Origin: Coprobacillus sp. CAG:698
GTDB lineage: Bacteria; Bacillota_I; Bacilli_A; ML615J-28; CAG-698
Assembly (NCBI GenBank): GCA_000431235.1
Contig: HF988734.1
Coordinates: 92 to 64,091, forward strand
Length of the DNA stretch: 64,000 nt
Direction of reading: 5' to 3'
Below are positions 1-64,000 of the stretch, in pieces. Below the pieces are notes generated by a model. That model saw nothing but the letters and a program-made list of their open reading frames with translations. It did not search any database and had not been told where the DNA came from. Each line of letters starts with the position of its first letter. Position 1 is the first letter of the stretch. The translations under genes and the position numbers were made by a program.

Positions 1-3000
1 TTACAAGAGATGATAATGCAAAAAGCTATACAGCAATTGTTTATAAAGATAATATTCAATATTCAATAATTGAAAACTTTAATAGTGATCAAGAAATTGT
101 TTTTTCAAGAAGAGGAACTTATCAAATAAAGGTTCAAGCTAAGGGAGACAAAATAAATTACTTAGATTCAGATTATTCGAATGAATATACTATGATATGT
201 AATATAAAAGTATTGTATGTTTCTCAAAATAAAGATGATGATTATAAAACCCTTGATGAAGCAATAAAAAACTGTGAAGATGGGTTCACAATTATGCTTG
301 AGAAAGGAACTTATGACTTAACAATAGTTATTAATAAATCAGTTGTAATAAAAGGAAAAGGAATCAATAACACAACTATTAATGTCAAGAAAGATGTGGC
401 TGGAAACTTAAATGCTAAGACAATCGAGTTTGATGGAGTTACTCTACGAGGAACAGGTGGAGAAGCTACCACTACAGGAGTGTACTTTCAAAATGGAAGT
501 AATTTAACAGAATTTACGGTAAAGAATTCCCATATTACTAGCATGAATACTTTTATAAAATTTGTAAGTGAAAGTAAAAATAAAATTAATATTAATATAT
601 TAAATAGTAAAATTGATTACATAGGTCAATTCTTACTATGGGTAACAAAAAGTATAAATGAAATAAATTTAGATGGAAATGTAATTGATACCTCTACATG
701 TGGAGCAGTTGCGAACGTTAATGCTGCATTATTAAGAGTTAGATCAGGGAAAGCAATTGTATATAACAATGAATTTATTTCTGATGTTCAAGCAATTGAT
801 GGTTTATTTGAATGTGGTGTAAATGGAACATTAGTGAGTGTTAAATATAATACTTTCAAAAATGTAACTAAATTTGTCCATATCAATGATGGAAAAGAAG
901 TTGAATTTGATAAGAACTTATATCTAGATGTAAATGGAAAGTCACTAAGTGAAGTCCCTACACAAGTAACTGGTAATGGTGTGAAAAGCGGTTCTCTAGT
1001 AGCAAGTGATGATGCTCGATTAAATGCATACTTAGATAATAGCAATACGAAATTCATTTTAAAATATGATTTACAAGGCGGAAGATTTGAAGAAAATGTT
1101 AGTAAAATATATGATAGTGAAATAGGTATAAACATCTTACCTATACCAGTTAAAGAAAATCATGCTTTTCTTGGTTGGATGTTAGATGGTAAAATAATTG
1201 AAAAACTACCTAAAAATATACTTAACGATATTACGTTAGTAGCTTCTTGGAAATCAATAGAAGGTGAAATATACATGATAACATATTATACAGAAAAAGG
1301 TGAATGGCCTACAAGAGATGCTAAAGATAGATTTGAAATAATCAACGCTCTTTTACAAGACATATATGAGTGGGCAAAGGATAATGGTTATACAGGTACT
1401 TTTGAAAACTATGAAAAGAGTATTCGTGATAAACTTTCAAAATATGAAGATATAAATATAAGAAGTACAGAAATAGGAGATCGTGCTTATGAAGATGGTA
1501 CAACTAAATATTTCTTGAATATACCTAAATATTATGAAAAATGGAATGAATTCTTTAAAGTATTTGATAAAGCAATGCTTAAAGTAAATGCAACTCAATC
1601 ATTCTATAAAGATACATATGCAACTATGGTACGTTTAAATCAATTTATAGCACAAGATTGGAGCACAGGAAAAGGAAATCAATATTTTGGTTCATTCCTT
1701 CCAGAAATGTATAAAACTGTTCAAATACCTGAAGAAATTCAAAAAACATATCAAAGTGGTCAAAGAGTAATTCTTCCTATATTAACATCTAAAACAGGGA
1801 CTAAGTTCTTAGGCTGGTATGAGACAGAAGACTTTAAAGGAAGTCCAGTTACAGAAATTAAAGTAACTGATTATGGTAATAAATCATTCTATGCAAAGTG
1901 GGAAGAAGAAACAAAAGTTGAAAAAGTAACAATTAATCAAATTAGTGAATTAAAGAGATTTGAAACATATAAATTAGAATGGAATCTTAATCCAAGTAAT
2001 GCTTCTAATAAAGATGTTGAATTTACATCAAGCAATGAAAATGTTGCTTCAGTAACAAGCAAAACAGGACTAATAACAGCTCATACAAATGGTAAAACAG
2101 TAATCACTATGAAAGTGTTTGGAAACCGTGAACTTGATGTTAAGTTTGAACTTGAAGTTTATACTCCATCATATGTTACTGGTAAATTTGTGGATAATTC
2201 GTATGTTGTTGAGAATGAAACAATTAAAATAGATGCTGAAGTTAATAATTCTAATGATAAAATTATTTGGTCAACAAGTGATAATTCTATTGCCGTTGTT
2301 GATGAAAATGGCGTAGTTACAGGCTTAAAGGCAGGAAACGTAGTTATAAAGGCAACTTCTGAAAGAAATAATGATTTAGTAATGGAATTTACAGTTACAA
2401 TTATTTCACCATCATCAAGTAATATTTTAAAGTTTATTGCTAGCGAAAACAATGCTAATATATTTACAGAATTAGGCCTTACAATTGGTGGAACATATGA
2501 TGCTGATATTTATGGTAGTGTAAGTAAAATACTTAATGAAAAGTTTGCTGTTAATGATAAATATTATGCAGTCCAACAAGAAAAAGATAGTAATGGCAAT
2601 TATGTAAAGAAAAACTTTGGACCTGTAAAAGATAGTACAGAATTTATCACAGTTCACTATACAGGTAATATGTCTAAAGGTGCTGATGGAGCTGCTAATG
2701 CCTCATACTTTTCTAATGGCGGTTCGGGAACATCAATTCATTATGTAACTGGAAATGATGGAATATATTCTTCGTTAGATGAGAAGTTTGTTGGTTTCCA
2801 TGCTGGCGATGGAAGAGATGTAAAATTTGAATGGAGTCCTACAGGAGTTAAATATAATACAAACGATCCGAAGACTCCAAAATGGGGAATATCAAGTGAT
2901 TCTTACTTTACAATTAATGGCAATAAAACTACAATTAAAACACCATATGATGGTCCATACAAAAATAGTAAAGGAACTATAACTTATCCAGGAAATGGAC

Positions 3001-3554
3001 AAGTAACAGACAGTAAATGGATTAATAATATGGGATTAGCTTATAAGATTGTAGATGGTGAATACTATATGGGTACAACTTGGTGGTGCCATACACAAAT
3101 TCTTGAAGGAAGAATTTGTTCTAAAGGCGGAAACAATAATTCTATAGGAATTGAATCTTGTGTTAACCAAGGAAGTGATTTGTGGTATACATGGCAAAAA
3201 ACAGCACAATTAGTTGCTGATATAATGATTAGGCATAATCTTGATATTACAAGAGTTGTAGGACATCACTTCTTCAGTGCTAAAAATTGTCCTCAACCTA
3301 TGCTTGAAAATGATTTAAGAATATGGCATGAATTTATCAAACTTGTTGAAGCTGAATATGAAAAGATGACAACATATAAAGATTACGAAATAACATTCAT
3401 ATCAAATAATCCTAACATAGTTGATAACCGTGGACGTGTCATAAGTGTTCCAGAATTTACAACATGTGTAACATATACTGTTACGGTAAAGAAAGGAAAT
3501 GACATTCAAAAAATCACATTATCGTCAATTGTTCCAGGAAAATATGAAATGTAA
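1..3554 (+). CDS. 5'-truncated giant secreted cell-wall hydrolase. It has right-handed beta-helix (pectate-lyase-like) repeats, two Listeria-Bacteroides (Flg_new) repeats, two Big_2 Ig-like domains and a C-terminal Amidase_2/PGRP-type N-acetylmuramoyl-L-alanine amidase domain.
   Basis: The reading frame is open from position 3 with no upstream stop, so the true start lies before the window. Motifs seen: GWMLDGKII...LVASWK and FLGWYETEDF...YAKWEE (Flg_new); VASVTSKTGLITA and IAVVDENGVVTGLKAGNVVIKATS (Big_2); GNNNSIGIE...VVGHHFFSAKNCPQP (Amidase_2 signature). Confidence 0.7.
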   Translation, partial: TRDDNAKSYTAIVYKDNIQYSIIENFNSDQEIVFSRRGTYQIKVQAKGDKINYLDSDYSNEYTMICNIKVLYVSQNKDDDYKTLDEAIKNCEDGFTIMLEKGTYDLTIVINKSVVIKGKGINNTTINVKKDVAGNLNAKTIEFDGVTLRGTGGEATTTGVYFQNGSNLTEFTVKNSHITSMNTFIKFVSESKNKININILNSKIDYIGQFLLWVTKSINEINLDGNVIDTSTCGAVANVNAALLRVRSGKAIVYNNEFISDVQAIDGLFECGVNGTLVSVKYNTFKNVTKFVHINDGKEVEFDKNLYLDVNGKSLSEVPTQVTGNGVKSGSLVASDDARLNAYLDNSNTKFILKYDLQGGRFEENVSKIYDSEIGINILPIPVKENHAFLGWMLDGKIIEKLPKNILNDITLVASWKSIEGEIYMITYYTEKGEWPTRDAKDRFEIINALLQDIYEWAKDNGYTGTFENYEKSIRDKLSKYEDINIRSTEIGDRAYEDGTTKYFLNIPKYYEKWNEFFKVFDKAMLKVNATQSFYKDTYATMVRLNQFIAQDWSTGKGNQYFGSFLPEMYKTVQIPEEIQKTYQSGQRVILPILTSKTGTKFLGWYETEDFKGSPVTEIKVTDYGNKSFYAKWEEETKVEKVTINQISELKRFETYKLEWNLNPSNASNKDVEFTSSNENVASVTSKTGLITAHTNGKTVITMKVFGNRELDVKFELEVYTPSYVTGKFVDNSYVVENETIKIDAEVNNSNDKIIWSTSDNSIAVVDENGVVTGLKAGNVVIKATSERNNDLVMEFTVTIISPSSSNILKFIASENNANIFTELGLTIGGTYDADIYGSVSKILNEKFAVNDKYYAVQQEKDSNGNYVKKNFGPVKDSTEFITVHYTGNMSKGADGAANASYFSNGGSGTSIHYVTGNDGIYSSLDEKFVGFHAGDGRDVKFEWSPTGVKYNTNDPKTPKWGISSDSYFTINGNKTTIKTPYDGPYKNSKGTITYPGNGQVTDSKWINNMGLAYKIVDGEYYMGTTWWCHTQILEGRICSKGGNNNSIGIESCVNQGSDLWYTWQKTAQLVADIMIRHNLDITRVVGHHFFSAKNCPQPMLENDLRIWHEFIKLVEAEYEKMTTYKDYEITFISNNPNIVDNRGRVISVPEFTTCVTYTVTVKKGNDIQKITLSSIVPGKYEM

Positions 3555-3559
3555 TGAAT

Positions 3560-3590
3560 AACGCTCTAACTTGTTAGGGCGCTTTTCTTT
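3560..3590 (+). terminator. Rho-independent terminator after the hydrolase gene.
   Basis: Stem CGCTCTAAC/GTTAGGGCG (one G-U wobble) followed by CTTTTCTTT. Confidence 0.55.
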
Positions 3591-3600
3591 ATGTGAATAC

Positions 3601-3629
3601 TTGAGTTTATTTAGTAAATATGTTATAAT
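3601..3629 (+). promoter_or_regulatory. Sigma-A type promoter: TTGAGT, 17 nt, then TGtTATAAT (extended -10).
   Basis: Read directly from the sequence, 24 nt upstream of the RBS AAAGGAG of the 3653 gene. Confidence 0.5.
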
Positions 3630-3652
3630 AAATTAGAAAAAGGAGCTATTTT

Positions 3653-5734
3653 ATGAATAATTTAAAGAAAACAATATCATTTATACTTGCATTATTATTA
3701 ATAGTTTTTTTAGGAGCATGTAATTCTAAAATTTATACTATTGAAGAAGTATATAATGGAACTAGTGATACATATACAATTAATGCAAAGTGTGAATACG
3801 TGTCAAATTCTTATATAATCTTTAGAGATGATACAGGAATATTAGTGTATAAAACTAGTAATGAAAATGTAGATGTTAACACAAGTAAATGCTATAAAAT
3901 AAAAATAAAAGTTAATGAAATAAATAATATTAAACAGATAACTAAAATTACTCAAATTGACTTGATTGATACATTTGCTGTAAAAGATGAGCAAATTGAA
4001 AAAGTTGATAAAAACTTTTCAGTAGATGTAAACAAAACAAGTAAAATTGAAATAAGCGGTTATGTAGAATACAATGATATATTTTATGTAAATAATAAAT
4101 ATTTAGATATAAAAGCTTATACTGAAAATGCATTTGATAGTACAAAGCTTGAAGTAATGTATGATAGATATGTAAAAGTAAAAGGATATGTTGTTGGAAT
4201 AAAAGATAATTCAATGCTTGACTTAGCCATTACTTCTGTTGAGGAAAGCTTTGATATGGGTGAAGATACATCAATGTTAGATCTTCATATATTGGAAATG
4301 AATGATACTCATGGATATTGTATGCAAGATGAAAACGGTAAAAATGGTTTAAGCAATATGGCTTATATAATTAACCAAATAAGAGAAGAATCTAATGAAA
4401 ACACAGTTTTAATCGCTAATGGAGATATGTTCCAGGGAACTGCTTTGTCTAATATAACTTATGGAAAAGCAATGGTTGAAATTATGAATGCAATGAAAGT
4501 TGATTGTATGACTTTAGGTAATCATGAATTTGATTGGGGAATTGAAAAAGTCTTACAATATTTTGATAAAGATTTAAGTAATGGTGAAGCAAACTTTCAA
4601 CTTTTAAATGCTAATGTTTATAAAAATGGAGGCACGTTACTTACTGTAGAGAATGGAAATGTTTTTGAAAGTACAATTATTAACCGTTCTGGAATTAATA
4701 TTGGTGTTATAGGATGTATTGGCGATGTTTATACATCAATTAATTATTTACGTGTGAAAGATTATTATTTTGAAAATAACATAGAAAATACTGTTTCTAA
4801 AATAGGAACAAAATTAAAAGATGAAGGCTGTGACATTATAGTTGTTGCAGTTCATGGAGGAAACTCTAGTGGTGTTGAAAACTATGTTGTTAATAACAAA
4901 TTAGCTAGTCTTAAATATAAAGAAGGATATCTAGTTGATGCCGTAATTAATGGGCATACTCATACAAAACAAAATGGATATATTGAGAGAACTAGTGGTT
5001 TAAAATTACCAGTTGTTCAAGCTGGATGTAATGGTAAAGCTTTAGGTGATATAGTTTTAAAAGTTGATGAAAAATCTAAAAAAGTTATTGCTTCAGTAAT
5101 TAAAAGCCATAACGTTTATGAAGCCGATACAAACTATGATGATAAAGTTGAGGAAGTTGTTAGAAAGCAAAGAAAAGAAAACGAAAGTGAGTTGAGTGAA
5201 GTATATTCTGTGGCTGGCGAAACTATCGAAACACAATATGATTTAATTCCATGGGTAGGAAATGTGTTAGTAAGTGGAACGGGTGCTGATGTCGCTGTTT
5301 GTAATACAGGGGGTTTAAGATCGAATGGAAACATCAAAAAAGGAAGTAATATTACTATTGAAAATATGTATATGATTAATCCGTTTGATAATGAAATAAT
5401 TCTTGTGAAAGTTAAGGGAAACTTATTAGCACAGTTTATGCAAAACGGAAAAATGTTCTTTGGAAAAAAGGAAAATCTAGGAGAACTAGAAATGAATACA
5501 GAATACCTAGTTGCTGTAGTTGATTATGTTTATTATGGAGGTGATTTTCCTCAAAATGAAACTGCTTATTCTACAGGAATTATTATGCGAGATTTACTTA
5601 TAGAAGATATTAAATTGCACTCTGTCTTTAGTCCAATTCGAGATCCTAAAGCTAAAATAACTGTTAAAGAGAACAAAATCCAAACTAATATTTATTATAA
5701 AAAGGAAGATTTATATGAAAATTATTGTTATTGA
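3653..5734 (+). CDS. Lipoprotein in the bifunctional metallophosphatase/5'-nucleotidase family, with an N-terminal OB-like domain, a calcineurin-like phosphoesterase domain and a 5'-nucleotidase C-terminal domain.
   Basis: Signal peptide with lipobox LGAC. Motifs GNHEFDWG and NGHTHT. RBS AAAGGAG. Confidence 0.8.
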   Translation: MNNLKKTISFILALLLIVFLGACNSKIYTIEEVYNGTSDTYTINAKCEYVSNSYIIFRDDTGILVYKTSNENVDVNTSKCYKIKIKVNEINNIKQITKITQIDLIDTFAVKDEQIEKVDKNFSVDVNKTSKIEISGYVEYNDIFYVNNKYLDIKAYTENAFDSTKLEVMYDRYVKVKGYVVGIKDNSMLDLAITSVEESFDMGEDTSMLDLHILEMNDTHGYCMQDENGKNGLSNMAYIINQIREESNENTVLIANGDMFQGTALSNITYGKAMVEIMNAMKVDCMTLGNHEFDWGIEKVLQYFDKDLSNGEANFQLLNANVYKNGGTLLTVENGNVFESTIINRSGINIGVIGCIGDVYTSINYLRVKDYYFENNIENTVSKIGTKLKDEGCDIIVVAVHGGNSSGVENYVVNNKLASLKYKEGYLVDAVINGHTHTKQNGYIERTSGLKLPVVQAGCNGKALGDIVLKVDEKSKKVIASVIKSHNVYEADTNYDDKVEEVVRKQRKENESELSEVYSVAGETIETQYDLIPWVGNVLVSGTGADVAVCNTGGLRSNGNIKKGSNITIENMYMINPFDNEIILVKVKGNLLAQFMQNGKMFFGKKENLGELEMNTEYLVAVVDYVYYGGDFPQNETAYSTGIIMRDLLIEDIKLHSVFSPIRDPKAKITVKENKIQTNIYYKKEDLYENYCY

Positions 5735-6116
5735 TGGCCAAGGAGGAAAGCTTGGATACGAAATAATTAGTGCGCTAAATAAATGTGAGATTGATAGTGA
5801 GATAATAGCTATTGGAACGAATGCAATTGCAACCCAAGCTATGCTTAAAGCAAAACCTACTTTTGCGGCAACAGGTGAAAATCCGGTAGTTGTTAATACA
5901 AAAAATGCTGATTATATTATAGGACCAATTGGGATAGTGATTGCTGACTCTTTGTTTGGGGAAATAACTAGCACAATGGCTTTGGCAATTTCCAAATCAA
6001 ACGCTAAAAGAATATTAATACCGATAAATAAATGCAATAATTTACTAGTTGGTGTAAAAGACAATACTTTAGATGATAAAATTACTGAAGTAATTAGAAT
6101 ATTAAAAACAAAATAA
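5715..6116 (+). CDS. Small conserved protein, DUF3842-like, of unknown function.
   Basis: MKIIVIDGQGGKLG...IIAIGTNAIAT...ATGENPVV pattern. Its start overlaps the upstream gene by 20 nt, suggesting translational coupling. Confidence 0.5.
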   Translation: MKIIVIDGQGGKLGYEIISALNKCEIDSEIIAIGTNAIATQAMLKAKPTFAATGENPVVVNTKNADYIIGPIGIVIADSLFGEITSTMALAISKSNAKRILIPINKCNNLLVGVKDNTLDDKITEVIRILKTK

Positions 6117-6119
6117 GTA

Positions 6120-6148
6120 TTGCCAAAAATAAATTGATATGATAGAAT
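6120..6148 (+). promoter_or_regulatory. Sigma-A promoter: TTGCCA, 17 nt, then TGaTAGAAT.
   Basis: Good -35 and extended -10. Drives a leader of about 110 nt ahead of the 6264 gene. Confidence 0.55.
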
Positions 6149-6154
6149 ATTATC

Positions 6155-6263
6155 GTAATGCATCATGAAGGTGCGAAGAAAAGGTTATTAAAAGAATAAA
6201 TATATTCATGAAGAATATCAATACTTTTTTGTATTGATATTTTTTTGATTTAAGGAGGCAAAA
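6155..6263 (+). promoter_or_regulatory. Structured 5' leader with an intrinsic terminator immediately upstream of the transporter gene. It is a candidate riboswitch or attenuator.
   Basis: Hairpin ATATTC-atgaa-GAATAT at 6202-6218 abuts the terminator ATCAATAC-TTTTTT-GTATTGAT plus ATTTTTTT at 6217-6247, then the RBS AAGGAGG. Confidence 0.4.
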
Positions 6264-6800
6264 ATGAAACAAACAAAAATTTTTAAAATCACATTATCTG
6301 GATTATTACTAGCATTAGGAATAGTATTACCATTCCTTACTGGTATGCAATTAGGATCTGTTCTTTGTCCTATGCATATTCCTATCTTACTATGCGGAAT
6401 TATTTGCGGATGGCAGTATGGATTATTAATTGGCATAATTTGTCCACTTTTACGAAGTGTAATAGTGGGAATGCCTCCAATTTATCCTACAGCGATAAGT
6501 ATGAGTGTAGAACTTGGTATATATGGATTTGTAAGTGGCTTTTTATTTGAAAAGTTAAAGAATAAAAACCTTAATCTATTATTAGTATGTTTTATATCAC
6601 TTATATCAGCTCAACTTTTAGGTAGACTTGGATGGGGTTTAGTTCGTTTTATTATGGGATTAATTGATAAAACTAATGTCTTTACTTTTAATGCATTTTT
6701 ATCAGGAGCATTTATAGTAGCATGGCCAGGAATACTTGTCCAATTAATAATAATTCCAATACTAATAATTAGTTTAAATAAAGCAGGATACATAAAATAA
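6264..6800 (+). CDS. Small polytopic membrane protein resembling an ECF-transporter S (substrate-capture) component. Substrate unknown; there is some resemblance to ThiW/QueT-type S components.
   Basis: 178 aa with 5-6 TM helices. CPMHIPILLCGIICGWQYG and PLLRSVIVG motifs. Strong RBS AAGGAGG. Confidence 0.5.
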   Translation: MKQTKIFKITLSGLLLALGIVLPFLTGMQLGSVLCPMHIPILLCGIICGWQYGLLIGIICPLLRSVIVGMPPIYPTAISMSVELGIYGFVSGFLFEKLKNKNLNLLLVCFISLISAQLLGRLGWGLVRFIMGLIDKTNVFTFNAFLSGAFIVAWPGILVQLIIIPILIISLNKAGYIK

Positions 6801-6801
6801 A

Positions 6802-6838
6802 AAGTCCTATGACGGTTGTCATAAGACTTCTTTTTTTA
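6802..6838. terminator. Bidirectional terminator between the convergent transporter gene and clpP.
   Basis: AAGTCcTATGAC-ggtt-GTCATAaGACTT flanked by an A-run and a T-run. Confidence 0.6.
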
Positions 6839-7414
6839 TTTTTTCTCAACAATTTTATCAATTAAACCATAATCTAAAGCTTCACTAGCAGACATAAAAT
6901 AATCACGTTCAGTATCAGCACTAACTTGAGCTAATGTCTTTCCTGTGTTAGAAGCAAGAATCGAATTAAGTCTTTCCTTAACACGTAAAATATTCTTAGC
7001 ATGAATTTCAATATCCGTAGCTTGACCTTGATAACCACCAAGAACTTGATGAATCATTATTTCACTATTTGGAAGACTATAACGTTTGCCTTTAGCTCCT
7101 GAAGATAATAAGAATGCTCCCATACTTGCTGCGTAACCTAAGCAAATAGTGCATACATCAGGTTTAATATAATTCATAGTATCATATATTGCCATTCCCG
7201 CAGTTACAGAACCTCCAGGAGAACATATATACAAAGAAATATCTTTATCGGGATCTTCAGCTGCCAAAAATAATAATTGTGCAATAACAGAATTTGCAAG
7301 ATTATCATCGATTTCCCCACTTAAAAGAACAATACGATCTTTTAATAAACGTGAGTAAATATCATATGACCTTTCCCCATTAGAAGTTTTTTCAATTACA
7401 TAAGGTATATACAT
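6836..7414 (-). CDS. clpP: ATP-dependent Clp protease proteolytic subunit.
   Basis: Full-length match to the ClpP fold (…[16 protein letters not shown]…[11 protein letters not shown]…), with catalytic Ser-His context. RBS AAAGGAGG. Confidence 0.95.
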
Positions 7415-7541
7415 ATAAAATTTCCTCCTTTTTTTATATTAATAGTATATAATAATTCTTTGCAAAAGTAAAGCAAAAATACAAGGTATACGCACATTCA
7501 CAAAAATTTAGTAAACATATAATGTAATGGGAGGTGAAAGA

Positions 7542-7796
7542 ATGAACGGAAACTTCAATCAAAATGTTACTGTTAATCCACCAATTGTTACAAGACAAAC
7601 TAATGTAGTTAATAGATATTTTTATATTGATCAACCACATATTTGTGAAATGGAGACACAATATGTAAATCATTACATTAAACGTCACAAATTTATTCCT
7701 AAATATACATGTTGCGAGAAAAACGTATATTGTGAAGAAAATTGTGGATGCTGCCCTGGTATGAATCAAGGCATGAATAATATTAATAATCAATAA
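7542..7796 (+). CDS. Small Cys-rich protein, a possible spore coat protein (CotD-like is a guess).
   Basis: RBS GGGAGGTGA then ATG at 7542; the listed ORF start 7527 lies inside the RBS. C-terminus is CCEKNVYCEENCGCCPG. Confidence 0.45.
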   Translation: MNGNFNQNVTVNPPIVTRQTNVVNRYFYIDQPHICEMETQYVNHYIKRHKFIPKYTCCEKNVYCEENCGCCPGMNQGMNNINNQ

Positions 7797-7831
7797 TATA
7801 TTATATCTAATAACTTAAAATTTATTACAAA

Positions 7832-7870
7832 GGAAGGAAACAAGTTGAAAAACTTGTTTTTTCCTTTATA
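7832..7870 (+). terminator. Rho-independent terminator.
   Basis: GGAAGGAAACAAGTT-gaaa-AACTTGTTTTTTCCTT. Confidence 0.55.
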
Positions 7871-8060
7871 AATGTGTCTCATATAATAGTAATAAAAGTT
7901 AACTAAAGAAAATATAATTAATATATTAATTTCATATTGAACTTGCATAAATAATTGCCTTTTAAGTTAAAGTATGATAAAATAAAATAAACAAAAGTTA
8001 ATAAATTGTATAAATACCATAAAAAGGTAAATAATAATCTATCATAAGGGGGAGTATTCT

Positions 8061-11000
8061 ATGGATAGTATTAATATGCCAACTTGGCTAACGCCATCAT
8101 TTGTAGCTACTGGACTGACAATTTTAAGTATTGTAGTTATTCTCATAGGTTTTTTGATTGGATTTATTAGAGGCACGTATCGCGCAAGTTATCGTTTTAT
8201 TGTTTCAATAGTTGTTATATTGGGCCTATGGTTAATCATGCCGATATTCACAAACAAACTGTTATCACTTGATTTACACAAATTTAATTTAGAGATAATA
8301 AATGTAACAGGTTATAAATCTGTTGAAGGATTTCAAGTGAACTCAGTAAAAGATGCTGTGGATATATATTCACGTGTTCTTTTAGGCTTAACAACAGAAA
8401 ACGAAGGAGTATTAATCCTTAAAGAAACAAATATAAATATTGGCGAAACAATGATATATCAAACACTTATAAGTGCTGTTGAGATGTTATTAAGAGCTGC
8501 GTTGCTTCTTGTTATTATTATATTAAATTGGACATTATTTAGATTTATCTTCTTTATTGTTTATTTGTGTACTAAACCAAAGAGAGAAAATAAATATCAA
8601 AAGAAAAAAACAATGAAATCAAGATTAATTGGTTCACTAATTGGAACTGTTAATATGATTTGTATTTTATTAATAGTATGTATACCTCTTTCAGGAGTCT
8701 TTTCATTAGCTGAAAGTTCAGTTAAATTAATTGAGACTGAAGAAAGTGATGTTATCAAATTAAGTTTAAACAAAGAAGTTATTGATTTAGATGAGAATCC
8801 AGACTTCGTTGAATTTGCTAACGAAAATAAAGAATGGGTATATGTCTATCGTAAAACATTCTTAGGAAAAATTTTTGGAATTAAAGTAAGCAAAGATACG
8901 CCGTTAGATTGTGCACTATTTGATGGAATCTTCTCATTCAAAGCTGGAGGAGAAAAAATAGCTCTAAGAAAAGAATTAGATGTATGTCTAAAGGCTATGG
9001 AACCATTAAAAGATGAGATAATAATACCTTTAATTAAAAATGAAAATACTGCAACTATTTTAGATAATTTATCTAGTGATACGATAAAGAATTCATTAGA
9101 CAAGTTATCAGAACTAAAACTAGTCAATGCTGTAGTAAATGTTGGTTTAAATACGGGAATCATAATTGCTAAAAACGATGGTGAGATCTTCAAAGAATAT
9201 GTAAACTTAAAAGATATCTTACTAAGATTAGAAGGTAAAGAAATAAATGCCTCTGAATTATTACGAGAAATTGGTGATCTATCTGAAGCTATTTTAACAC
9301 TTACAAAAAGCAGTGGATATAAAATCAGTGAGTTACTTTCAGAAGACAATGGAAATACAGTTTCTAAACTTGTTGATATACTATTAAAAGTTGATACAAA
9401 TGTAGTCACAAATGTATTTGATGCCATTTCTAAAATTGAATTAATTGACTTAATCCAAGAAATTACTTTTCCAACTCTTGAAGATTATCTCAACAATAAC
9501 GAGAATTTAAATAGAATAATTTTATTATATCCAAAAGTTACTTTAGATGAAAACTATTTAGTTATAAATGGTATTAAAACTAATATTTTGTGGGATAAAG
9601 ATACATTAGAGAACATATCGTTTAAAGTTAGTAAAGATAACAAATGGATTGTTGATGGAAAAGAGACTAATTTAGATGCTAGTGGTAGTATTTTTAAAAT
9701 AAAACTTGATGGAATAAAATTAACAGATGAAGTTAAAAACATAGGCTCTTTATACAAAGCCTTTAAAGATTTAGATATTAATTCATTTAGTCAAATTCAA
9801 CTTTTAATTGAAAAAGGACAAGTTGAAGGAAGCTATGATCTAGAAAAAGCAACATATGATAAAATAGATAACTTATTTAAGAGTTTATTGGACTTTAAAA
9901 TTATTAGTAATTGTAAAGATAATATATATGCTATTTTAAATAATATGTTACCAAATGAGTATCGTAATTTGCTCAGTAGATGTAAATTTGATAGTGAAGA
10001 TTTAGCATCACTTGTGTATGCAGGTAAAGTAGTTGCAAGCACAGGAGTAATTTGGGATATAGATGGAAAATTAAAAACCGATGGAAACATCGATTATACA
10101 AAGGTTTATACTATTTTCAATAGTATAAAAGATGAATTATCAGAAAATCTAGCTAAATCAAGTATTATTGTTGAGAACATAAATACGGTGGCAAGCTACG
10201 CACTTAGTGTTTTTGCTCCAGATATGAAATTAGATTTTGCTTCTGTTGACTGGAAGAATAATAGTAAAGAAGAACTTAATAAACTATTTAATGTTTTGAA
10301 TGTATGTTTAAAACATGGCAATAAAATCACTTCAGATTTTTATAGTTTAACAGATGAAGAAATTGATGAAATAGCTAATGTATTAAAAGAAAATATTGCT
10401 ACTTCAGATTTATTAAAGAAGAATATGAATAATATAGTATCTGTAGTTTCAAATTTAGAATCACTAAAAGAACTAAATGCAACAATTGCTCCTCTTGATG
10501 AAGATGAATGGACTACCGAAGAATTAGATAGTATATTTGATTCAGTGAAAATAATCGTTAAGATGGTTAAAGCTTCTAGCGGAGATCAAAACAATCTTTT
10601 AGTCACTCTATTGAAACTAAATGAAAATGATATAAATACTATTTTGGATTCAAAATTCATATCATTAAATATTGTTTACAACTTATGTGCTCAAGCAAGT
10701 GAAGGTGGATTACTTTACGAAAAAGTAATTATTAACCTTGATAGAGATGATCCTTCTTGGTATGGAGATGAAGGTGAATTAAAAACAATATTATCAAATG
10801 CAATTAAATTAATTGATGGAGTGGATAATTTAGAAAACACAGATGAAGCTGTGGAAAAAATCGTTAAAAATATTTCTAAATTAAATAGCAACTTCAAGAA
10901 AGAAAATGATGATATTGGAAAACTTTTGTCAAGTAGTGTAATTTCTGATACGTTAATTTACTATTTAGAAAACCTTGATAAGTTCTTAGGTAAAGAAATC

Positions 11001-13805
11001 TCTGATATGATTGTCATACCAGAAGATATTAACTGGAAAGATACAACTGAAGAAGGCGAACTAAGAAAAATATTAGTAGCTACCAAAGATGTTTTAGTTG
11101 ATGAAAATGGTGAAGTTATCATTAATGATCTAAAAACAGGTGATGAAAAACAAATAATAAAAGTTTTATTAAAGATTAATGATGAAAAGATAGATCAAGT
11201 TTTAGATAGTAAAATAATCTTAAAAACAGCAGTTAAGTTTATTGAAAAGTATAGTAAAGAAGAAAATAAATTACAAATCTTCTTACAAAACAAAACTAGA
11301 GACGATGCATATTGGCAAAGTCAAATGAAGACAGTGCTAAAAGGATTAAAAGACATACTACTTGATAGTGAAGGCAATGTAATTAGTTTTGAATTGCAAG
11401 GAGAAGAATACATTGAAATCATTAGTAAACTAAAAGAAGAAAGCATAAATAAACTTTTAGATAGTGAAATACTTGTTGATACAATTGCTCATTTAATCAT
11501 TAATATGGCAGACCAAGAAAATAGTCTATTTGTTGTCCGTAATGACTTTAGAGAAACTGATGAAAAATGGAGCAGTACGCAAACAGATATCTGGAGAAAT
11601 GAAATTAATAAAATAATCACTTCAGCAAAATCATTGTTGATTAAAGAGAATCCAGATGGAACATATACTAATAATTTTAAAGTGTTTACAGAAGGAACAG
11701 CAGAAGAACAAATTAATCTTTTACTTGATGTTAAAGATGAAGATATTATCAAGATTACTGACAGTGTAATCATTGTTGATTCAATAAGTAAAGTTCTTAT
11801 AGACATGTCAAATGAAGAAAATGCTGTTATAAAAATATCTGATGAAGTAAAAGGATATGATATACAAAGTTGGAAAGTAGAAATTCAAAAATTAATCGCA
11901 TCGATTAAAGAGTTACTAATTGATGAAAATGGTGAAAAACAAACTGCCAAACTATTAAACGGAAATCAAGATGATATTATCATGATTTTAGTTAACATTG
12001 GCGAAGATGAAAGCAAGATAAGAAAAATTATTGATAGTGAAATAGTTTACCAAACATTAACAAGTTCTGTAAAAGAATTAGGTGAAGGCGAAGAAAAAGT
12101 AATTTATTTACCAAGTGATATTGATTCTTGGACTAAAGATGATTGGATAAATGAAGTTAAAGGCATAATTTATGCTTCAAATAAATTATTTATCGAAGGC
12201 GAAGGCGAACAAAAGAAAGTAAACTTTGATAAACTAAATGGTGATACTAACACTTTACTTCAAACTATTGTAGATTTATATGATGACACAAATGAAAACG
12301 ATGATTTATCAAAAGTATTACAAAGCTTAATAATTGTTAAGACAATCTCAGAACAAATAATCAAATTGTCAAAAGAAAATGACATGATTAATACAAACGG
12401 AGTTATAAGCTACTCTCTTGATGAGTGGAAAGTAGAGATTAGAGCTCTAGTGGCTTCTTCAAAACTTGTGTTTGCTGATGAGACAGGAAAGATAGATATA
12501 AATAATATATCTTTTGATAAATTTATTGTTCTAAATGACAAGCAAATTGAAACATTATTAGATTCACAAATAATTCGTTATAGTGCTTCGAAAAAAACAT
12601 ATGAAATACTAAACGATGGTGCTTTAAAAGATTATATTAATTTAAGTGGTAATGAATCAGAAGATGTTGATTTAGTAAGTAGTGATTTACCTAACCTATT
12701 AAAAGTAATCAGAGATTTAAATGAAAAAGGTATAAATTATACTGAATTTACTTTTGATAAGTTCAAGGAGAAAATAGGTGATGATGAAACTAAAGCAGAT
12801 GAAATAAGTGACATCTTACTTACTTCACAAATAATTTGTAATTCATTAAGCAAAATGATAGGTAAAGTATTAGATGGCGCCTTAGGCGTAGATTCTGATA
12901 TGAGAAAAGCAGTTAATTTAGATATGGATAAAACTGAAACTGAAGGTAGAAATTACTGGTTAGATAATCCAGAAACTAAAGAAATAGGTGAATTTAAAAA
13001 GATATTTAGATTATTAACATGCATAGATCAGTTTACTAATGTTAATAATATAGAGAATAATAAAAACATAAAAGAAGCTAGTCTTATTGCTACACCATTA
13101 AAACGTATTAATGATTCTATGGTTTTACGTGGTATTATTCCTATGTTTGTTGAGGAAACAACTGCTAATGTGGATGCGTGGAAATATAGTTCTGGCGATA
13201 ATATGTATAAGGATCCATACGTATTTACTAAAGAAGAATGGGATCAAGAAATAGATAACATTAGTACAATAATTTCTTTAGTAAATGCTAATAGTCTTAC
13301 ATTAGGTGGTATTAATGTAAAAGAAACTGATCTTAAAGTATTAAAAATGATACTCAAAGAAGTTGCCAAATCAAGAATTTTAAATATCGCATGCATTGAA
13401 AAAACTGTTAAAGAAGGCGTTGACAATACATTCTTTGGTGGAAAAGATACAGTTACTGTTGCTAAAGTTTATGATGGCACAAATTATGATGAGAAAGTTT
13501 TAGCTTGGAATGGAAACGAAGAAAATCTAGGTGAAATCGATAAACTTATTAATGCACTAGAAGTCTTAAAGACTATTACATCTACAGAAATAAATGGAAC
13601 TGCTGCTGGACAAGCTAATGCTAAAGTTATAGGAAGATTCTTAGATAAGTGTAAAGAATCTAAAATGTTATGTAGTGTGATAGTTACTATTGTTAATGAG
13701 AAATATAAAGATTCTTTAAGTAAAATAGGTATAACTGTAACTGAAAGTTCACTTCAAGGAATTAACTTTGAAACATCATTACCTTTAGCTGCATTATTTA
13801 TGTAA
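8061..13805 (+). CDS. Giant 1914-aa protein. The N-terminal 230 aa form a polytopic CvpA-like membrane domain, followed by about 1700 aa of highly acidic, degenerate tandem repeats of roughly 90-100 aa.
   Basis: N-terminus LIGFLIGFIRGTYRASYRF with several TM helices. The repeat unit recurs at least 6 times as W..E(I/V)..L(I/V)AS.K.LLIDENGE...LLDS(E/K)I(I/V). Strong RBS AAGGGGGAG. The antisense ORFs inside it are artefacts. Confidence 0.7.
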   Translation: MDSINMPTWLTPSFVATGLTILSIVVILIGFLIGFIRGTYRASYRFIVSIVVILGLWLIMPIFTNKLLSLDLHKFNLEIINVTGYKSVEGFQVNSVKDAVDIYSRVLLGLTTENEGVLILKETNINIGETMIYQTLISAVEMLLRAALLLVIIILNWTLFRFIFFIVYLCTKPKRENKYQKKKTMKSRLIGSLIGTVNMICILLIVCIPLSGVFSLAESSVKLIETEESDVIKLSLNKEVIDLDENPDFVEFANENKEWVYVYRKTFLGKIFGIKVSKDTPLDCALFDGIFSFKAGGEKIALRKELDVCLKAMEPLKDEIIIPLIKNENTATILDNLSSDTIKNSLDKLSELKLVNAVVNVGLNTGIIIAKNDGEIFKEYVNLKDILLRLEGKEINASELLREIGDLSEAILTLTKSSGYKISELLSEDNGNTVSKLVDILLKVDTNVVTNVFDAISKIELIDLIQEITFPTLEDYLNNNENLNRIILLYPKVTLDENYLVINGIKTNILWDKDTLENISFKVSKDNKWIVDGKETNLDASGSIFKIKLDGIKLTDEVKNIGSLYKAFKDLDINSFSQIQLLIEKGQVEGSYDLEKATYDKIDNLFKSLLDFKIISNCKDNIYAILNNMLPNEYRNLLSRCKFDSEDLASLVYAGKVVASTGVIWDIDGKLKTDGNIDYTKVYTIFNSIKDELSENLAKSSIIVENINTVASYALSVFAPDMKLDFASVDWKNNSKEELNKLFNVLNVCLKHGNKITSDFYSLTDEEIDEIANVLKENIATSDLLKKNMNNIVSVVSNLESLKELNATIAPLDEDEWTTEELDSIFDSVKIIVKMVKASSGDQNNLLVTLLKLNENDINTILDSKFISLNIVYNLCAQASEGGLLYEKVIINLDRDDPSWYGDEGELKTILSNAIKLIDGVDNLENTDEAVEKIVKNISKLNSNFKKENDDIGKLLSSSVISDTLIYYLENLDKFLGKEISDMIVIPEDINWKDTTEEGELRKILVATKDVLVDENGEVIINDLKTGDEKQIIKVLLKINDEKIDQVLDSKIILKTAVKFIEKYSKEENKLQIFLQNKTRDDAYWQSQMKTVLKGLKDILLDSEGNVISFELQGEEYIEIISKLKEESINKLLDSEILVDTIAHLIINMADQENSLFVVRNDFRETDEKWSSTQTDIWRNEINKIITSAKSLLIKENPDGTYTNNFKVFTEGTAEEQINLLLDVKDEDIIKITDSVIIVDSISKVLIDMSNEENAVIKISDEVKGYDIQSWKVEIQKLIASIKELLIDENGEKQTAKLLNGNQDDIIMILVNIGEDESKIRKIIDSEIVYQTLTSSVKELGEGEEKVIYLPSDIDSWTKDDWINEVKGIIYASNKLFIEGEGEQKKVNFDKLNGDTNTLLQTIVDLYDDTNENDDLSKVLQSLIIVKTISEQIIKLSKENDMINTNGVISYSLDEWKVEIRALVASSKLVFADETGKIDINNISFDKFIVLNDKQIETLLDSQIIRYSASKKTYEILNDGALKDYINLSGNESEDVDLVSSDLPNLLKVIRDLNEKGINYTEFTFDKFKEKIGDDETKADEISDILLTSQIICNSLSKMIGKVLDGALGVDSDMRKAVNLDMDKTETEGRNYWLDNPETKEIGEFKKIFRLLTCIDQFTNVNNIENNKNIKEASLIATPLKRINDSMVLRGIIPMFVEETTANVDAWKYSSGDNMYKDPYVFTKEEWDQEIDNISTIISLVNANSLTLGGINVKETDLKVLKMILKEVAKSRILNIACIEKTVKEGVDNTFFGGKDTVTVAKVYDGTNYDEKVLAWNGNEENLGEIDKLINALEVLKTITSTEINGTAAGQANAKVIGRFLDKCKESKMLCSVIVTIVNEKYKDSLSKIGITVTESSLQGINFETSLPLAALFM

Positions 13806-13813
13806 AAGAAAAT

Positions 13814-13860
13814 ACTCTTGTTTTAGTACAATTAATGTACGAAAGCAAGAGTTTTTTAAT
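13814..13860 (+). terminator. Terminator after the giant gene.
   Basis: ACTCTTG...CAAGAGT with an inner GTAC/GTAC stem, then TTTTTAAT. Confidence 0.45.
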
Positions 13861-13966
13861 TATTTTTAAAATTCATAAGATATAATATATGACGTATAAA
13901 AATAAAGTAATGGACTTATAAGCAAAATTATGATAAAATATATCATACTTTGAAAGGAGACCAAAA

Positions 13967-14785
13967 ATGAGTGATGAAAATAAAGCAATAGTTTTTGATG
14001 AAGTGGTATTTAAATATAGCAAAAACAATACTATTCTAAATAAAGTCTCTTTTGTTGTTGAAAAAGGTGAATATTGTGTACTACTTGGTCATAATGGTAG
14101 TGGGAAAAGTACGCTAGCCAAACTAATAATAGGATTATTAGAGCATCAATCAGGCAAAATCGAAGTTAATGGTTTAGAATTAAACGAAAAAAATATAAAT
14201 GAAATTAGAAAAAATGTTGGAATTGTCTTTCAAAATCCCGATAATCAATTTGTTGGAGTAACAGTAAAAGATGATATAGCCTTTGGCATGGAAAATAGGC
14301 AAATAGAATATAAAGAAATGGAGAAAAGAATTGATTATTATTCTAAGCTTGTTGGAATGAACGAATTCTTAGATCGAAATCCTGAAAGTTTAAGTGGAGG
14401 TCAAAAACAAAGAGTGGCTATCAGTAGTGTATTAGCTTTTGAACCAGAAATAATAATTCTTGACGAAGCAACTTCAATGCTAGATCCTCTAGGAGTGAAA
14501 GAAGTTAATGATACAATTAAATCATTAATTGGTAAAAAAACAATACTAGCAATAACACACAATCTAAACGAAGCAATTTATGCTGATAGAGTTATTGTTT
14601 TAAACAATGGTGAAATTACTTTAAATGGAACTCCATTTGAAGTGTTTAAAGAAAAAGAAAAATTAAAAGAAGCTAATCTTGATATTACTGATTCAATGAA
14701 ATTATTAGAATTAATTGAAAAAAGTAATATTAAAGACAAGGAGAAGTTAAGGAGTATATTATGGGAATTAACTTTTCAAAAGTAA
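13967..14785 (+). CDS. ecfA1: Energy-coupling factor transporter ATPase subunit A1.
   Basis: Walker A GHNGSGKST, ABC signature LSGGQKQR, Walker B ILDE. Confidence 0.9.
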   Translation: MSDENKAIVFDEVVFKYSKNNTILNKVSFVVEKGEYCVLLGHNGSGKSTLAKLIIGLLEHQSGKIEVNGLELNEKNINEIRKNVGIVFQNPDNQFVGVTVKDDIAFGMENRQIEYKEMEKRIDYYSKLVGMNEFLDRNPESLSGGQKQRVAISSVLAFEPEIIILDEATSMLDPLGVKEVNDTIKSLIGKKTILAITHNLNEAIYADRVIVLNNGEITLNGTPFEVFKEKEKLKEANLDITDSMKLLELIEKSNIKDKEKLRSILWELTFQK

Positions 14786-15615
14786 ATTATACGTACGCAC
14801 CACAAAAGAAAAAAGTTAAAAACAAATATATTTTAGAAGATATAAATCTAACAATTTCAGAAAAAAACGAATTCATAACTATTGTTGGACACACAGGCAG
14901 TGGTAAAAGTACATTAGTACAAATGATGAATGCTCTTTTAGTTCCAACAACAGGTAGTGTAACAGTTTTTGGAAATGAAATTACCTATAAAAAACAAAAA
15001 AACTTAAAGAGGTTAAGAAAAAACGTTGGACTTGTATTTCAATTTCCAGAATATCAATTATTTGAAGAAACAGTTCTAAAAGATGTTTGTTTTGGACCTA
15101 AAAACTATAAACTTGAAAATCCAGTTGCTAAAGCTAAAGAAGCACTTACAAGCGTTAAAATTTATGAAGATAAATACGAAAAGAGCCCCTTTAGATTATC
15201 AGGTGGAGAAAAGCGTAAAGTAGCCATTGCTGGAATATTAGCAAGTGAGCCTAATGTGTTAATTCTTGATGAACCTACTGTTGGCTTAGATCCACAAACA
15301 AAGAAAGAATTACTTTTGTTATTAAAAGAAATAAACAAAGAAAAAACAATAATTATTATAACTCATGATATGAATGCTCTGTGGGAAGTATCTACACGTG
15401 TGATAGTTTTAGATGACAAAAAAATAGTTTATGATGGCGATAAATACACATTATTTAAAAACGAAGAACTTGTGCGAAAACATTCTTTAGATTATCCTGA
15501 TATAATCAAGATAATGAATACTATTAAAGAAAAAACAGGAAAGGACATGGACGTTTATAAAGAGAACATTGATGATGCCTTTGATGAACTTCTAAAGGTG
15601 TTTGGAAATGAATAA
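14761..15615 (+). CDS. ecfA2: Energy-coupling factor transporter ATPase subunit A2.
   Basis: GHTGSGKST, LSGGEKRKV, LILDEPT. Overlaps ecfA1 by 25 nt. Confidence 0.9.
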   Translation: MGINFSKVNYTYAPQKKKVKNKYILEDINLTISEKNEFITIVGHTGSGKSTLVQMMNALLVPTTGSVTVFGNEITYKKQKNLKRLRKNVGLVFQFPEYQLFEETVLKDVCFGPKNYKLENPVAKAKEALTSVKIYEDKYEKSPFRLSGGEKRKVAIAGILASEPNVLILDEPTVGLDPQTKKELLLLLKEINKEKTIIIITHDMNALWEVSTRVIVLDDKKIVYDGDKYTLFKNEELVRKHSLDYPDIIKIMNTIKEKTGKDMDVYKENIDDAFDELLKVFGNE

Positions 15616-16567
15616 TAAAATAATCTTTGGACAATACTATAATACCAATTCTTGGATTCATAAATTAGATCCACGAAGCAAAATAATTGCCGTATTATTA
15701 TTCATGATATCTGTTTTCTTTGTTGATAGTTTGTATGCTCTATTAGGAATATTTTTAGGATTAATTATTATCGTAATTAGTTCTAAAATACCTGCTTTAA
15801 AGTTTTTAGGAAGCATTAAAGCAGTTTCTTATCTTTTACTTTTCGCATTTGTTTGTCAAGTGTTATTTAGAAAAACGGGAGAAGTATTGACTGAATTTAA
15901 ATTTACTTTAACATATATTAATCTAGCAATAGGAATTGTTTTACTTCTTCTATACTTTCTTTCAGGAAAAGTAATAAAGAAATTTCGATTCTTATTATTT
16001 GTATTAACGCTTTTTGTGTGCTTCTTTATCCAAATCTATTTTAAAGTAGGCACAAAAATAACAGACTATGAAATTGTAATTTATAAAGATAGTCTAATAT
16101 CATCAAGTTTTATTATTTTGAGAATTATTATGATTTTGCTTATGTCATCATTAATGACATTAACAACAAAACCTACAGACTTAAATAATGGTTTAGAAAA
16201 ACTATTGAAGTTTTTGAAAGTATTTAGAATTAATCCAGCTGTTATTGCAATGATTATGTCAATAGCACTTCGAGAAATACCAAAACTAATAGGCGAAGCT
16301 GATAAAGTTTTGAAAGCTCAAGCTTCACGTGGAGTGGACTTTAAAGAAGCTAAGTTAAAAGATAAAATAGGTCAAATTGTTTCCTTAATAGTGCCAATGT
16401 TTATTATATCTTATCAAATTGCTGATGATTTATCAGATGCAATGGAAGCTAGAGGATATGATCCTGATGCGAAAAGAACTACAATCAATATCTTAAAAAT
16501 GCGTGCAATTGATTATATATGCATTGGTCTAATGACTATTATGCTAGTCGTAACAATTGTTATTTAG
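15602..16567 (+). CDS. ecfT: Energy-coupling factor transporter transmembrane subunit T.
   Basis: Multi-TM protein in the canonical position after ecfA1A2. Conserved C-terminal ARG motif (AMEARGYD). Confidence 0.85.
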   Translation: MEMNNKIIFGQYYNTNSWIHKLDPRSKIIAVLLFMISVFFVDSLYALLGIFLGLIIIVISSKIPALKFLGSIKAVSYLLLFAFVCQVLFRKTGEVLTEFKFTLTYINLAIGIVLLLLYFLSGKVIKKFRFLLFVLTLFVCFFIQIYFKVGTKITDYEIVIYKDSLISSSFIILRIIMILLMSSLMTLTTKPTDLNNGLEKLLKFLKVFRINPAVIAMIMSIALREIPKLIGEADKVLKAQASRGVDFKEAKLKDKIGQIVSLIVPMFIISYQIADDLSDAMEARGYDPDAKRTTINILKMRAIDYICIGLMTIMLVVTIVI

Positions 16568-16575
16568 GTGATGAA

Positions 16576-17307
16576 ATGAGATACAAATGTATAGTTAGTT
16601 ATGATGGAACGTGCTTTCATGGATTTCAAGTACAACCTAACCTACGTACAGTTCAAGAAGAAATTGAAAAAGTATTACAAATAATATGTAAAAAGAAAAT
16701 TACGATCTTTCCTTCGGGAAGAACTGATACAGGCGTTCATGCGATAGGTCAAGTATTTCACTTTGATACAGAAATAGATATGGGTGAATGGAACATGAAA
16801 AATGCGATAAACTCGCGCCTTCCTCGCGATATTTATATTAAAGAAGTATCAAAAGTTTCACTAGATTTCCATGCTCGTTTTTCTTCGAAAAGAAAAGAGT
16901 ATCACTACATAATAGGATTGGATGAATATAATCCTTTACGAAAGAATTATGTATATTATCCACCTTTTAAGAATTTTGATATTGATAAAATGAAAGATGC
17001 AAGTAGTATTTTTGTTGGTGAGCATGACTTTAAGTCATTTACAAAAAATCATAAGATTGAAAATACAGTAAGAACAATATATTCAATAAATTTTGAAAAA
17101 ACTGAAGATATACTTATAATTAAATTTATTGGTAATGGTTTCTTACACAACATGGTTAGAATTTTAGTTGCAATGCTTTTTATGGTTGGAATTGGTAAAT
17201 TGTCGAAAGATGATTTAAAATCGATTCTAGACAAAAAAAACAGGGTATATGCCCCTAAAATTGCTCCAAGTAATGGATTATATTTATATGAAGTAAAATA
17301 CGAATAA
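16576..17307 (+). CDS. truA: tRNA pseudouridine(38-40) synthase.
   Basis: MRYKCIVSYDGT..FHGFQ...GRTDTGVHA with the catalytic Asp context. Start corrected to the ATG preceded by AGGTGA. Confidence 0.9.
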   Translation: MRYKCIVSYDGTCFHGFQVQPNLRTVQEEIEKVLQIICKKKITIFPSGRTDTGVHAIGQVFHFDTEIDMGEWNMKNAINSRLPRDIYIKEVSKVSLDFHARFSSKRKEYHYIIGLDEYNPLRKNYVYYPPFKNFDIDKMKDASSIFVGEHDFKSFTKNHKIENTVRTIYSINFEKTEDILIIKFIGNGFLHNMVRILVAMLFMVGIGKLSKDDLKSILDKKNRVYAPKIAPSNGLYLYEVKYE

Positions 17308-17321
17308 AAACGGAGGTAAAA

Positions 17322-20300
17322 ATGAAAAAGATTATTAATATATTAGTATTAGTATTTATAATGCTTTTAACTTTTGGATGTGATAAAAGTAAAGACATTA
17401 AAATACTTCTTGAAAGCGAAGAAATTGAAATCAAAGTAAATCAAGAAGTTGACTTTAAGAAATATTTTGAAGTATATGTTGCTAATAGTAAAGTAGTTGT
17501 TGTTGATGAATATCTAACAAGTAATGTTGATATAACTAAACCTGGAGATTATGAAGTTACTTTAACATTTGAAAATGTATCAAAAACACTAAAAGTTAAA
17601 GTTATTAACAAACAAATTGAAATACTTTTATCAGAAGATGAAATAAATGTTTATGTAAATTCAAACTTTGATTACAAGAAATATTTTAAAGTTTTAATAG
17701 ATGAACAAGAAGTAAATCTAGAAAATGATAAAAATGTTCACTTTGAAAGTAATGTTGATATAACTAAACCTGGAGATTATGAAGTTACTTTAACATTTGA
17801 AAATGTATCCAAAACACTAAAGGTTAAAGTTATCGAAGAAGAAAAATATCTTGAAATAACAGATAGTATTAAAGTACTAAATCCTGGTGATGAACATAAA
17901 CTAGAATATAAAACAAATGAAGAAAATGTAGAATTTAGTTCAAATAACGAAAAAGTTGCTACAGTTACAAGTGAAGGTGTTGTTAAGGCTTTAGAAATTG
18001 GAACTGTAACTATTACAATAACAGGAAGTGGTTCAAGCTCATCAATTACAATTGAAGTAAAAGACGTTGAAAAAGTTGATTTATCAAAAGCATTTAATAA
18101 ACTTGTTGATAAGAAAAAATGGAACTTTAAACTTATTTTTACAACATTAATTGAAGAAGTAAGTCAAGTTATTAGTGACCAATATTCTTATGATGGTGAA
18201 AATATAATTTATACATATGAATATGATGGATATAATTATGTTGATTACTTAATAACAGATAATGGTGTTAAATATTATTATACTAGCGAAGAAGCTAAAT
18301 ATGTAAAATATGCTGAAGGAACAAGTAACTATAAATTATTAAGCCAATACATCACCGACATTGACTTTTCTAAACTTCTTACTTATTCAGTAATAAAGAA
18401 AGGTGATGTGTATTATTTTGAAAATCCAAAAACAGTAAATGACGAAATCTTAGGTGAATATGAGTCTAATTATACTGTGGAAAGTGTTGCTATAGAACTT
18501 AATAATGATTATGTTTCCAAAATGACTTTCACTTGTAAAGTATTTGACGAAGGAACAAATAAATATTATACATATATTGATACAATTGAAATATATGATT
18601 ATGATAAAGTTACTATTGATATTGAAAAAGTCAAAAAACTAGTTCAAGAAGAAGTAATCGTAACAGAAGGAAAAAAATCAGTATTTCTAGATCAAGACCT
18701 AAAAGTATCTAGTTCTAGTCCTGAATATACAGCAGATAAACTTGCTAATTCTTATGATAATATTCGTGGAGTGCAATTCTTACAAAATGTAGGAAATGTA
18801 AAAATCACATCTAAAAAATCATATGAGGATGTAAAGAGTATTACACTTGTTCTCGCTACAAATCAAGAATTAGGTGCTAAAGTTAAAGTCAAGGTTGGTT
18901 CAGTATATTTAAAATGTAATGGCCAAGAAGAAGTTACAATCTCAAAAACTAATTTTAATGAAACGGTTACAGTAACATTTACGGCAAATGATTTACTAGA
19001 TGGTGTTATTGAAGTAGAGTTGATACCTACTTCCACAAAAAAATCTATCTATATCAAATCAATAGCATTTGCAAGTACCGGAAGCGGAAGTGAAGCAAAT
19101 GAATACATGGAAAAACAAAACTATGATTCAAAAACATTTAATCATAACACTTTACAAGATTATATCAAAGAAAGTGATGATTCTATAGGCTTACCTAGTG
19201 AAGGAAACATCAATGTTTTAGTAGTTCCTGTACAATTTAAGGAATATAAAAAATATACAAACGAACAATTACAAAATTTAAATAAAGCTTTTAACGGAAC
19301 AGTAGAAGATACTGGATGGCAAAGCGTAAAAACATATTATCAAACATCATCTTTTGGAAAATTAAATATGACATTTGATATCGTAGATCCAGTAGATTTA
19401 TCAAATTCAGTTAGTTATTATGAAAAATATTCTAAACAAGTAATTTGGGATGATGGAACGCAAGATACAAAAGATGGGTCAATGCTAATACTAGAAGAAG
19501 TATTGGGTAAGTTAGATCCAGAAATGGATTTAACAAAATATGATAATGACAACGATAAAGTCATTGATGGAGTATATTTAATATACAATAATGAAGTAGA
19601 TTATGATGGCGATTTCTACTGGGCTTATGTTTCATGGTATTCACAACCTGATGAAAAGACATATGATGGATTATCAGCATATTATTATTTATTTGCAAGT
19701 TATTATTTTGTTGATGAAGATACAGAAACAGGCTATAAATATGAAGGCATTATAAAAGGATTAAAACTTAACTCAACAACTTTTATTCATGAAACTGGCC
19801 ATATGCTTTCAATGGATGACTATTACGATTATAACAAAGGTGAAGGTAGTGATAGAGGTCTAGGTGGTGCAGCAATGATGGATAATGCTTATGGTGACCA
19901 TGATTCGTACACAAAAACAATAATGGGATGGGTAACACCAACAATTATTACAGAAACTAAAACAATAACTATCAAAGACTTTGAATCAAGTGGTGATGTA
20001 ATTTTAGTACCATTAAAATTTAATAACTCATATATGTCAGAATATCTATTAATAGATTTATATACAAATACTGGTTTAAATAAACTTCATGGCGATATGA
20101 CTTATCTATATGGTTTATGTCAATATGGAGTTAGAATATATCATATTTCCTCTGATATTGAAAAACCATATAATGATAGTTATGGATCATTCACAACAAA
20201 CAACAATTCAATGTCTGAATATGCTTTAATAAAATTAATTGAAGCTGATGGCGATACAAACTTTGAATCAAGTGAAGGATATGCATCATCAACAGACCTT

Positions 20301-20435
20301 TGGCTTGCTAATACGTCATTACAAGATGTATTTCCTAAGTATACTAGAAATGATGGAAAACTAATTAATTTTAATATTAAAATTAATAGTGTAAACATAA
20401 ATGAAGCTAGTATTACAATTGAATATATGAATTAG
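17322..20435 (+). CDS. Secreted lipoprotein zinc metalloprotease (HExxH; M6/immune-inhibitor-A-like) with N-terminal tandem Ig-like (Big_2-type) domains.
   Basis: Lipobox LTFGC. HETGHMLSMDDYYDY motif. Big_2-like VATVTSEGVVKALEIGTVTITI. Confidence 0.6.
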   Translation: MKKIINILVLVFIMLLTFGCDKSKDIKILLESEEIEIKVNQEVDFKKYFEVYVANSKVVVVDEYLTSNVDITKPGDYEVTLTFENVSKTLKVKVINKQIEILLSEDEINVYVNSNFDYKKYFKVLIDEQEVNLENDKNVHFESNVDITKPGDYEVTLTFENVSKTLKVKVIEEEKYLEITDSIKVLNPGDEHKLEYKTNEENVEFSSNNEKVATVTSEGVVKALEIGTVTITITGSGSSSSITIEVKDVEKVDLSKAFNKLVDKKKWNFKLIFTTLIEEVSQVISDQYSYDGENIIYTYEYDGYNYVDYLITDNGVKYYYTSEEAKYVKYAEGTSNYKLLSQYITDIDFSKLLTYSVIKKGDVYYFENPKTVNDEILGEYESNYTVESVAIELNNDYVSKMTFTCKVFDEGTNKYYTYIDTIEIYDYDKVTIDIEKVKKLVQEEVIVTEGKKSVFLDQDLKVSSSSPEYTADKLANSYDNIRGVQFLQNVGNVKITSKKSYEDVKSITLVLATNQELGAKVKVKVGSVYLKCNGQEEVTISKTNFNETVTVTFTANDLLDGVIEVELIPTSTKKSIYIKSIAFASTGSGSEANEYMEKQNYDSKTFNHNTLQDYIKESDDSIGLPSEGNINVLVVPVQFKEYKKYTNEQLQNLNKAFNGTVEDTGWQSVKTYYQTSSFGKLNMTFDIVDPVDLSNSVSYYEKYSKQVIWDDGTQDTKDGSMLILEEVLGKLDPEMDLTKYDNDNDKVIDGVYLIYNNEVDYDGDFYWAYVSWYSQPDEKTYDGLSAYYYLFASYYFVDEDTETGYKYEGIIKGLKLNSTTFIHETGHMLSMDDYYDYNKGEGSDRGLGGAAMMDNAYGDHDSYTKTIMGWVTPTIITETKTITIKDFESSGDVILVPLKFNNSYMSEYLLIDLYTNTGLNKLHGDMTYLYGLCQYGVRIYHISSDIEKPYNDSYGSFTTNNNSMSEYALIKLIEADGDTNFESSEGYASSTDLWLANTSLQDVFPKYTRNDGKLINFNIKINSVNINEASITIEYMN
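17520..17852 (+). repeat. Two near-identical 86-nt direct repeats (3 mismatches), 247 nt apart, inside the protease gene. This looks like a recent duplication of a 77-aa domain.
   Basis: The string AGTAATGTTGATATAACTAAACCTGGAGATTATGAAGTTACTTTAACATTTGAAAATGTATC... occurs at 17520-17605 and 17767-17852. Confidence 0.85.
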
Positions 20436-20523
20436 GACTTTTATTGTCCTTTTTCTTTTGCATTTGACAACAATTATACATAATAGTATAATACACATAA
20501 ATTAATGTTAAAGAGGTTTGATT

Positions 20524-22182
20524 ATGAGAACAAAAATTAAAATGCTTAGTTTGGGATTATTAGTTATGATATTGTTATGTATAATGGTATCTTGTGAGAA
20601 AAAAATCATAAGTAGCGACATAGTAATACTTTATACTAATGATGTTCACTGTAAAATAGATGAAAAAATAGGTTATGCTGGGTTAGCAAGTTATAAAAAC
20701 TATGTAAAAACGAAGACTGATTATGTTACCTTAGTAGATTGTGGAGATGCAATCCAAGGTGATGCAATTGGAACTATCTCTAAGGGTGAACTTATAATAG
20801 ACTTAATGAACGAAGTAGGATATGATTACGCTATATTAGGTAATCATGAATTTGATTATGGAATAGACCAATTATCAAACTTAATAAATAAATCTAAGGC
20901 TACATATTTAGGATGTAATCTTGAGTATAGTGGAACTAAAACAAATAAATTATCAAATGTTAAAAGGTATGAGATAAAAGAATATGATGATAAAAAAGTA
21001 GCATATATAGGCGTAAGTACTCCTGACACATTAGTGTCATCAAATCCGACTAACTTTAAAGAAGACAATGAATTTGTTTATGGATTTTTTGGTGAATCTA
21101 ATGAAAAATTCTATGATAGAGTTCAAGACACAATCGATGAATGCAAAAACAAAGGTGCAGATTATGTTGTTATTTTATCACATTTAGGTGATGAAGTAGG
21201 AGTAAGTGGTATTACATCGATGTCTTTAATTGAAAACACAAAAGGAATAGATGTCTGCTTAGATGCACATAGTCATCACGCTTTCTCAACAAAGCTTATA
21301 GAAAATAAAGATAAAAAGAAAGTATTACTATCACAAACTGGAACACAATTAGATGCTATAGGGCAACTAGTAATAACACATGATGGTTTCCTTACAACAA
21401 GCTTAATAACTGATTATACTGATAAAGATACAAAAGTTAATAATAAGATTGAAGAGGTTAGAAAAACATGCAATGAAATATTAAAAGAAAAAATAGCCAC
21501 AAGTGATATTTCATTATCTATAGCAGATACTGAAGGCGTAAGAATGGTTCGTAACCGTGAAACCACAATTGGCTCATTCTGTGCAGACGCCTATAGACTA
21601 GTTACAGAAGCTGATATAGCATGTGTAAATGGAGGAGGAATTAGAGCAAGTTTGCCTCAAGGTGAAATAACATACGAAGATATAATCGCCATTCATCCAT
21701 TTGGAAATATGATTTGTGTTGTTGAAGCAACAGGGCAAGAGATACTAGATATGTTAGAGGTAGCCTCACGTAACACTGAATTAGTATACAAAAAAGATGG
21801 TCTTGCATATGGTGAAAACGGAGGTTTCTTACAAGTGTCAGGTATAAAATATACAATTGATACAAGTATTAAATCAAGTGTTGTCTTTGATGAAAAAGGA
21901 TTCTTTAAAGAAATAAATGGTAAACGAAGAGTTTGTGATGTTTATGTACTAAGTGGTAACGACTATACTTTAATTGATGTTAATAAAACATACACTTTAG
22001 CATCAAATAATTATATTATTAAAAATGGTGGCGATGGTATTAATATGTTTATGGATAATAAATTAATACAAGATGAGACACTAATTGATAATCAAGTGTT
22101 AATCACATATATACGTGATATATTAGGTGGTAAAGTTGGCGATAAATATTCAACAACACAAAATAGAATAATAATAAAATAA
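20524..22182 (+). CDS. Second 5'-nucleotidase/metallophosphatase lipoprotein, a paralogue of the 3653 gene.
   Basis: Lipobox MVSC. GNHEFDYG and DAHSHH motifs. RBS AAAGAGGT. ATG at 20524, downstream of the listed TTG. Confidence 0.8.
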   Translation: MRTKIKMLSLGLLVMILLCIMVSCEKKIISSDIVILYTNDVHCKIDEKIGYAGLASYKNYVKTKTDYVTLVDCGDAIQGDAIGTISKGELIIDLMNEVGYDYAILGNHEFDYGIDQLSNLINKSKATYLGCNLEYSGTKTNKLSNVKRYEIKEYDDKKVAYIGVSTPDTLVSSNPTNFKEDNEFVYGFFGESNEKFYDRVQDTIDECKNKGADYVVILSHLGDEVGVSGITSMSLIENTKGIDVCLDAHSHHAFSTKLIENKDKKKVLLSQTGTQLDAIGQLVITHDGFLTTSLITDYTDKDTKVNNKIEEVRKTCNEILKEKIATSDISLSIADTEGVRMVRNRETTIGSFCADAYRLVTEADIACVNGGGIRASLPQGEITYEDIIAIHPFGNMICVVEATGQEILDMLEVASRNTELVYKKDGLAYGENGGFLQVSGIKYTIDTSIKSSVVFDEKGFFKEINGKRRVCDVYVLSGNDYTLIDVNKTYTLASNNYIIKNGGDGINMFMDNKLIQDETLIDNQVLITYIRDILGGKVGDKYSTTQNRIIIK

Positions 22183-22190
22183 AGGATTTT

Positions 22191-22228
22191 AAAAGGTTAT
22201 ATAGGTTTTATCTATTAACCTTTTTTAA
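22191..22228 (+). terminator. Terminator hairpin.
   Basis: AAAAGGTT...AACCTTTTTT. Confidence 0.45.
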
Positions 22229-22287
22229 AATAATTGTCACCAATTTATAACATTAAATGTCTTATAGGTAAAAGGAGGCAGAATGTT

Positions 22288-23181
22288 ATGAAGAACATTT
22301 GGGAAAAAATTATCTATTTATTCACAGCTATAGCATGTTTGTTTTCTATTGGATGTAAAGAGGAAAAAGATGAAAAAAGCAAAACTAGCGTAAAACAAGA
22401 AGAAATGAACGAAAAGAATAATCTTGTTATTACAAATGAAAAAGAATTACCAGGTTTAAGGGCTAAAATTTATGGTCAGGACATTGAAAAAGTAAATATC
22501 TTTATGACGCTAGTCTATGAAAATGGTGAAATTGATGACGACGAATTAGTCAGATATCATAAAGAAAATCAAGAGAAAGTGCTTTCGGAAAATGGTTTAG
22601 ATATATATGATGACTATAGAATAAAACAATACTACTCAAATAATGTATATTATAATATTCCATATAGTAATTGGAATGAAAACATAAAGAGTGATTTCGA
22701 AAAAGCAAAACAAAAAATGAAGATTACATATATTTCTAAGTATAACACAATTTATGCAAGTTTACCTAGTAGTAGTAATCTTGAAAAGGTTGATTATAAA
22801 GAACTAAATGTTAAAGAAAATATTAAACCAGGTATTTATTTTACATATGATGAATATGCTAAGGAAAATCAGGCATTTATCGATAAAAATGTATTTGAAG
22901 ATTATAATCTTGTTATAACAAAAACATTATCTGTGCCATATATGAATATTAAAAAAGAAATAAATGAAGTATATATGAATAATAATACTTTAGAAATATG
23001 TGAAAAAACATATGAACCTTTAGTTACAATGTGTGCTGAAAAAACATATAATTATGTTCTTTTAGTTCCTAAGAGATATAATATTAAAGATGTTAAAGTA
23101 AATAGTATTATTAGTTTTGATAAAATCAAAGGTATAAGAGATGCATATTATAAAACCTACACATTGAATGAAAAGAGATAA
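22288..23181 (+). CDS. Lipoprotein of unknown function.
   Basis: RBS AAAGGAGG, then ATG at 22288. Lipobox FSIGC. Confidence 0.6.
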   Translation: MKNIWEKIIYLFTAIACLFSIGCKEEKDEKSKTSVKQEEMNEKNNLVITNEKELPGLRAKIYGQDIEKVNIFMTLVYENGEIDDDELVRYHKENQEKVLSENGLDIYDDYRIKQYYSNNVYYNIPYSNWNENIKSDFEKAKQKMKITYISKYNTIYASLPSSSNLEKVDYKELNVKENIKPGIYFTYDEYAKENQAFIDKNVFEDYNLVITKTLSVPYMNIKKEINEVYMNNNTLEICEKTYEPLVTMCAEKTYNYVLLVPKRYNIKDVKVNSIISFDKIKGIRDAYYKTYTLNEKR

Positions 23182-23241
23182 AGTGAAATGGTTATGTAGA
23201 TAAATGCATAACCTTATAAATTATATAAGGAGGATATTTAA

Positions 23242-24474
23242 ATGAAAAAATTAGGAAAGATTATGAGCCTATACTTACTGCTTGCCTTGTTTGTTGGTTT
23301 ATTTGCTTGTTCTGATAGATTATTTACTGAAAGAAAAATAATGTCTAGTGAACTTACAAGTAATGTCCAAACAAGAGAAATTAAGGTTAAGGATATAGAT
23401 ATAACTTTCGAAAATATTTACAGCGAATTTGCTGTGAAGATGATGAAAGAGTTATATGAAGAAGAAAATACTTGTATATCTCCACTTTCAATAGCTGCTG
23501 CTTTTGGTATGGTTACAAATGGCGCAAATGGAAAAACAAAAGATGAATTGGAGTCATTACTAGGAACTGATGTCCAAACATTTAATTCTTATTTTGCATC
23601 ATTAATGAGTAAAAATGGAAAAAGTAAGAAATTATATCTAGCAAATTCGATATGGAGTCGAAAAGATGAAGTAACAGTCAAAGATGAATTTTTAGATATT
23701 GTTAAGAATAATTATCATGCTCAAGTTTATTCATCAGAATTTGATGATAATACAGTAAAAGATATCAATAATTGGGTTTATAACAATACACGAGGTGGTA
23801 TTGGCAATATAATCGAAAAAATTGAACCTTATGAAATACTTTTCTTAATTAATGCTCTTGATTTTGAGTCAGAATGGAAAGAAAAATTTGAGAAGAATGA
23901 AATCGTAAATAAAACATTCCATGGATTACAAAGTGAAAAAGAAGTTTCTATGATGTTCGCTACAGAACATACTTATATTGAGTCTAAAAATGCCAAAGGA
24001 TTTATAAAATCATATGCAGATGAGGATTATAAATTTGCTGCTCTACTTCCAAACGAAGATATATCAATCAAAGAATATATGAATTCTCTTACTGGCGAAG
24101 AACTCAATAAAATATTAGCAAATGCACAAAAAGAGTCTATTAGAATAGGCCTACCTAAATTTGATTTTGAAAACACATTTGATATGAAACCAACTCTAAA
24201 GAAACTAGGAGTAAATGAAGCATTTGAAGAATATGGTGATTTCACTAATCTTGGAACTAGTAAAAATGGAATTATGTATATAGGAAGCGTTATTCATAAA
24301 ACACACATTTCAGTAGATGAGATGAAAACAAAAGCAAGTGCGGTAACAAGTATTGGGATGACAAATGATTCAGCAGTAATGTTAAAACCAATTATTCTTG
24401 ATAAACCATTTATCTATATGATACTTGATAAAAATAATTTACCTATATTTATTGGTGCAATTGTAAACTTTTAA
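23242..24474 (+). CDS. Serpin-family (serine protease inhibitor) lipoprotein.
   Basis: Lipobox LFAC. Serpin-like core, with a hinge/reactive-centre-loop region (…KASAVTSIGMT…) and a C-terminal PIFIGAIVNF-type motif. RBS AAGGAGG. Confidence 0.65.
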   Translation: MKKLGKIMSLYLLLALFVGLFACSDRLFTERKIMSSELTSNVQTREIKVKDIDITFENIYSEFAVKMMKELYEEENTCISPLSIAAAFGMVTNGANGKTKDELESLLGTDVQTFNSYFASLMSKNGKSKKLYLANSIWSRKDEVTVKDEFLDIVKNNYHAQVYSSEFDDNTVKDINNWVYNNTRGGIGNIIEKIEPYEILFLINALDFESEWKEKFEKNEIVNKTFHGLQSEKEVSMMFATEHTYIESKNAKGFIKSYADEDYKFAALLPNEDISIKEYMNSLTGEELNKILANAQKESIRIGLPKFDFENTFDMKPTLKKLGVNEAFEEYGDFTNLGTSKNGIMYIGSVIHKTHISVDEMKTKASAVTSIGMTNDSAVMLKPIILDKPFIYMILDKNNLPIFIGAIVNF

Positions 24475-24624
24475 ATGATTGTTTTATATAAAATCTATAT
24501 TTTATATTTTAAACCTTATAATTAAGCAAAAATTACAATTAGTTGTTGAAATATCTTCTTTGTTATTATACAATATAGGCATGATAGTGCATTTTAAATT
24601 ATATGGAACAATGGAGGTAATGAA

Positions 24625-25053
24625 ATGAAAAAAATAGCTATAGTTGTAATTTATGTATTTTTGGCAATTATACTATGCTCATGTAAAAGAAATCTAAATA
24701 TTGAAAAAGGAATGAGTTATAGTGAATTTATGGAACAAACAAAAGGTTTATCATTATTTCAATTTGGTAAGTATGCTTGCTATGAAGAAAATAATGCTAA
24801 CTTGGTTATAGAATTTGGAGAGAATGATGATAATAATTCTATAATTGTAAATTATCAAAGATTTCCAAAAAGAAAAGTGTCTTTAAAAGATAAAGATAAA
24901 ATAAAAAAGGGTATGACAATTTATGAAGTTGTGGAAATATTAGGTACACCTAGTGGAATAGTAACTTCTGGGCTAATTGTAGTAGCTTTTCCAATAAGTT
25001 ATAAAGATATGATTACGGTTCAATTTAACGATAATTTAGTAGTAATTGGTTAA
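24625..25053 (+). CDS. Small lipoprotein of unknown function.
   Basis: Lipobox ILCSC. RBS GGAGGT. Confidence 0.55.
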   Translation: MKKIAIVVIYVFLAIILCSCKRNLNIEKGMSYSEFMEQTKGLSLFQFGKYACYEENNANLVIEFGENDDNNSIIVNYQRFPKRKVSLKDKDKIKKGMTIYEVVEILGTPSGIVTSGLIVVAFPISYKDMITVQFNDNLVVIG

Positions 25054-25084
25054 ATTATAAAGTTAAGTTATTGTAAATACTATT

Positions 25085-25131
25085 GAGTTAGTAAAACACA
25101 AGTGCGTAGTTTCACTAACTCTTTTATTTTT
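25085..25131 (+). terminator. Terminator.
   Basis: GAGTTAGTAAAAC...GTTTCACTAACTC then TTTTATTTTT. Confidence 0.5.
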
Positions 25132-25265
25132 CAAATAAAAAAAGTTAAAATAGATGATAAAGTTTTAGACATAATTTGGAATATAGTCATGAAAAATTAA
25201 CTTAATCAAAAAATCTCTTTATTTTTTTTAATAAATGTGAGATAATTAATAATAAGGTGAAAATT

Positions 25266-25898
25266 ATGAGTATAAAGTTTATAACAATCGAAGGTGGAGA
25301 AGGATCTGGTAAAACTAGTATTATCAAATTACTTCTCGAAGATTTGAAAAAAGAAAATATTGATGCTATCTCAACAAGAGAACCCGGAGGTAGTAAAATA
25401 GCTGAACAGATACGTAATGTGATTCTTAATGTTGATAATGTTAATATGGATTATATGACTGAAGCTTTACTATATGCTGCAAGTCGTCGCCAACACTTAG
25501 AAGAAGTTGTAAAACCAGCTATTGATGATGGTAAACTTGTAATATGTGATAGATATATTGATTCTTCGCTTGCTTATCAAGGTTATGCTAGAAATTTGGG
25601 AATAGATAATGTCTATAATATTAATATGTATGCTACAAATGGATTTCTTCCAGACCTTACAATTCTAATAGATATACCTCCTGAGGTGGGGTTAGAACGA
25701 ATAAAAAAGAATAGTCGTGAAGTTGATCGTTTAGATTTAGAAAAAATGTCCTTTCATAAAAAAGTACATGAAGGATACTTACTAGTTTCTAAAAAGTTCC
25801 CATCAAGAATTGTTATTGTAGATGGAAATAAACCTTTAGATGATGTATATAAAGATGTTAAGAAAATTATTGAAGAAAGGCTTAAATTAAGGAGTTAA
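25266..25898 (+). CDS. tmk: Thymidylate kinase.
   Basis: IEGGEGSGKT P-loop and DRY motif. Start at the ATG after AAGGTGA. Confidence 0.9.
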   Translation: MSIKFITIEGGEGSGKTSIIKLLLEDLKKENIDAISTREPGGSKIAEQIRNVILNVDNVNMDYMTEALLYAASRRQHLEEVVKPAIDDGKLVICDRYIDSSLAYQGYARNLGIDNVYNINMYATNGFLPDLTILIDIPPEVGLERIKKNSREVDRLDLEKMSFHKKVHEGYLLVSKKFPSRIVIVDGNKPLDDVYKDVKKIIEERLKLRS

Positions 25899-25899
25899 T

Positions 25900-26901
25900 A
25901 TGGATTATAGTTTTTTATTAAAAACCCAAAGCAAAATTGTTAAGCTTTTTAATAATGGACTTAAAAAAGACAGATTAGCCCAGGTATACCTAATAGAAGG
26001 AATACAAGGAACTCCTAAAATGCAAGCAGCAATGTATCTTGCTAATATGATACTATGTGATACTCATGATTTCTGTGGGAAGTGCATTAATTGTAAACGT
26101 ATTGAAGAAGGCGTTCATCCTCGTCTTTTCACACTTGAACCAATAAAAGCTGAAGGTGCAAGTGCAAGTATCAAAAAAGAACAAATAGATGCTCTAGAAG
26201 AAGAATTCTCATATAGTGGACTAGAAAAAGGACCACGAGTATTTATCATAAATGATATTGAAAAAGCAACATTGAGTGCTGAAAATAGTTTGCTTAAGTT
26301 TCTTGAGGAGATGAAAGAAAACTGTTACGGAGTTTTAATAACTTCAAATTTAAGCCAAGTATTAGAGACTATTAAATCGAGATGCCAAGTTGTTACTCTT
26401 GAAAGAATAAATAAAAATGTTTTAAAAGAAGCATATTTGAGTAAAGGAACAAATGAAGAATTAGCTCGTATATTATGTACACTAACAAATAATGTTAAAG
26501 AAGGATTAACATTTTTAGAAGATGAAACAATTAATAAAATAATTTCTTTAGTCAGAAGTATTAATAGAACATTTTATAATAACGATGTTTCTGAGCTAAC
26601 TATGAATGACGAAGGTAAGTTTTTATTACAAGCACAAGATAAGAAATATCATCAAATATTTTTAGATTTGTTAATTACAATAACAAATGATGCTATTTAC
26701 TATTTGCTTGGGGAAAAAGATAATATCGTTTTTGTTAATACGATTGAAGAACTTATGGAATACGATGTCGATAAAAGTAAGGTAGATTATAAAAATATAT
26801 CTAAGCGAATGGATATATTATTAGAGTGCCGTAGAAAAATAGAATACAATGTAAACATAGAATTATTGTATATGGATATGTTTATTAGATGTAATAAATA
26901 A
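25900..26901 (+). CDS. holB: DNA polymerase III delta-prime subunit.
   Basis: AAA+ clamp-loader fold with a zinc module CGKCINC. Position after tmk matches Bacillus synteny. Confidence 0.8.
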   Translation: MDYSFLLKTQSKIVKLFNNGLKKDRLAQVYLIEGIQGTPKMQAAMYLANMILCDTHDFCGKCINCKRIEEGVHPRLFTLEPIKAEGASASIKKEQIDALEEEFSYSGLEKGPRVFIINDIEKATLSAENSLLKFLEEMKENCYGVLITSNLSQVLETIKSRCQVVTLERINKNVLKEAYLSKGTNEELARILCTLTNNVKEGLTFLEDETINKIISLVRSINRTFYNNDVSELTMNDEGKFLLQAQDKKYHQIFLDLLITITNDAIYYLLGEKDNIVFVNTIEELMEYDVDKSKVDYKNISKRMDILLECRRKIEYNVNIELLYMDMFIRCNK

Positions 26902-26915
26902 ATGTGAGGTTAAAA

Positions 26916-27773
26916 ATGGCAAAAGTTGTAGGTATAGTGTTTAAAGATATTGGAAAAATATATTGGTTTAAACCAGAACCATATAGTCCTCAAAAAGGGG
27001 ACAAAGTCGTAGTTGAGACAGTAAGAGGCTTAGAACTTGGTTTCGTTGAGACAGATGTAAAAGAAATACCTGATGAAGAATTAGAACATGAACTTAAACC
27101 AATAGTTCGTATGGCTAATAAATATGATATTAAAAACTATCTCAGCAATCTTGAAAAAGCTGAAAAAGATTTTGAAGCTTGTAAGAAAATTGTTAGCAAT
27201 AGAAAATTAGATATGAAATTATTATATTGTGAGTACACATTAGATAAACAAAAAATAATTATCTATTATAATGCTGAAGGTAGAGTAGACTTCCGAGAAT
27301 TATTAAAAGACTTAGCAAGTGAATTTAGAGTACGTATAGAGCTAAGACAAATAGGACCTCGTGAAGGTGCTAAGATAATCGGAGGAATTGGTCCTTGTGG
27401 CAGAGAAATATGTTGTAAACAACACTTACGAGAATTTGATTTAGTTACAATGAAAATGGCAAAGGATCAAAATATGAGTTTAAGTGCTTCAAAGATAGCT
27501 GGACTATGTGGAAAGTTAATGTGCTGCATAGGCTATGAGAACGAAACTTACTGTGAAATACGAAAGCGCATCCCTCTTACCGGCGATATCGTTAATACTC
27601 CTAATGCGAAGAATTGTAAAGTCGTTGGCGTTGATATTTTAGCTGAACGAATAAAAGTAATGGATAAAGACGAAGTTGTAACAGAGTGGAATGCTAAAGA
27701 TGTTATAAAAATAAAAGGTCATAAAGAAGAAATTTCTGCAAAAGACCTTACTGATGATGTTGAAGATGATTAA
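26916..27773 (+). CDS. yaaT: PSP1 domain protein (stage 0 sporulation protein YaaT / RicT).
   Basis: PSP1 C-terminal domain; Cys cluster GPCGREICCKQHL...CGKLMCC. Confidence 0.8.
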   Translation: MAKVVGIVFKDIGKIYWFKPEPYSPQKGDKVVVETVRGLELGFVETDVKEIPDEELEHELKPIVRMANKYDIKNYLSNLEKAEKDFEACKKIVSNRKLDMKLLYCEYTLDKQKIIIYYNAEGRVDFRELLKDLASEFRVRIELRQIGPREGAKIIGGIGPCGREICCKQHLREFDLVTMKMAKDQNMSLSASKIAGLCGKLMCCIGYENETYCEIRKRIPLTGDIVNTPNAKNCKVVGVDILAERIKVMDKDEVVTEWNAKDVIKIKGHKEEISAKDLTDDVEDD

Positions 27774-28506
27774 TAATGGTGAAAAGATTCATGAATTATT
27801 AGGTTATGAAAATATCAAAATAATTCAAAAAGATGATGTATTTAGTTTTTCGCTTGACTCAATGCTTCTTGCAAACTTCATTGACGCAAATAAAGCTCAA
27901 AAGATAATTGATTTAGGTACGGGTAATGCTCCTATTCCTCTATTTTTAACTCTTAAGACTAATGCCAAAATATATGGAATAGAAATTCAAGAAGAACCTT
28001 TTGACCTGGCTCAAAGAAGTGTTGAACTAAATCATTTAGAAAATCAAATAACAATTATTAAGGATGATTTAAAAGGTATTTATAAAAAATTAGGAGCAAA
28101 CACGTTTGATATAGTTTGCTCTAATCCACCATATTTCAAAGTATCAGATACAAGTATTATCAATAAAAATGATACTCTAACAATTGCTCGTCATGAAGTA
28201 AAGGCTAATGTAAATGATATTATCGAAGAAGCAAGTAAACTACTTGTTGATGGAGGCAAATTATATATCATACATAGAATTGAGCGAATGCCGGAAATAA
28301 TAAAATTATTAGATAACAAAAACTTTGGAATCAAAAGAATGCAACTTATATATCCAAAGGAAGATGGTAATGCATATATGTTTATCATTGAAAGTAAAAA
28401 AAACAAAAAAACAGATTTAAAGATTATCAAACCATTAGTTGTACATAATAATGGTAGATATACAGATGAAGTATTAAAAATATTTAATTTTAAAAAAACT
28501 TGTTAG
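27754..28506 (+). CDS. Class I SAM-dependent methyltransferase (YabB/TrmN6-like tRNA m6A methyltransferase).
   Basis: DLGTGNA and NPPYF motifs. Position matches B. subtilis yabB. Confidence 0.7.
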   Translation: MMLKMINNGEKIHELLGYENIKIIQKDDVFSFSLDSMLLANFIDANKAQKIIDLGTGNAPIPLFLTLKTNAKIYGIEIQEEPFDLAQRSVELNHLENQITIIKDDLKGIYKKLGANTFDIVCSNPPYFKVSDTSIINKNDTLTIARHEVKANVNDIIEEASKLLVDGGKLYIIHRIERMPEIIKLLDNKNFGIKRMQLIYPKEDGNAYMFIIESKKNKKTDLKIIKPLVVHNNGRYTDEVLKIFNFKKTC

Positions 28507-28519
28507 AAGGAGGACTTAT

Positions 28520-28924
28520 ATGTTATTGAATTTATTATCAAAAGAAGAAAAGTACTATTTTTTAGATCTTTTAACTAAGGTATTTACTGCTGATGGAGAA
28601 GTAACAGACTTTGAAAAACGAATTCTTCAAATTTATAAAACAGAAATGGGTGATGATATAAATAAACATCGTCATAGTAACTTGCCATTTGAAAAACTTG
28701 TTGAGTATTTTGCATCAAAACCAAAGACAACAAAAAACATTGTTTATTATAACATCGTTTTTGTTTCACTTTCCGATGAATTTTATTCTGTTGAGGTTCA
28801 TGAAATACTTGATCAAATACAACATGAATTATTAATAACAAATAAGAAAAAGATTGAATTGCTTAAAGCAATTTATGCTGAAAAAGACTTAAGAGAAAAA
28901 GTAAAAAGGCTTGTATTTGAATGA
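28520..28924 (+). CDS. Hypothetical 134-aa protein.
   Basis: Compact ORF with RBS GAAGGAGG, in an operon with rsmI. Confidence 0.5.
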   Translation: MLLNLLSKEEKYYFLDLLTKVFTADGEVTDFEKRILQIYKTEMGDDINKHRHSNLPFEKLVEYFASKPKTTKNIVYYNIVFVSLSDEFYSVEVHEILDQIQHELLITNKKKIELLKAIYAEKDLREKVKRLVFE

Positions 28925-29748
28925 TAAACTTATACTTAGTTCCTACTCCAATAGGTAACATCTCTGATATGACATTTCGGAGTATTGAAGTTTTAAATAG
29001 TGTAGATACTATTTATTCGGAAGATACAAGAAATACTAAAGTGCTTTTAGCACATTATGATATAAAAAAACCTTTGAAAAGCTATCATAAATTTAATGAA
29101 GATGAAAGATCAAAAGAAATAATTGAAGAACTAAAACAAGGAAAAACGGCAGCAATTGTCAGTGACGCTGGATATCCTGGAATTAGTGACCCTGGGTATT
29201 TAATTGCTAAGAGAGCAATAGACGAAGGTTTATGTGTCTCTACAATTCCTGGGGCAACGGCTTCTCTAACGGCCTTGGTAACATCAGGACTTCCTTGTGA
29301 TCGCTTTTACTTCTATGGATTTCTTCAACATACAATTAGTCAAAAGAAAAAAGAATTAACTAATTTAATAGATTTTAAAGATACACTTATATTTTATGAA
29401 TCACCACATCGAATAAATGAAACATTGAAAGTGATTAATGAAGTAATGGGTAATAGAAGAATAGTAATTGCTAGAGAACTTACTAAAAAGTATGAAGAGT
29501 ATATTCGTGGGAGTGTTCAAGAGTTAATCAATATGAATTTAGAATTAAAAGGAGAACTTGTTATAATATTAGAAGGCAGTAAAAAAGAAGCCTTAAAAGT
29601 AAACCTTTCAAATCTAAAAGTTGAAGAACACTACAACTATTATTTAAACCAAGGAATCGATTCTAAGACTGCTCTAAAAATGGTAGCTAAAGATAGAGGA
29701 GTTGGTAAAAGTGAAATATATGGTTTATTATTTACGAAAAAGGAGTGA
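28921..29748 (+). CDS. rsmI: 16S rRNA (cytidine1402-2'-O)-methyltransferase.
   Basis: The N-terminus LYLVPTPIGN is the hallmark of RsmI. Confidence 0.9.
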   Translation: MINLYLVPTPIGNISDMTFRSIEVLNSVDTIYSEDTRNTKVLLAHYDIKKPLKSYHKFNEDERSKEIIEELKQGKTAAIVSDAGYPGISDPGYLIAKRAIDEGLCVSTIPGATASLTALVTSGLPCDRFYFYGFLQHTISQKKKELTNLIDFKDTLIFYESPHRINETLKVINEVMGNRRIVIARELTKKYEEYIRGSVQELINMNLELKGELVIILEGSKKEALKVNLSNLKVEEHYNYYLNQGIDSKTALKMVAKDRGVGKSEIYGLLFTKKE

Positions 29749-29754
29749 AATTTA

Positions 29755-30288
29755 ATGGATATCAAAGGAACAAAAACTGAAAAAAACTTAATGGAAGCAT
29801 TTGCTGGTGAATCTCAAGCACGAAATAAGTATAACTATTTTGCAAGTGTTGCCAAAAAGGAAGGATACGAGCAAATAGCAAGTATCTTTGAGGAAACTGC
29901 AAATAACGAAAAAGAACATGCAAAAATGTGGTTTAAGGAATTAAAAGGTATAGGAACAACAAAAGAAAATCTATTACATGCTGCCTTAGGCGAAAATTAT
30001 GAATGGACAGAAATGTATGAAAAGTTTGCTGAAGAAGCCGAAGAAGAAGGATTTATTGAACTTGCTAATAAATTTAGAAAAGTTGCCGCAATAGAAAAAA
30101 AACATGAAGAAAGATATCGTAAGCTTTTAAAAAATATTGAGATGCAACAAGTGTTTGAAAAATCAGAAATTACAATGTGGGAATGCCGTAATTGTGGACA
30201 TATAGTTGTCGGCAAAAAAGCACCAGAAGTATGTCCTGTATGTAACCATCCACAAAGTTATTTCGAAGTAAGAAAAGAAAATTATTAA
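29755..30288 (+). CDS. rbr: Rubrerythrin.
   Basis: Di-iron four-helix motifs (E..H), plus a C-terminal rubredoxin-like CRNCG...CPVCNHP. Confidence 0.85.
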
Positions 30289-30335
30289 TAAGTTCATAGT
30301 ATTTATGAACTTTTAATATACAAATGAGGCAATTC

Positions 30336-30895
30336 ATGAGAAAAAATTTAGGTGTAAACCATGGTTTTATCCATTACCAGTTTTAATAATTGGAACATAT
30401 GATGAAAACGAAATTCCAAATGCAATGAATGCAGCATATGGTGGATTGTACGATGCTGATATGGTTGAATTTAATATTGGCCACAACAAAAAAACATTCA
30501 AAAATATTCAATTAACAAAAGAATTCACAGTTAGTTTTGCTGATGTAGATAATGTTGTAGCTAGTGATTATGTTGGCTTAGTATCTGGTAATGAAGAAAC
30601 AAAAAAGATCGAAAAGTCAGGTTGGACAGTAGTTAAAGCAGAACATGTGAATGCTCCTATATTTGAAGAACTTCCTGTTACTTGGGAGTGCAAATTAGTC
30701 CGAATAACTGAAGAAGGTAATGTTATTGGAAAGTTAGTAAATGTGAGCGTAAACGATAGAGTTCTTGATGAAAAAGATAAAATATCAATGGATAAATTCA
30801 AACCATTAGTTTTCGATCATGTTTCTGGTGATTATTTAAAGGTAGATGGTGTTGTAGGTAAAGCATTTGAAGTAGGAAAGAAACTAATTAAATAA
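30336..30895 (+). CDS. Flavin reductase-like domain protein with an apparent frameshift in codon 8. Either pseudogenised or an assembly error.
   Basis: ATG at 30336 with RBS TGAGG encodes MRKNLGV in frame 0. The conserved N-terminus KPWFYPLPVLIIGTYDENEIPNAM is in frame +2 from 30359 and is continuous with the ORF at 30425-30895. The likely cause is one missing A in the AAA run at 30356-30358. Confidence 0.6.
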
Positions 30896-30907
30896 TAAGC
30901 AAATAAA

Positions 30908-30950
30908 AAATGGTCAACTGATACATATTCATAGTTGACCATTTATTTAC
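30908..30950 (+). terminator. Strong intrinsic terminator.
   Basis: Perfect 10-bp stem ATGGTCAACT/AGTTGACCAT followed by TTATTT. Confidence 0.65.
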
Positions 30951-31181
30951 TAGGGAAATTCATTTTATCTAAAATTTTAGTTAAATAATTCTTGCTTTAT
31001 AAAAAGATATATGGTAAAATATGGTTGTAATAATTAATAATACACTATAAAAAACACCTTAAACACGTAATAATATCCGCAGCAATATACGTAGCACAAT
31101 CTATACTCTTTTTAGGTAAAGGGTTTTTTTGCGTATTTGTTGATTATTAATTAATAGAATATTATACGAGGAGGAGTTAAA

Positions 31182-31241
31182 ATGAAACTTTATTTATTTT
31201 TGAAAAGAATTATCAAAGAGTCTTTTGGATTAGTGTATTAG
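31182..31241 (+). CDS. 19-codon small ORF with a very strong RBS, lying in a 395-nt intergenic region. It could be a leader peptide or a small protein.
   Basis: ACGAGGAGGAG, 7 nt, then ATG. Encodes MKLYLFLKRIIKESFGLVY. Confidence 0.3.
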   Translation: MKLYLFLKRIIKESFGLVY

Positions 31242-31290
31242 CTATTAATATACTAATCATAAAAACAAATAAAAAGAAAGGAAAGAAAAT

Positions 31291-31998
31291 ATGAAAAAAT
31301 TATTTTTAATAGTATTGTTACTAGTTTTGAGTATAGGACTTTTTGGATGTGAAATTAACAAAGAATACAGAGATGAAAATTTTAAATATAGATATCAAAC
31401 TTATATGAATCAAAACATTATACATCTAACAGGATTAACAGATGAAGGTAAGCAAAAGAAATATTTATATGTGCCTGGAAGATTTAAAGGCTGGAAAGTT
31501 GAAATAAGCTCGACATCAATATTAACAGATTTAGTCACATTGCAAAGTGATGTGCTTGAAAAGTTATATGTTTCAGTAGAAATTAGTACTTTGGGGTATT
31601 TAATTATAGGAGGAGATGCTAAAGTATTTGTCATATCAAATAAAATAGACTTTTATTCAAGATGTATTTGTAATTATGTAACATCAAAAAGATATTATGA
31701 GATAAATAATGATAAAAATTATTCATCAATTAATCTAGCCCCAGCCAATGTAAGTTATATATATAACTATGAAGATGCTCCTAATGATGGATATTATTTT
31801 ATTGATGATTGTAATAATGAATTAATTGAATTTGTACCTGATGACCCTGAAAGAGAAGGATACACTTTTAAAGGATGGTACAAAGAAGCAGAGTGCACAA
31901 GCAAATGGGATTTTGAAATTGACATTGTTCCTGAAAAAGATGATGAGGAATTTATAGAAACTAAATTATATGCTAAGTGGGATAAAATAAACAAATAA
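31291..31998 (+). CDS. Lipoprotein with a C-terminal Listeria-Bacteroides (Flg_new) repeat.
   Basis: Lipobox LFGC. YTFKGWYKEAECTSKWDFEIDIV...KLYAKWDKI. Confidence 0.6.
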   Translation: MKKLFLIVLLLVLSIGLFGCEINKEYRDENFKYRYQTYMNQNIIHLTGLTDEGKQKKYLYVPGRFKGWKVEISSTSILTDLVTLQSDVLEKLYVSVEISTLGYLIIGGDAKVFVISNKIDFYSRCICNYVTSKRYYEINNDKNYSSINLAPANVSYIYNYEDAPNDGYYFIDDCNNELIEFVPDDPEREGYTFKGWYKEAECTSKWDFEIDIVPEKDDEEFIETKLYAKWDKINK

Positions 31999-32009
31999 AG
32001 GAGTAAAAA

Positions 32010-35000
32010 ATGAAAAATACAAATAGAATAGCAAAAATATTCTTTTTTTCAATAATTATATTACTGATTATTACGTGCTTTGGACTTGTAAACATTAATG
32101 TTTATGCATCAATATCACCTGATGACATCTATACAGGGTATTCGTCAACACTTGATCGTAATACATTGAAAGAAAAAACTACTACGACAAATTTTACAAC
32201 TGTTGATTATGAGAACAATAATTTCGTATATAGCAGAACAACTGAAATGGTCGATGATTCAGAACCACTATTAACAGTTCTTGTACCTGGATATGGAAGT
32301 GAAGCGAGTGTTTGGAGTAATAGTTTTGAATATTTTCCTAAAACAGATTTTGTAAAATCTGAAGGTGAAGATGAGGATAAAAAACAAGAAAGAAAAAGAA
32401 AAATGGTATTTGCTTACGACTCTGATTCAATAATTGAGAGATTAAGACATGTATCAAATGCAAATGTTTATTGGGCAAAAATGAATTCTCATGATTCATT
32501 TGTTTTATATCAATTGCCTGATTTATCTGAACAAGAAAAATATGTTTCAGATATATTTCAAGTGAATAGGACAATTACGTATGAAGAATTAAATTTAATT
32601 TCATATAAAGAAAATGCAACAATAGTAAGACAAATTAGTGATATATCAAAACATTCAATAATTGTATTTGAATCTTTTAAACCAGAAAATAGTAATGATT
32701 TCGTTTATGAAGAACTAGATTACGTGATAGATAAGATTGTATATGATATTAAAGTTTTAAATGAAAATAAATTACCAAAAGTCAACTTAATTTCTCATAG
32801 TAGAGGTGGATTAACAGTAATGCAGTATACTTTAGATCACCCAGATTTAGTTGAAAATGTGTACACAATAGGTTCACCTTTTTTAGGATCAAAACTAGGC
32901 TCATCAGATTTGATTATAAGTTTTATATATGAAGAAAAAGATGAAGGTATAAATGATATTTTAGATTATAATTTGTATATGGCATATCAAAATAGATGGA
33001 ATAGTAACTACGAAATATTATATAATAATATAAACTTTAATGCAATTGGTGGTTATTCTTCAATAGATTTTATTGCTGAAATGCTTTTATATAATATTTT
33101 TAATGTACCTCAATGGGTGGGAATTATTACTTCTTTAATTAATAAAATAAAAATATTAGAAAATAGCATTATAGGATTAACAGCATTAATTGGTAAACTT
33201 GGTGATAAGTATGAATGGGGAGCTGCAATTAATAAATTTACAGATTCACTCAAAATAGAACATTTTAAAGATTTTTTTACAGGAAGACTTGTTATCGAAG
33301 ATGATTTATTTATAGATCTTGAGTCACAATTAGGTACAGGTTATTTAGGCTTTAAGGAATTCAAAAGGTGTTTTGAAATTGACAACTGTAATTTAAATAA
33401 AGTGGCACAGCCAAACACAGCAATAGTGCATAATTTAGAGTCTAGAGATGAAATAATAATTAATCATATAATGCAAGATATTACAATGATTGGAAAAAAT
33501 CCATCGGATTATGAAATATATTTGATTGATGAATCTTCAGTTGGAATAAAATCATATATAGGCAAATCATTAATTAATATGTTAGTAATACCTTCTGTTA
33601 TTGATAATAAAACTGTTGTTGAAATTGGTGAGTATGCTTTTTCAAATTTAAAATCTTCTCAATTAGTAGATACAATTTATATACCTACATCTATTGAAAC
33701 TATAAAAAAAGGTAGTTTCTATGATTGTGTGAACTTAGAAAATGTTTATTTTTCAAATACATCTAATGTTAGGAATATTGGAGAATCTGCATTTAGAAAT
33801 TGTATTAATTTAGCGAGTATTAGTATACCTAATTCAGTATTGTCAATAGGTGATAGATGTTATTATCTATGTAAAGATTTAACAACACTTGATATTGGAA
33901 GCGGCTTAACAAATATAGGAGATGCAGCTTTTGCATATTGTAATTTAAGCGTAGTAACAATAAATGAAAATACGAATTTTTCGTTTAGTAATAATACATT
34001 ATATGATGTAATTAACAACGCAATAATTAGTTGCAATTCTTCAAATGAAAATTTTGTTGTTCCAGATAATATAACTAAGATAAAAGATTATGCTTTTTAT
34101 GGAAATGAAAACATTTCATCTATTTCTTTAAATAATGTAACTGAAATAGGTGCTTATGCATTTGGAAAATGTACAAGTTTAGAGAATTTTGTTAATGCAG
34201 GCAATGTTAACAGGGCAAAGAGAAATTCATTTTATAACACTCCATGGTTAGATAATAGTAATATTAGACTAATTGGTAAAACACTTGTAAAATATGATGA
34301 TGAAAATAACAATGTTTATGTAGTTCCATCAAATATTAGCACAATAGGAGACGATGCATTCAATTCCTTTGAATTAGAAAAAATAATATTAAATGAAAGT
34401 ATAGAGTATATTGGTGAAAATGGCCTAGCAGCTTGTGTAAATTTAAATGATATATATTTTTTAAGAACTATACCATGCGTAATATTTAATAATAGTATTA
34501 TAAATAAGTCTACTATGAATATATATGTTCCTCAAATAGGACTTGATAGATATCGCAGTGATACAAAATTTTCAAAATATTATAATAGTATTAAAACAAA
34601 AAGTGTTATGTTGAAATTATATGATGGTCAAGTTATAATTGATAGTAAAACAGTTTTATTTGGCTCAATAATAAATAATATAAGACAACAAAATAAAACA
34701 GGTTATAGTTTTTCTGGCTGGAAAAATGAAAATACTAATGAAATATACAATACAGGATCATATTTAAATATATATGATGACCAAATAAATCTATATGCAC
34801 ATTATATACCTAATGAGTATATAATATATTTAAATAACGAAGGTATTTTTTTAAATGATGAATTAATACGTTATGGTGCAGTAGCAAGTTTGCCAGTACC
34901 ATATAAAAATGGATATGATTTCATTGGTTGGTTTGATGGGCCATCAGATAGTTATAATAGAATAACAACTAATGATGGTTTATTAATTAATAATTGGAGT

Positions 35001-36257
35001 TATGACCATGATAGCGTGTTGTATGCAGTTTATACACCTAAGGAATATAATATTACTTATGTTTTAAATAATGGTATATCACCAAATAATCCTTTAAAAT
35101 ATAGCTATGGCGATACTATTATTCTAAATGAGCCTAAAAGATACGGATATCATTTTAGTGGATGGAAAATAAATGATGTAATGACAAATGTAATTACACC
35201 GACAATGCAAGGTGATTTAGTGATTGAAGCTATTTGGATTGGTAGGACTATTAATTTGAATGGTATGGTTTCAGTTCATAATGTATCAAGTACAGCAGAA
35301 ATTATTAATCTATCTAATCTAACAACACCGAGCACAGGAATAGTCTTTAATATTCCAAGTAATGTTCTTCAGGTTACATTTATTGGAAGCACATCGAAAA
35401 GATATAGAGCTAGAATTAATATTGCTAATAGATCAACAAGTCTTTTGATTAATTTAGAAAACGTAGATTTTATTTCTCCTAATGGATATCATTGTATTGA
35501 TGCTGGTAAAGGAAATTATTCATTGCATCTTAACTGTGTTGGTACGAATTCATTAATAGGAGGAAGTGGTTTGTATGATGGTAATGATAATGGATTATCA
35601 GGATATTATGGTATATTAGCATATAGATTATTTATTTATGGTGATTCACTAAGTGTCACGGGTGGTAATGGAAGTAATGGATTAAATGGAACAAATGGTG
35701 AAAGAGGAATGGATGGAGTAAATGGTCCTAGCGGTGGCGCTTTTGATCCAATTCAAGGTGATTCTGGAACAGATGGGACAGATGGATCAAATGGAACAAA
35801 TGGCGGTCATGGTGGATTTGCTATTTACACAATTTCTAGATATTATAATAGTTGTAATCAATTAACTTTGACTGGTGGAAGAGGAGGCAATGGTGGAGCC
35901 GGTGGTAATGGTGGAGCTGGTGGTAATGGTGCTTCTGATGATTCATCTAGTATTTTTACTGGTGTTGGTGATCCTGGAAATGGAGGAAATGGAGGCAATG
36001 GTGGAAACGGCGGAAATGCTGGGTCTGGACAATATGCTAATAATAATGATTTGAATGGAAATAGATCACAAAATGGAACTCCCGGAAGAGGAGGAACAGG
36101 TGGAGCTGGTGGCACAGGGGGATTGGCAGGCTCTTATGGAAATGATGGAAACGATGGATCATTTGGATTATCAGGATTAAATGGAACAATCATTTCACAA
36201 TATTATATAAAATTAAATTGTCTTTCTGATACTTCTAAGAATAGTTTTATCACCTAG
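32010..36257 (+). CDS. 1415-aa mosaic surface protein. It has a signal/TM anchor, a lipase/esterase-like alpha/beta-hydrolase domain, BspA-type leucine-rich repeats, three Listeria-Bacteroides repeats and a C-terminal collagen-like Gly-X-Y / glycine-rich region.
   Basis: SHSRGG nucleophile-elbow-like motif. LRR units (…IGEYAFSNLKSS…IGESAFRNCINLASISIPNSV…IGDAAFAYCNLS…). Flg_new repeats YSFSGWKNEN, YDFIGWFDG and YHFSGWKIND. GXY runs such as GSNGLNGTNGERGMDGVNGPSGG and GGRGGNGGAGGNGGAGGNG. Confidence 0.7.
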   Translation: MKNTNRIAKIFFFSIIILLIITCFGLVNINVYASISPDDIYTGYSSTLDRNTLKEKTTTTNFTTVDYENNNFVYSRTTEMVDDSEPLLTVLVPGYGSEASVWSNSFEYFPKTDFVKSEGEDEDKKQERKRKMVFAYDSDSIIERLRHVSNANVYWAKMNSHDSFVLYQLPDLSEQEKYVSDIFQVNRTITYEELNLISYKENATIVRQISDISKHSIIVFESFKPENSNDFVYEELDYVIDKIVYDIKVLNENKLPKVNLISHSRGGLTVMQYTLDHPDLVENVYTIGSPFLGSKLGSSDLIISFIYEEKDEGINDILDYNLYMAYQNRWNSNYEILYNNINFNAIGGYSSIDFIAEMLLYNIFNVPQWVGIITSLINKIKILENSIIGLTALIGKLGDKYEWGAAINKFTDSLKIEHFKDFFTGRLVIEDDLFIDLESQLGTGYLGFKEFKRCFEIDNCNLNKVAQPNTAIVHNLESRDEIIINHIMQDITMIGKNPSDYEIYLIDESSVGIKSYIGKSLINMLVIPSVIDNKTVVEIGEYAFSNLKSSQLVDTIYIPTSIETIKKGSFYDCVNLENVYFSNTSNVRNIGESAFRNCINLASISIPNSVLSIGDRCYYLCKDLTTLDIGSGLTNIGDAAFAYCNLSVVTINENTNFSFSNNTLYDVINNAIISCNSSNENFVVPDNITKIKDYAFYGNENISSISLNNVTEIGAYAFGKCTSLENFVNAGNVNRAKRNSFYNTPWLDNSNIRLIGKTLVKYDDENNNVYVVPSNISTIGDDAFNSFELEKIILNESIEYIGENGLAACVNLNDIYFLRTIPCVIFNNSIINKSTMNIYVPQIGLDRYRSDTKFSKYYNSIKTKSVMLKLYDGQVIIDSKTVLFGSIINNIRQQNKTGYSFSGWKNENTNEIYNTGSYLNIYDDQINLYAHYIPNEYIIYLNNEGIFLNDELIRYGAVASLPVPYKNGYDFIGWFDGPSDSYNRITTNDGLLINNWSYDHDSVLYAVYTPKEYNITYVLNNGISPNNPLKYSYGDTIILNEPKRYGYHFSGWKINDVMTNVITPTMQGDLVIEAIWIGRTINLNGMVSVHNVSSTAEIINLSNLTTPSTGIVFNIPSNVLQVTFIGSTSKRYRARINIANRSTSLLINLENVDFISPNGYHCIDAGKGNYSLHLNCVGTNSLIGGSGLYDGNDNGLSGYYGILAYRLFIYGDSLSVTGGNGSNGLNGTNGERGMDGVNGPSGGAFDPIQGDSGTDGTDGSNGTNGGHGGFAIYTISRYYNSCNQLTLTGGRGGNGGAGGNGGAGGNGASDDSSSIFTGVGDPGNGGNGGNGGNGGNAGSGQYANNNDLNGNRSQNGTPGRGGTGGAGGTGGLAGSYGNDGNDGSFGLSGLNGTIISQYYIKLNCLSDTSKNSFIT
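35650..36180 (+). repeat. Low-complexity GGN/GGT codon repeat region encoding collagen-like GXY triplets.
   Basis: Runs of ggtggaNNN codons. The reverse-strand Pro-rich ORF 35858-36115 is its mirror image. Confidence 0.8.
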
Positions 36258-36297
36258 TGGAGAATCTTTCATTGAATTAACTATTCAATGTCAAGGA

Positions 36298-37851
36298 ATG
36301 TATTTTATAGAAACAAATTCTGTTTATGGAACTAATATGTATTTGCTTGATTATAATAAAAATCTAGTTAGCAATGTTAACGGATTTAGGATTAATAATG
36401 ATTTAGATATGTTTATTTTTCCTACACTTTCATCTGGAATTTATTATCTAAAAATCACAAATAATGATAATATAATATCAAATGTTGATGTGTCGTTTGA
36501 ATATCGAAATAATACATCAGAATGTTTAAATGTTAATCAACAAATTGAAATAGTAGATTGTATTCATAATAGTCAGAAAAAATATCTTTTATCGTTGGCA
36601 ACATCTGGGTTATATAAAATTGAACTAAACGCAATATCAGATTTTGATATTACATTTGGAACTGGAACAATAGAAATTTATTATAAAGATAGTCTTATGA
36701 AAAAAGTAAATATAAGCAACTTTTCTAATTACACACAAAGCATTCAAAATGCAAATAGTATTGTTTTCTTTGTAGAACAAAATAAAATATATTATGTTGT
36801 TATTAACTTTTCGCAGATTTATGTTGACCAATTGTATTTAAATTTAGAACCAGTAGAACAAATTGCATTTGGAGCTTACGATGACTATAATAGTGAAGAA
36901 GCTTTGATTTATGGGGATGCAGTTAAAAGATGGGTTGTTAAAGGAACTTCTCAATATAAAATTTCACTTGATTATTATGGAAATAGCATTTCTAACCATG
37001 AGTTTTATATTTTAAAACAAAATGGTAATAATATTATGTATATGGATTCTACAAGTTTCAGTGGATATGTTCATATGAAACATAGAGAAATGATAGTAAA
37101 TTTAAGTAATGATGATGTAATTTATTTAGGATATTTTGATGGTGTTTCAGATGGAACAATTAAAATAACGATTGAAAGAAATATAGCTCAATCCTTTGAT
37201 ATATTAGTTGATCCAAATAGTGGTTATACTGTTGGTTCAGAAGTAAATTTAGGCTTTGGTCCATATGGCGAAACTATAATTCATCAAGGCTTAACTAGAA
37301 TATGTTATTTAGGCCCAGACGCACCAGACTCACGATCTAGATTAAATTATGAGTGGATTTCTGCAGATGAAGGAATTGCTAAAGTTAGTGCCTATGGTAC
37401 TATTACTGCTATATCTCCAAGAAGAACAAAAATAATGCCGATATATAAATTAGATAAAACAATTGTTGGAACAATTTATATTGATGTAATTGGTTATCCT
37501 GGTGAGGGAATAATTTATTTAAATTATGGAATGGACGTAAGAGTAGATGGAACAATATCTGGAACAGAAGTAACAAGCGGAAGTGGCAGCATAATAGAAG
37601 TTTCATCTAGTCCATATGTGACTATTCATTTAGGTAATACAAGATTGATATGTTTAGGTAGTGATAGTCCTAGTTTGAGCATTCAAGATTTTGAATGGAG
37701 TTCGGGTGATACTAGCATAGCAACTGTATCAAGTTTTGGAACAATAAATGCACTTGAAGTTGGTAGCGTAGTTATTTATGGAAAGTATAAATATAATCAA
37801 AACTATAGAGTAAGGATTGATATAGAAGTATTACCATTAACTGATTATTAA
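36298..37851 (+). CDS. 517-aa secreted or surface protein with two C-terminal Big_2 Ig-like domains. Likely co-transcribed with the upstream mosaic gene.
   Basis: Big_2 motifs ADEGIAKVSAYGTITAISP and GDTSIATVSSFGTINALEVGSVVIYG. Start context CAAGGAATG. Confidence 0.55.
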   Translation: MYFIETNSVYGTNMYLLDYNKNLVSNVNGFRINNDLDMFIFPTLSSGIYYLKITNNDNIISNVDVSFEYRNNTSECLNVNQQIEIVDCIHNSQKKYLLSLATSGLYKIELNAISDFDITFGTGTIEIYYKDSLMKKVNISNFSNYTQSIQNANSIVFFVEQNKIYYVVINFSQIYVDQLYLNLEPVEQIAFGAYDDYNSEEALIYGDAVKRWVVKGTSQYKISLDYYGNSISNHEFYILKQNGNNIMYMDSTSFSGYVHMKHREMIVNLSNDDVIYLGYFDGVSDGTIKITIERNIAQSFDILVDPNSGYTVGSEVNLGFGPYGETIIHQGLTRICYLGPDAPDSRSRLNYEWISADEGIAKVSAYGTITAISPRRTKIMPIYKLDKTIVGTIYIDVIGYPGEGIIYLNYGMDVRVDGTISGTEVTSGSGSIIEVSSSPYVTIHLGNTRLICLGSDSPSLSIQDFEWSSGDTSIATVSSFGTINALEVGSVVIYGKYKYNQNYRVRIDIEVLPLTDY

Positions 37852-37920
37852 AAAATGCTATAAAGATTATACACTTAGTGATTTATTAAGTGAAGTTATA
37901 ATTAATTATATTTTAAATAA

Positions 37921-37962
37921 AAAGTTGTTACATAGCTTTCTAGTTAAGTAACAACTTTTTTC
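37921..37962. terminator. Bidirectional terminator.
   Basis: AAAA-GTTGTTAC...GTAACAAC-TTTTTT. Confidence 0.6.
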
Positions 37963-38036
37963 ATTCTATATATAATACTAATTATGTTTTTAATACTTTC
38001 ATTAAATAATTTATTACAAAATAAAAAGAAAACCCT

Positions 38037-38071
38037 CAAATAGTGAGGGTTAGGATGTTAACAAAGTCCAA
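38037..38071 (-). terminator. asnA terminator on the minus strand.
   Basis: AACCCTCA-aatag-TGAGGGTT, with a T-run on the minus strand. Confidence 0.6.
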
Positions 38072-38077
38072 AATATT

Positions 38078-39067
38078 TTATAATAAATGTATATTTTGTT
38101 TAGCTAAACTTTCAATGTCTTCTTCACTCCATACAGAAGATTGTACTTCACCAATATGAGCCTTTTTTAAGAAAAACATACATAGACGAGATTGTCCGAT
38201 CCCTCCACCAATAGTATAAGGAAGTTCTTTTTTCAATATGCTTTGGCAGTATGGATTGCTAAGCTTGTATATTTCGTTTTTTGCTTCTAATTGTTTTACC
38301 AAGCTATCTTCATCTACTCTAATACCCATTGAAGATATTTCATATGCACGATCAATAACTTCATTGTAAAGAATAATATCACCATTTAAATTCCAGTCAT
38401 CATAATCAGCAGCTCTTCCATCATGAGATGAACCATCACTTAAAGGCCAACCTATTTGATAAAGGAAGACAGCTTTATATTCTTTTGCAATCGCGTTTTC
38501 TCGTTCTTTACGTGAATAAGTAGGATATCTTTTTTCTAATTCTTTTGTAGAGATAAAGGTAATATCTTTTGGTAAGTCAAAAGTTAATTCAGGATATTTT
38601 TTAGTAACTAAATCAGCAGTTTTAAGAATAACAGCATATATTTTACTAACTATCTTTTTAAGATAACTATAAGTTCTTTCGTTCTTAGAAATAATTTTCT
38701 CCCAGTCCCATTGATCAACATAGGCAGAATGAAGTAAATCAAGATCTTCATCACGACGGATGGCATTCATGTCAGTATATAATCCTTTACTATGCTCAAA
38801 ATTATATTTTTTAAGAGCCATACGCTTCCACTTTGCTAAGGATTGGACGATTTCAACGTCTTTACCAATTGCTTTAATATCAAATCTAACTGCACGTTCG
38901 TAGCCGTTAAGATTGTCATTAAGTCCAGTCTCCGGAATAACAAATAATGGAGCAGATACACGTGTAAGCTCTAATTTTTTTCCTAGAAGCTTTTCAAAAT
39001 TGTCTTTTACAAACTTAATAGCAACTTCAGTTTCTAGTAGATTTAAGATTGGTTTATAATCTTTCAT
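38078..39067 (-). CDS. asnA: Aspartate--ammonia ligase (asparagine synthetase A).
   Basis: Full-length AsnA signature (class II aaRS-like fold): …LELTRVSAPLFV…GIRVDEDSL…. Confidence 0.9.
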   Translation of the reverse strand: MKDYKPILNLLETEVAIKFVKDNFEKLLGKKLELTRVSAPLFVIPETGLNDNLNGYERAVRFDIKAIGKDVEIVQSLAKWKRMALKKYNFEHSKGLYTDMNAIRRDEDLDLLHSAYVDQWDWEKIISKNERTYSYLKKIVSKIYAVILKTADLVTKKYPELTFDLPKDITFISTKELEKRYPTYSRKERENAIAKEYKAVFLYQIGWPLSDGSSHDGRAADYDDWNLNGDIILYNEVIDRAYEISSMGIRVDEDSLVKQLEAKNEIYKLSNPYCQSILKKELPYTIGGGIGQSRLCMFFLKKAHIGEVQSSVWSEEDIESLAKQNIHLL

Positions 39068-39349
39068 TTTAACACCTCCGTTTTGTGTAAATTATAACAC
39101 TATCTTTTTGAAAACTACAAGAAGAAAATGCTTACATTTGCATTTTTTAACACTTTTTATAGGTTTAAAGTAATTCTTCAAATAATTATATTAAAGTAAA
39201 TAGGAAAAAATACATAAATGTATAATTACAAAAATGTACATACATAAAGATAAATTTATATAAATAATTTGTTAATGACAATTTTTAAAGCATATAGAAA
39301 TAAAAGTAAGAGATGTTAAGGCAACTATTACTGATTCAGGCAGATTCAA

Positions 39350-39714
39350 ATGCAATTAGATAAAATCTATTTGACGCAATATTACGACATAGATTTATTA
39401 AGAAAAGCGGGATATAACAAATTTAAGATAACGGGAACATTAGATGTGAAGAAAATCGATGCTGGATATCGGCATATATTTTTCTTTAGTATAGATGAAA
39501 CAAATGATAAGTATTGTTTAAATGGTGCCGATGGCCATCAATTTGAAATAGATTCAGATAAAAAATAACTAGTTATGTAAAATATTCTTTTACAGAAACA
39601 ATTTCTAATAGAGAATTAAAAGAATATTTATATATAAGATATGAAGCGTCAGGTAAATTTGAAGATACATGGGTAAATAAAAATGTCCTTGTAAATATCA
39701 CTCCTATAAAATAG
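39350..39714 (+). CDS. Small hypothetical gene split by a +1 frameshift at an A6 run (39556-39561).
   Basis: ORF 39350-39568 ends ...EIDSDKK*. A protein-like frame continues for 49 more codons (ITSYVKYSFTETISNRELKEYLYIRYEASGKFEDTWVNKNVLVNITPIK*) with no start codon. One extra A would join the two parts. Confidence 0.45.
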
Positions 39715-39796
39715 TATTAATATAATAAAATCTTTTATAAATCAATAGACAAAAGAAGTCAGTAATGATATAATAAGGGCATAACGAGGTATAAAG

Positions 39797-40666
39797 ATGA
39801 AGATAGTAAAAAATAATAATGTTTCAATAAAAATAAATGAGTTAGGAGCAGAACTTAAGTCATTTAATGTTTTTGGAAAAGAATACATATGGTATTCTGA
39901 CCCTAAGTTTTGGGGTAGATCAGCACCATTTCTATTTCCAATTGTTGGTTCAATAAAAGATAAAAAAACAATAATTAATGGAAAAGAATACTTTCTATCG
40001 CAACATGGATTCTTACGTGATCAAGAATTTATTGTAAAAAATGAAAATAGTAATTATATTGAATTTGAGAACACTTATTCAGAAGAAACACTAAAGCTAT
40101 ATCCATTTAAGTATAAAGCTAATGTTAGATATGATATTAATGATGATTCTGTAAAAACAAGTATTACCATAACAAATTTAGGTGAAGACATAATGCCTTT
40201 TAATATAGGTGGTCATCCTGCTTTTAATTGCCCATTAGAAAAAGATGAAAAGTTTTCAGATTATAGGATTATTTTCTCTAAAGAAGAATCATTTGCTTCT
40301 CCCAAAGTATGTGCAGGGGGATTATTAGACTTTAGTACTAAAGTATATGAGCAAAAGAATATAAAAGAATTACAACTAAATAAAGAAATATTTACTATTG
40401 ATACAATACTAATAACAAATGTAAAATCAAAAGAAGTAAAACTTGTGAATAAAAATAATAAAGGAATTCAATTCATATATGATGATTTTTCAACGCTTGC
40501 GATTTGGACTCCATATAATGAAGCACCATTTATTTGTCTTGAACCATGGATTGGATATAATGACAAGGTAGACACTAATGGTCAATACCTAACAAAAGAT
40601 AATCTAGTAAAACTAAAGAAGGGTGAATCGTTCACAGCAAGTTATACAATAAGGGCACTTAACTAG
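39797..40666 (+). CDS. Aldose 1-epimerase family protein (LacX / galactose-mutarotase-like).
   Basis: …IWYSDPKFWGRSAPFLFPIVG… and a C-terminal LEPW motif. Confidence 0.75.
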   Translation: MKIVKNNNVSIKINELGAELKSFNVFGKEYIWYSDPKFWGRSAPFLFPIVGSIKDKKTIINGKEYFLSQHGFLRDQEFIVKNENSNYIEFENTYSEETLKLYPFKYKANVRYDINDDSVKTSITITNLGEDIMPFNIGGHPAFNCPLEKDEKFSDYRIIFSKEESFASPKVCAGGLLDFSTKVYEQKNIKELQLNKEIFTIDTILITNVKSKEVKLVNKNNKGIQFIYDDFSTLAIWTPYNEAPFICLEPWIGYNDKVDTNGQYLTKDNLVKLKKGESFTASYTIRALN

Positions 40667-40747
40667 GTGTCCTTTTCAACTTGTAGATTTTAAACATTAA
40701 AAAGTACGTATGGAGTATAATGTATACGTAAAAAGGAGGAAGTGTAT

Positions 40748-42325
40748 ATGAGTATTTTAAAATCAAAAATCATTCGTAACTTCGTAAACACAATTTATTT
40801 ATTTGGACTTAATGCTTCAAGTGAGGTTCGTCAAATTATTATCAATTATCTTGAAAAAGTATTTAATTATAAATTAGATGATGAAACTAAAGATATTCTT
40901 CTTAATGATAGATTATCTCTTGAAGAAATAAATCTCTTTTTCCGAAAATACAAATATATGCTTTTGGATGGAGATGAAGTTGGAGAATTAGAAGAAGTAA
41001 AAAAAGTATATGAAGTAGCACGTGAAAGTATTAACTTATTTACAAGCTTAGAAATAAAAGTTGAAGATGATAGTATTTCAGTTCTTAAATCATTTGAAAC
41101 TTTACAAGAAGCTTTTAGTAAAAACTTAATTCTTGCTAATAGTATATATGGAGTAATTTATTATAATGGAATATTTAAGGATATAAATGTTGATAAAGCT
41201 AATATGTACTTTATAAAGAATGCTTTATGGAATAATGAATTTGCTATGTTAGCCTTAGCATTAAATTATAAAGAACAAAAAGATTATGAAAAGAGTTTAT
41301 ATTGGGAACGCATGGCGATGAAAATGAACTTTTTAGAAGAATGTGAAGAATATGATTTGCCAAAAAATGTTATCAAAAAAATAGAAAAAGAAGTTGAAAA
41401 GGATTATGAAATACATAAACTTTTAAAAGATGATCGTGCAAGTAGCCAATACAACTTACAAACTTATAATCCAAGTTTATCAAAAATACTTTATGATAAA
41501 TCATTTAATATTACTGAAAAGAAAGCTTTACTTTTCACACAACAAAAAATGGATTTTTCACATGTAAGTGCTTTAGTATGCGAAAAGAAAAAATATGAAT
41601 TATCAAAAATAAAATATAGTTTCCGTGCTGATGAGCAAGAAAGATTGATTAAAGCTTTAAAAGTTATCACAAGTAAAGAAAATAACTATCCATTAATTAT
41701 AAATTGTGAAAGCAAAGAAATTATTAATTTATATTCTAACTTTATTAATGAATATTTTAAAAATGATATCGTAAAAGATTTAGATGCCACTAGATGTGAT
41801 TATAATGCTCTTTTAAGAACATATGCACAAAATAACTATTTATATCAAATAGTAACTCAAAATGGATCTAATAATATAGTTATGAAATATCATAACTTAC
41901 ATGAAGTAAAAGATTCTAATCTTTCAATGTTCTTAAGTTTATTGAATCCTAATGAGAAGTATTTCATTCAAGATTTGATGGCATCTGTTGATAAGAGTCA
42001 TTTAATTAATATTATCTTTGTACAAAATTTACATTCATTAGATAGCCGCATTTTACAATCTTCAAATATCATAACTTTAAAGAAAGAAACAGAAGAAGAA
42101 AAAGAAGAAATTGTTCGCACAAAATTCTTAATTGAATTAGAAAACAAAGGAATCGAATATTCAAAAGAATATGATAAGTATATAGATAAAATAGCATCTA
42201 CAATATCATTTGAAAGAATATTTGAAGTAATCAATGAAGTTGTATCACGTGTTAGTTTCGAAACTGAAGATGTTCTTAATGAAATAATTGTACAAGCTAA
42301 AAACTCTCGTACAATTGGGTTTTAG
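40748..42325 (+). CDS. 526-aa all-helical hypothetical protein with Sel1/TPR-like repeat(s). It is the upstream partner of the T4CP-like ATPase.
   Basis: RBS AAGGAGG then ATG at 40748. Sel1-like segment MYFIKNALWNNEFAMLALALNYKEQKDYEKSLYWERMA. The stop is 10 nt before the next gene's start. Confidence 0.55.
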   Translation: MSILKSKIIRNFVNTIYLFGLNASSEVRQIIINYLEKVFNYKLDDETKDILLNDRLSLEEINLFFRKYKYMLLDGDEVGELEEVKKVYEVARESINLFTSLEIKVEDDSISVLKSFETLQEAFSKNLILANSIYGVIYYNGIFKDINVDKANMYFIKNALWNNEFAMLALALNYKEQKDYEKSLYWERMAMKMNFLEECEEYDLPKNVIKKIEKEVEKDYEIHKLLKDDRASSQYNLQTYNPSLSKILYDKSFNITEKKALLFTQQKMDFSHVSALVCEKKKYELSKIKYSFRADEQERLIKALKVITSKENNYPLIINCESKEIINLYSNFINEYFKNDIVKDLDATRCDYNALLRTYAQNNYLYQIVTQNGSNNIVMKYHNLHEVKDSNLSMFLSLLNPNEKYFIQDLMASVDKSHLINIIFVQNLHSLDSRILQSSNIITLKKETEEEKEEIVRTKFLIELENKGIEYSKEYDKYIDKIASTISFERIFEVINEVVSRVSFETEDVLNEIIVQAKNSRTIGF

Positions 42326-42335
42326 GAGGTAAATT

Positions 42336-44561
42336 ATGAATCGTAAAATTGATTTAATTAGTAAAAATCGTGAAAACACACCATTTTATGATTTTAAGGA
42401 TATAAAAAAATTATGTAAAGATCCTAATAATGAATATTTTGGTAAGTGTGTTCCTTATAATGAACTTGAAAACTATGAAACAAATTGTATTCCTATTGCT
42501 CACTTTTATGATGATAACAACAAATTACAAGTTGTATTTTCAAGAGATCCTTCTCATGCTTTAGGTATTGGATGTACAGGAGCAGGAAAAACAACTTCTT
42601 TAGTAATTCCTAAAGTTAATATTTTATCATCTCTTAAAAATAAACCATCATTTATTATCATTGATGTAAAAGGAGAACTTCATGATAAATTAAGTGGTCA
42701 TTTGAAAGAAAAAGGATATAATATAAAAGTTATTGATTTAGACGAACCAGAATATAGTGCATCATGGAATCCTTTATTAAGCATTTATGATAAATATATA
42801 GAAGCACATGAAATTGTCAAGAAAGTTGTTGAACATACAGATAGTATCTCAGATTATCCAAATCTTTCAAAGTTTGCATATAAAGGGAAACCAAGTGTAT
42901 GGTATGAATTTGATGATGTTGCTTATAGTGATTTAACAAATCTTAATAAAGCAATAAGTCATAAAAAAGAAAAGTTAATAGCCGATGTATCTGAAGAAAT
43001 ACGCGACTTATCATATATGTTTATCGTAACCCAAAACTTAGATGATCCTCACTGGGATGATACAGCTCGTGACTTGTTTGCAGGTGTAATCTTTGCAATG
43101 CTTGAACGTACAATACTTGAAGATGGTAAATGCTTAACAAGGAATCAGTTTAACTTACGAAACATTGTTAATGCCATCTTAGCATCAAGAGAAGATGATT
43201 TAAAGAGATTTATTAACAATAGCGATAGACGTGGGGAAGCTTATCGATTTGCAACAAGAATCGTTAATATGGAAGCAGAGAAAACTAAATCATGTTATTT
43301 TGGCGTTTTATCGACACAACTTTCACCATTTAAGAGTTATGCTATTCAAAAGGTTACAATTAAGAATACAATAGATTTTGATAGAATTACTGATGAACCA
43401 GAAGCAGTTTTTATCAAAATGGATGACTTGAAAGAATCTAATTACAAATTAGCTCAATTAATAATATTAAGATTATATCAACAAATCAAAAATATAGCTA
43501 AGAAAATGCCTGGAAGAACTCTTGCTAAACCTGTGCATTTTATCTTAGATGAATTTGGCAATTTCCCAAAATTTAATGAGTTTGCCAAAATGATTAGTGT
43601 GAGCCGTAGTTATAATATATGGTATACAATGATTGTTCAATCGTATAGCCAACTTAAAATGATTTATGGTGAAGGTGTATCAAATGTTATTATCGAAAAT
43701 AGTAACATGAGATTATTCTTTGGTACAAATGATTTCTATACTATGAAGAGTTTTTCAGAGGCTTGTGGGAAGAAAGCTAAAATATCTGAAGTAGCTTATT
43801 TGAATGTCAATTCATCTAATTTGTCAGCATGCCCAATTGAAGAATTTCCAACTGTACCGGTGTCTGATTTATCAAAGATTGATACATCTGAAGTTTATAT
43901 AACATGCTTTAGAATGCCAGTGTTACATTCAAGGATGGAAAGATATTATTTAGTTAAAGAGTTTGAACCTCTTCCACCAGTTGAATATAGAGTAATTGAC
44001 AATATTGAAATCGGAACTAAGGAATATACATTTGATATTGGCGAAGATGATAACATATTCTCAGGAAAGAAACAATTCCCATCAAAATATGTTCCAAATA
44101 AGAAAAAAGAAGCTGATATAACAAAGAAAATGTTAGCTTATTTTGAAGAATTATTAATCATAAAGAAACCTGGTAAAAATGCTATACGTTCATTTATAGA
44201 AGTATCACGTACTATTTTGCCTATGTATATACTTGATTATTTAAGTAATGTTAATGAAAGAAATATTTATATGGATTATAGGGAGTTATCAAAAAACAAT
44301 TTGATTACGAAAACAACGTTCTATAAAACATTAAATAAAGAAATAGTCACTGCGTTCTTGGAAAACGAAATAGAAAGCTTAGATGTTAATAAAGAAAGCT
44401 TTATGGATGATTTACGAAAAAGATTTGATGAAGTAATATTTAATTCGATGAACTATGCAGTAGCAATTTTCCCTCAAGAATTCTCTGAAAATCTTAAGTT
44501 TATACGAGATGATTTCGATACAAACACTTTAGATTACTTAAAAGAATTTATATTAAAATAA
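42336..44561 (+). CDS. Soluble VirD4/TraG/TraD-family (type IV coupling protein-like) P-loop ATPase with an extra C-terminal domain of about 240 aa. It has no N-terminal TM helices.
   Basis: Walker A GCTGAGKTTS. Walker B HFILDEFGNFPKF. TraG-D_C-like RSYNIWYTMIVQSYSQLKMIYGE. RBS GGAGGT. Confidence 0.7.
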   Translation: MNRKIDLISKNRENTPFYDFKDIKKLCKDPNNEYFGKCVPYNELENYETNCIPIAHFYDDNNKLQVVFSRDPSHALGIGCTGAGKTTSLVIPKVNILSSLKNKPSFIIIDVKGELHDKLSGHLKEKGYNIKVIDLDEPEYSASWNPLLSIYDKYIEAHEIVKKVVEHTDSISDYPNLSKFAYKGKPSVWYEFDDVAYSDLTNLNKAISHKKEKLIADVSEEIRDLSYMFIVTQNLDDPHWDDTARDLFAGVIFAMLERTILEDGKCLTRNQFNLRNIVNAILASREDDLKRFINNSDRRGEAYRFATRIVNMEAEKTKSCYFGVLSTQLSPFKSYAIQKVTIKNTIDFDRITDEPEAVFIKMDDLKESNYKLAQLIILRLYQQIKNIAKKMPGRTLAKPVHFILDEFGNFPKFNEFAKMISVSRSYNIWYTMIVQSYSQLKMIYGEGVSNVIIENSNMRLFFGTNDFYTMKSFSEACGKKAKISEVAYLNVNSSNLSACPIEEFPTVPVSDLSKIDTSEVYITCFRMPVLHSRMERYYLVKEFEPLPPVEYRVIDNIEIGTKEYTFDIGEDDNIFSGKKQFPSKYVPNKKKEADITKKMLAYFEELLIIKKPGKNAIRSFIEVSRTILPMYILDYLSNVNERNIYMDYRELSKNNLITKTTFYKTLNKEIVTAFLENEIESLDVNKESFMDDLRKRFDEVIFNSMNYAVAIFPQEFSENLKFIRDDFDTNTLDYLKEFILK

Positions 44562-44590
44562 TTATATTTACAAAAATTTTTAAAAAACCC

Positions 44591-44619
44591 TTTATAAATT
44601 TAATAAAATGTGATATAAT
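44591..44619 (+). promoter_or_regulatory. Promoter with an extended -10 (TGTGaTATAAT).
   Basis: TTTATA, 17 nt, then TGaTATAAT. The 13-mer AATGTGATATAAT recurs at 59796-59808. Confidence 0.45.
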
Positions 44620-44657
44620 CAGTTAGTAAATTTTAAAAAAAGATTGGAGATATATTT

Positions 44658-45227
44658 ATGGAAATGATTTCTGCAATAGATCTACGTGCTGGAAATACAT
44701 TTGAGTATAACAATAGTGTATGGCAAGTTTTAGATCAAAACTTTATGAAACCTGGAAAAGGAAATGCTGTAATGCGTGTACGTATGAAAGATTTAAGAAG
44801 TGGTTCAATTATTGAAACTACTTTAAATCCAAACAATAAATACAAGAAATGCATTATTGACAAAAAAGAAATGTTATTTTCTTATATTGAAGGCGATAGT
44901 TATGTATTCATGGATAATGAAGATTATAGCACTCTTGAACTTCCAAAAGAAAGACTAGAATGGTATAAAAACTTTATGATTGAAGGCGAAACAGTTTGTA
45001 TCGTAATGATGTGTGAAGGTGAAATTCTTGGAGTTCAAACAAAGGATGAAAAGGTTACACTAACTGTTACACAAGCTGAACCAGCTGTAAAAGGTAATAC
45101 ATCACAAACAGCTAGAAAGAAAGTAACTCTTGAAACTGGTTTCGAAGTAGAAGTTCCTCTATTTATTGAAGAAGGCGATAAGATTATTGTTAATGTTAAC
45201 GATGGATCTTATTGTTCAAGAGCATAA
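44658..45227 (+). CDS. efp: Elongation factor P.
   Basis: The KPGKG loop and full-length EF-P similarity. Confidence 0.9.
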   Translation: MEMISAIDLRAGNTFEYNNSVWQVLDQNFMKPGKGNAVMRVRMKDLRSGSIIETTLNPNNKYKKCIIDKKEMLFSYIEGDSYVFMDNEDYSTLELPKERLEWYKNFMIEGETVCIVMMCEGEILGVQTKDEKVTLTVTQAEPAVKGNTSQTARKKVTLETGFEVEVPLFIEEGDKIIVNVNDGSYCSRA

Positions 45228-45247
45228 AAAAATAAAAAAGGTAAAAA

Positions 45248-45283
45248 GGCTGATGGATGTTATCTATTAGCTTTTAATTTTTA
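45248..45283 (+). terminator. Terminator after efp.
   Basis: GGCUGAUGGAU-guu-AUCUAUUAGC (two G-U pairs), then TTTTAATTTTT. Confidence 0.5.
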
Positions 45284-45284
45284 G

Positions 45285-45758
45285 ATGTTTAAAATTAATT
45301 TATCAAAAATTAATTTGCCTATTGATATATCTTATTATGATACTTTGCCTGAAGAAAATTATTATGTTTTCATTGATGATGAGAATAACATAGTAGAAGG
45401 TAAAATCAATATAGATATTTCTAAACTAGACGAAATAAAAATAATCAAAATTATTAGAAATATCCTATATGTAAATGAATTGTATGTTTATGGAAGTATT
45501 GGTGCATATTACGAGAGATTTTCATTAAAGAATATTGATTGTGTCTACAAACGCAAAAGAAAAATATATTTTGTAGCATATAATAAAACATATAATTATA
45601 AATCAGACATATTCAGTTTAAGAGGAAATTTACTTCTATTTGGTTTTAAAAAAACGAAAAAAGGCATGTGGATAAATCCACTTAGCGAAAGGATAAAAAA
45701 AGAATCAATTTTAAATTCAAAAGCGAAAAAATATTTGTATGATAATATAAACTTCTAA
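45285..45758 (+). CDS. Hypothetical 157-aa basic protein.
   Basis: ORF only; no recognisable motif. Confidence 0.4.
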   Translation: MFKINLSKINLPIDISYYDTLPEENYYVFIDDENNIVEGKINIDISKLDEIKIIKIIRNILYVNELYVYGSIGAYYERFSLKNIDCVYKRKRKIYFVAYNKTYNYKSDIFSLRGNLLLFGFKKTKKGMWINPLSERIKKESILNSKAKKYLYDNINF

Positions 45759-45774
45759 GAAAAAGGTGAAAAAA

Positions 45775-46533
45775 ATGTTAGTATGTTTAGATGTTGGTAA
45801 TACACATATAGTGTTAGGTGTATATAATAATGAGGAATTAAAAACTTATCGTATTTGTACAAATCCTAATGCTACTAGTGATGAACTAGGAATCAAAATA
45901 AAAGAAATATTAAATTTCAATTATAAAAATGCAACAAAATATGATTTTGTAATAAGTAGCGTTGTCCCCAAAATAGATCTTGCCATAAAGAAGATGTGTG
46001 CAAAGTATTTCAATTGTGAAGCATTGTTTGTGGAACAAGGAGTTAAAAGTGGAATTAAAATAAGACTTGATAACCCTAAAGAGCTAGGTGCAGACATTTT
46101 AGTTGGCGCAGTAGCTAGTGTAAGTCAATATGGTGGTAATTGTTTAGTAATTGACATCGGAACCGCAATGACAATGGTATATGTAAACGAAAATAAAGAG
46201 CTTTTAGGAGGAACTATTTTTCCTGGAATGCATACATCTTTTTCTAGTTTGATGTCTAAAGCAGCAAAACTTGAAGAAGTTTCTTTTGAAAAACCTAAAG
46301 ATATTATCGGAACAGATACTAAAAGTTGTTTACAAAGTGGTATGATTTATGGATATTTAAGCCTTATTGAAGGATTAATAGAAATGTATAAAAAACGACT
46401 TGGAGAGTTCAAAGTTGTTATAACTGGTGGTGAAGCAGCACTTTTAAAAGAATTTTTCAAAGATAAAGATTATATATTTGATGACGAACTCTTAATAAAG
46501 GGTTTAAAAATTATTTATGAAAAGAATAAATAA
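45775..46533 (+). CDS. coaX: Type III pantothenate kinase.
   Basis: LVCLDVGNTHIVLGVY (DxGNT) and the GGN...IDIGTA motif. RBS AAAGGTGA. Confidence 0.85.
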   Translation: MLVCLDVGNTHIVLGVYNNEELKTYRICTNPNATSDELGIKIKEILNFNYKNATKYDFVISSVVPKIDLAIKKMCAKYFNCEALFVEQGVKSGIKIRLDNPKELGADILVGAVASVSQYGGNCLVIDIGTAMTMVYVNENKELLGGTIFPGMHTSFSSLMSKAAKLEEVSFEKPKDIIGTDTKSCLQSGMIYGYLSLIEGLIEMYKKRLGEFKVVITGGEAALLKEFFKDKDYIFDDELLIKGLKIIYEKNK

Positions 46534-46535
46534 AA

Positions 46536-46594
46536 AAATCATCCTTACATATATGAACAAATAACTCATATAATGTAATGGGTGATTTTTTTTG
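46536..46594 (+). terminator. Long imperfect hairpin followed by T8.
   Basis: AAATCATCCTTACAT...ATGTAATGGGTGATTTTTTTT. Confidence 0.45.
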
Positions 46595-46612
46595 AATAAT
46601 AAAGGACCATTA

Positions 46613-46936
46613 ATGTTTATTAATACAGTGCAAGAAAATAAGAATTTTGAAACTGGCAAAAAAAAGTTTGACAGTCGCTTCGTAAAAAAACAAGTAGAAA
46701 CTAAAGAAATTAGAACAATTCTAATTGACAAAAGTAAAATAGAAAATGTTGTTGTACTATATAAACACAATATGCCTGTAGTATGTGAGATTTCTTTAGA
46801 TGATATCGTTTATGAGGGAATACCAACAGATATTTTTATAACTCCTGACAAACAAGAATTAGATGTTCTAGTAAATGAAGAACATATAAAAGTTGATTTA
46901 TCAAAAATTAGAGATTTCAAAATATTAGAGATTTAG
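46613..46936 (+). CDS. Hypothetical 107-aa protein. Start uncertain: the listed TTG at 46592 lies in the terminator T-tract.
   Basis: AAAGGA, 5 nt, then ATG at 46613. Its stop overlaps the stop of the convergent gene (TTAG). Confidence 0.4.
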   Translation: MFINTVQENKNFETGKKKFDSRFVKKQVETKEIRTILIDKSKIENVVVLYKHNMPVVCEISLDDIVYEGIPTDIFITPDKQELDVLVNEEHIKVDLSKIRDFKILEI

Positions 46937-47355
46937 TTGTTCCCACAAGTTCCTGTACAAGCTTCACAGCAAATAGGTGCGTGACATTGTAAGCCACAAA
47001 TGCAATCAATCTTTAAAATTGTTGTATAGTTAGTGCAAGTATAAGCATTATCTGTAACTGTAATTAAACGTAAAACTACGCAATCATTTTTGATGTTTTC
47101 AATTCTAAAAACATTAGTAGTTGCAGTTGAACCAACTTCAGGCAAAGTAACTGTATAAGTGTTTCCGCAGCACAAGTAACAAGTAATAGGTTTAGTGTTA
47201 TAGAAAGCAGAAATTAAAGAACCTTCACATCCCTCACAAGCACTTTGAACAGTTGCTGCTTTTTGCATTTGATCGATTTTTGCAAGTGTGTCATAAATAA
47301 AACCACGATTTGTAGTTGGAGTAGTAGTTTGAGGAGTTTGATTAATACATGCCAT
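46933..47355 (-). CDS. Cys-rich 140-aa protein, with about 20 Cys in CxxC/CC clusters. Possibly a spore coat or crust protein.
   Basis: Strong RBS GAGGTGA, 7 nt, then ATG on the minus strand. Motifs ACEGCEGS, CYLCCGNTY and CICGLQCHAPICCEACTGTCGNN. The upstream CATATTATA matches the sigma-K -10 consensus CATAnnnTA. Confidence 0.6.
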   Translation of the reverse strand: MACINQTPQTTTPTTNRGFIYDTLAKIDQMQKAATVQSACEGCEGSLISAFYNTKPITCYLCCGNTYTVTLPEVGSTATTNVFRIENIKNDCVVLRLITVTDNAYTCTNYTTILKIDCICGLQCHAPICCEACTGTCGNN

Positions 47356-47447
47356 TTATTTCACCTCACTTTCAATACTATAATATGAAACAAATGAAAA
47401 AATGGTAATGTTATATAACTATTTTTAATAAACTTTTAAAAAGTATA

Positions 47448-47476
47448 TTGGTTTTTTTTGTAAATGGTGGTATAAT
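47448..47476 (+). promoter_or_regulatory. Promoter: TTGGTT, 17 nt, then TGgTATAAT.
   Basis: Read directly from the sequence. Confidence 0.45.
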
Positions 47477-47514
47477 ATAGAATATATGAAAAAGACTATA
47501 TGGAGGAATATATT

Positions 47515-47901
47515 ATGTTTTTAGAAGCATCACAAACAAATGAAAATATGGCTTTAATAATGCTAGGTATTTGTATTATTCCAATTGCCGTTTTAATTGT
47601 ACTTGCTTTTGTAATGAAGTTTAAAAAGGTATCAAAATCAAAATTAACAAAAGAAGATAATACTAATGCTGAGGTTGATCCTGAAGTTAGAAAAGAGTTC
47701 TATGATGCATATGGTGGTGAAAGTAATGTTACATCAGTTACATCTGAACTAAGTCGAATAAAAGTAAAAGTTAATAATGTGGAACTTGTAAATACTGAAA
47801 AATTAAAAGAATTAGGTGCCGTTAATGTTTTAATTATCGGTGATGAAGTACGCGCATCTTTCTCTGACCGCGTTAGTTATGTATATAATATAATGAAATA
47901 G
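47515..47901 (+). CDS. Membrane-anchored PTS EIIB(Glc)-like domain protein in which the phospho-acceptor Cys is absent.
   Basis: One TM helix, then YGGESNVTSVTSELSRIKVKV...LKELGAVNVLIIGDEV, which matches the EIIB fold. The canonical C-[IT]-T-R-L-R Cys is replaced (SELSRIK). Start at the ATG after GGAGG. Confidence 0.5.
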   Translation: MFLEASQTNENMALIMLGICIIPIAVLIVLAFVMKFKKVSKSKLTKEDNTNAEVDPEVRKEFYDAYGGESNVTSVTSELSRIKVKVNNVELVNTEKLKELGAVNVLIIGDEVRASFSDRVSYVYNIMK

Positions 47902-47908
47902 GTAAATT

Positions 47909-49882
47909 ATGAATAAAATTGATGAAAAAATAATAGCTAATATTCGTGTTGTAACACAAGAAATGATCACAGGTGCTAAATCGGGTCATCCCGGAATAGC
48001 ATTAGGTGCTGCTCCAATTATGCATGCATTATATTCACGTGTACTTAAAATTACTTCAAAAAATAGTAAATGGCACAATAGAGATAGATTTGTATTAGCG
48101 GCAGGACATGGTTCAAGTTTGCTATATACTATGCTTCATCTATATGGATATAAAGTATCAGTTGAAGATCTAAAATCATTTAGAAAGATAAATAGTTTAA
48201 CACCAGGACATCCAGAATATGGACATACTGATGGTGTTGATGCAACAAGTGGACCATTGGGTCAAGGAATACCTATGGCTGTAGGAATGGCACTTTCTGA
48301 ATTATTTTTAGAAGCAAAATATAATAAAGAAGATATCACTTTATTCAATAATTATACATATGTATTATGTGGCGATGGTGACTTGCAAGAAGGAGTTACA
48401 TGTGAAGCTCTAAGTTTAGCTGGTAATTTAAAACTAAATAAACTAATAATTTTATATGATTCAAATGACATTCAATTAGATGGTAAAGTTGCTGATTGTA
48501 ATACAGAATCAACACAAAAGAAAGTTGAAGCTATGAATATCAACTATTTAAGAGTTGCTGATGGTGAAAACATTGACGACATTGTAAACAAAATAGAACT
48601 TGCAAAGAAAAGCGATAAGCCAACACTAATAGAAATAAAAACAATTATTGGTAAAACATCTAGTTTAGAGAATACATGTGCAATTCATGGGTCCCCATTA
48701 CCTTTAGAAGAAGTAATTAAAATGCGTGAAGCTATTGGTGGTAAGCCATTTGAATTTACTCCAGAAGTATATGAATGTTATAAACGTAAGTGTGAAGAAA
48801 ATAATCTAGTATATCTACAAGAAGAAAAAGTTCTCAAAGAATATGCGGAAAAATATAAAGCAGATTATCTTGAACTCAACTTATTCTATAATGGTAATGA
48901 CCAAATTACTAAGAATGATTTTATGTTAGATTTTGATGAAACATACTCGAAAGCAACAAGAAATGCTGCCGGAGAAGTAATGAATTCATTAACTTCTATG
49001 TGCCCAATCATAATTGGTGGTTCAGCTGATTTATCAAAATCAACTTGTATAAAAGGTGCTGATGGCAATTACAATTATACAACAAGAACAGGAAGAAATA
49101 TTCTATTTGGAGTACGTGAACATGCTATGGCTGCTATTTGCAATGGTATCTCTCTAAATGGAATAACAAAGGCTTTCTGTGGAGGATTCTTTGTCTTCTC
49201 TGACTATATGAAACCTGCAATTAGGATGTCAGCATTAATGCATTTACCTGTAATGTATTTCTTTACACATGATAGCATTGCCGTTGGTGAAGATGGACCT
49301 ACACATGAACCTATTGAACAATTAACAATGCTTAGAGCAATTCCTAATCTTAATGTGATTAGACCATGTGGAAGGGAAGAAGTAAAAGAAGCTATTACGA
49401 TAGCTTACAACTCAAAAGATAACCCAACAGCCATTATTCTTTCAAGACAAGGACTTTTAGAAAGTCGTACAAAAGAAAATTCTCAAGAAAATTTATCTTT
49501 AAAAGGTGCATATATAATTAGTAAAGAACAAAAAAATCTCGATGCTGTAATCATTGCCTCAGGGTCAGAAGTTCCTTTAGCAATAAGTGCTCAAAAAGTT
49601 TTACTAAACGAAGGTATAGATATAAGAATAGTTAGTATGCCTTCAATGTTCTTATTTGATAAAATGGATAGTGACTATAAAGAAACCATCGTTCCAACAA
49701 AGGTAAAGAAAATTGCAATTGAAATGAGTGAAGCAGCTCATATGTATAAGTATGTTAAGGATGGCGAAGTAATTAATATAAAAACATTTGGATTATCAGG
49801 AAAAGCAAGTGATGTCTTAGACTCATTCGGATTTACTACAGAAAAGATAGTTCAAAAAATCAAAGAAATTATAAATAAATAA
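47909..49882 (+). CDS. tkt: Transketolase.
   Basis: 657 aa; TPP-binding GDGDLQEG motif. Confidence 0.95.
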   Translation: MNKIDEKIIANIRVVTQEMITGAKSGHPGIALGAAPIMHALYSRVLKITSKNSKWHNRDRFVLAAGHGSSLLYTMLHLYGYKVSVEDLKSFRKINSLTPGHPEYGHTDGVDATSGPLGQGIPMAVGMALSELFLEAKYNKEDITLFNNYTYVLCGDGDLQEGVTCEALSLAGNLKLNKLIILYDSNDIQLDGKVADCNTESTQKKVEAMNINYLRVADGENIDDIVNKIELAKKSDKPTLIEIKTIIGKTSSLENTCAIHGSPLPLEEVIKMREAIGGKPFEFTPEVYECYKRKCEENNLVYLQEEKVLKEYAEKYKADYLELNLFYNGNDQITKNDFMLDFDETYSKATRNAAGEVMNSLTSMCPIIIGGSADLSKSTCIKGADGNYNYTTRTGRNILFGVREHAMAAICNGISLNGITKAFCGGFFVFSDYMKPAIRMSALMHLPVMYFFTHDSIAVGEDGPTHEPIEQLTMLRAIPNLNVIRPCGREEVKEAITIAYNSKDNPTAIILSRQGLLESRTKENSQENLSLKGAYIISKEQKNLDAVIIASGSEVPLAISAQKVLLNEGIDIRIVSMPSMFLFDKMDSDYKETIVPTKVKKIAIEMSEAAHMYKYVKDGEVINIKTFGLSGKASDVLDSFGFTTEKIVQKIKEIINK

Positions 49883-49892
49883 TCAAAAAGAT

Positions 49893-49927
49893 AAAAAATC
49901 ATCTATTCACTGAGTAGATGATTTTTA
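49893..49927. terminator. Bidirectional terminator between tkt and sspI.
   Basis: AAAAAATCATCTA-ttcactgag-TAGATGATTTTT. Confidence 0.65.
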
Positions 49928-49932
49928 TGCAT

Positions 49933-50139
49933 TTACTTTAAATTTTGTGATATTCTCTGCACGACATTACTTTTTTCACTATTATTTAAATTATTCCAGT
50001 AAACTTCAAACATAACACCTAAACCTGGCAAAATTGTTTCTGATTTACTAGTTGTTGCATCATCAATAATTTCTTTTATTGCCTCAGTGTTAGATGTTGA
50101 TAAATTCTCAATAACAGCTTTTCTTAAATCTAAGTTCAT
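49933..50139 (-). CDS. sspI: Small acid-soluble spore protein I.
   Basis: MNLDLRKAVIENLS...LPGLGVMFEVYW matches the SspI family pattern. RBS GGAGG. Confidence 0.85.
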   Translation of the reverse strand: MNLDLRKAVIENLSTSNTEAIKEIIDDATTSKSETILPGLGVMFEVYWNNLNNSEKSNVVQRISQNLK

Positions 50140-50214
50140 ATTTTTCCTCCAAAAATAAATTTACTATATTAATTTAACCCAAAATGTGATATACTATACA
50201 CTGAGGTGCTAAAA

Positions 50215-51543
50215 ATGATTAATTTTGAAAAAGAATATTTGAAATATAAAAATGAAATTATTGATGAAACTATGAAACTTATAAACATTCCTAGTGTACT
50301 AAACGAAAATGAAGAAGTTGAAGGCAAGGTTTATAAATTTGGATATAATAACAAATTAGCTTTAGATTACTTTTTATCTTTAGCTAGTAAAATGGGCTTT
50401 AAAACAAAAAACATAGAAAATGTTTGTGGACATGTTGAGTATGGTGAAGGTGAAGAAATTTTTGCGTGCTTATGCCATTTAGATGTTGTGCCTGCAGATG
50501 GTGATTGGAATAATCCACCTTTTGAGTCATGGATTGAAGATGGAAAAATCTTTGGAAGAGGATCATCTGATGACAAGGGCCCTGCTGTAGCTTCGCTTTA
50601 CGCACTAAAGGTTTTAAAAGATCTTAATGTGAAACTAAAGAGAAGAGTTCGTTTAATTGTAGGTACAGATGAAGAAACGTATTCACGTGGTTTAAAGAGA
50701 TATTTAGAAGTAGAAGAAAAACCAACATTAGGAATATCTCCTGATGCAGACTTTCCTATTATTTATGGTGAAAAAGGAATAGCCTCTTTAATGATAAAGT
50801 CTAAAAATGAAAGTGGTATTAGAGCGGTTGGAGGAGTTAGATATAATGTAGTTGCTCCATGGACAAAAGTTAAAAAAACTATCGATACAAAATATTTAGA
50901 GGATTTATCAAATGTAACTTGTGATAATGATGAGTATTATATAGAAGGTAAGAGTGCTCATGCAATGGAACCAGATAATGGAATTAATGCTATTAAAGAT
51001 TTTGTTAAGGCATCTTATAAAAAATTAAATAGTAAATTCATTGATTTTATATATGAAAATCTTATGAATACAAGACTTAAAAGTATGGGCTTAGATGTGA
51101 GATCTGAGGAAATGGGCGATCTTACAATGAATATTGGTTTATTAAAAATGGATGAGAACTGTGAATTAGGTATTAATATAAGATATCCTAATGTTCTTGA
51201 TTTTGATAACTTTGTAAATAGTTTCAAAGAAAAAGCAGCCCAATATGGTCAAGAAGTTGTAGTGGTAAGTAACACAAACCCTCATTATGTAAATCCAAAC
51301 TCTGACTTTATCAAAACATTACATGCTTCATATATAAAATATACAAACGATAATTCCCCACTTAAAACAATAGGTGGAGGTACATATGCTCGTGATATAC
51401 CTAATGGCGTTGCATTCGGAGTTAAATTTCCAAATGAAGAAGAAATGGCCCATGAAGCAAATGAATTTATTAGAATTGATAGTTTAATAAAAGCAGGAAT
51501 CATCATAACTGATGCTATTTATAACGTCAATAAAGAGGATTAA
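50215..51543 (+). CDS. pepV: M20-family dipeptidase (PepV/Sapep-like).
   Basis: HLDVVPA and SSDDKGP motifs. RBS GAGGTG. Confidence 0.8.
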   Translation: MINFEKEYLKYKNEIIDETMKLINIPSVLNENEEVEGKVYKFGYNNKLALDYFLSLASKMGFKTKNIENVCGHVEYGEGEEIFACLCHLDVVPADGDWNNPPFESWIEDGKIFGRGSSDDKGPAVASLYALKVLKDLNVKLKRRVRLIVGTDEETYSRGLKRYLEVEEKPTLGISPDADFPIIYGEKGIASLMIKSKNESGIRAVGGVRYNVVAPWTKVKKTIDTKYLEDLSNVTCDNDEYYIEGKSAHAMEPDNGINAIKDFVKASYKKLNSKFIDFIYENLMNTRLKSMGLDVRSEEMGDLTMNIGLLKMDENCELGINIRYPNVLDFDNFVNSFKEKAAQYGQEVVVVSNTNPHYVNPNSDFIKTLHASYIKYTNDNSPLKTIGGGTYARDIPNGVAFGVKFPNEEEMAHEANEFIRIDSLIKAGIIITDAIYNVNKED

Positions 51544-51544
51544 T

Positions 51545-52177
51545 ATGAGATTACGAAAGGTTAAGAACGTTGAAGAAAAAATAAAAGAATATGAAGGGTT
51601 TATCATTTTTGAGCCTGAGTCAAAAAAAGGTTCTTGGCATAAACTTTTCGGTAATAATAATCCTATACATATGGAAATAGGTATGGGAAAAGGAAAGTTC
51701 ATTATGGAAATGGCCCAAAAAAATCCGAATATTAATTATATTGGATGTGAACTGAGTGAAAGCATAATATACAAAGCAGCCAAAAAAATGGTCGGAATTC
51801 CTAATTTACTATTAATAAATTATGATGCTTTAAAGTTAGATTCTGTTTTTGAAAAAGGTGAAATTAGCAAAATATATCTTAATTTCAGTGATCCATGGCC
51901 TAAATCTAGACATGAAAAACGAAGACTAACTAGTGATGCTTTTTTGAATGTTTATGAGAAAATATTAAAAGACAATTCAGAAATAGAGTTTAAAACGGAT
52001 AATAGAGGATTATTTGAGTACTCTGTGATATCTTTAAATAAAAAGGGATATGAGTTTCTGGATATATCATTTGATTTACATAACAGTCAAAAAGAAGATA
52101 TCGTAACTACAGAATATGAAGATCGTTTCTCACAAATGGGAAATGTAATATATTACATAAAAGTGAAGGTGAAATAA
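51545..52177 (+). CDS. trmB: tRNA (guanine46-N7)-methyltransferase.
   Basis: MRLRKVKN... with an SAM-binding EIGMGKG motif. RBS AAGAGGA. Confidence 0.85.
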   Translation: MRLRKVKNVEEKIKEYEGFIIFEPESKKGSWHKLFGNNNPIHMEIGMGKGKFIMEMAQKNPNINYIGCELSESIIYKAAKKMVGIPNLLLINYDALKLDSVFEKGEISKIYLNFSDPWPKSRHEKRRLTSDAFLNVYEKILKDNSEIEFKTDNRGLFEYSVISLNKKGYEFLDISFDLHNSQKEDIVTTEYEDRFSQMGNVIYYIKVKVK

Positions 52178-53221
52178 ATGAATATTGAATTATACAAAAA
52201 AATATCATCAATGCATGGCCCAAGTGGCAATGAACATAATATGAAAGCATATATGAAAGAAGCACTAAAAGATGCTGATGAAATTTTAGAAGACCGTATG
52301 GGAGGAGTTTTTGGAGTATTCAAAGGAGAAAAAGAAGGACCAAAGATTATGATATGCGCTCATATGGATGAAGTAGGTGCAATTATAACTGATATCACGA
52401 AAGATGGATTTATGAAAATAACAAGCATTGGCGGTGTTAATCCAGAAGTATTAGTATCTTCAAATGTAAATATTGAAACAAAAGATGGAAAATTAATTAA
52501 GGGAGTAATCAGTTCAATCCCTCCACATATTTCCAAAGATAATAAACTTGCAATCGAAGATTTAACACTTGATATCGGAGCAATAAGTGATGAAGAAGTT
52601 AGAAATTTAGGAATCGAAATAGGATGTTTTGTATCACCTGTAGATTATTTCTATGTAACTGAAAACGGAAAACGAATGGTAAATAAAGCTTTTGATGATC
52701 GTATGGGTTGTGCAATAGTTTTAGAATTAATTGAAGAAATCAAAAACATAAAGCATCCTAATACAATTATTTTAGGTGGAACTGTTCAAGAGGAAGTAGG
52801 ATTACGTGGTGCACGAGTTGCAACTCCACTTGTAAACCCTGATTTATTCTTGACAATTGATGTGAGCCCGATGATGGATTATTTAGGAAAACCAAATGAA
52901 GGCGCACTTGGAAAAGGCTTTTTGTTAAGATACTTTGATCCTGGTTGTATAATGCCATTAAAGTTAAAGAATTATATCATATCACTTTCTGAAAAGAATA
53001 ATATCAAATACCAAATGTTTAGATCAAGAGGTGGAACTGATGCTGGTGCGGCACAGTATGCAGGGTATGGAACTCTCGCAACAACTTTAGGAGTACCAGG
53101 AAGATATATTCACTCTCCAGCATCAATGGTAGATTTAGATGATGTTAATTCAGTAAAAGAAATTGCCAAAAAGATAATTGAAGATTTTGATAATGATAAA
53201 TTGAAAGAAATATTAAATTAA
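52178..53221 (+). CDS. M42-family glutamyl aminopeptidase (FrvX/YsdC-like).
   Basis: N-terminus MHGPSGNEH, plus HMDEVG and DDRMGCA motifs. Confidence 0.85.
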   Translation: MNIELYKKISSMHGPSGNEHNMKAYMKEALKDADEILEDRMGGVFGVFKGEKEGPKIMICAHMDEVGAIITDITKDGFMKITSIGGVNPEVLVSSNVNIETKDGKLIKGVISSIPPHISKDNKLAIEDLTLDIGAISDEEVRNLGIEIGCFVSPVDYFYVTENGKRMVNKAFDDRMGCAIVLELIEEIKNIKHPNTIILGGTVQEEVGLRGARVATPLVNPDLFLTIDVSPMMDYLGKPNEGALGKGFLLRYFDPGCIMPLKLKNYIISLSEKNNIKYQMFRSRGGTDAGAAQYAGYGTLATTLGVPGRYIHSPASMVDLDDVNSVKEIAKKIIEDFDNDKLKEILN

Positions 53222-53284
53222 GAAAAAAAGTTGACACTATTATTTAGTGCCAATTTTTTTAATAAACTGATAAAAATTATTTAA

Positions 53285-53313
53285 TTGAAACCAAATCAAA
53301 AATATGATAAAAT
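53285..53313 (+). promoter_or_regulatory. Promoter: TTGAAA, 17 nt, then TGaTAAAAT.
   Basis: Read directly from the sequence, upstream of AAAGGAGG and the DJ-1 gene. Confidence 0.45.
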
Positions 53314-53339
53314 AAAGACAAAAAAAGGAGGACGTCAAA

Positions 53340-53882
53340 ATGAAAGGATTAATAATACTTGCAAATGGATTCGAAGATACAGAAGCTCTAACAACTATTG
53401 ATATATTATCAAGAGCAAAAATTGCTTTAGATAAGGTAAATATGGAAAGCAGTAAAGAGGTAGTAACACAATATCAAAATGTAGTTTTAGTACCTCTTAA
53501 GTTTGATGAGATTAGTGAAGATGACTATGATTTTCTAATAATACCTGGAGGAAAAGCTGTAAAAGAAAAATTATATAATGATAAAAGAGTAGAGAAACTT
53601 GTTAGAAAATATGCTAGTGAACAGAAATTAATATGTGCAATATGTGCAGGACCAATGGTAATAGGTAAACATGGATATTTTGCTAACAAAAAGTTTACGT
53701 GTTTTTCTGGCTGTGAAAAAGGAATATCAGGAATATATACTAATGAAGGAGTAACTGTTTCTGGGAACTTCATTACTGCAAAATCAATGGCATACACTAT
53801 TGAGTTTGCTCTAGAAATTGTGAAAAAATTGCTTGGAAAAGAAACAATGGAAAAAGTAAAGAAGAGCATTTATTCATTATAA
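53340..53882 (+). CDS. DJ-1/PfpI family protein.
   Basis: Class I glutamine-amidotransferase-like fold with the nucleophile elbow AICAGP. Confidence 0.8.
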   Translation: MKGLIILANGFEDTEALTTIDILSRAKIALDKVNMESSKEVVTQYQNVVLVPLKFDEISEDDYDFLIIPGGKAVKEKLYNDKRVEKLVRKYASEQKLICAICAGPMVIGKHGYFANKKFTCFSGCEKGISGIYTNEGVTVSGNFITAKSMAYTIEFALEIVKKLLGKETMEKVKKSIYSL

Positions 53883-53894
53883 AGAGGTGTTAAA

Positions 53895-54809
53895 ATGAAA
53901 AAGGTAAAGAAATTATGGATTGTTGTTGGTATTGGAATAATGATATTTTTTATGATTATTCTAATATCAGATATAATTGCTGCTGGAGAAAAAATAAGAA
54001 AAATAAGTCCATACTTAGAATATGGCTTTTATGTATTAACTGTTCTTTTGTTTTATTTTCTAATTTTTAACCCTTTAAGAATAATTTTGTTCTCACCAAG
54101 TTTTTCAATTGTAACGGTTGTAGATGAAGAAAATGAAAAGAACTTAAAAGTATATAAAAGAATTGTAAAAACATTAAAAGATGCCAAAAGCATTAATGAG
54201 GATGATGTTAAAAGGTTAGAAAGCTGTGAAACATCTGGGGAACTACGTGAAGAATTAAGCTTAGTATTTAATTCATCTATAAAAAAAGAAATAAATCGTA
54301 TTATTAGAAAAAATGCAAAAACAGTTTTAGTATCTACAGCAATATGTCAAAGTGGGAAATTAGATATGTATACTGTTATCAGCATAAACATTAAAATGAT
54401 TAAAGAAATAGTTGTTAAATGTGGATTTAGACCAAGTTATCCTAAACTTGGAAAACTTGCTGTCAGAGTCTTTTCAACTGCACTAATAGCAGAAAGTTTA
54501 GAAGGACTAGACTTTTCTGACATTTTTCCTCAATCAACTGTTAACTATTTAGCTGATGTTCCATTAGTTAAACCTATAGCAACAAGTTTAATCGGAGGAA
54601 TCTCTAATGCCCTTTTAACACTAAGAGTTGGAGTAGTAACAAGGAATTATTTATTCTCTGAAGGAAAACTAAACAAAGATGAAATAAGAACAAAAGCCAT
54701 CAAAGAGTCATTAAAAATTATACCTGGAGTTATAAAAGATGCTTTTGCTTACTTTCCAAATAAAATAATTAAAGCTTTTACCAAAAATAAAACAGAAGAA
54801 ACTGACTAA
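53895..54809 (+). CDS. Hypothetical membrane protein.
   Basis: N-terminal TM helices. No assignable family. Confidence 0.45.
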   Translation: MKKVKKLWIVVGIGIMIFFMIILISDIIAAGEKIRKISPYLEYGFYVLTVLLFYFLIFNPLRIILFSPSFSIVTVVDEENEKNLKVYKRIVKTLKDAKSINEDDVKRLESCETSGELREELSLVFNSSIKKEINRIIRKNAKTVLVSTAICQSGKLDMYTVISINIKMIKEIVVKCGFRPSYPKLGKLAVRVFSTALIAESLEGLDFSDIFPQSTVNYLADVPLVKPIATSLIGGISNALLTLRVGVVTRNYLFSEGKLNKDEIRTKAIKESLKIIPGVIKDAFAYFPNKIIKAFTKNKTEETD

Positions 54810-54839
54810 AATATTTAATTAATCATATACTAAAAATAG

Positions 54840-55643
54840 GTGATTAAATTGTTTGTTGATTGTGTTTTTGAAGGTGGAGGGATAAAAGGATTAACATATG
54901 TTGGTGTTTTAGAGTATTTTGAAGAAAATGGATTTCAGGTTCATAAAGCAGTAGGAACAAGTGTCGGTGCGATTTTCGCAGCTTTAGCAGTTGCAAAATT
55001 TTCTGTAAAAGAAATCAAAGTGATTATTGAAAGTCTTGACATAAAAACAATAATTTCTCGAAATAAATTTGTTACGTCTATAAAAGGCTTAGGAATGAAT
55101 AACATATATGAACTTGAAAAAAAACTCGATGAAATATTAAAAGCCAAAAACATATCTACATTTAGAGATATAAAGTTCGGAAATGATTATCGTTTGAAAG
55201 TAGTAACAACAGATTACAAGTTGAGAAAAGAAGTAGTCATTCCCGATGATTTGCCTAAGTATCATATTGATAAAGATTCATTTAAAGTAAGCAAAGCTTT
55301 AGCAATGAGCGCTTGCTTGCCATTAGTTTATTCGATTTATGAATATCATAATTATAAATTTATTGATGGAGGAGCAACAAATAAATTTCCAATTGAATTA
55401 CTAAGTAATTCTAAAAATCCTATTGTTGGATTAAAGATAGGAAAAGACAATCAGATTATAAAATCATTCCAAAACAAAGTTTTTAAAAGCTCCGATGAAA
55501 AAAAAGAAATAAACAATTCTTTTATAATCAAAATTGACACATTAGGATTAAGAGCAAGCCAATTCTCTAAAGGTCTAGATAATAAAGAAGATTTATACAA
55601 AGCAGGGTATTTAAGTATCAAAAATTATTTTCGTAATTTATAA
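54840..55643 (+). CDS. Patatin-like phospholipase. The start may instead be the TTG at 54849.
   Basis: GGGIKG oxyanion motif, GTSVG nucleophile elbow and a catalytic Asp in DGG. Confidence 0.8.
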   Translation: MIKLFVDCVFEGGGIKGLTYVGVLEYFEENGFQVHKAVGTSVGAIFAALAVAKFSVKEIKVIIESLDIKTIISRNKFVTSIKGLGMNNIYELEKKLDEILKAKNISTFRDIKFGNDYRLKVVTTDYKLRKEVVIPDDLPKYHIDKDSFKVSKALAMSACLPLVYSIYEYHNYKFIDGGATNKFPIELLSNSKNPIVGLKIGKDNQIIKSFQNKVFKSSDEKKEINNSFIIKIDTLGLRASQFSKGLDNKEDLYKAGYLSIKNYFRNL

Positions 55644-55705
55644 AATTATATTGAAGTAAAAGACAAAATATGGTACAATATACCCAAAACGAGGCGGTGA
55701 AAATA

Positions 55706-58417
55706 ATGGGAGACAAAAAAACGGATTCTTCAAAAATTAAAAAGAAAAGAATGCTGATTGAGGAAATTGATTCAGAGAATGAAGAAAAAGAAAAATTAGA
55801 AGAAAAGGTTGAAGTAGTTGTTCGTGATGATGAAACTTCAAAGAAATTAGAAGCTTTAAAAAAACAAGCAGTAGCTAACAAACCTAAGAAATATACAAGT
55901 GAAGAAAAAGACAATAGTGTAATGGAAGAAGAAACAGTAGTGGATGAAAGCGTCGAAAGATTTTTAGATGTTGATATCAGTGAAGGCTTAAATGATGAAC
56001 AAGTAAACAAAAGAATAGAACAAAAACTAACAAATGATACGAATGATGGAAAAGGAAAATCAATATTAGAAATTGTTTTAAGTAATATATTTACTTTCTT
56101 TAACATTTTATACTTTATCATTTTTATAGCTTTAATTCTTTTACAAGAAAAACAAATTACAAATTATTTCTTTGTCCTTGTAGTTACATTTAATTTAGGT
56201 ATCGGAATATATCAAGAAATAAAAGCAAAAAAGACTGTTGATAAAATGAAAATAATGTCAGCACCAACTGCTTTAGTAATAAGAAATGGAAAGAAATTAG
56301 AAATTCCAGTAAGTGAAGTTGTGCTCGATGATATAGTAATGTTCTCTTCAGGAAAGCAAATATGTGCTGACTGTATAGTTTTAGAAGGAAATGTTGAAGT
56401 TAACGAAGCATTGTTAACTGGTGAATCAGATGCCATTATCAAACAACCTGGAGATAAATTATTTTCTGGAAGTTTTTTATCAAGTGGAACTTGTGTTGCC
56501 CGTGCTGATCACGTTGGTAAAGACTGTTTCATAGAAAAGATGAGTGCTGATGCCAAAAAATACTCACCACCAAGATCAGAATTGTTGAAGACATTAAAAA
56601 CTGTAATAAAAATAATTTCAATTTTAATATTCCCAATTATTGTATTATATGTTACTGCACAACTGGGAACCCAATTTTCTGAATGGAATTTAGAAGATGT
56701 TAGAAAAACTCTTAAAGATTCATCATTTATAATTCTTGCAATGATACCATCAGGATTATTCTTGTTAACTAGTGTAGCATTATTTGTGGGTGTAGGTAGA
56801 TTAAGTAAAAACAATACTTTAGTTCAAGAATTATATTGTATTGAGATGCTTGCTCGTGTTGATGTTTTATGCCTAGACAAAACAGGAACAATCACAGATG
56901 GAACAATGAGAGTATGTGATTGTGTTGAAGTTAATAATCATACAGACTATACAATCAGGGAAATAGTTGGTTCAATGATGAATGCGTTTGAAGAGACAAA
57001 CCCAACAAGCGAAGCCTTGATTAAATATTTTGATAAAAATAATGTTTTAACCCCTCAAGAAGTTATTCCTTTTTCTTCGAAAAGAAAGTATAGCGCAGTT
57101 ACTTTTGTTGAAGAAGGAACATTTATTATTGGAGCTCCTGATTTTGTTATTAAAGACCAATATGATAAAATTAGTGCTAAAGTAAAAAGATTCTCAGAAC
57201 AAGGATGCCGTGTTTTAGTCTTAGGTTTTGTTTCCTCAAAACTAAAAGCTGAAGAACTTCCTAAGAATGTAAAACCAATAGCCATTATTGTTATTCAAGA
57301 TCATATACGTGAAGATGCGAGTGATACAATAAGTTTCTTCAAACAAAACAATGTCGACATAAAGATAATTTCTGGTGATAATCCAGAAACAGTATCGAAA
57401 ATTGCTGATCGAGTTGGCGTTGAACATGCTGATAGATGGATAAATCTAAATGGTATGACAGACGAAGAAATCGAAGAAAAGGTATTCGAGTACACTGTTT
57501 TTGGCCGTGTTACGCCAAGTCAAAAGAAATTGATTGTAAAAGTATTGAAGAAAAATGGTAAGATAGTAGCAATGACCGGTGATGGAGTTAATGATATTCC
57601 TGCTTTGAAAGAAGCGGATTGCAGTATAGCAATGGCCTCAGGAAGTGAAGCAACTAGATACGTTTCGCATTTAGTACTATTAGATTCTAACTTCTCTTCA
57701 ATGCCAAAAGTTGTTAATGAAGGAAGACGTGTAATAAACAATATTCAAAAAACATCTTCACTTTATCTTACAAAGAATCTATTTGCAATGTTACTTGCAA
57801 TTATGTACATAATTATAGGATTTTCAATTGATAAGAATTTCACATATAATAGATCATTTCCACTTCAAGCAAGTCATTTATTCTTAGTTGAAACAATTAT
57901 TTTGGGATTCGGTACAACTTGTTTAGCAATGCAACCAAATACACAACTTGTAAGTGGTAAGTTTATTTCTAATGTCATAAAAGAAATTCTTCCAGGAGCT
58001 ATTACGGTTTTACTATTCCAAATAATACTATTCTATGTCCAACAAATCCCTGCTAATGGTTCTCTTTTATTCCCTCATTTTGCTGATTCTCAAAGTAAAT
58101 ACTTTGTCTTTGAAACAATCTCGGCTCTAGTTATTACAGCAGTTATGCTTATGTGCTTTATTGAGGTTTGTAAACCATTTAATGGATTCCGTAAAATAGT
58201 TTTATCAATTATTATAGTATGTATTTTAGTTGTTCTAGTGGTTCCAGATTTAAGTGTGAAATTTAAATTTATGTTCTCTAACTTTACTGGTACGGAATGG
58301 CTATTATTAATAATCTTGCTTCAAGCAGCTTATCCTGTTATGATATGTGTTAAATTCATTCTTGGATTATTACATATAATACCAATGGATAAAAAAATGA
58401 GAGATTTATATCACTAA
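55706..58417 (+). CDS. Cation-transporting P-type ATPase (P2/P3-type) with a highly acidic N-terminal extension of about 130 aa.
   Basis: DKTGTIT, TGD and GDGVNDIPALKEAD motifs. Start at the ATG after GGTGA. Confidence 0.85.
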   Translation: MGDKKTDSSKIKKKRMLIEEIDSENEEKEKLEEKVEVVVRDDETSKKLEALKKQAVANKPKKYTSEEKDNSVMEEETVVDESVERFLDVDISEGLNDEQVNKRIEQKLTNDTNDGKGKSILEIVLSNIFTFFNILYFIIFIALILLQEKQITNYFFVLVVTFNLGIGIYQEIKAKKTVDKMKIMSAPTALVIRNGKKLEIPVSEVVLDDIVMFSSGKQICADCIVLEGNVEVNEALLTGESDAIIKQPGDKLFSGSFLSSGTCVARADHVGKDCFIEKMSADAKKYSPPRSELLKTLKTVIKIISILIFPIIVLYVTAQLGTQFSEWNLEDVRKTLKDSSFIILAMIPSGLFLLTSVALFVGVGRLSKNNTLVQELYCIEMLARVDVLCLDKTGTITDGTMRVCDCVEVNNHTDYTIREIVGSMMNAFEETNPTSEALIKYFDKNNVLTPQEVIPFSSKRKYSAVTFVEEGTFIIGAPDFVIKDQYDKISAKVKRFSEQGCRVLVLGFVSSKLKAEELPKNVKPIAIIVIQDHIREDASDTISFFKQNNVDIKIISGDNPETVSKIADRVGVEHADRWINLNGMTDEEIEEKVFEYTVFGRVTPSQKKLIVKVLKKNGKIVAMTGDGVNDIPALKEADCSIAMASGSEATRYVSHLVLLDSNFSSMPKVVNEGRRVINNIQKTSSLYLTKNLFAMLLAIMYIIIGFSIDKNFTYNRSFPLQASHLFLVETIILGFGTTCLAMQPNTQLVSGKFISNVIKEILPGAITVLLFQIILFYVQQIPANGSLLFPHFADSQSKYFVFETISALVITAVMLMCFIEVCKPFNGFRKIVLSIIIVCILVVLVVPDLSVKFKFMFSNFTGTEWLLLIILLQAAYPVMICVKFILGLLHIIPMDKKMRDLYH

Positions 58418-58425
58418 AATTATTA

Positions 58426-58458
58426 ATACTGATACTAACCCTATCAGTATTTTTATTA
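58426..58458 (+). terminator. Terminator after the ATPase gene.
   Basis: ATACTGATA-ctaaccc-TATCAGTAT followed by TTTTATT. Confidence 0.6.
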
Positions 58459-58464
58459 AATTAT

Positions 58465-58493
58465 AAAAAAACATTTACTTTTTAAAAAAAATA
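58465..58493 (+). promoter_or_regulatory. Promoter of the rpsF-ssb-rpsR operon: TTTACT, 17 nt, then TGtTATAAT.
   Basis: Read directly from the sequence. Confidence 0.5.
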
Positions 58494-58560
58494 TGTTATA
58501 ATATAACGTAATGAAATTGTAAAATTTCATCCTTGCTTCAATAGAAGCCCAACGACCAGA
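58494..58560 (+). promoter_or_regulatory. Structured rpsF 5' leader, a candidate S6:S18 autoregulatory element.
   Basis: Hairpin ATGAAATT-gtaa-AATTTCAT within the 80-nt leader. Confidence 0.35.
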
Positions 58561-58574
58561 AGGAGGTGCGAAGA

Positions 58575-58856
58575 ATGAAAACTTATACAGGTATGTACAT
58601 TATTCGTCCAACACTAACTGAAGAAGGATATCAAAAAGTTATAGCTGATATCAATGCTATTTTTACTGACAATGGTGGTAGTATTCTTGAAGTTAATGAA
58701 TGGGGAATTCGCGACATGGCTTATGAAATCAATGATTTCAGAAAAGGCTATTATGTAAAATTTGTAGTTAACGCTACAAAAGAAGCTGTTGCTGAATACG
58801 ATCGTATTTGTAATATCAAAGAAGATATTATTAGACACATTCTAGTTAAAGAATAA
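58575..58856 (+). CDS. rpsF: 30S ribosomal protein S6.
   Basis: YIIRP motif. RBS GGAGGTG. Confidence 0.9.
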   Translation: MKTYTGMYIIRPTLTEEGYQKVIADINAIFTDNGGSILEVNEWGIRDMAYEINDFRKGYYVKFVVNATKEAVAEYDRICNIKEDIIRHILVKE

Positions 58857-58882
58857 TTTCAAAATCATAAGGAGAAAAGAGA

Positions 58883-59392
58883 ATGAATAGAGTTATCTTA
58901 GTTGGCAGACTAGTAAAAGACCCAGAATTAAGAAAAACAAACAATGATATTGCTGTGGTTCAGTTTACACTTGCTGTAAATAGAACATACTCTCGTAATG
59001 GTGAAAGAACAGCAGATTTCATCAATTGTGTTGCTTGGAGAACTCAAGCTGAGAATCTTGCAAAATATATGCGTAAGGCAAGTCAAATTGGTGTAGAAGG
59101 CCAATTACAAGTTCGTACATATGAAGATAGTACTGGTGCTAAAAGATATGCTACTGAAGTAATATGCGACAATATTCATTTCCTAGAAGCAAAGAATACA
59201 CGTGATGGTGGAGGCTTTTCAGATGTAAATACTTATGATATTCCCGACTATCAAGGTGGAGGCTTTGACGATGTATTTGGTGCAGTAAAAACTACACCAA
59301 GTGTGAATACAAAATCACCTAATCAGATAGAAGATCCATTTGCAAACTTAAAAACAAAAACGGGTGTATCTGATGATGATTTACCATTTTAG
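58883..59392 (+). CDS. ssb: Single-stranded DNA-binding protein.
   Basis: OB fold with a C-terminal acidic tail DDDLPF. Confidence 0.9.
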   Translation: MNRVILVGRLVKDPELRKTNNDIAVVQFTLAVNRTYSRNGERTADFINCVAWRTQAENLAKYMRKASQIGVEGQLQVRTYEDSTGAKRYATEVICDNIHFLEAKNTRDGGGFSDVNTYDIPDYQGGGFDDVFGAVKTTPSVNTKSPNQIEDPFANLKTKTGVSDDDLPF

Positions 59393-59410
59393 TAAACAGG
59401 AGGTATAAAA

Positions 59411-59638
59411 ATGGCAAACAATTTTCGTGGTAAAAGAAAAAAGACATGCTATTTCACTGATAATAAAATTGAAAAAATAGATTGGACAAACGTTGAAATT
59501 TTAAGAAAGTTTGTTTCTGATCGTGGCAAAATTCTTCCTCGTCGTATAACAGGAACTAAAGCTATTTATCAAAGAGAATTAGCAGTAGCTATTAAACGTG
59601 CTCGTCATATGGCATTATTACCATTCGTTAGAGAGTAG
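59411..59638 (+). CDS. rpsR: 30S ribosomal protein S18.
   Basis: Conserved S18 core. Confidence 0.9.
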
Positions 59639-59660
59639 TTTAATCATAAACAAAAAACAA

Positions 59661-59686
59661 ATGTCCTTGAAAAAGGACTTTTTTTG
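59661..59686 (+). terminator. Terminator of the rpsF operon.
   Basis: GTCCTT-gaaaa-AAGGAC followed by TTTTTTT. Confidence 0.6.
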
Positions 59687-59779
59687 TATAGACTTTCGAT
59701 GAGGAAAAAAGTGCTTAACAATTACTTTAATCTTATGACGATTATAATCATAAAATATATTAAGAAATAAAATTAATGA

Positions 59780-59808
59780 TTTTATTTTTAATAATAATGT
59801 GATATAAT
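59780..59808 (+). promoter_or_regulatory. Promoter with a TGTGaTATAAT extended -10.
   Basis: The same 13-mer as the efp promoter. Upstream of RBS AGGTGA and gdpP. Confidence 0.4.
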
Positions 59809-59830
59809 AGTTATGAATAGTTAATTATAG

Positions 59831-61822
59831 GTGAAATATATGAAAAAAATTAAAATACTAAATACTATAGAATACTTGTTTTTAATGTTTTCTAGTATAG
59901 CGGTAATTATTCTAATCGTATTTAACCAAAATAGATATGTTATTTTTGGCTTATTCATAATAATAGGTTTACTATTAGGCATAATAATATCCTCAACAAT
60001 AAACCTAAAAAGGCAAAAACAAATAGATTGGCTAGAGGAAAGGATAAAACTAACAAATAGTATAGCTTATCGTGTAAAAATAGCTGGTGAAAAAGCTTTT
60101 ACAGAAATACCCTTAGGAATCATTGTTTTTGATAATTCCTACAAAATTGAATGGGCAAACAATTATGCTAAAGAAATATTTTTATCACCTTTAGTTGATC
60201 GAAAACTTTCATTAGTTGATACTGATTTAGAAGTAAAAGCAAGAGCGCTAAAGAACTTTACAATTACTATATATGGTCATGAGTATGAAGTAGATGTTTT
60301 ACATGATGATAATATAATGTTTCTAACAAATCGTACTGAATTGTTTGAATTAGAAAAAAAATACTTTGATAGAACTCAAGCTGCCGCAATCATAAGCTTA
60401 GATAACTTTGAAGAAGCCTTATCAACAGTTGATGCCCAAGCAAGAGCGATGACAGTGAGTGATATAATAGGTATATTAAGTGATTGGTGTCAAAAGTTTG
60501 GTCTCTTTATAAGAGGTTATTCTGAAAAGCAATATTTAGTTCTAATGAGCAGAGAGCAATTAGAACATGTAATGCAAGAACAATTTGATGTAGTTGATGC
60601 TGTAAATGAGTATTGTAATAATCAAGGCTTGAAAATATCTATTTCTATAGGTGTAGCCTGTTTCGATGTACAAATAACTGATTTAATGGCCAAAACAAGT
60701 GATATGCTTGATTTAGCCTTAAATAGAGGTGGAAACCAAGCAACAGTTTATATCGATGGAAAGATTAGATATTTCGGAGGCAAAGAAATAGGTTCAGAAA
60801 TAAGACTTCCAATATATGTAAGAATGAAAACTGAAGATTTATGTGAACTTATTGAAAAATCTCCAGATGTAATGATAATGGCACATAGTAATTCAGATAC
60901 AGATGCTTTTGGAGCTTGCGTTGGTTTACTAAAAATATGTATGGCTTTAGGCAAAGAAGCTAAAATCGTAATCGATGAAGACTTATGTGATGCAACAGTC
61001 AAAAAGATATTAAACGAAATTAGAGCTGAACATATCGGAATGAATGATTACTTCATAACATCAAGTAAAGCAATATCACAAATCACAAGTGAAACACTAT
61101 TGATTTTGGTTGACGTCCAATATGAAGGTAATTTAATCAGTCCTAAGCTTTACCGAAAAGCTAAAAAAATTGCGATTATCGATCATCATCGTAGTAGCAG
61201 TAAAGCTATTTCTAACTATCAATATATGTACAATAAAACAACATCATCTTCATCAGTTGAATTAATTGTTGAGATGTTTGATTATATCGATGGTGAGATA
61301 AATATAACAAGTATAGAAGCATCACTTATGCTTCTAGGTATATTAGTAGATACAAATAATCTAATTTATCGAACTTCGGCACAAACATTTGCTGTAATGA
61401 GTAAACTGCAGTTGTACGGAGCTGAAATGTCAAAAGCACAAAATTATTTACGTGAGGATGCAGATTCATATAATAAACGAATTGCTATTTTATCATCATT
61501 AAATATTATAGATGAAAAGTATGGAATTTGTTTATGTGATGTTGAAAATATATATACTCGTCCTTTTATTGCTAAAGTTGCTGATAACATCATAGCATTA
61601 AATACTGTAAAAGCTGGTTTTTGTATAGGCAGAATATCGGAAGACACAATTGGTGTGAGTGCTCGTAGTTTCGACTTTAACGTCCAACTAATAATGGAAC
61701 AACTTGGTGGTGGTGGTCACTTTAATAATGCTGCAACCCAAATCAAAGGTGCAACAATAGAAGAAATAGAAAGAAAATTAATTGAAATTCTCAGAAAAGA
61801 TGAAAGCGTTGGTGAAGAAACA
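59831..61822 (+). CDS. gdpP: Cyclic-di-AMP phosphodiesterase GdpP (2 TM, PAS-like, degenerate GGDEF, DHH and DHHA1 domains). It has no stop codon and runs in frame into rplI.
   Basis: DHH motif IMAHSNSDTDAFGA, IDHH, and DHHA1 GGGGHFNNAAT. The ORF continues in frame into MKIILVKDV... Confidence 0.8.
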
Positions 61823-62272
61823 ATGAAAATTATACTAGTAAAAGATGTAAAAGGAAAAGGTAAAGCCGGAGATATTATTGATATCCCATCAGGACATGCA
61901 AACTATTTGATTAAAAATAAACTTGCGATAGTTGCAAGTACTGATAATTTAAATGAATACAAAAAGAAAAGTGAACAAGATAAAATTGACGCTCAAAATT
62001 TGCTTGATGAAATGAGAAAATTAAAGGAATTCTTAGAGTCTCATCCAGTAAGCATTGGTGTAAAAGTTGGTAAAGAAGGAAAATTATTTGGTTCAGTAAG
62101 TAATAAACAAATTGTTGATGAAATTAAAACACAATATAATGTTTCTTTAGATAAAAGAAAAATTCTTTTTGAAAAAGATATTGATGCTTTAGGAACATAT
62201 ACTATTCCAATTCAATTACATAAAGAAGTAATAGCTAATATTACACTATATGTTGTTGAGAAAAAGAGTTGA
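61823..62272 (+). CDS. rplI: 50S ribosomal protein L9.
   Basis: 149-aa L9 signature MKIILVKDVKGKGKAGDI. Internal RBS GGTGAAG, 7 nt before the ATG. Confidence 0.85.
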   Translation: MKIILVKDVKGKGKAGDIIDIPSGHANYLIKNKLAIVASTDNLNEYKKKSEQDKIDAQNLLDEMRKLKEFLESHPVSIGVKVGKEGKLFGSVSNKQIVDEIKTQYNVSLDKRKILFEKDIDALGTYTIPIQLHKEVIANITLYVVEKKS

Positions 62273-63615
62273 TTATGGCAGAAGCAAAAATTCCTTGCAG
62301 TCGTGAAGCAGAAAATTATGTTCTTGGAAGTATACTAATAGATGAAGAACTAGCAAATGAGTTTTGTTCGTCATTAGGCGAAATAGATTTTTATATCAAA
62401 AAGAACAAATATGTTTTCAATGCTTTAAATACTTTGTATTTAAAAAGAGAGCCTATTTCTGTAATTAATGTTATTGAGACTTTAAAAGCTCAAGGAAATT
62501 ATGAACAAGTTACAGAAGCATATCTTTTTGAATTGACAGATATGATACCTACAACAGTTAATATTGAATCATATATTCAAGTTTTAAAAGAAAAGTCAAT
62601 CGAGAGAGAACTTTATTATGAAACATTAACAATTGGAAGTAAAGTATTAGCTGGTGAAGACAATGTAAGTGACTTACTTGCTTTAAGTGAAAAAAGAATA
62701 AAAGAAATAGCTGATAAACAAAGTAGTGGTAATATGCAAACTATATCTTTGTCTATGGATAAAGTATTTAATATTATCGATGAAAACCGACATAAAGATG
62801 GTTCTTTAATAGGCCTTGATACAGGATATGAAAAGTTAAATGAACTTACACTTGGATTTCAACCCGGTGAACTAATTATTTTAGCGGCAAGACCAGGTAT
62901 AGGTAAATCAGCTTTAGCTTTAAACATTGGTCGTAAGGTTTGTATGGATCACGGAAAGCATGTTGCCTTCTTCTCACTAGAAATGAGTAGTGAGCAAATA
63001 CTTATGCGTTTATTAAGTATGGCTTCTAACGTACCTTTATCAAAAATAAGAAGTGGTAACTTAGAAGAAGATGATACAACAAAACTATTAGGAGGTCGTA
63101 TTTCTTTAGATAATTTGAACTTTTATTTAGATGTTACATCTAGTAATAGTTTAGAAGATTTAAAGATACAATGCCGTCGCTTACGTCGTGAAAATAAATT
63201 AGATTTCATTATTGTTGACTATTTACAACTTCTAAATGTAAATAAAGACAATACTAAAGGCAAAACTATGTCACGTTATGAAGAAGTTACAATATTATCA
63301 CGTTCTTTAAAACTTCTAGCGATGGAATTAAATGTTCCAATTCTTGCTCTATCGCAATTATCACGTGCACCTGAGACAAGATCCAAAAAAGAAGGCAAAG
63401 GACCTGTATTATCTGATTTGCGTGAATCAGGAAGTATTGAACAAGATGCTGATATTGTAATGTTCTTATATGCTGAAGATAAAACTGATGAAAAAACAAA
63501 GAGCCGTGAAGTCATGCTTGATGTAGCTAAAAACCGTCAAGGTGAAACAGGCACTGTATATCTCTTCTTTAGAGCAGAGTGTACATTATTTGAAAATTAT
63601 ATAGGTAAAGAGTGA
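62269..63615 (+). CDS. dnaB: Replicative DNA helicase.
   Basis: Walker [10 protein letters not shown]. DnaB N-terminal and C-terminal domains. Confidence 0.9.
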
Positions 63616-63620
63616 TTATT

Positions 63621-64000
63621 ATGTTAGATAGATTAAAATTAATCGAAAGTAAATATCAAGAAATAAATGAAAAACTTTCAGATCCTGAAGTTGTAAAAGA
63701 TGTAAAAAAATACACAGCCCTAATGAAAGAACGAAGAGATAAAGAAAAAATTGTTGAAGTATACCATGAGTATAAAAACGTTCTAAACCAAATAGAGGAT
63801 CTTAAAATACTTGTTAAAGACGAAAATGAAGAAATCAAAGAACTTGCAGAAATGGATTTAGAAGAAGCAAACAAAAATAAAGTTGAATTAGAAGAAAAAC
63901 TTAAAATAATGTTAATACCTAAGGATCCTAATGATGACAAAAATGTTGTTTGTGAAATCCGTGGAGCAGCAGGTGGCGATGAGGCAAATATTTTTGCTGG
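63621..64000 (+). CDS. prfA: Peptide chain release factor 1 (3' end off the window).
   Basis: My own translation gives [24 protein letters not shown]...[15 protein letters not shown], which is the RF1 N-domain. It is absent from the supplied ORF list because it runs off the window end. Confidence 0.8.

Follow-up and report, generated by a model that had tools for sequence, protein, structure and literature searches.

Conservation of CvpA spans bacterial phyla, and enteric pathogens need the protein for gut colonisation and bile resistance, by a mechanism that is not known. The protein is predicted to be a four-pass membrane protein whose C-terminus, of variable length, is periplasmic, and its nearly invariant residues are an Asp and three Gly, among them a GxxxG (bioRxiv 10.1101/2020.09.25.314492). 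We infer that these residues correspond to DRVLGVCFGALRG in the E. coli protein (b2313, 162 aa; Pfam Colicin_V, PF02674). Typical CvpA proteins are single domains of ~160–200 aa. Tandem helical repeats are found in quite different proteins. EzrA of Firmicutes has spectrin-like repeats in a cytoplasmic region behind a single TM helix, in fixed number. Ebh and Embp are giant staphylococcal surface proteins with FIVAR and GA helical-bundle repeats, and Ebh is tethered via its C-terminal region. Embp is a 1-MDa surface protein whose F and FG repeats consist of two alpha-helical bundles each (PMC7587433). ARM/HEAT proteins (importin-beta, beta-catenin and designed ARM proteins) are mostly eukaryotic and intracellular, with repeats of 40–47 aa and two or three helices.

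The window considered here is the whole analysed stretch of 64,000 nt from Coprobacillus sp. CAG:698 (assembly GCA_000431235.1, contig HF988734.1, forward-strand positions 92–64,091). It encodes a protein of 1914 aa that resembles CvpA in having four TM helices, a predicted N-out/C-out topology, a C-terminal segment of variable length that is predicted to be extracytoplasmic, and an R-x-x-G-x-x-x-G(-x-x-x-G) that opens TM4. It differs from CvpA by a ~70-aa insert between TM2 and TM3, by a Ser in place of the conserved Asp, and above all by its size: it is 12 times longer, with a structured extension of 1693 aa against a few tens of residues at that place in CvpA. Like Ebh and Embp, it appears to be a giant, elongated, membrane-tethered surface protein made of tandem alpha-helical modules (~100–130 aa in those proteins), the surface location being a prediction here. 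However, its unit has 92 aa in four short helices and its polytopic CvpA-like anchor is N-terminal; there is no sequence or Pfam kinship, and no FIVAR, GA or DUF1542 module was detected by Pfam at E values up to 1. EzrA is similar in that an N-terminal membrane anchor is followed by helical repeats of ~100 aa, but in the giant protein the TM helices number four, the repeats are predicted to lie outside and the number of units varies, and no sequence similarity to EzrA was detected. With ARM/HEAT proteins it is predicted to share stacked short helices in tandem repeats, although its unit is larger (92 aa, four helices plus a beta-turn) and the protein comes from a bacterium and has a predicted extracytoplasmic location; no ARM/HEAT match was found by Pfam, and no significant structural match by Foldseek. 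The protein is not of the sortase-anchored type, as its end (...ETSLPLAALFM) has neither LPXTG nor a charged tail and its N-terminus is polytopic, nor of the M-protein coiled-coil type, as no long uninterrupted heptad-repeat helices are predicted.

The gene and its setting

The features of the gene and its upstream region are:

7955..7983, + strand: promoter-like site, TTGCCT / 17-nt spacer / TAAAAT with a TG extension (consensus scan; pattern match only)
8046..8054, + strand: strong Shine-Dalgarno sequence AAGGGGGAG, 6 nt 5' of the ATG at 8061 (read from the sequence)
8061..13805, + strand: complete gene, 1914 aa, 215.6 kDa

An earlier note, made from the DNA letters, had reported the open reading frame at 8061–13805 (+) with 1914 codons' worth of protein, and its start, end and length all hold. 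The host is a Firmicute resembling Coprobacillus, of class Bacilli and order Erysipelotrichales; the DNA has a low G+C content (27–28%), and the gene is chromosomal. Promoter-like patterns are no commoner in this region than in shuffled sequences. Many independent contigs carry copies of the gene, encoding an identical protein (P0001) or proteins that are 97–99% identical, and the gene order clpP(-) / giant gene / ecfA1-ecfA2-ecfT-truA is the same down to a homolog of 27% identity. Near-identical copies on many contigs, the kept synteny and the strong Shine-Dalgarno sequence show that the gene is real and that its inheritance is vertical. Many predicted surface proteins surround it (Big_2, BspA-type LRR, amidase). 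A general functional link to the downstream ECF transporter genes was rejected, because distant anchor-bearing relatives sit in unrelated gene neighbourhoods.

A divergent CvpA-type anchor

The N-terminal region is divided as follows, each TM helix being placed by hydropathy and AF2 helices:

8061..8723, + strand: divergent CvpA/Colicin_V-type anchor, aa 1–221 (hydropathy, AF2 helices, conservation, Colicin_V matches of relatives, profile search, charge statistics)
8094–8168, + strand: TM1, ~aa 12–36
8187–8264, + strand: TM2, ~aa 43–68
aa 64–130: predicted outside loop between TM2 and TM3
8451–8570, + strand: TM3, ~aa 131–170
aa 171–187: predicted cytoplasmic K/R-rich loop between TM3 and TM4
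8613–8702, + strand: TM4, ~aa 185–221, with R188-x-x-G191-x-x-x-G195

The ~4 N-terminal TM helices proposed in the earlier note are thus recovered, and its GFLIGFIRG motif is present, as IGFLIGFIRG at aa 29–38. The proposed resemblance to CvpA stands by way of the relatives, but not by the protein's own score: the anchor matches Colicin_V with only 10.6 bits (E 0.56, aa 20–69 only), below the Pfam gathering score of 29.3 bits, and the full-length protein used as a Pfam query gives no Colicin_V match. A profile search with the anchor matches 542 cluster representatives and reaches P0121 at E 5.6e-16, and P0121 itself passes the gathering score (36.8 bits, E 4.9e-9, model positions 4–126). Five other proteins (P0127, P0142, P0126, P0072 and P0200) score 26–28 bits over model positions 1–136, and Colicin_V is practically the sole Pfam family seen among the anchor relatives (E 3e-6 to 1e-2, positions 1–136 of the 144 in the model). 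Since the relatives found by the anchor profile match Colicin_V, with P0121 above threshold, assignment of the four-helix domain to the CvpA/Colicin_V superfamily, as a divergent member, is supported, indirectly.

Direct comparison with E. coli CvpA gives little signal. Hhalign with a nine-sequence anchor profile gave a probability of 0.1%, which is not significant, and a comparison based on 136 anchor sequences gave a weak P of 0.0085. The start of TM4 has an RxxGxxxG(xxxG) with the same spacing as in the E. coli protein. G191 is found in 99% of the family and G195 in 93%, and both are present here; the third Gly position, which is Gly in 62% of the family, is Met. The position of CvpA's conserved Asp is occupied by Ser187 (in the family Ser 47%, His 22%, Asn 10%). 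The anchor is poorly modeled by AF2 (pLDDT <50 in a model of aa 1–722). In relatives the anchor can be followed by different C-terminal parts, among them an M23 peptidase (P0089) and extensions that lack the unit.

Modules of the extension

The extension of 1693 aa is predicted to be all-alpha and contains 301 D+E and 198 K+R (net −103, pI 4.56), in agreement with the acidic character attributed to it earlier. The statement that it lacks Cys is wrong, as the protein has 14 Cys, ~11 of them in the extension; only ~aa 900–1500 are Cys-free. Its parts are:

8724..9953, + strand: juxtamembrane module, aa 222–631; conserved, mostly helical, not built from the 92-aa unit
9954..10205, + strand: degenerate leading unit, aa 632–715 (family unit HMM, 12.2 bits versus a shuffle maximum of 8.8)
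10227..12683, + strand: canonical nine-unit array, aa 723–1541 (HMM tests)
canonical unit envelopes 1–5: aa 725–806, 811–892, 894–988, 986–1077, 1079–1161
canonical unit envelopes 6–9: aa 1166–1261, 1265–1352, 1356–1448, 1450–1529
degenerate C-terminal units: aa 1524–1609 (19.9 bits) and 1627–1707 (10.3 bits) (unit HMM)
12684..13802, + strand: C-terminal helical module, aa 1542–1914; conserved (AF2 pLDDT ~90; unit HMM)

The juxtamembrane module is collinear with its homologs (45–83% identity) and holds a small beta-hairpin domain at aa 493–539; AF2 pLDDT is 70–85 over aa 300–720, and the unit HMM has no significant match ahead of aa 632. The C-terminal module is 91% identical to that of P0038 and 28% identical to that of P0051. 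Its last ~200 aa contain two further 92-aa periods, visible in predicted secondary structure only, and a short hydrophobic helix (LPLAALFM) closes the protein.

The ~92-aa unit

The repeat had been described as at least six copies of ~95 aa, spread over ~1700 aa. The repeat is real, but its period is ~92 aa with nine clear and three degenerate units, and the supported repeat region spans only ~1080 aa (632–1707). The proposed consensus is found in the protein, as WKVEIQKLIASIKELLIDENGE at aa 1271–1292 and LLDSEI at 1132, and a Trp recurs at positions 731, 817, 900, 992, 1085, 1178, 1271, 1362 and 1456. The periodicity is significant: in leave-one-out HMM tests, eight of the nine units beat the shuffles, scoring 19–57 bits against a shuffle maximum of ~13. 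A family unit profile, made from 866 units of other proteins with the query excluded and with 300 shuffles as control, scores the nine units at 26–51 bits, and the three degenerate units (632–715, 1524–1609 and 1627–1707) at 10–20 bits, above all 300 shuffles. There are thus about 12 supported copies, or up to ~14 when the periods seen only in secondary structure are included. Ungapped BLOSUM autocorrelation gives z ~4 at lag 93, a signal weakened by indels, and self-BLASTP of the protein returns the identity match only. Recent tandem duplication of the units was ruled out, and the units are old, because no repeat is detectable in the DNA.

Scans of the whole protein against Pfam, NCBIfam and PHROGs found no family, and a profile search against PDB sequences gave chance-level matches only. 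The unit, which is seen 866 times in 155 family representatives, lies outside Pfam and NCBIfam coverage and is without a solved relative.

Predicted structure of the array

The AF2 model of the repeat array has a pLDDT of 89 and a pTM of 0.74, and is 62% helix. In the model of units 7–9, each unit has four short helices and a beta-turn, repeating regularly: helix A (19 aa, beginning at the Trp), the DENGE turn, followed by helices B, C and D. Packing of the units into a single compact helical-repeat array is predicted with confidence. Because the predicted helices are just 8–19 aa long and are broken by turns, we rejected a coiled-coil fibre; for this reason, and because the predicted fold is a helical-repeat array, the "fibrillar" description of the earlier note finds no support in the coiled-coil sense. 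Foldseek against the PDB gave no significant match (best E 0.016 and 0.07, TM-scores 0.1–0.2). The top hits for both models are, at this non-significant level, almost wholly ARM/HEAT solenoids, and the flavour of these lists together with the secondary structure suggests a solenoid class for the array. It would then be a rare bacterial, and probably extracellular, ARM/HEAT-like repeat array. The conserved residues of the unit (the Trp that opens helix A, and the Ser/Asp helix caps in DSxIIxDT) appear to be structural rather than catalytic, which speaks for a scaffold and against an enzyme.

Family and length variation

Unit number is the main variable of the family. Close homologs carry 9–18 units, and among 124 family representatives the number ranges from 0 to 28 and correlates with protein length (r = 0.91). 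The sister genome L007 (98–99% DNA identity) has an allele of 2325 aa with 14 units. Comparison of the window with L007 by blastn, and of the two proteins, shows that the alleles differ by an in-frame, in-register indel of 1233 bp, with its junction at:

12512..12519, + strand: junction of the 1233-bp length polymorphism; unit 9 is joined in register to unit 14 of L007

Unit number changes via in-register recombination between units, and the "ruler-like" description in the earlier note is compatible with this variation. Its view of the architecture as unusual was overstated, given the 542 cluster representatives in the clade, some of whose giants already have the NCBI name "CvpA family protein". 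The family is widespread but unstudied, and is also found in the free-living, wall-less Hujiaoplasma; literature searches on giant proteins with a CvpA anchor, covering Erysipelotrichales, Acholeplasma and Hujiaoplasma, found none described.

Topology

Topology was predicted from the positive-inside rule and by analogy with CvpA. In family means, loops 1 and 3 are strongly positive (net charge +2.8 and +7.2), while the N-terminus (−0.3), loop 2 between TM2 and TM3 (−4.0) and the segment after TM4 (−7.2) are acidic. Because the positive loops follow TM1 and TM3, and the N-terminus, loop 2 and post-TM4 segment are acidic, this predicts an N-out/C-out arrangement, the same as predicted for CvpA. 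The relative P0089 carries its M23 peptidase behind the same type of anchor, and since that enzyme needs an outside location, the side of the extension would be outside. The extended cell-surface structure envisaged in the earlier note is therefore plausible as to location, from the positive-inside statistics, the CvpA prediction and the relative's peptidase, and the extension probably projects from the cell surface.

Proposed function and alternatives

We lean, with moderate confidence, towards a length-adjustable surface scaffold, in which a CvpA-like anchor would hold a stiff acidic helical-repeat rod outside the cell. In this configuration, TM4 and its K/R-rich leader would serve as the export signal for the extension, which would form a stiff rod of high negative charge projecting from the membrane and act as a surface scaffold, spacer or coat of adjustable length. 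The conserved C-terminal module would lie at the distal end, where it is a likely contact site. A point against this model is that export of a 1700-aa domain with a net charge of −103 behind an internal TM helix is demanding.

Alternatively, the CvpA-like domain might be the working part, acting in envelope or membrane-potential homeostasis, a role that has been proposed for CvpA, with the extension as an extracytoplasmic arm for sensing or for binding partners, an extreme form of CvpA's variable C-terminus; we regard this as possible but doubtful. No part of the family is more conserved or more widely shared than the anchor, and its pairing with other C-terminal parts (M23 peptidase, unit-free extensions) also fits. 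For CvpA itself, the variable periplasmic C-terminus has been proposed to bind partners or sense stimuli, and a C-terminal GFP fusion is reported to be non-functional, which we count in favour (bioRxiv 10.1101/2020.09.25.314492). However, the conserved Asp is missing, and a 1700-aa rod that varies freely in length between strains is unlike a tuned sensor. The ECF-transporter neighbourhood, being lost in distant members, suggests no partner either.

The extension could also serve as an adhesin or platform that binds host mucus, matrix or other cells, perhaps released or processed by a signal-peptidase-like cleavage after TM4 (candidate site P209-L-S-G ... S215-L-A217 | E), which we think unlikely. 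The organism is from the gut and has many predicted surface proteins encoded nearby; helical-repeat arrays are classic protein-binding scaffolds, polymorphism in unit number is typical of surface adhesins, and giant helical-bundle repeat adhesins such as Embp are known (PMC7587433, PMC9302970). TM4 has the positive n-region, hydrophobic core, Pro/Gly helix breaker and small −3/−1 residues of a cleavable signal, but the −1 position is Ala in just 38% of the family (~63% small residues), and no known binding domain was detected by the Pfam and NCBIfam scans or by the profile search against PDB sequences. The presence of the family in free-living Hujiaoplasma implies a function that is not host-specific, and the strongly conserved N- and C-terminal modules argue against rapid antigenic diversification.

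A cytoplasmic extension, tethered to the membrane and working like EzrA as a scaffold for the cytoskeleton or for division, is very improbable. It would account for alpha-helical repeats of ~92–100 aa behind an N-terminal membrane anchor and for the occurrence of the family in lineages related to Mollicutes, a number of which depend on scaffolds inside the cell, and the topology of the family does rest on prediction. The positive-inside statistics are clearly opposite, though: if the C-terminus were cytoplasmic, the four TM helices and the short acidic N-terminus would leave the K/R-rich loops outside. It is also at odds with the M23 peptidase on the same anchor, which needs an outside location, and with the predicted periplasmic C-terminus of CvpA. 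A spurious gene (a chance long reading frame in AT-rich DNA, or a pseudogene), with the low G+C as the sole point in its favour, is already refuted by homologs of 27–99% identity that keep the N- and C-terminal modules, the strong Shine-Dalgarno sequence, the confident AF2 model and the in-frame length polymorphism.

An acidic protein of this type, of 200–350 kDa, could strongly determine the surface properties of poorly studied gut Erysipelotrichales and of wall-less relatives. The family shows that the CvpA fold is usable as a membrane base for very large structures, predicted to be extracytoplasmic, and these giants support the idea that CvpA proteins work through their outward-facing C-terminus. 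A bolder version, to which we give little credence at present, is that the family represents a class, not described before, of helical-repeat "rulers" of tunable length that are extracytoplasmic and occur in walled as well as wall-less Mollicutes-related Bacilli. The number of units would set how thick a surface layer is or how it is spaced, and coupling of that layer to membrane homeostasis would fall to the CvpA-type anchor; if true, the variable C-terminus of CvpA proteins would thereby gain its first concrete role. For questions of length and function, the alleles with 9 and 14 units at 98–99% DNA identity form a natural series.

Gene and protein composition

The window has a G+C content of 26-31%, and ORF calling and translation place the giant gene as follows:

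8061-13805, + strand: uninterrupted ORF of 1914 aa

A strong Shine-Dalgarno sequence (AAGGGGGAG) lies 6 nt upstream. By hydropathy, residues 1-221 (the anchor) contain four hydrophobic segments, and AlphaFold likewise predicts helices there, at 12-36, 43-68, 131-170 and 185-225. The 1693-aa extension contains 301 D+E versus 198 K+R (net charge -103, pI 4.56). An earlier note had described this ORF, about four transmembrane segments, an acidic extension and several sequence motifs (all found in the protein), and is largely right, but its repeat region without Cys is not borne out: about 11 of the protein's 14 Cys are in the extension, and only residues ~900-1500 are Cys-free.

Repeat units and predicted structure

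Trp residues at 731, 817, 900, 992, 1085, 1178, 1271, 1362 and 1456 (83-94 aa apart) anchor nine segments with the common pattern W..E(I/L)..(I/L)..S.K.LL.DE.G... ...D(E/D).I...L.S.II..TI and a mean pairwise identity, when aligned, of 23%. In a leave-one-out HMM test, eight of the nine score 19-57 bits (shuffle ceiling ~13 bits), the failure being the first unit (723-808; 6.7 bits). A family unit profile made from 866 units of other proteins in the family, with the query and its near-identical relatives left out, scores all nine at 26-51 bits. Three further segments exceed all of 300 shuffles (maxima 8.8 and 7.8 bits), namely 632-715 (12.2 bits), 1524-1609 (19.9) and 1627-1707 (10.3); with the family unit profile, 1811-1894 reaches a borderline 4.4 bits, and no significant score is seen for 1721-1791. 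By these HMM tests the periodicity is significant and the repeat is genuine, with a period of ~92 aa and support spanning ~1080 aa, rather than the ~95 aa and ~1700 aa proposed previously. Residues 222-631 form a separate conserved module that is not the repeat. The DNA of the giant gene has no tandem repeat at the nucleotide level, and so the units are old.

The AlphaFold model of residues 1-722 has a mean pLDDT of 63; its membrane part (<50) is unusable, while residues 300-720 (70-85) form helices apart from one small beta-hairpin domain. For residues 1263-1914 the alignment was deepened by adding C-terminal regions of orthologs as well as three-unit windows of paralogous sequence, and this gave a confident model (pLDDT 89, pTM 0.74). 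Here each unit consists of a 19-aa helix beginning at the conserved Trp, a tight “DENGE” turn, helices of ~11, 8 and 15 aa, the last of which bears DSxIIxDTI, and a ~13-aa linker, and the 92-aa rhythm carries on throughout the C-terminal module. Because these predicted helices are too short, a coiled coil was rejected, and the structure once called fibrillar is better described as a helical-repeat (solenoid-like) rod.

Relationship of the anchor to CvpA

The whole protein has no match in Pfam or NCBIfam, and the anchor alone matches Colicin_V, the Pfam family of CvpA, at E 0.56. A 9-sequence anchor profile is not significant against E. coli CvpA; a 136-sequence profile gives P 0.0085 with hhalign and, with hmmsearch, a score that 1 in 1000 shuffles surpasses, in both cases aligning only the start of TM4. 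These direct tests of kinship are weak, but the indirect ones, through relatives, are convincing. An exhaustive profile search recovered 542 cluster representatives at E ≤1e-3 (111 at E ≤1e-10), nearly all of them proteins of 500-3245 aa that begin with the anchor. When anchor-profile relatives were scanned, Colicin_V was essentially the sole family (model positions 1-136 of 144; E 3e-6 to 1e-2), and one relative, P0121, which the anchor profile matches at E 5.6e-16, scores 36.8 bits, above the curated cut-off of 29.3. Across the family, TM4 starts with R(90%)-x-x-G(99%)-x-x-x-G(93%)-x-x-x-G(62%), the same R/G spacing as in E. coli CvpA (DRVLGVCFGALRG), and NCBI labels three relatives (2450 aa; 2121 aa, from Acholeplasmataceae; 732 aa) “CvpA family protein”. 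The giant protein differs from CvpA by a ~70-aa insert between TM2 and TM3, by Ser at the conserved Asp and by Met at the third Gly. From these comparisons we conclude that the anchor belongs to the CvpA superfamily, as the earlier note had suggested, but is divergent and itself below the curated family threshold.

Predicted orientation and export

Mean net charges over 136 anchors are as follows:

N-terminus: -0.3
Loop 1: +2.8
Loop 2: -4.0
Loop 3: +7.2
First ~45 residues past TM4: -7.2

Because loops 1 and 3 are positive and the other segments negative, the positive-inside rule predicts that the N-terminus, loop 2 and the entire extension are outside. This agrees with the topology predicted for CvpA, which is four-pass with a periplasmic C-terminus and a C-terminal segment of variable length (10.1101/2020.09.25.314492). 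It also agrees with P0089, a 547-aa relative from outside the window in which a Peptidase_M23 domain (E 5e-21) follows the same anchor; this fusion suggests that the anchor is a general display module for extracytoplasmic domains. The proposed surface location is plausible. Together with its K/R-rich leader, TM4 resembles an internal export signal. A Pro/Gly breaker (P209, 74% conserved; G212, 88%) is followed by S215-x-A217, a loose likeness of a signal-peptidase site, although cleavage is speculative since the -1 position is only modestly conserved.

Homologs and length alleles

Many contigs carry the identical protein or one that is 97-99% identical. Those with a name are MAGs of “Coprobacillus sp.” and “Bacilli bacterium”, and in all of them the protein is annotated as hypothetical and lacks a Pfam domain. 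Among homologs, the N-terminal module (residues 1-722) is collinear at 45-83% identity (32% in the most distant), the array varies from 9 to 18 units, and the C-terminal module (1484-1914) is conserved (91% down to 28%). The order clpP (opposite strand), giant gene, ecfA1-ecfA2-ecfT-truA is constant, even for a 27%-identical homolog. More distant anchor-bearing relatives have unrelated gene contexts, so we regard the ECF neighbourhood as clade-level synteny and dropped a functional tie.

The sister genome L007 (GCA_034103965.1; 98-99% DNA identity across the locus) has a 2325-aa allele with 14 units, differing by a single 1233-bp in-frame indel with ~8 bp shared at the junction (12512-12519). 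Because the junction fuses unit 9, ~39 residues in, to unit 14, ~36 residues in, the indel is an in-register exchange between units. In another relative, P0047 (2546 aa), neighbouring units at residues ~1254-1813 are almost identical (NEPNGANDEVGKLLSSKVLSDTIIDLLEEQSKENGGALVVADNIKWEDT, for example, is present twice), and therefore recent unit duplication happens in some lineages, not in the window's gene.

Among 124 representatives 500 aa or longer, 86 have the unit; copy number ranges from 0 to 28 and correlates with protein length (r = 0.91). All are acidic (13-21% D+E). Named sources all belong to class Bacilli or are Mollicutes (Coprobacillus, Bacilli MAGs, Acholeplasmataceae and the wall-less, free-living Hujiaoplasma nucleasis). 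In P0213 (4210 aa, locus L010) and P0140/P0203 (3245/3328 aa), which bear the anchor and are far larger, few 92-aa units, or none, can be recognised, and the anchor is evidently also joined to other long extensions. Literature searches found no paper describing these giant anchor-bearing proteins. The architecture, previously considered unusual, is common in the clade, where some members carry an automatic annotation but none has been characterised.

Interpretation

In the best-supported reading, the CvpA-type anchor would hold the protein in the membrane and TM4 would export the extension, which would fold into a stiff array of helical repeats with a strong negative charge; the number of units would set its length, which could change through in-register recombination. 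The conserved unit residues (core Trp, helix-capping Ser/Asp) look structural, which argues for a scaffold rather than an enzyme, and the best candidate for a contact surface is the conserved distal module. The nearest functional analogues are Ebh and Embp, giant helical-bundle repeat surface proteins (PMC7587433), which are not homologous and are anchored differently. Alternatively, the anchor may do the work, with the rod as its sensor arm, or the protein may be an adhesin, possibly processed and then released. An EzrA-like cytoplasmic scaffold is disfavoured, as the charge statistics speak against it.

Neighbourhood in the window

Directly upstream of the giant gene is a small conserved ORF (84 aa, 7542-7796, + strand) with a Cys-rich C-terminus (CCEKNVYCEENCGCC) and no match in Pfam. 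It is 79% identical to its equivalent at the related locus L003, where the giant proteins are only 43% identical. A terminator-like inverted repeat containing GC lies 3' of it (~7830-7868), and an ORF overlapping the 84-aa one on the minus strand (7434-7793) is probably not a real gene. Since a + strand scan of the 161-nt gap to ecfA1 (13806-13966) found no terminator-like hairpin, the giant gene and ecfA1-ecfA2-ecfT-truA may share a transcript.

A type IV secretion coupling protein (T4SS-DNA_transf, TraG-D_C, TrwB; 42336-44561, + strand) and a fall in GC skew to ~0 at 38-40 kb may mark an integrated conjugative element around 38000-47000. Serpins are uncommon among bacteria; a full-length one lies at 23242-24474 (+ strand; Pfam Serpin, E 1e-77), and such proteins may matter in gut habitats rich in proteases. 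Four large predicted surface proteins form a cluster on the + strand:

192-3554, +: Big_2 + Amidase_2 + Flg_new, 1120 aa
17322-20435, +: Big_2/Big_3, 1037 aa
32010-36257, +: BspA-type LRR + alpha/beta hydrolase + Flg_new, 1415 aa
36298-37851, +: Big_2, 517 aa

Two metallophosphatase/5'-nucleotidase paralogs (3653-5734 and 20518-22182, + strand) are separated by ~15 kb.

What the first reader, a model, noticed from the sequence alone, without database searches (positions are those of the whole stretch)
31182..37851. Surface-protein cluster: leader-like small ORF, Flg_new lipoprotein, 1415-aa lipase-LRR-collagen-like mosaic, Big_2 protein
A single + strand cluster combines four unusual genes. 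Its combination of domains resembles host-interaction or adhesin proteins:
- A 19-aa ORF with a near-perfect SD, sitting in a 395-nt leader.
- A lipoprotein with a Listeria-Bacteroides repeat.
- A giant protein fusing an alpha/beta-hydrolase (lipase-like SHSRGG) domain, BspA-type LRRs, three Flg_new repeats and a C-terminal collagen-like GXY region.
- A 517-aa protein with two Big_2 domains.
The enzyme + LRR + collagen-like triple-helix combination is uncommon.
Basis: partly seen in the sequence, partly recalled or inferred. Interest (0 to 1): 0.6.

Follow-up and report, generated by a model that had tools for sequence, protein, structure and literature searches.

The report
Broken giant surface lipase-adhesin gene
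This is not a four-gene cluster: a small lipoprotein gene sits next to one giant secreted lipase-like, repeat-rich surface protein gene that a frameshift has split in two here, and most other strains of the same gut bacterium have largely deleted it, so it is an ordinary, decaying, strain-variable surface-protein locus.

Summary
Domain searches confirm the lipoprotein with one Flg_new repeat. They also confirm the lipase-like alpha/beta-hydrolase (invariant Ser264-Asp432-His474), the BspA-type LRRs, three Flg_new repeats and at least one Big_2 domain.

Two points do not hold.
- **The 1415-aa and 517-aa ORFs are one gene.** The closest orthologues (1928 and 1963 aa) align colinearly across both ORFs, with a frame switch between window 36249 and 36267. 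The 517-aa ORF has no signal peptide and evolves neutrally (1 synonymous, 9 non-synonymous changes). In other strains it carries further deletions.
- **The Gly-rich C-terminus is not collagen by any test run.** Pfam gives no hit. The G-X-Y runs are short and interrupted, with 2% Pro. AlphaFold predicts a compact module whose best solved matches are polyproline-II-bundle antifreeze proteins. This module has no Pfam entry but recurs at the C-terminus of at least 105 protein clusters.

The organism is 'Coprobacillus sp. CAG:698'. Most assemblies of this species carry a 3,923-bp deletion (32416-36338, between 10-bp direct repeats) that removes nearly the whole gene. The upstream lipoprotein is a conserved partner in two other species. 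The 19-aa ORF has no support beyond its existence.

The parts
30992..31020 (+). Candidate promoter: TTGCTT, 17-nt spacer, TGgTAAAAT (extended -10).
   Evidence: Read directly from the sequence. It lies just inside the block that travels with the cluster in strain L002, whose upstream breakpoint is at about 30970. This is inference only; the consensus scan did not list it.
31183..31242 (+). 19-codon ORF (MKLYLFLKRIIKESFGLVY) with Shine-Dalgarno GGAGGA at 31171-31177. A 13-bp AT-rich hairpin overlaps its stop codon.
   Evidence: The ORF is identical in all strains, but so is the whole last ~320 nt of the intergenic region. No similar small ORF lies upstream of the orthologous pairs in L029 or L030. 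There is no Rfam match.
31291..31998 (+). 235-aa lipoprotein: signal peptide, lipobox LFGC (Cys20) and a C-terminal Flg_new (Listeria-Bacteroides) repeat. It is the conserved upstream partner of the giant gene.
   Evidence: Pfam Flg_new at 44 bits and TIGR02543. Orthologues with an invariant Cys20 lie directly upstream of the giant gene in L029 and in Haploplasma axanthum L030. The gene is hypervariable between strains and carries a nonsense mutation in L026.
32010..36257 (+). 5' part of the giant gene (1415 aa): signal peptide, hydrolase, LRR_5, three Flg_new repeats and the Gly-rich module. Shine-Dalgarno AAAGGAG at 31998-32004.
   Evidence: The only hydrophobic segment is at aa 3-36, and there is no LPXTG motif.
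32247..33524 (+). Lipase-like alpha/beta-hydrolase domain (about aa 80-505). Ser264 is in SHSRGG (32799-32801), Asp432 is at 33303-33305 and His474 at 33429-33431.
   Evidence: The triad residues are invariant in 26 homologues. The AF2 model has pLDDT 84 and pTM 0.87. The best PDB folds are Lin2722/DUF915, Proteus mirabilis lipase, PlaB phospholipase and P. aeruginosa LipA. Sequence hits to family I lipases have E around 2e-4.
33525..34661 (+). BspA-type leucine-rich repeat region (LRR_5), about aa 506-884.
   Evidence: Pfam LRR_5 at 153 bits. PDB sequence matches are 4gt6, 4fs7 and TpLRR 6mlx.
34662..35234 (+). Three Flg_new (Listeria-Bacteroides) repeats, about aa 885-1075.
   Evidence: Pfam Flg_new at 68.5 bits in three stretches, and TIGR02543.
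35235..36221 (+). C-terminal Gly-rich module (about aa 1076-1404). The first half is beta-rich. Five interrupted GGX/GXY runs follow. It is not collagen.
   Evidence: No Pfam hit at E<=1. The AF2 model has pLDDT 85. The best PDB matches are PPII-bundle antifreeze proteins 7jjv and 3bog. The module is conserved in 14 of the 120 listed homologues and in at least 105 50%-identity clusters at E<=1e-30, nearly always at the extreme C-terminus.
36222..36267 (+). Frameshift zone in an interdomain linker. It holds 46 nt where a multiple of 3 is needed. The frame-0 stop codon is at 36255-36257.
   Evidence: tblastn places P0001 aa 7-1399 on 32037-36248 and aa 1408-1927 on 36268-37833 in the +1 frame; P0002 behaves likewise. 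The sequence was read. The same sequence occurs in independent assemblies.
36268..37851 (+). Out-of-frame 3' remnant of the giant gene. The 517-aa ORF runs from the ATG at 36298. It encodes beta-sandwich domains plus two Big_2-like domains (about 37315-37497 and 37630-37833). It has no signal peptide.
   Evidence: Window against L025 shows 1 synonymous and 9 non-synonymous changes (Fisher p=0.0014 against the flanking genes). Other strains carry further deletions.
32406..32415 (.). Left copy of the 10-bp direct repeat GTATTTGCTT at the boundary of the 3,923-bp deletion found in most strains.
36339..36348 (.). Right copy of the 10-bp direct repeat GTATTTGCTT. The deletion allele lacks window 32416-36338.
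37924..37961 (+). Terminator-like hairpin (GTTGTTAC, 16-nt loop, GTAACAAC, then TTTTTT) that closes the transcription unit.
   Evidence: Read from the sequence. The scan did not report it because the stem is AT-rich and the loop long. This is inference.

Best explanation
The locus is a two-gene surface module of the uncultured human-gut bacterium 'Coprobacillus sp. CAG:698'.

**Gene 1** encodes a membrane-anchored lipoprotein that carries one Flg_new repeat.

**Gene 2** originally encoded a Sec-exported protein of about 1,930 aa, with these parts in order:
1. A signal peptide.
2. A lipase or phospholipase-like alpha/beta-hydrolase with a Ser264-Asp432-His474 triad.
3. A BspA-type LRR domain.
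4. Three Flg_new repeats.
5. A Gly-rich module, probably a polyproline-II/polyglycine-II type bundle and not a collagen triple helix.
6. Beta-sandwich and two Big_2 domains.

The likely job of the intact protein is to hold a lipid-ester hydrolase at the cell surface next to ligand-binding repeats. This lineage has no sortase and the protein has no LPXTG motif. Retention would therefore come from the uncleaved N-terminus, from the partner lipoprotein, or from both; this step is inferred.

In this genome a frameshift in the linker after the Gly-rich module (36222-36267) ends the protein at 1415 aa. The truncated product has the same architecture as many natural family members, so it may still work. 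The downstream 517-aa ORF is a remnant that cannot be exported and drifts neutrally.

Most other strains have lost about 3.9 kb of the gene through a deletion between 10-bp repeats. The locus is therefore dispensable, strain-variable and being lost.
For: **One gene, not two.** Orthologues P0001 (1928 aa) and P0002 (1963 aa) carry all the domains in one protein. They align colinearly across both ORFs with a frame switch at 36249-36267.

**The frameshift is not an assembly error.** Identical sequence occurs in independent ENA and NCBI assemblies.

**The remnant is not functional.**
- It has no hydrophobic segment.
- It shows 1 synonymous against 9 non-synonymous changes, whereas the flanking genes show 41 against 22. 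Fisher p=0.0014. The counts fit neutrality (p=0.36) and not omega=0.15 (p=0.0008).
- The window allele has G375R and A381P at Big_2 positions that are conserved in the outgroups.
- Other strains carry extra deletions of about 61, 7 and 36 bp.

**Deletion allele.** Its junction and 10-bp repeat are shown. About 50 of roughly 60 listed contigs carry the new N-terminus that the deletion creates.

**Hydrolase.** The triad is invariant in 26 homologues. The AF2 model matches lipase and phospholipase folds.

**Gly-rich module.** In most family members the protein ends right after this module.

**Lipoprotein partner.** It is conserved directly upstream in two other species, one of them Haploplasma axanthum.

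**No sortase route.** There is no LPXTG motif. Order ML615J-28, which holds family CAG-698, is reported to lack srtA/B (PMC10868615).
Against: - No expression or activity data exist.
- The strains with the long allele are clonal (0-2 SNPs in the cluster, none in the big gene). Constraint on the 1415-aa part therefore cannot be measured, and it too may be non-functional.
- The 517-aa ORF is still open in most strains. The neutral-evolution argument rests on only 10 substitutions.
- The oxyanion-hole motif reads PG here, where the family consensus is HG.
- The lipoprotein tethering role is pure inference.
- Assigning CAG:698 to GTDB family CAG-698 is inferred from the name only.
Confidence: 0.72

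Rival explanations
1. One reading: four independent functional genes, including a stand-alone 517-aa Big_2 protein and a leader peptide that regulates the operon.
For: All four ORFs are open. The 517-aa ORF is open in most strains. The small ORF has a strong Shine-Dalgarno sequence and is invariant among strains.
Against: - Homology to single-chain orthologues continues upstream of the 517-aa ORF's ATG in its own frame.
- That ORF has no signal peptide and only a poorly spaced AAGGA immediately before its ATG.
- Its substitution pattern is neutral, and other strains carry additional disrupting deletions.
- The small ORF is absent from the orthologous loci, and no known RNA family matches the leader.
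Confidence: 0.08
2. The break is a programmed +1 frameshift or a phase-variable switch, so the cell can still make the full ~1,930-aa protein.
For: The shift falls in an interdomain linker at a stop codon (ACC UAG U). Surface proteins are often phase-variable. The downstream frame is still open.
Against: - There is no homopolymer or short tandem repeat at the site.
- There is no slippery codon that allows re-pairing: ACC to CCU would mispair.
- There is no upstream Shine-Dalgarno-like stimulator.
- The orthologues are in a single frame.
- All long-allele assemblies have the same out-of-frame sequence.
- The downstream part accumulates non-synonymous changes and deletions.
Confidence: 0.05
3. 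The C-terminal Gly-rich region is a true collagen-like triple helix, as in Scl1/Scl2 or BclA, that trimerises the protein.
For: G-X-Y periodicity occurs in runs of up to 13 triplets. NCBIfam SclB gives a weak hit (E=5e-4). Some Gly-rich homologues are named 'collagen-like' by their sources.
Against: - Pfam Collagen gives no hit at E<=1.
- SclB scores 19 bits against a cut-off of 325.
- The runs are interrupted by conserved beta-strand segments.
- Pro is 2%, and GGX dominates over G-Pro-X.
- AF2 folds a monomer compactly with high confidence in the Gly-rich stretches.
- The best solved matches are PPII-bundle antifreeze proteins, not collagen.
Confidence: 0.08
4. The frameshift and the deletion are assembly or sequencing artefacts, and the gene is intact in vivo.
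For: All the data are metagenome assemblies of an uncultured organism.
Against: - The same frameshifted sequence appears in at least 3 independent samples and assemblers.
- The deletion allele appears in at least 14 contigs from other cohorts, with a clean microhomology junction.
- The frameshift site has no homopolymer.
Confidence: 0.03

Closest known systems
Uncharacterised 'alpha/beta fold hydrolase' + LRR_5 + Flg_new proteins of Acholeplasmatales and gut Bacilli/Clostridia MAGs, for example Haploplasma axanthum P0005 and Alteracholeplasma palmae BN85403520 (P0060)
   Same: The domain order is the same: signal peptide, hydrolase with HSRGG, LRR_5, Flg_new, and in a subset of members (14 of the 120 listed homologues) the Gly-rich C-terminal module. 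The catalytic triad is invariant. A Flg_new lipoprotein gene lies directly upstream.
   Different: The window gene descends from the longer subtype, which has an extra beta-sandwich + Big_2 tail like P0001 and P0002. It is broken by a frameshift. No member of the family has been characterised experimentally, as far as the library searches show.
BspA-type LRR surface proteins (Tannerella forsythia BspA, Treponema LrrA/TpLRR; structures 4gt6, 4fs7, 6mlx)
   Same: The LRR_5 repeat type is the same (153 bits, with strong PDB sequence matches) and so is the presumed ligand-binding surface role.
   Different: Those proteins have no N-terminal hydrolase and no Gly-rich module, and they use other anchoring systems.
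Bacterial family I lipases, DUF915 esterases and Legionella PlaB phospholipase (1ex9, 4gw3, 3ds8, 6wpy, 6zth)
   Same: The alpha/beta-hydrolase fold, a nucleophile elbow of the type x-H-S-x-G, and a Ser-Asp-His triad.
   Different: Identity is only 11-16%. The window domain is much larger (about 430 aa), with a long helical insertion at about aa 360-425 that is predicted with low confidence. It has SHSRG in place of G/AHSxG. It is fused to adhesin-type repeats. Its substrate is unknown.
Polyproline-II/polyglycine-II helix bundles (snow-flea and springtail antifreeze proteins 2pne, 3bog, 7jjv; the phage gp38 receptor-binding 'PGII sandwich'; models of mycobacterial PE_PGRS)
   Same: GGX/GXX triplet runs separated by short turns. 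The best Foldseek matches of the AF2 model are 7jjv (E=8e-6, prob 0.9) and 3bog. gp38 appears further down the lists.
   Different: TM-scores are low. Here the Gly-rich runs are grafted onto a ~140-aa beta-rich half and alternate with conserved beta-strands. No ice-binding or phage context applies. The fold assignment is tentative.
Bacterial collagen-like proteins (Streptococcus Scl1/Scl2, Bacillus BclA)
   Same: Gly occurs at every third position over short stretches, and the location is a cell surface.
   Different: It fails the Pfam Collagen and NCBIfam SclB thresholds. It has no long uninterrupted G-X-Y tract, almost no proline and no LPXTG motif.

Membership tests
BspA-type LRR (Pfam LRR_5, PF13306) | The profile score exceeds the gathering cut-off, with multiple repeat stretches. 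| tested here: met
   153.3 bits against 27.7 in three stretches. PDB homologues 4gt6 and 4fs7 match at E=1e-29 and 8e-26.
Listeria-Bacteroides repeat (Pfam Flg_new PF09479 / TIGR02543) | The profile score exceeds the cut-off. | tested here: met
   The lipoprotein scores 44.4 against 27. The giant protein scores 68.5 against 27 in three stretches. TIGR02543 scores 27-32 against 20.95.
Alpha/beta-hydrolase, lipase or esterase type | Nucleophile elbow (small-x-Ser-x-small) and a conserved Ser-Asp-His triad. | tested here: met
   The motif is SHSRGG. S264, D432 and H474 are invariant in 26 homologues. Abhydrolase_1 scores 30.4-32 against 25.8.
Alpha/beta-hydrolase, lipase or esterase type | An alpha/beta-hydrolase fold that resembles solved lipases. 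| tested here: met
   The AF2 model has pLDDT 84 and pTM 0.87. Foldseek against the PDB returns Lin2722, Proteus lipase, PlaB and LipA at prob 1.0, E=4e-7 to 1e-4, with TM (target-normalised) up to 0.64.
Alpha/beta-hydrolase, lipase or esterase type | Lipolytic or esterolytic activity. | not testable with these tools
   This needs an enzyme assay. Note also PG in place of the consensus HG at the oxyanion-hole motif.
Collagen triple-helix repeat (Pfam PF01391; Scl/BclA-type proteins) | The profile score exceeds the cut-off. | tested here: not met
   No Pfam hit on the isolated module at E<=1. NCBIfam gly_rich_SclB scores 19.1 bits against 325.
Collagen triple-helix repeat (Pfam PF01391; Scl/BclA-type proteins) | A long uninterrupted G-X-Y tract, typically rich in Pro or charged pairs. 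| tested here: not met
   The longest run is 13 triplets and the others are 7-9. They are interrupted by conserved non-Gly segments. Pro is 2% and GGN/GGX predominates.
Collagen triple-helix repeat (Pfam PF01391; Scl/BclA-type proteins) | Trimerisation. | not testable with these tools
   Only a monomer was modelled.
PPII/PGII helix-bundle fold | Antiparallel PPII helices built from GGX/GXX repeats, with structural similarity to solved bundles. | tested here: inconclusive
Bacterial Ig-like domain group 2 (Pfam Big_2 PF02368) | The profile score exceeds the cut-off.
   37.1 bits against 22.8, but only one stretch (aa 461-493). The second copy (about aa 340-400) is seen only as an internal repeat, and as a second stretch in orthologue P0001.
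Bacterial lipoprotein (Lgt/Lsp substrate) | An N-terminal signal peptide that ends in a lipobox with an invariant Cys. | tested here: met
   The N-terminus is MKKLFLIVLLLVLSIGLFGC. By my own inspection it fits the PROSITE-type lipobox pattern as I recall it. Cys20 is invariant in all five sequences aligned, which are orthologues from three species. Lipidation itself was not tested.
Sortase-anchored (LPXTG) surface protein | A C-terminal LPXTG-like motif, a hydrophobic segment and a charged tail. | tested here: not met
   No [LIVS]PX[TSA][GANS] motif and no C-terminal hydrophobic segment occur in any of the three proteins. The lineage is reported to lack srtA/B (PMC10868615).
Programmed +1 ribosomal frameshift (prfB-like) | A slippery codon that allows re-pairing, a stimulatory element, and conservation of the shift in orthologues. 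| tested here: not met
   The site reads AUC ACC UAG U with no re-pairing and no upstream Shine-Dalgarno-like element. Orthologues are in a single frame.
Leader peptide or cis-regulatory leader | Conservation of the small ORF or of an RNA structure across related loci, or a match to a known family. | tested here: not met
   No Rfam match at the gathering score or at E<=1. The fold z-score is only -2.0. No comparable small ORF occurs in L029 or L030. Within the species the whole region is invariant, so it is uninformative.

The most novel reading that the evidence does not exclude
The conserved gene pair may be a sortase-independent surface-display system of wall-reduced or sortase-less Bacilli (Acholeplasmatales, ML615J-28 and relatives). 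In this reading, a small Flg_new lipoprotein docks a giant secreted lipase-adhesin. The C-terminal module of that protein, which has no Pfam entry, would be a new bacterial polyglycine-II/PPII-bundle binding domain, analogous to the phage gp38 receptor-binding tip. The repeated independent inactivations within one gut species (frameshift, 3.9-kb deletion, nonsense mutation in the lipoprotein) would then reflect selection by host immunity or by phage against displaying it.
Probability: 0.15. Interest if true: 0.55.

Novelty: new member of a known kind. Interest (0 to 1): 0.3.

Why it matters
On its own the locus is a routine example of a strain-variable, decaying surface-protein gene in an uncultured gut bacterium. 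It shows that the 'Big_2 protein' and similar annotations in public records (for example CCY08077.1) are gene fragments.

Two by-products have some wider use:
- A Gly-rich C-terminal module of about 330 aa with no Pfam entry recurs in at least 105 protein clusters. It may be a bacterial PPII/PGII-bundle domain and merits a family definition and a solved structure.
- The pairing of a Flg_new lipoprotein with a giant lipase-like/LRR protein is conserved. This suggests how lineages without sortase might keep large enzymes and adhesins at the cell surface.

Tried and rejected
- **Rfam.** Neither the whole window (gathering score) nor the leader (E<=1) gave anything beyond chance miRNA hits on the upstream terminator hairpin.
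- **Leader folding.** The z-score is -2.0, which is not compelling.
- **Small ORF in other species.** A search upstream of the orthologous pairs in L029 and L030 found none.
- **GTDB genome scan.** The scan with the 1415-aa protein did not recover the source genome. It gave one good relative (L004), which sits at a contig edge and so gives no upstream context.
- **Lipoprotein as a paralogue of part of the giant protein.** BLASTP shows only the shared Flg_new repeat plus a marginal 29-bit match. The idea that its N-terminal half is an LRR_5 cap is therefore left as an impression from motifs.
- **Literature.** Searches for the family found no characterised member.
- **Horizontal acquisition.** Rejected. 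GC content (27-28%) matches the rest of the window, and the flanks are syntenic in all strains.
- **Other surveys.** PHROGs searches of neighbouring unknown ORFs returned nothing. NCBIfam gave no equivalog-level match for the cluster proteins and no hit for the neighbouring 1914-aa ORF.
Full report
**What is in the sequence**

The window has about 28% GC and is almost entirely + strand.
- A 395-nt intergenic region (30896-31290) holds a 19-codon ORF at 31183-31242, preceded by GGAGGA.
- A 235-aa ORF lies at 31291-31998.
- A 1415-aa ORF lies at 32010-36257, with the Shine-Dalgarno sequence AAAGGAG 6 nt upstream.
- After a 40-nt gap and in the +1 frame, a 517-aa ORF lies at 36298-37851.
- An AT-rich terminator-like hairpin follows at 37924-37961.

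**Domain checks**

Pfam results:

| Protein | Family | Bits | Cut-off |
|---|---|---|---|
| 235-aa lipoprotein | Flg_new | 44 | 27 |
| 1415-aa protein | LRR_5 | 153 | 27.7 |
| 1415-aa protein | Flg_new (three stretches) | 68.5 | 27 |
| 1415-aa protein | Abhydrolase_1 | 30.4 | 25.8 |
| 517-aa ORF | Big_2 (one stretch) | 37 | 22.8 |

- The 235-aa protein starts MKKLFLIVLLLVLSIGLFGC, a signal peptide followed by a lipobox.
- The LRR region matches solved BspA-like LRR proteins 4gt6 and 4fs7 at E=1e-29 and 8e-26. The nucleophile-elbow region matches family I lipases weakly, at E around 2e-4.
- In an alignment of 26 homologues, the HSRG motif (Ser264), Asp432 and His474 are invariant.
- An AlphaFold model of aa 36-505 (pLDDT 84, pTM 0.87) is most similar to Lin2722/DUF915, Proteus mirabilis lipase, Legionella PlaB phospholipase, LipC12, BlEst2 and Pseudomonas LipA.

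The 'lipase-like' reading is therefore supported at the level of fold and catalytic residues. Activity remains untested.

**The Gly-rich C-terminus is not collagen by any test available**

- Pfam gives no hit at all on the isolated module, even at E<=1. NCBIfam SclB scores 19 bits against a cut-off of 325.
- G-X-Y periodicity is real but comes in five runs of 13, 9, 7, 7 and 7 triplets. Conserved non-Gly segments separate the runs. Gly is 33%, Asn 13% and Pro only 2%.
- The whole ~330-aa module, a beta-rich half followed by the Gly-rich runs, is conserved at 28-50% identity in 14 of the 120 listed homologues.
- AlphaFold folds it as a compact monomer (pLDDT 85), with high confidence in the Gly-rich stretches, which DSSP labels neither helix nor strand.
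- The best solved-structure matches are the polyproline-II-bundle antifreeze proteins of springtails and snow fleas: 7jjv at E=8e-6 and prob 0.9, then 3bog. Weak right-handed beta-helix hits follow. TM-scores are low, so the fold assignment is tentative.
- A profile search of 1.84 billion representatives finds 105 clusters at E<=1e-30. Almost all cover the whole module and place it within about 30 residues of the C-terminus of proteins of roughly 1,400-2,000 aa.

This is an undescribed but common C-terminal domain.

**The 1415-aa and 517-aa ORFs are one gene**

- The two closest homologues, P0001 (1928 aa, 49% identity) and P0002 (1963 aa), contain hydrolase, LRR_5, Flg_new and Big_2 in a single chain.
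- tblastn places P0001 aa 7-1399 on window 32037-36248 in the frame of the 1415-aa ORF. It places aa 1408-1927 on 36268-37833 in the frame of the 517-aa ORF.
- Homology (FIELTIQCQG against FIELTVQCSG) runs upstream of the 517-aa ORF's ATG.
- Between the conserved 'NC' and 'FIEL' anchors the window has 46 nt, one more than a multiple of three. The lesion lies in the linker right after the Gly-rich module.
- The site has no homopolymer, no slippery sequence and no stimulator. The orthologues are in a single frame. Programmed frameshifting and classical phase variation are therefore unlikely.
- The same sequence is present in independent ENA and NCBI assemblies, so it is not an assembly error.

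**Population context**

Exact-match look-ups identify the organism as 'Coprobacillus sp. CAG:698' (CCY08075.1, CCY08077.1, CCY08078.1).

- **Deletion allele.** Most 517-aa cluster members start MKTRIKNKKEKEKW rather than MYFIETNSVYGTNM. Their contigs (L025-L028, about 99.1-99.4% identical in the flanks) lack window 32416-36338. This is a 3,923-bp deletion between two copies of GTATTTGCTT. It leaves a 121-aa N-terminal stub and the out-of-frame 3' part. Among the listed members, about 50 contigs carry the deletion allele and about 5-7 carry the long allele.
- **Neutral drift of the 3' part.** Between the window and L025 the 3' part has 1 synonymous and 9 non-synonymous differences. The 17 flanking genes total 41 and 22. 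Fisher p=0.0014. The counts are compatible with neutrality (p=0.36) but not with omega=0.15 (p=0.0008). The window allele carries G375R and A381P at Big_2 positions that are conserved in the outgroups.
- **Further lesions in other strains.** One has a ~61-bp deletion (37416-37476, strain 28_7). Another has 7-bp and 36-bp deletions (36465-36471 and 36765-36800). In L026 the lipoprotein gene has a nonsense codon at position 97.
- **No export route.** The 517-aa ORF has no hydrophobic segment at all.

It is therefore a gene remnant, not a 'Big_2 protein'. The long-allele strains are clonal, so constraint on the 1415-aa part cannot be assessed. That product ends exactly where most family members naturally end, so it may still be functional.

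**The lipoprotein is a conserved partner**

In a MAG that encodes P0004 (L029), and in Haploplasma axanthum (L030), a homologous lipoprotein gene ends 2 nt before the giant gene. It has an invariant lipobox Cys, a shared N-terminal motif and a C-terminal Flg_new repeat. L029 also holds a second, split copy.

None of the proteins has an LPXTG motif. A published survey reports that order ML615J-28, which includes family CAG-698, lacks srtA/B sortases while mostly retaining peptidoglycan (PMC10868615). Linking this genome to that family is my inference from the name. A tethering role for the lipoprotein is a reasonable but untested hypothesis.

Within the species the lipoprotein gene is the most divergent gene of the region (pS 0.05-0.12, pN/pS 0.5-0.6).

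**The leader and the 19-aa ORF**

The small ORF and its Shine-Dalgarno sequence exist and are identical in all strains. However, the whole last ~320 nt of the intergenic region is also identical, apart from a 20-nt tandem duplication in the deletion-allele strains.

- No Rfam family matches.
- The fold is only mildly better than shuffles (z=-2.0).
- No similar small ORF precedes the orthologous pairs.

Its function, if any, cannot be judged. In strain L002 the cluster has a different upstream neighbour (lgt), with the breakpoint at about 30970. The leader therefore travels with the cluster.

**Verdict**

The gene count and the collagen reading are wrong.

The locus is a member of a large, uncharacterised family of lipase-like/LRR/Flg_new surface proteins, paired with a Flg_new lipoprotein. 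In this species it is broken and mostly deleted.

Interest is modest. The points worth keeping are the Gly-rich C-terminal module, which has no Pfam entry, and the conserved lipoprotein pairing.

Noticed in passing
window 8061-13805 (+): A 1914-aa ORF has several N-terminal transmembrane segments and no Pfam hit above cut-off. It also has no NCBIfam or PHROGs hit at all. It is a giant membrane protein of unknown family.
   Followed up: partly
window 40742-44561 (+): A VirD4/TraG-type coupling protein (741 aa: T4SS-DNA_transf, TrwB_AAD_bind, TraG-D_C) follows a 527-aa protein of unknown family. The pair sits between aldose epimerase and EF-P. It is conserved in all strains under purifying selection (pN/pS 0.04-0.13), with no other conjugation genes nearby.
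   Followed up: partly
window 23242-24474 (+): A 410-aa bacterial serpin gene (Pfam Serpin) lies among housekeeping genes.
   Followed up: no
window ~30960-30975; L002 8940-8961: In one strain (L002, ERZ501773) everything upstream of about window 30970 is replaced by a different context (thr operon, NAPRTase, lgt). This is either a strain-level rearrangement whose breakpoint lies between the flavin-reductase terminator and the cluster's putative promoter, or an assembly chimera.
   Followed up: partly
window 31139-31158; L025 ~8740-8780: A 20-nt unit, TATTTGTTGATTATTAATTA, lies just upstream of the small ORF's Shine-Dalgarno sequence. It is tandemly duplicated in the deletion-allele strains L025 and L026 but single in the window and in L002.
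   Followed up: no
window 31291-31998: The lipoprotein gene is far more divergent between strains (3.7-7% nt, pS up to 0.12) than its invariant upstream leader and the neighbouring genes (about 0.5-1%). Its 90% cluster also contains 75-aa 'cell wall/surface repeat protein' fragments from elsewhere in the genome. This hints at recombination with paralogous Flg_new genes.
   Followed up: partly
L029 4479-5998: In the MAG that encodes P0004, the partner lipoprotein gene is tandemly duplicated. The upstream copy is split into 95-aa and 131-aa ORFs. This is decay of the same module in another species.
   Followed up: no
window 30905-30947: A strong hairpin (AAAAAATGGTCAACT...AGTTGACCATTT) lies after the flavin-reductase gene and is probably its terminator. 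It is the source of the chance miRNA hits in Rfam.
   Followed up: no

Follow-up and report, generated by a model that had tools for sequence, protein, structure and literature searches.

A conserved, non-conjugative gene pair around a soluble coupling-protein ATPase in Bacillota and its possible link to ClpP

The gene pair described here, found in a 64-kb stretch of DNA from Coprobacillus sp. CAG:698 (hereafter, the window), forms a conserved module, unconnected with conjugation and not described until now, around an exapted soluble ATPase of the coupling-protein (T4CP) family; this conclusion is supported by the data below, and no account of the module was found in the literature. The strongest contextual signal appears to be proteolysis, not defence or DNA processing, because a ClpP paralog adjoins the module in many lineages, the partner of the ATPase carries a Lon-type pseudo-AAA+ region, and this partner ends in a ClpX-like IGF(G) tail. 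Judged from genomic data only, the module may, tentatively, act in the cytosol as a protease or remodeller that is linked to ClpP and powered by the exapted T4CP motor. The initial annotation of this DNA had suggested an undescribed DNA-handling system, of which the undescribed, non-conjugative module stands, but the emphasis on DNA gives way to proteolysis.

The pair is surrounded by housekeeping genes, flanked by those for AsnA, aldose epimerase, EF-P and CoaX, among which the aldose epimerase gene and efp had been correctly named at the outset. The relevant features of the window are the following:

6836..7414, minus strand: canonical ClpP, the candidate protease partner in this lineage (Pfam CLP_protease, 1e-84)
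40734..40739, plus strand: ribosome-binding site AGGAGG of the partner gene, read from the sequence, 8 nt 5' of the ATG at 40748
40748..42325, plus strand: partner gene, 525 aa, with a Sel1-repeat N-domain, a degenerate Lon-type AAA+ module and a C-terminal IGF
41093..41335, plus strand: Sel1-like repeats, aa ~116-196, inside the confident helical N-domain (aa 1-260)
41645..42307, plus strand: degenerate Lon-type AAA+ module, aa ~300-520, without Walker A, Walker B or arginine finger
42314..42322, plus strand: Ile-Gly-Phe at the C-terminus, encoded by the three codons that precede the stop; proposed docking motif for ClpP, invariant in the clade
42324..42329, plus strand: ribosome-binding site AGGAGG of the ATPase gene, read from the sequence, overlapping the partner's stop codon
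42336..44561, plus strand: soluble T4CP-family (VirD4/TraG/TrwB-like) ATPase, 741 aa
42570..42593, plus strand: Walker A GCTGAGKT, aa 79-86, GKT kept in 19/19 aligned soluble relatives
43542..43559, plus strand: Walker B ILDEFG, aa 403-408, LDEFGN invariant
44016..44558, plus strand: clade-specific C-terminal extension of the ATPase, aa 561-741, composed of a linker and a helical bundle of 146 aa

Both open reading frames lie where they had been annotated, the ATPase gene beginning 10 nt past the partner's stop. A GTG at 40742 was considered as the partner's start and rejected in favour of the ATG at 40748, because of the spacing of the AGGAGG sequence from the latter. The overlap of the second ribosome-binding site with the stop codon suggests that the two genes are translationally coupled, and the pair forms a real operon in which the translation signals overlap. 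As had been noted initially for genes of conjugation, integration and replication, no Pfam match to relaxase, VirB4, integrase or replication families was found among 40 scanned window ORFs (out of 54 of at least 100 aa; the ~14 left out are mostly antisense or nested, and plausible genes at 54840-55643 and 58883-59392 lie outside the scanned set). The window also contains an SspI gene, and the host is a spore-former.

The ATPase belongs to the T4CP family by both sequence and fold. It matches the Pfam families T4SS-DNA_transf (3e-44), TraG-D_C (2.6e-23) and TrwB_AAD_bind (1e-17), thus possessing the T4CP-type nucleotide-binding domain and the TraG-D_C region, and the core motifs recognised in the initial annotation (Walker A, Walker B and SRSYNIW...QSYSQL...YG) are all present and invariant among relatives. 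The AF2 model (pLDDT 88.9) has a TrwB-like fold, its best Foldseek matches being Cag-beta (8dol, E 6e-16) and TrwB (1e9s, E 5e-15) with a target TM-score of 0.7, followed at lower rank by the DNA motors HerA and VirB4; HerA-effector defence complexes are also found among its structural neighbours. The N-terminal transmembrane (TM) anchor of T4CPs is missing: no hydrophobic 19-aa segment exists in the protein or in any of its 15 close relatives, the maximal 19-aa Kyte-Doolittle hydropathy is 1.04, and Walker A is reached already at aa 79, which bears out the initial reading, while the next relatives beyond these 15 carry 2-4 N-terminal TM segments. The two-TM anchor, previously taken as a property of every canonical T4CP, is indeed absent here, but TM-less T4CPs are already a recognised class, exemplified by TraJ of pIP501, which depends on a separately encoded partner (PMC7431656). 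The unassigned C-terminal domain of about 240 aa proved to be smaller, as the nucleotide-binding domain reaches ~aa 535 and is followed by a linker and the helical bundle (aa 595-740, pLDDT >90). The C-terminal extension is missing from relatives of 550-590 aa, is weakly conserved (dN/dS 0.38) and has no similarity to the winged-helix proteins encoded downstream of the pair in the other clade.

The recruitment of TraJ by TraI in pIP501 (PMC7431656) also offers a precedent for considering the protein a true coupling protein that works for a T4SS or conjugative element elsewhere in the genome, with the partner as its membrane or relaxosome recruiter. The nearest TM-bearing relatives (30-36% identity; L007, L008 and L012) do lie in clusters with a T4SS pilin gene, although a VirB4-like gene near them was seen only in L012. 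This reading is nevertheless very improbable, given that the partner, too, lacks a TM segment, that the ATPase scores only 232.2 bits, in two matched stretches, against the closest conjugative family (NCBIfam NF045973, VirD4-like, CD1115 family; cutoff 250), that neither T4SS nor relaxase genes turned up in the ORFs scanned in the window and in syntenic or distant related loci, and that the position of the pair in the core genome is fixed and vertically inherited.

In relatives down to 39% ATPase identity, comparison of gene neighborhoods shows the pair at one fixed site, flanked by the aldose epimerase gene and efp, and the pair is present in every relative sampled. Purifying selection acts on it, with dN/dS values (0.11 for the partner, 0.094 for the ATPase and 0.033 for the ATPase core) comparable to those of neighbouring housekeeping genes and a dS equal to that of its neighbours. 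The initial annotation had named an ICE or plasmid backbone in related genomes, or TM helices, as observations that would count against it; no such backbone was found in ~25 related loci, and TM helices are absent, as described above. Its alternative of a domesticated conjugation remnant fared worse with respect to decay. The isolation of the pair from all other transfer genes would fit an integrated conjugative element that has lost its function and is decaying; this reading is, however, hardly credible, because the position is fixed in relatives and dN/dS is ~0.1, the ORFs are intact and the partnership has been kept across the deepest split of the family. The combination of these selection estimates with catalytic motifs that are invariant over 39-88% identity effectively refutes decay. 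The partner gene lies directly upstream of every soluble T4CP gene for which upstream sequence is available (20 loci), and alignment of the partner profiles of the window clade and the other clade (hhalign probability 99.4%, E 3.9e-21, 480 columns) indicates homology from end to end. By BLASTP clustering, only three families are common to the clades, namely ClpP, the partner and the T4CP ATPase; more sensitive comparisons add a fourth, the winged-helix gene.

The partner matches no family in Pfam, NCBIfam or PADLOC, and a profile search with it yielded 115 hits, roughly 90 of which are collinear proteins of 510-556 aa. It had been described as an all-helical, scaffold-like protein with a Sel1/TPR-like repeat. 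The repeat, with the sequence and fold of Sel1, holds up, and aa 1-260 are the only confident helical domain, but residues ~300-520 show a beta-alpha-beta pattern and homology to the AAA+ module of Lon, so that a purely helical scaffold is not supported. The partner-family profile matches Lon structures (E 4e-7 to 1e-4, profile positions 387-520) in the sensor-1 to lid region, where DLSxVLPICFCD of the family aligns with DLSKVLFxxTAN of Lon and ...EK with ...EK; the profile of the window clade by itself does not reach Lon, and the structure model of this region is of low confidence (pLDDT <50). Walker A is present in 0/91 family members, and there is no Lon protease domain, the chain stopping right after the AAA+ lid with no Lon protease Pfam match.

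Across the 91 family members, the C-terminal motif takes the form [I/Y/F]GF(GG), 0-8 residues from the C-terminus, with G and F kept in 96-97%. At the level of a sequence motif, this is the (I/L/V)-G-(F/L) tripeptide of ClpP-binding ATPases, in which IGF loops dock onto the H sites of ClpP (PMC9035409), and the GIGFGA sequence of E. coli ClpX resembles it; the IGF of the partner is proposed to be such a docking motif. Short hGF motifs may also have other origins.

Outside the window clade, a ClpP gene lies directly 5' of the partner gene in 8/14 informative distinct loci (L011, L013, L014, L066, L074, L077, L090 and L099; L049 and L113 were counted with L014 as the same or near-identical versions, the L113 ATPase being 96% identical), and in the remaining 6/14 an adjacent ClpP is missing. 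The ClpP-linked sub-clades share only 42-45% ATPase identity. No adjacent ClpP was found in the window or in its closest relatives, L001-L006; the window ClpP lies 33 kb from the pair and aligns with solved ClpPs at 288-298 bits over the full length, including the N-terminal axial loop. In L010, a deep-branching member of the window clade, a canonical ClpP, 70% identical to that of the window, starts 1 nt after the T4CP gene, so that ClpP juxtaposition recurs in two arrangements, 5' of the partner in the other clade and 3' of the T4CP gene in L010. For the window pair itself, the ClpP link is one that we infer by transfer from homologs.

The pair-linked ClpPs of the other clade form a divergent paralog group in which S97, H122 and D171 are kept, and they are predicted to be catalytically intact. 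They have lost the canonical residues of the N-terminal axial loop as well as Y60/Y62, and most share a 7-aa insertion. The existence of a distinct paralog group with a remodelled axial loop implies, at the sequence level, a dedicated partner, and, with H-site tyrosines that are not conserved, these paralogs may be docked in a way other than that of ClpX. The window clade combines a bare IGF-COOH with canonical ClpP, and the other clade combines hGFGG with the remodelled paralog; the type of motif thus seems to co-vary with the type of ClpP.

The fourth family, an FtsK-gamma-like winged-helix gene, lies directly 3' of the pair in 9/14 informative loci outside the window clade and is absent from the window. 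Pfam FtsK_gamma matches this gene below threshold in 3 loci, and its profile matches FtsK-gamma structures with E of 1e-3 to 1e-2. This gene, taken by itself, points toward DNA rather than proteolysis, and the better-known role of T4CPs is that of receptors for DNA or substrates; for the module, the DNA connection appears to survive only indirectly, via this gene of the other clade. An alternative reading is a FtsK/SpoIIIE/TraB-like cytosolic DNA motor with an adaptor, engaged in chromosome or DNA processing such as sporulation or repair, with the ClpP adjacency elsewhere being regulatory or incidental and the window lineage making no use of proteolysis. The placement of the T4CP fold within the FtsK-HerA superfamily, the HerA and VirB4 matches, the downstream gene of the sister clade, the spore-forming host with SspI and the lack of an adjacent ClpP in the window lineage are all compatible with such a motor. 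We nonetheless regard it as unlikely, as neither window protein has a DNA-binding domain recognisable with Pfam, the C-terminal extension of the ATPase is unrelated to the winged-helix proteins, and such a motor would account neither for the Lon-like pseudo-AAA+ nature of the partner nor for the conservation of its hGF tail nor for the recurrent ClpP juxtaposition.

A defence role, raised in the initial annotation, found little to sustain it. In an anti-phage or conflict system modelled on Sir2-HerA and DUF4297-HerA, the FtsK/HerA-type ATPase would sense invading DNA and activate a protease effector, and some observations are compatible with this, namely the HerA-effector complexes noted above, a TIR_2 protein encoded 2 kb downstream in L011, RadC upstream in L050 and a weak PADLOC match of the ATPase to mad8 (E 6e-10 in the window, 4e-10 in L013). 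This match is, however, the only one in PADLOC-DB v2, where no system had all components matched: neither the partner nor the ClpP paralogs nor the downstream genes match, and no other mads genes were found. Furthermore, the window pair occupies its core-genome position in all sampled relatives with a dS like that of its neighbours, at other loci the adjoining genes encode transporters, sigma factors and a tRNA methyltransferase, and a search of 2.9 million viral contigs yielded no copy, which makes defence an improbable function.

The ClpP-linked reading would accommodate these observations as follows. The window pair would represent, in Erysipelotrichia, a module widespread among Bacillota, whose fuller order is ClpP paralog, Sel1/Lon-like pseudo-ATPase, soluble T4CP ATPase and FtsK-gamma-like winged-helix protein. 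The T4CP-derived protein would act as a cytosolic ATP motor, presumably hexameric by analogy with TrwB and Cag-beta, and the partner, with its dead Lon-type AAA+ module and Sel1 protein-binding domain, might connect this motor with ClpP, its C-terminal IGF entering the hydrophobic pockets of ClpP in the style of the ClpX loop. The two proteins would jointly feed, or control, the degradation or remodelling of specific substrates by ClpP; speculatively, these substrates may be DNA-bound proteins, considering the FtsK-superfamily motor and the winged helix of the sister clade. In the window lineage, where dedicated ClpP and winged-helix genes are not adjacent, the housekeeping ClpP (6836-7414) could serve instead, and the ATPase appears to have gained its helical bundle. 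A point against this reading is that, to our knowledge, no ATPase of the FtsK/HerA superfamily is known to drive ClpP. Should the reading hold, a motor from outside the AAA+ family could drive or gate ClpP, which would broaden the accepted view that AAA+ unfoldases are the sole partners of self-compartmentalised proteases. A coupling protein of conjugation would then clearly have been exapted for housekeeping work in the cytosol, with a bearing on a question that is still open, namely whether protein substrates are unfolded or translocated by T4CPs themselves. A family of ~90 representative clusters of 535-aa proteins that lack a Pfam or NCBIfam model would gain a testable function, and so would a distinct group of ClpP paralogs that is common among Clostridia and Erysipelotrichia of the gut and rumen.

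A stronger version, in which a T4CP hexamer and a pseudo-AAA+/Sel1 adaptor make up a new class of ClpP-activating machines, which the winged helix may bring to DNA so that DNA-bound proteins are extracted and degraded, is doubtful. Such a machine would be the first ClpP partner with a RecA-like motor of the FtsK/HerA superfamily instead of an AAA+ unfoldase.

Among known systems, the VirD4, TrwB and Cag-beta T4CPs share with the ATPase the nucleotide-binding and all-alpha domain fold and intact Walker A and B motifs; here, in contrast, there is no N-terminal TM domain and no T4SS, relaxase or mobile element nearby, a Lon-like pseudo-ATPase always accompanies the ATPase and ClpP often does, and the ATPase carries a clade-specific C-terminal helical bundle. 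TraJ of pIP501 is likewise a soluble T4CP with a separately encoded partner (PMC7431656), but TraI is a membrane protein of a conjugative plasmid, whereas the partner here is cytosolic, Lon/Sel1-like and set in a chromosomal housekeeping context. With ClpX, ClpA and ClpC, the module shares, in sequence, the (I/L/V)-G-(F/L) motif that these ATPases use, on a flexible element, to dock on ClpP, present in the partner family as [I/Y/F]GFGG or IGF-COOH (PMC9035409), and linkage to clpP in many lineages. However, the motif is C-terminal rather than in an internal loop, the partner family lacks the active AAA+ module (Walker A and B) of Clp ATPases, the motif-bearing partner cannot be the motor because it has no Walker A, and the sole active ATPase is RecA-like, of the FtsK/HerA superfamily, not AAA+. 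LonA is homologous to the partner family from sensor-1 to the lid of the AAA+ module; unlike LonA, with its active ATPase and Ser-Lys protease domain, the partner lacks Walker A, Walker B, the arginine finger and the protease domain, and its N-domain consists of Sel1 repeats. Sir2-HerA, DUF4297-HerA and MADS mad8, to which the ATPase shows weak structural and PADLOC similarities, also combine a hexameric ATPase of the FtsK/HerA superfamily with an effector-type enzyme encoded beside it, but the ATPase here is of the T4CP family and is vertically inherited in the core genome. In type VII secretion, EccA combines TPR repeats with an active AAA+ ATPase and EccC is a membrane-bound, FtsK-like protein with three ATPase domains; their resemblance to the pair may be one of generic folds only.

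The pair comprises two genes on the same strand, encoding a Sel1-like protein (hereafter, the partner) and a soluble ATPase of the VirD4/TraG/TrwB type (T4CP):

40748-42325, + strand: partner gene, ORF of 525 aa
42336-44561, + strand: T4CP-family ATPase gene, ORF of 741 aa

As read from the sequence, an AGGAGG site lies 8 nt 5' of the ATG at 40748, and a second AGGAGG overlaps the TAG stop codon of the partner gene, 7 nt 5' of the ATPase ATG; therefore, the two genes form a translationally coupled operon. A separate promoter-like site, which includes an extended -10 element, serves the downstream efp gene. An exact-sequence look-up returned ‘unknown’ and ‘putative uncharacterized’ as the existing annotation of the pair in Coprobacillus sp. 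CAG:698, a member of the class Erysipelotrichia. The GC content of the window is ~27%, the leading-strand skew is uniform, and the genes recognized with Pfam include tmk, holB, clpP, asnA, efp, coaX, tkt, sspI, gdpP, rplI and dnaB. The isolation of the pair from transfer genes, proposed in the initial annotation, was confirmed, with no matches to relaxase, VirB4, integrase or replication families among the 40 window ORFs scanned with Pfam. In total, 54 ORFs reach 100 aa, and those outside the scan (~14) are mostly antisense or nested, with plausible genes at 54840-55643 and 58883-59392 among them.

Several other genes of the window were noted in passing. In a single 813-aa ORF (59831-62272, + strand), the GdpP domains (PAS_GdpP, GGDEF_GdpP, DHH and DHHA1) precede the two domains of ribosomal protein L9; this ORF is either a gdpP-rplI fusion or the product of a lost stop codon. 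A 1914-aa ORF (8061-13805, + strand) gave no Pfam hits at E ≤0.001, and a bacterial serpin (23242-24474, + strand; Pfam Serpin, 1e-77) is encoded within a housekeeping region. A 1415-aa surface-type protein (32010-36257, + strand), in a region where local GC reaches 0.35, combines an alpha/beta hydrolase, BspA-type LRR and Listeria-Bacteroides repeats with a Gly/Asn-rich C-terminus; together with the following Big_2 protein (36298-37851), this block is missing from L001 and L004, two loci syntenic with the window. A cysteine-rich 140-aa protein without a Pfam match (46933-47355, - strand) occupies the same position in the syntenic loci L001, L004 and L006.

By its fold, the ATPase is a soluble T4CP, and its catalytic motifs are intact. 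As initially annotated, the T4CP core is complete: residues 68-484 match Pfam T4SS-DNA_transf (3e-44), TraG-D_C (2.6e-23) and TrwB_AAD_bind (1e-17), and the relatives of the ATPase show no variation in Walker A, Walker B or the SRSYNIW/QSYSQL region. In a Foldseek-type fold comparison, the top PDB matches of the AF2 model (pLDDT 88.9, 37 sequences) are T4CPs, namely Cag-beta (6e-16), TrwB (5e-15, target TM-score 0.7) and DotL, with HerA and VirB4 ranking lower. The nearest NCBIfam model, the CD1115 VirD4-like family, scores 232 bits vs a cutoff of 250. The claimed absence of N-terminal transmembrane (TM) helices likewise holds, as no hydrophobic segment was detected in the ATPase or in the 15 proteins closely related to it; among the proteins that come next (30-36% identity), most carry 2-4 N-terminal TM segments. 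A C-terminal extension does exist, but not as the domain of ~240 aa originally described: the nucleotide-binding domain reaches ~aa 535 and is followed by a linker and a confidently modeled (AF2) helical bundle of only 146 aa (aa 595-740). The extension is confined to the window clade and is fast evolving, with dN/dS of 0.38 vs 0.033 for the core. The possibility that it is a fused version of the winged-helix protein encoded downstream of the T4CP in other loci was rejected (hhalign probability 0.1%).

The loci of three TM-bearing relatives (L007, L008 and L012) are chromosomal clusters of T4CP genes, T4SS_pilin (PF18895) genes and genes for giant proteins of 1600-3600 aa with no Pfam match. 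Of the three, L012 alone showed a VirB4-like gene, and the L008 cluster lies amid housekeeping genes (S20, holA, comEC). Two neighbors of these T4CPs, the protein encoded downstream in L008 and the one encoded upstream in L012, were ruled out as partner relatives, being unrelated.

The partner, which falls into none of the families of Pfam, NCBIfam or PADLOC, consists of Sel1 repeats and a Lon-like pseudo-AAA+ module. The profile of the partner clade yielded 115 matches among 1.84 billion representative proteins, ~90 of them collinear and 510-556 aa long, and a search with the partner-family alignment as the query recovered the same 9 close relatives and nothing further. In a profile-profile comparison, the window-clade partner aligned with 16 typical members over 480 columns (probability 99.4%, E 3.9e-21). 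The initial description of this protein as all-helical was not borne out: the C-terminal half is modeled with a beta-alpha-beta pattern, albeit with low confidence (pLDDT <50 in the AAA+-like region), and with the family profile, hits were obtained to the AAA+ module of Lon proteases (LONP1, 4e-7; E. coli and Yersinia Lon, 2e-5; B. subtilis Lon, 1.3e-4). The aligned blocks are sensor-1, DLS-x-VL...(T/C)xx(N/D), and the lid EK; Walker A is absent in all 91 family members checked, and other residues likewise stand where Lon has its Walker B and arginine finger. Judging from these alignments, the partner is a Lon-derived pseudo-ATPase. Besides W161, the top conserved feature of the family is an hGF tail, [I/Y/F]-G-F(-G-G), located 0-8 residues from the C-terminus (G 97% and F 96% in the 91 members); window-clade partners end exactly in IGF. 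E. coli ClpX contains GSGIGFGATV (read from NC_000913.3), and the IGF loop of ClpX docks in the hydrophobic H sites of ClpP (PMC9035409).

Inheritance of the pair is vertical, and both genes are constrained. The close syntenic relatives L001-L006 all have the gene order aldose epimerase - partner - T4CP - efp, and their ATPases share 60-88% identity with that of the window over the full alignment (71-87% for the best segment). L010 (39% ATPase identity), which branches deepest in the window clade, retains aldose epimerase - partner - T4CP, followed by a ClpP gene, not efp. The aldose epimerase was rejected as a module member and is treated as synteny because it is conserved in the window clade alone. 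Both genes of the pair are under purifying selection: compared with L001, dN/dS is 0.11 for the partner (dS 0.63) and 0.094 for the ATPase (dS 0.87), with 0.02-0.11 for the neighboring genes (dS 0.17-0.97). Alongside these values and the intact catalytic motifs, it is hardly credible that the pair is a dead remnant.

Wider loci were collected by a GTDB scan with generic Walker patterns, in which 4 of the 30 loci among the matches listed encode a soluble T4CP, and by a metagenome scan with our own DNA pattern NIW-x5-QSY[AS]QL, in each case with ORF calling and HMMs; this pattern is unspecific: most of the 85 metagenome loci encode TM-bearing T4CPs, and 14 are informative. The pairing is obligate, with the partner directly upstream of every soluble T4CP for which upstream sequence is available (20 loci), and ClpP is recurrently linked to the pair. 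A ClpP gene lies immediately 5' of the partner gene in 8/14 distinct loci that are informative and do not belong to the window clade, covering sub-clades with a mere 42-45% shared ATPase identity; in L010, it begins 1 nt past the T4CP gene, an arrangement that differs from the sister clade. BLASTP clustering identified only T4CP, the partner and ClpP as cross-clade gene families. The linked ClpPs constitute a paralog group of their own, sharing 40-51% identity with the window ClpP and scoring ~150-160 bits vs solved ClpPs (~290 for the canonical ClpP of the window). These paralogs keep S97, H122 and D171; Y60/Y62 and the canonical residues of the N-terminal axial loop are missing, and most of the paralogs have a 7-residue insertion in common. 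The L010 ClpP is canonical (70% identical to the window ClpP). The IGF-COOH partner tail occurs with a canonical ClpP and the hGFGG tail with the remodeled paralog; therefore, the tail motif co-varies with the ClpP type. In the window, the corresponding gene is remote:

6836-7414: canonical ClpP gene, 33 kb from the pair

Because of this distance, the ClpP link of the window pair is transferred from its homologs. With a probability that we put slightly short of even, the pair is a ClpP-linked machine, in which the partner would dock on ClpP via its tail, a T4CP hexamer would provide ATP-driven work, and the assembly would degrade or remodel specific substrates, which, speculatively, could be DNA-bound proteins.

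Soluble T4CPs of the ClpP-linked set (loci L011, L013, L014, L066, L074, L092 and L113) mostly end in a basic stretch and an aromatic F-x-F (PFVF, LFDF, PFGF, SFDF, PFDF), which, going by sequence, may provide another docking peptide, with the Sel1 domain as one potential target; others have an acidic tail instead. In three loci, a DUF1292 gene (~104 aa) is directly 5' of the ClpP paralog (L014:7456-7770, L074:5561-5878, L113:425-742).

Nine loci of the sister clade have, directly 3' of the soluble T4CP gene, a gene for a protein with a common N-terminal winged helix, (V/I)S(I/V)PxIQ...Y..A, and a variable remainder:

L011:4847-5455, winged-helix gene
L013:9176-9739, winged-helix gene
L014:11685-12398, winged-helix gene
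L050:4380-4832, winged-helix gene
L053:6931-7845, winged-helix gene
L066:7084-7392, winged-helix gene
L074:1-1040, winged-helix gene
L098:1-341, winged-helix gene
L113:4709-5365, winged-helix gene

Pfam FtsK_gamma matches this gene below the threshold in three loci, and FtsK gamma domains are the best PDB matches of the winged-helix profile (E 1e-3 to 1e-2), setting aside repeat-driven matches to designed pentatricopeptide proteins. This FtsK-gamma-like gene, which is missing from the window clade, is probably a fourth component of the module. A DNA motor working without proteolysis appears unlikely. The sister-clade flanks include transporters, DUF1292, sigma or HTH factors, RadC and tRNA methyltransferase; among the scanned flanking genes, no T4SS, relaxase, phage or PADLOC-recognized genes were seen, and the module family was not found in 2.9 million viral contigs, showing no phage association. 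A role in defense is quite improbable, and that of a T4SS component working with genes encoded elsewhere is more improbable still. In another locus (L015:7657-10203), an 848-aa protein with RuvB_N, RuvB_C and a TnsA-like endonuclease N-terminal domain is encoded two genes 3' of the pair.

No description of a ClpP-associated T4CP or of the partner family was found in full-text literature searches; the components are familiar, and their combination is filed under no known system. The ATPase shares the family fold with conjugative coupling proteins but differs from them in its genomic context, in lacking the TM anchor and in scoring below the NCBIfam cutoff. The absence of an active site sets the partner apart from Clp ATPases, and that of a protease domain from Lon proteases; it is neither of the two. 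With EccA/EccC and SpoVK, the analogy is at the level of fold resemblance.
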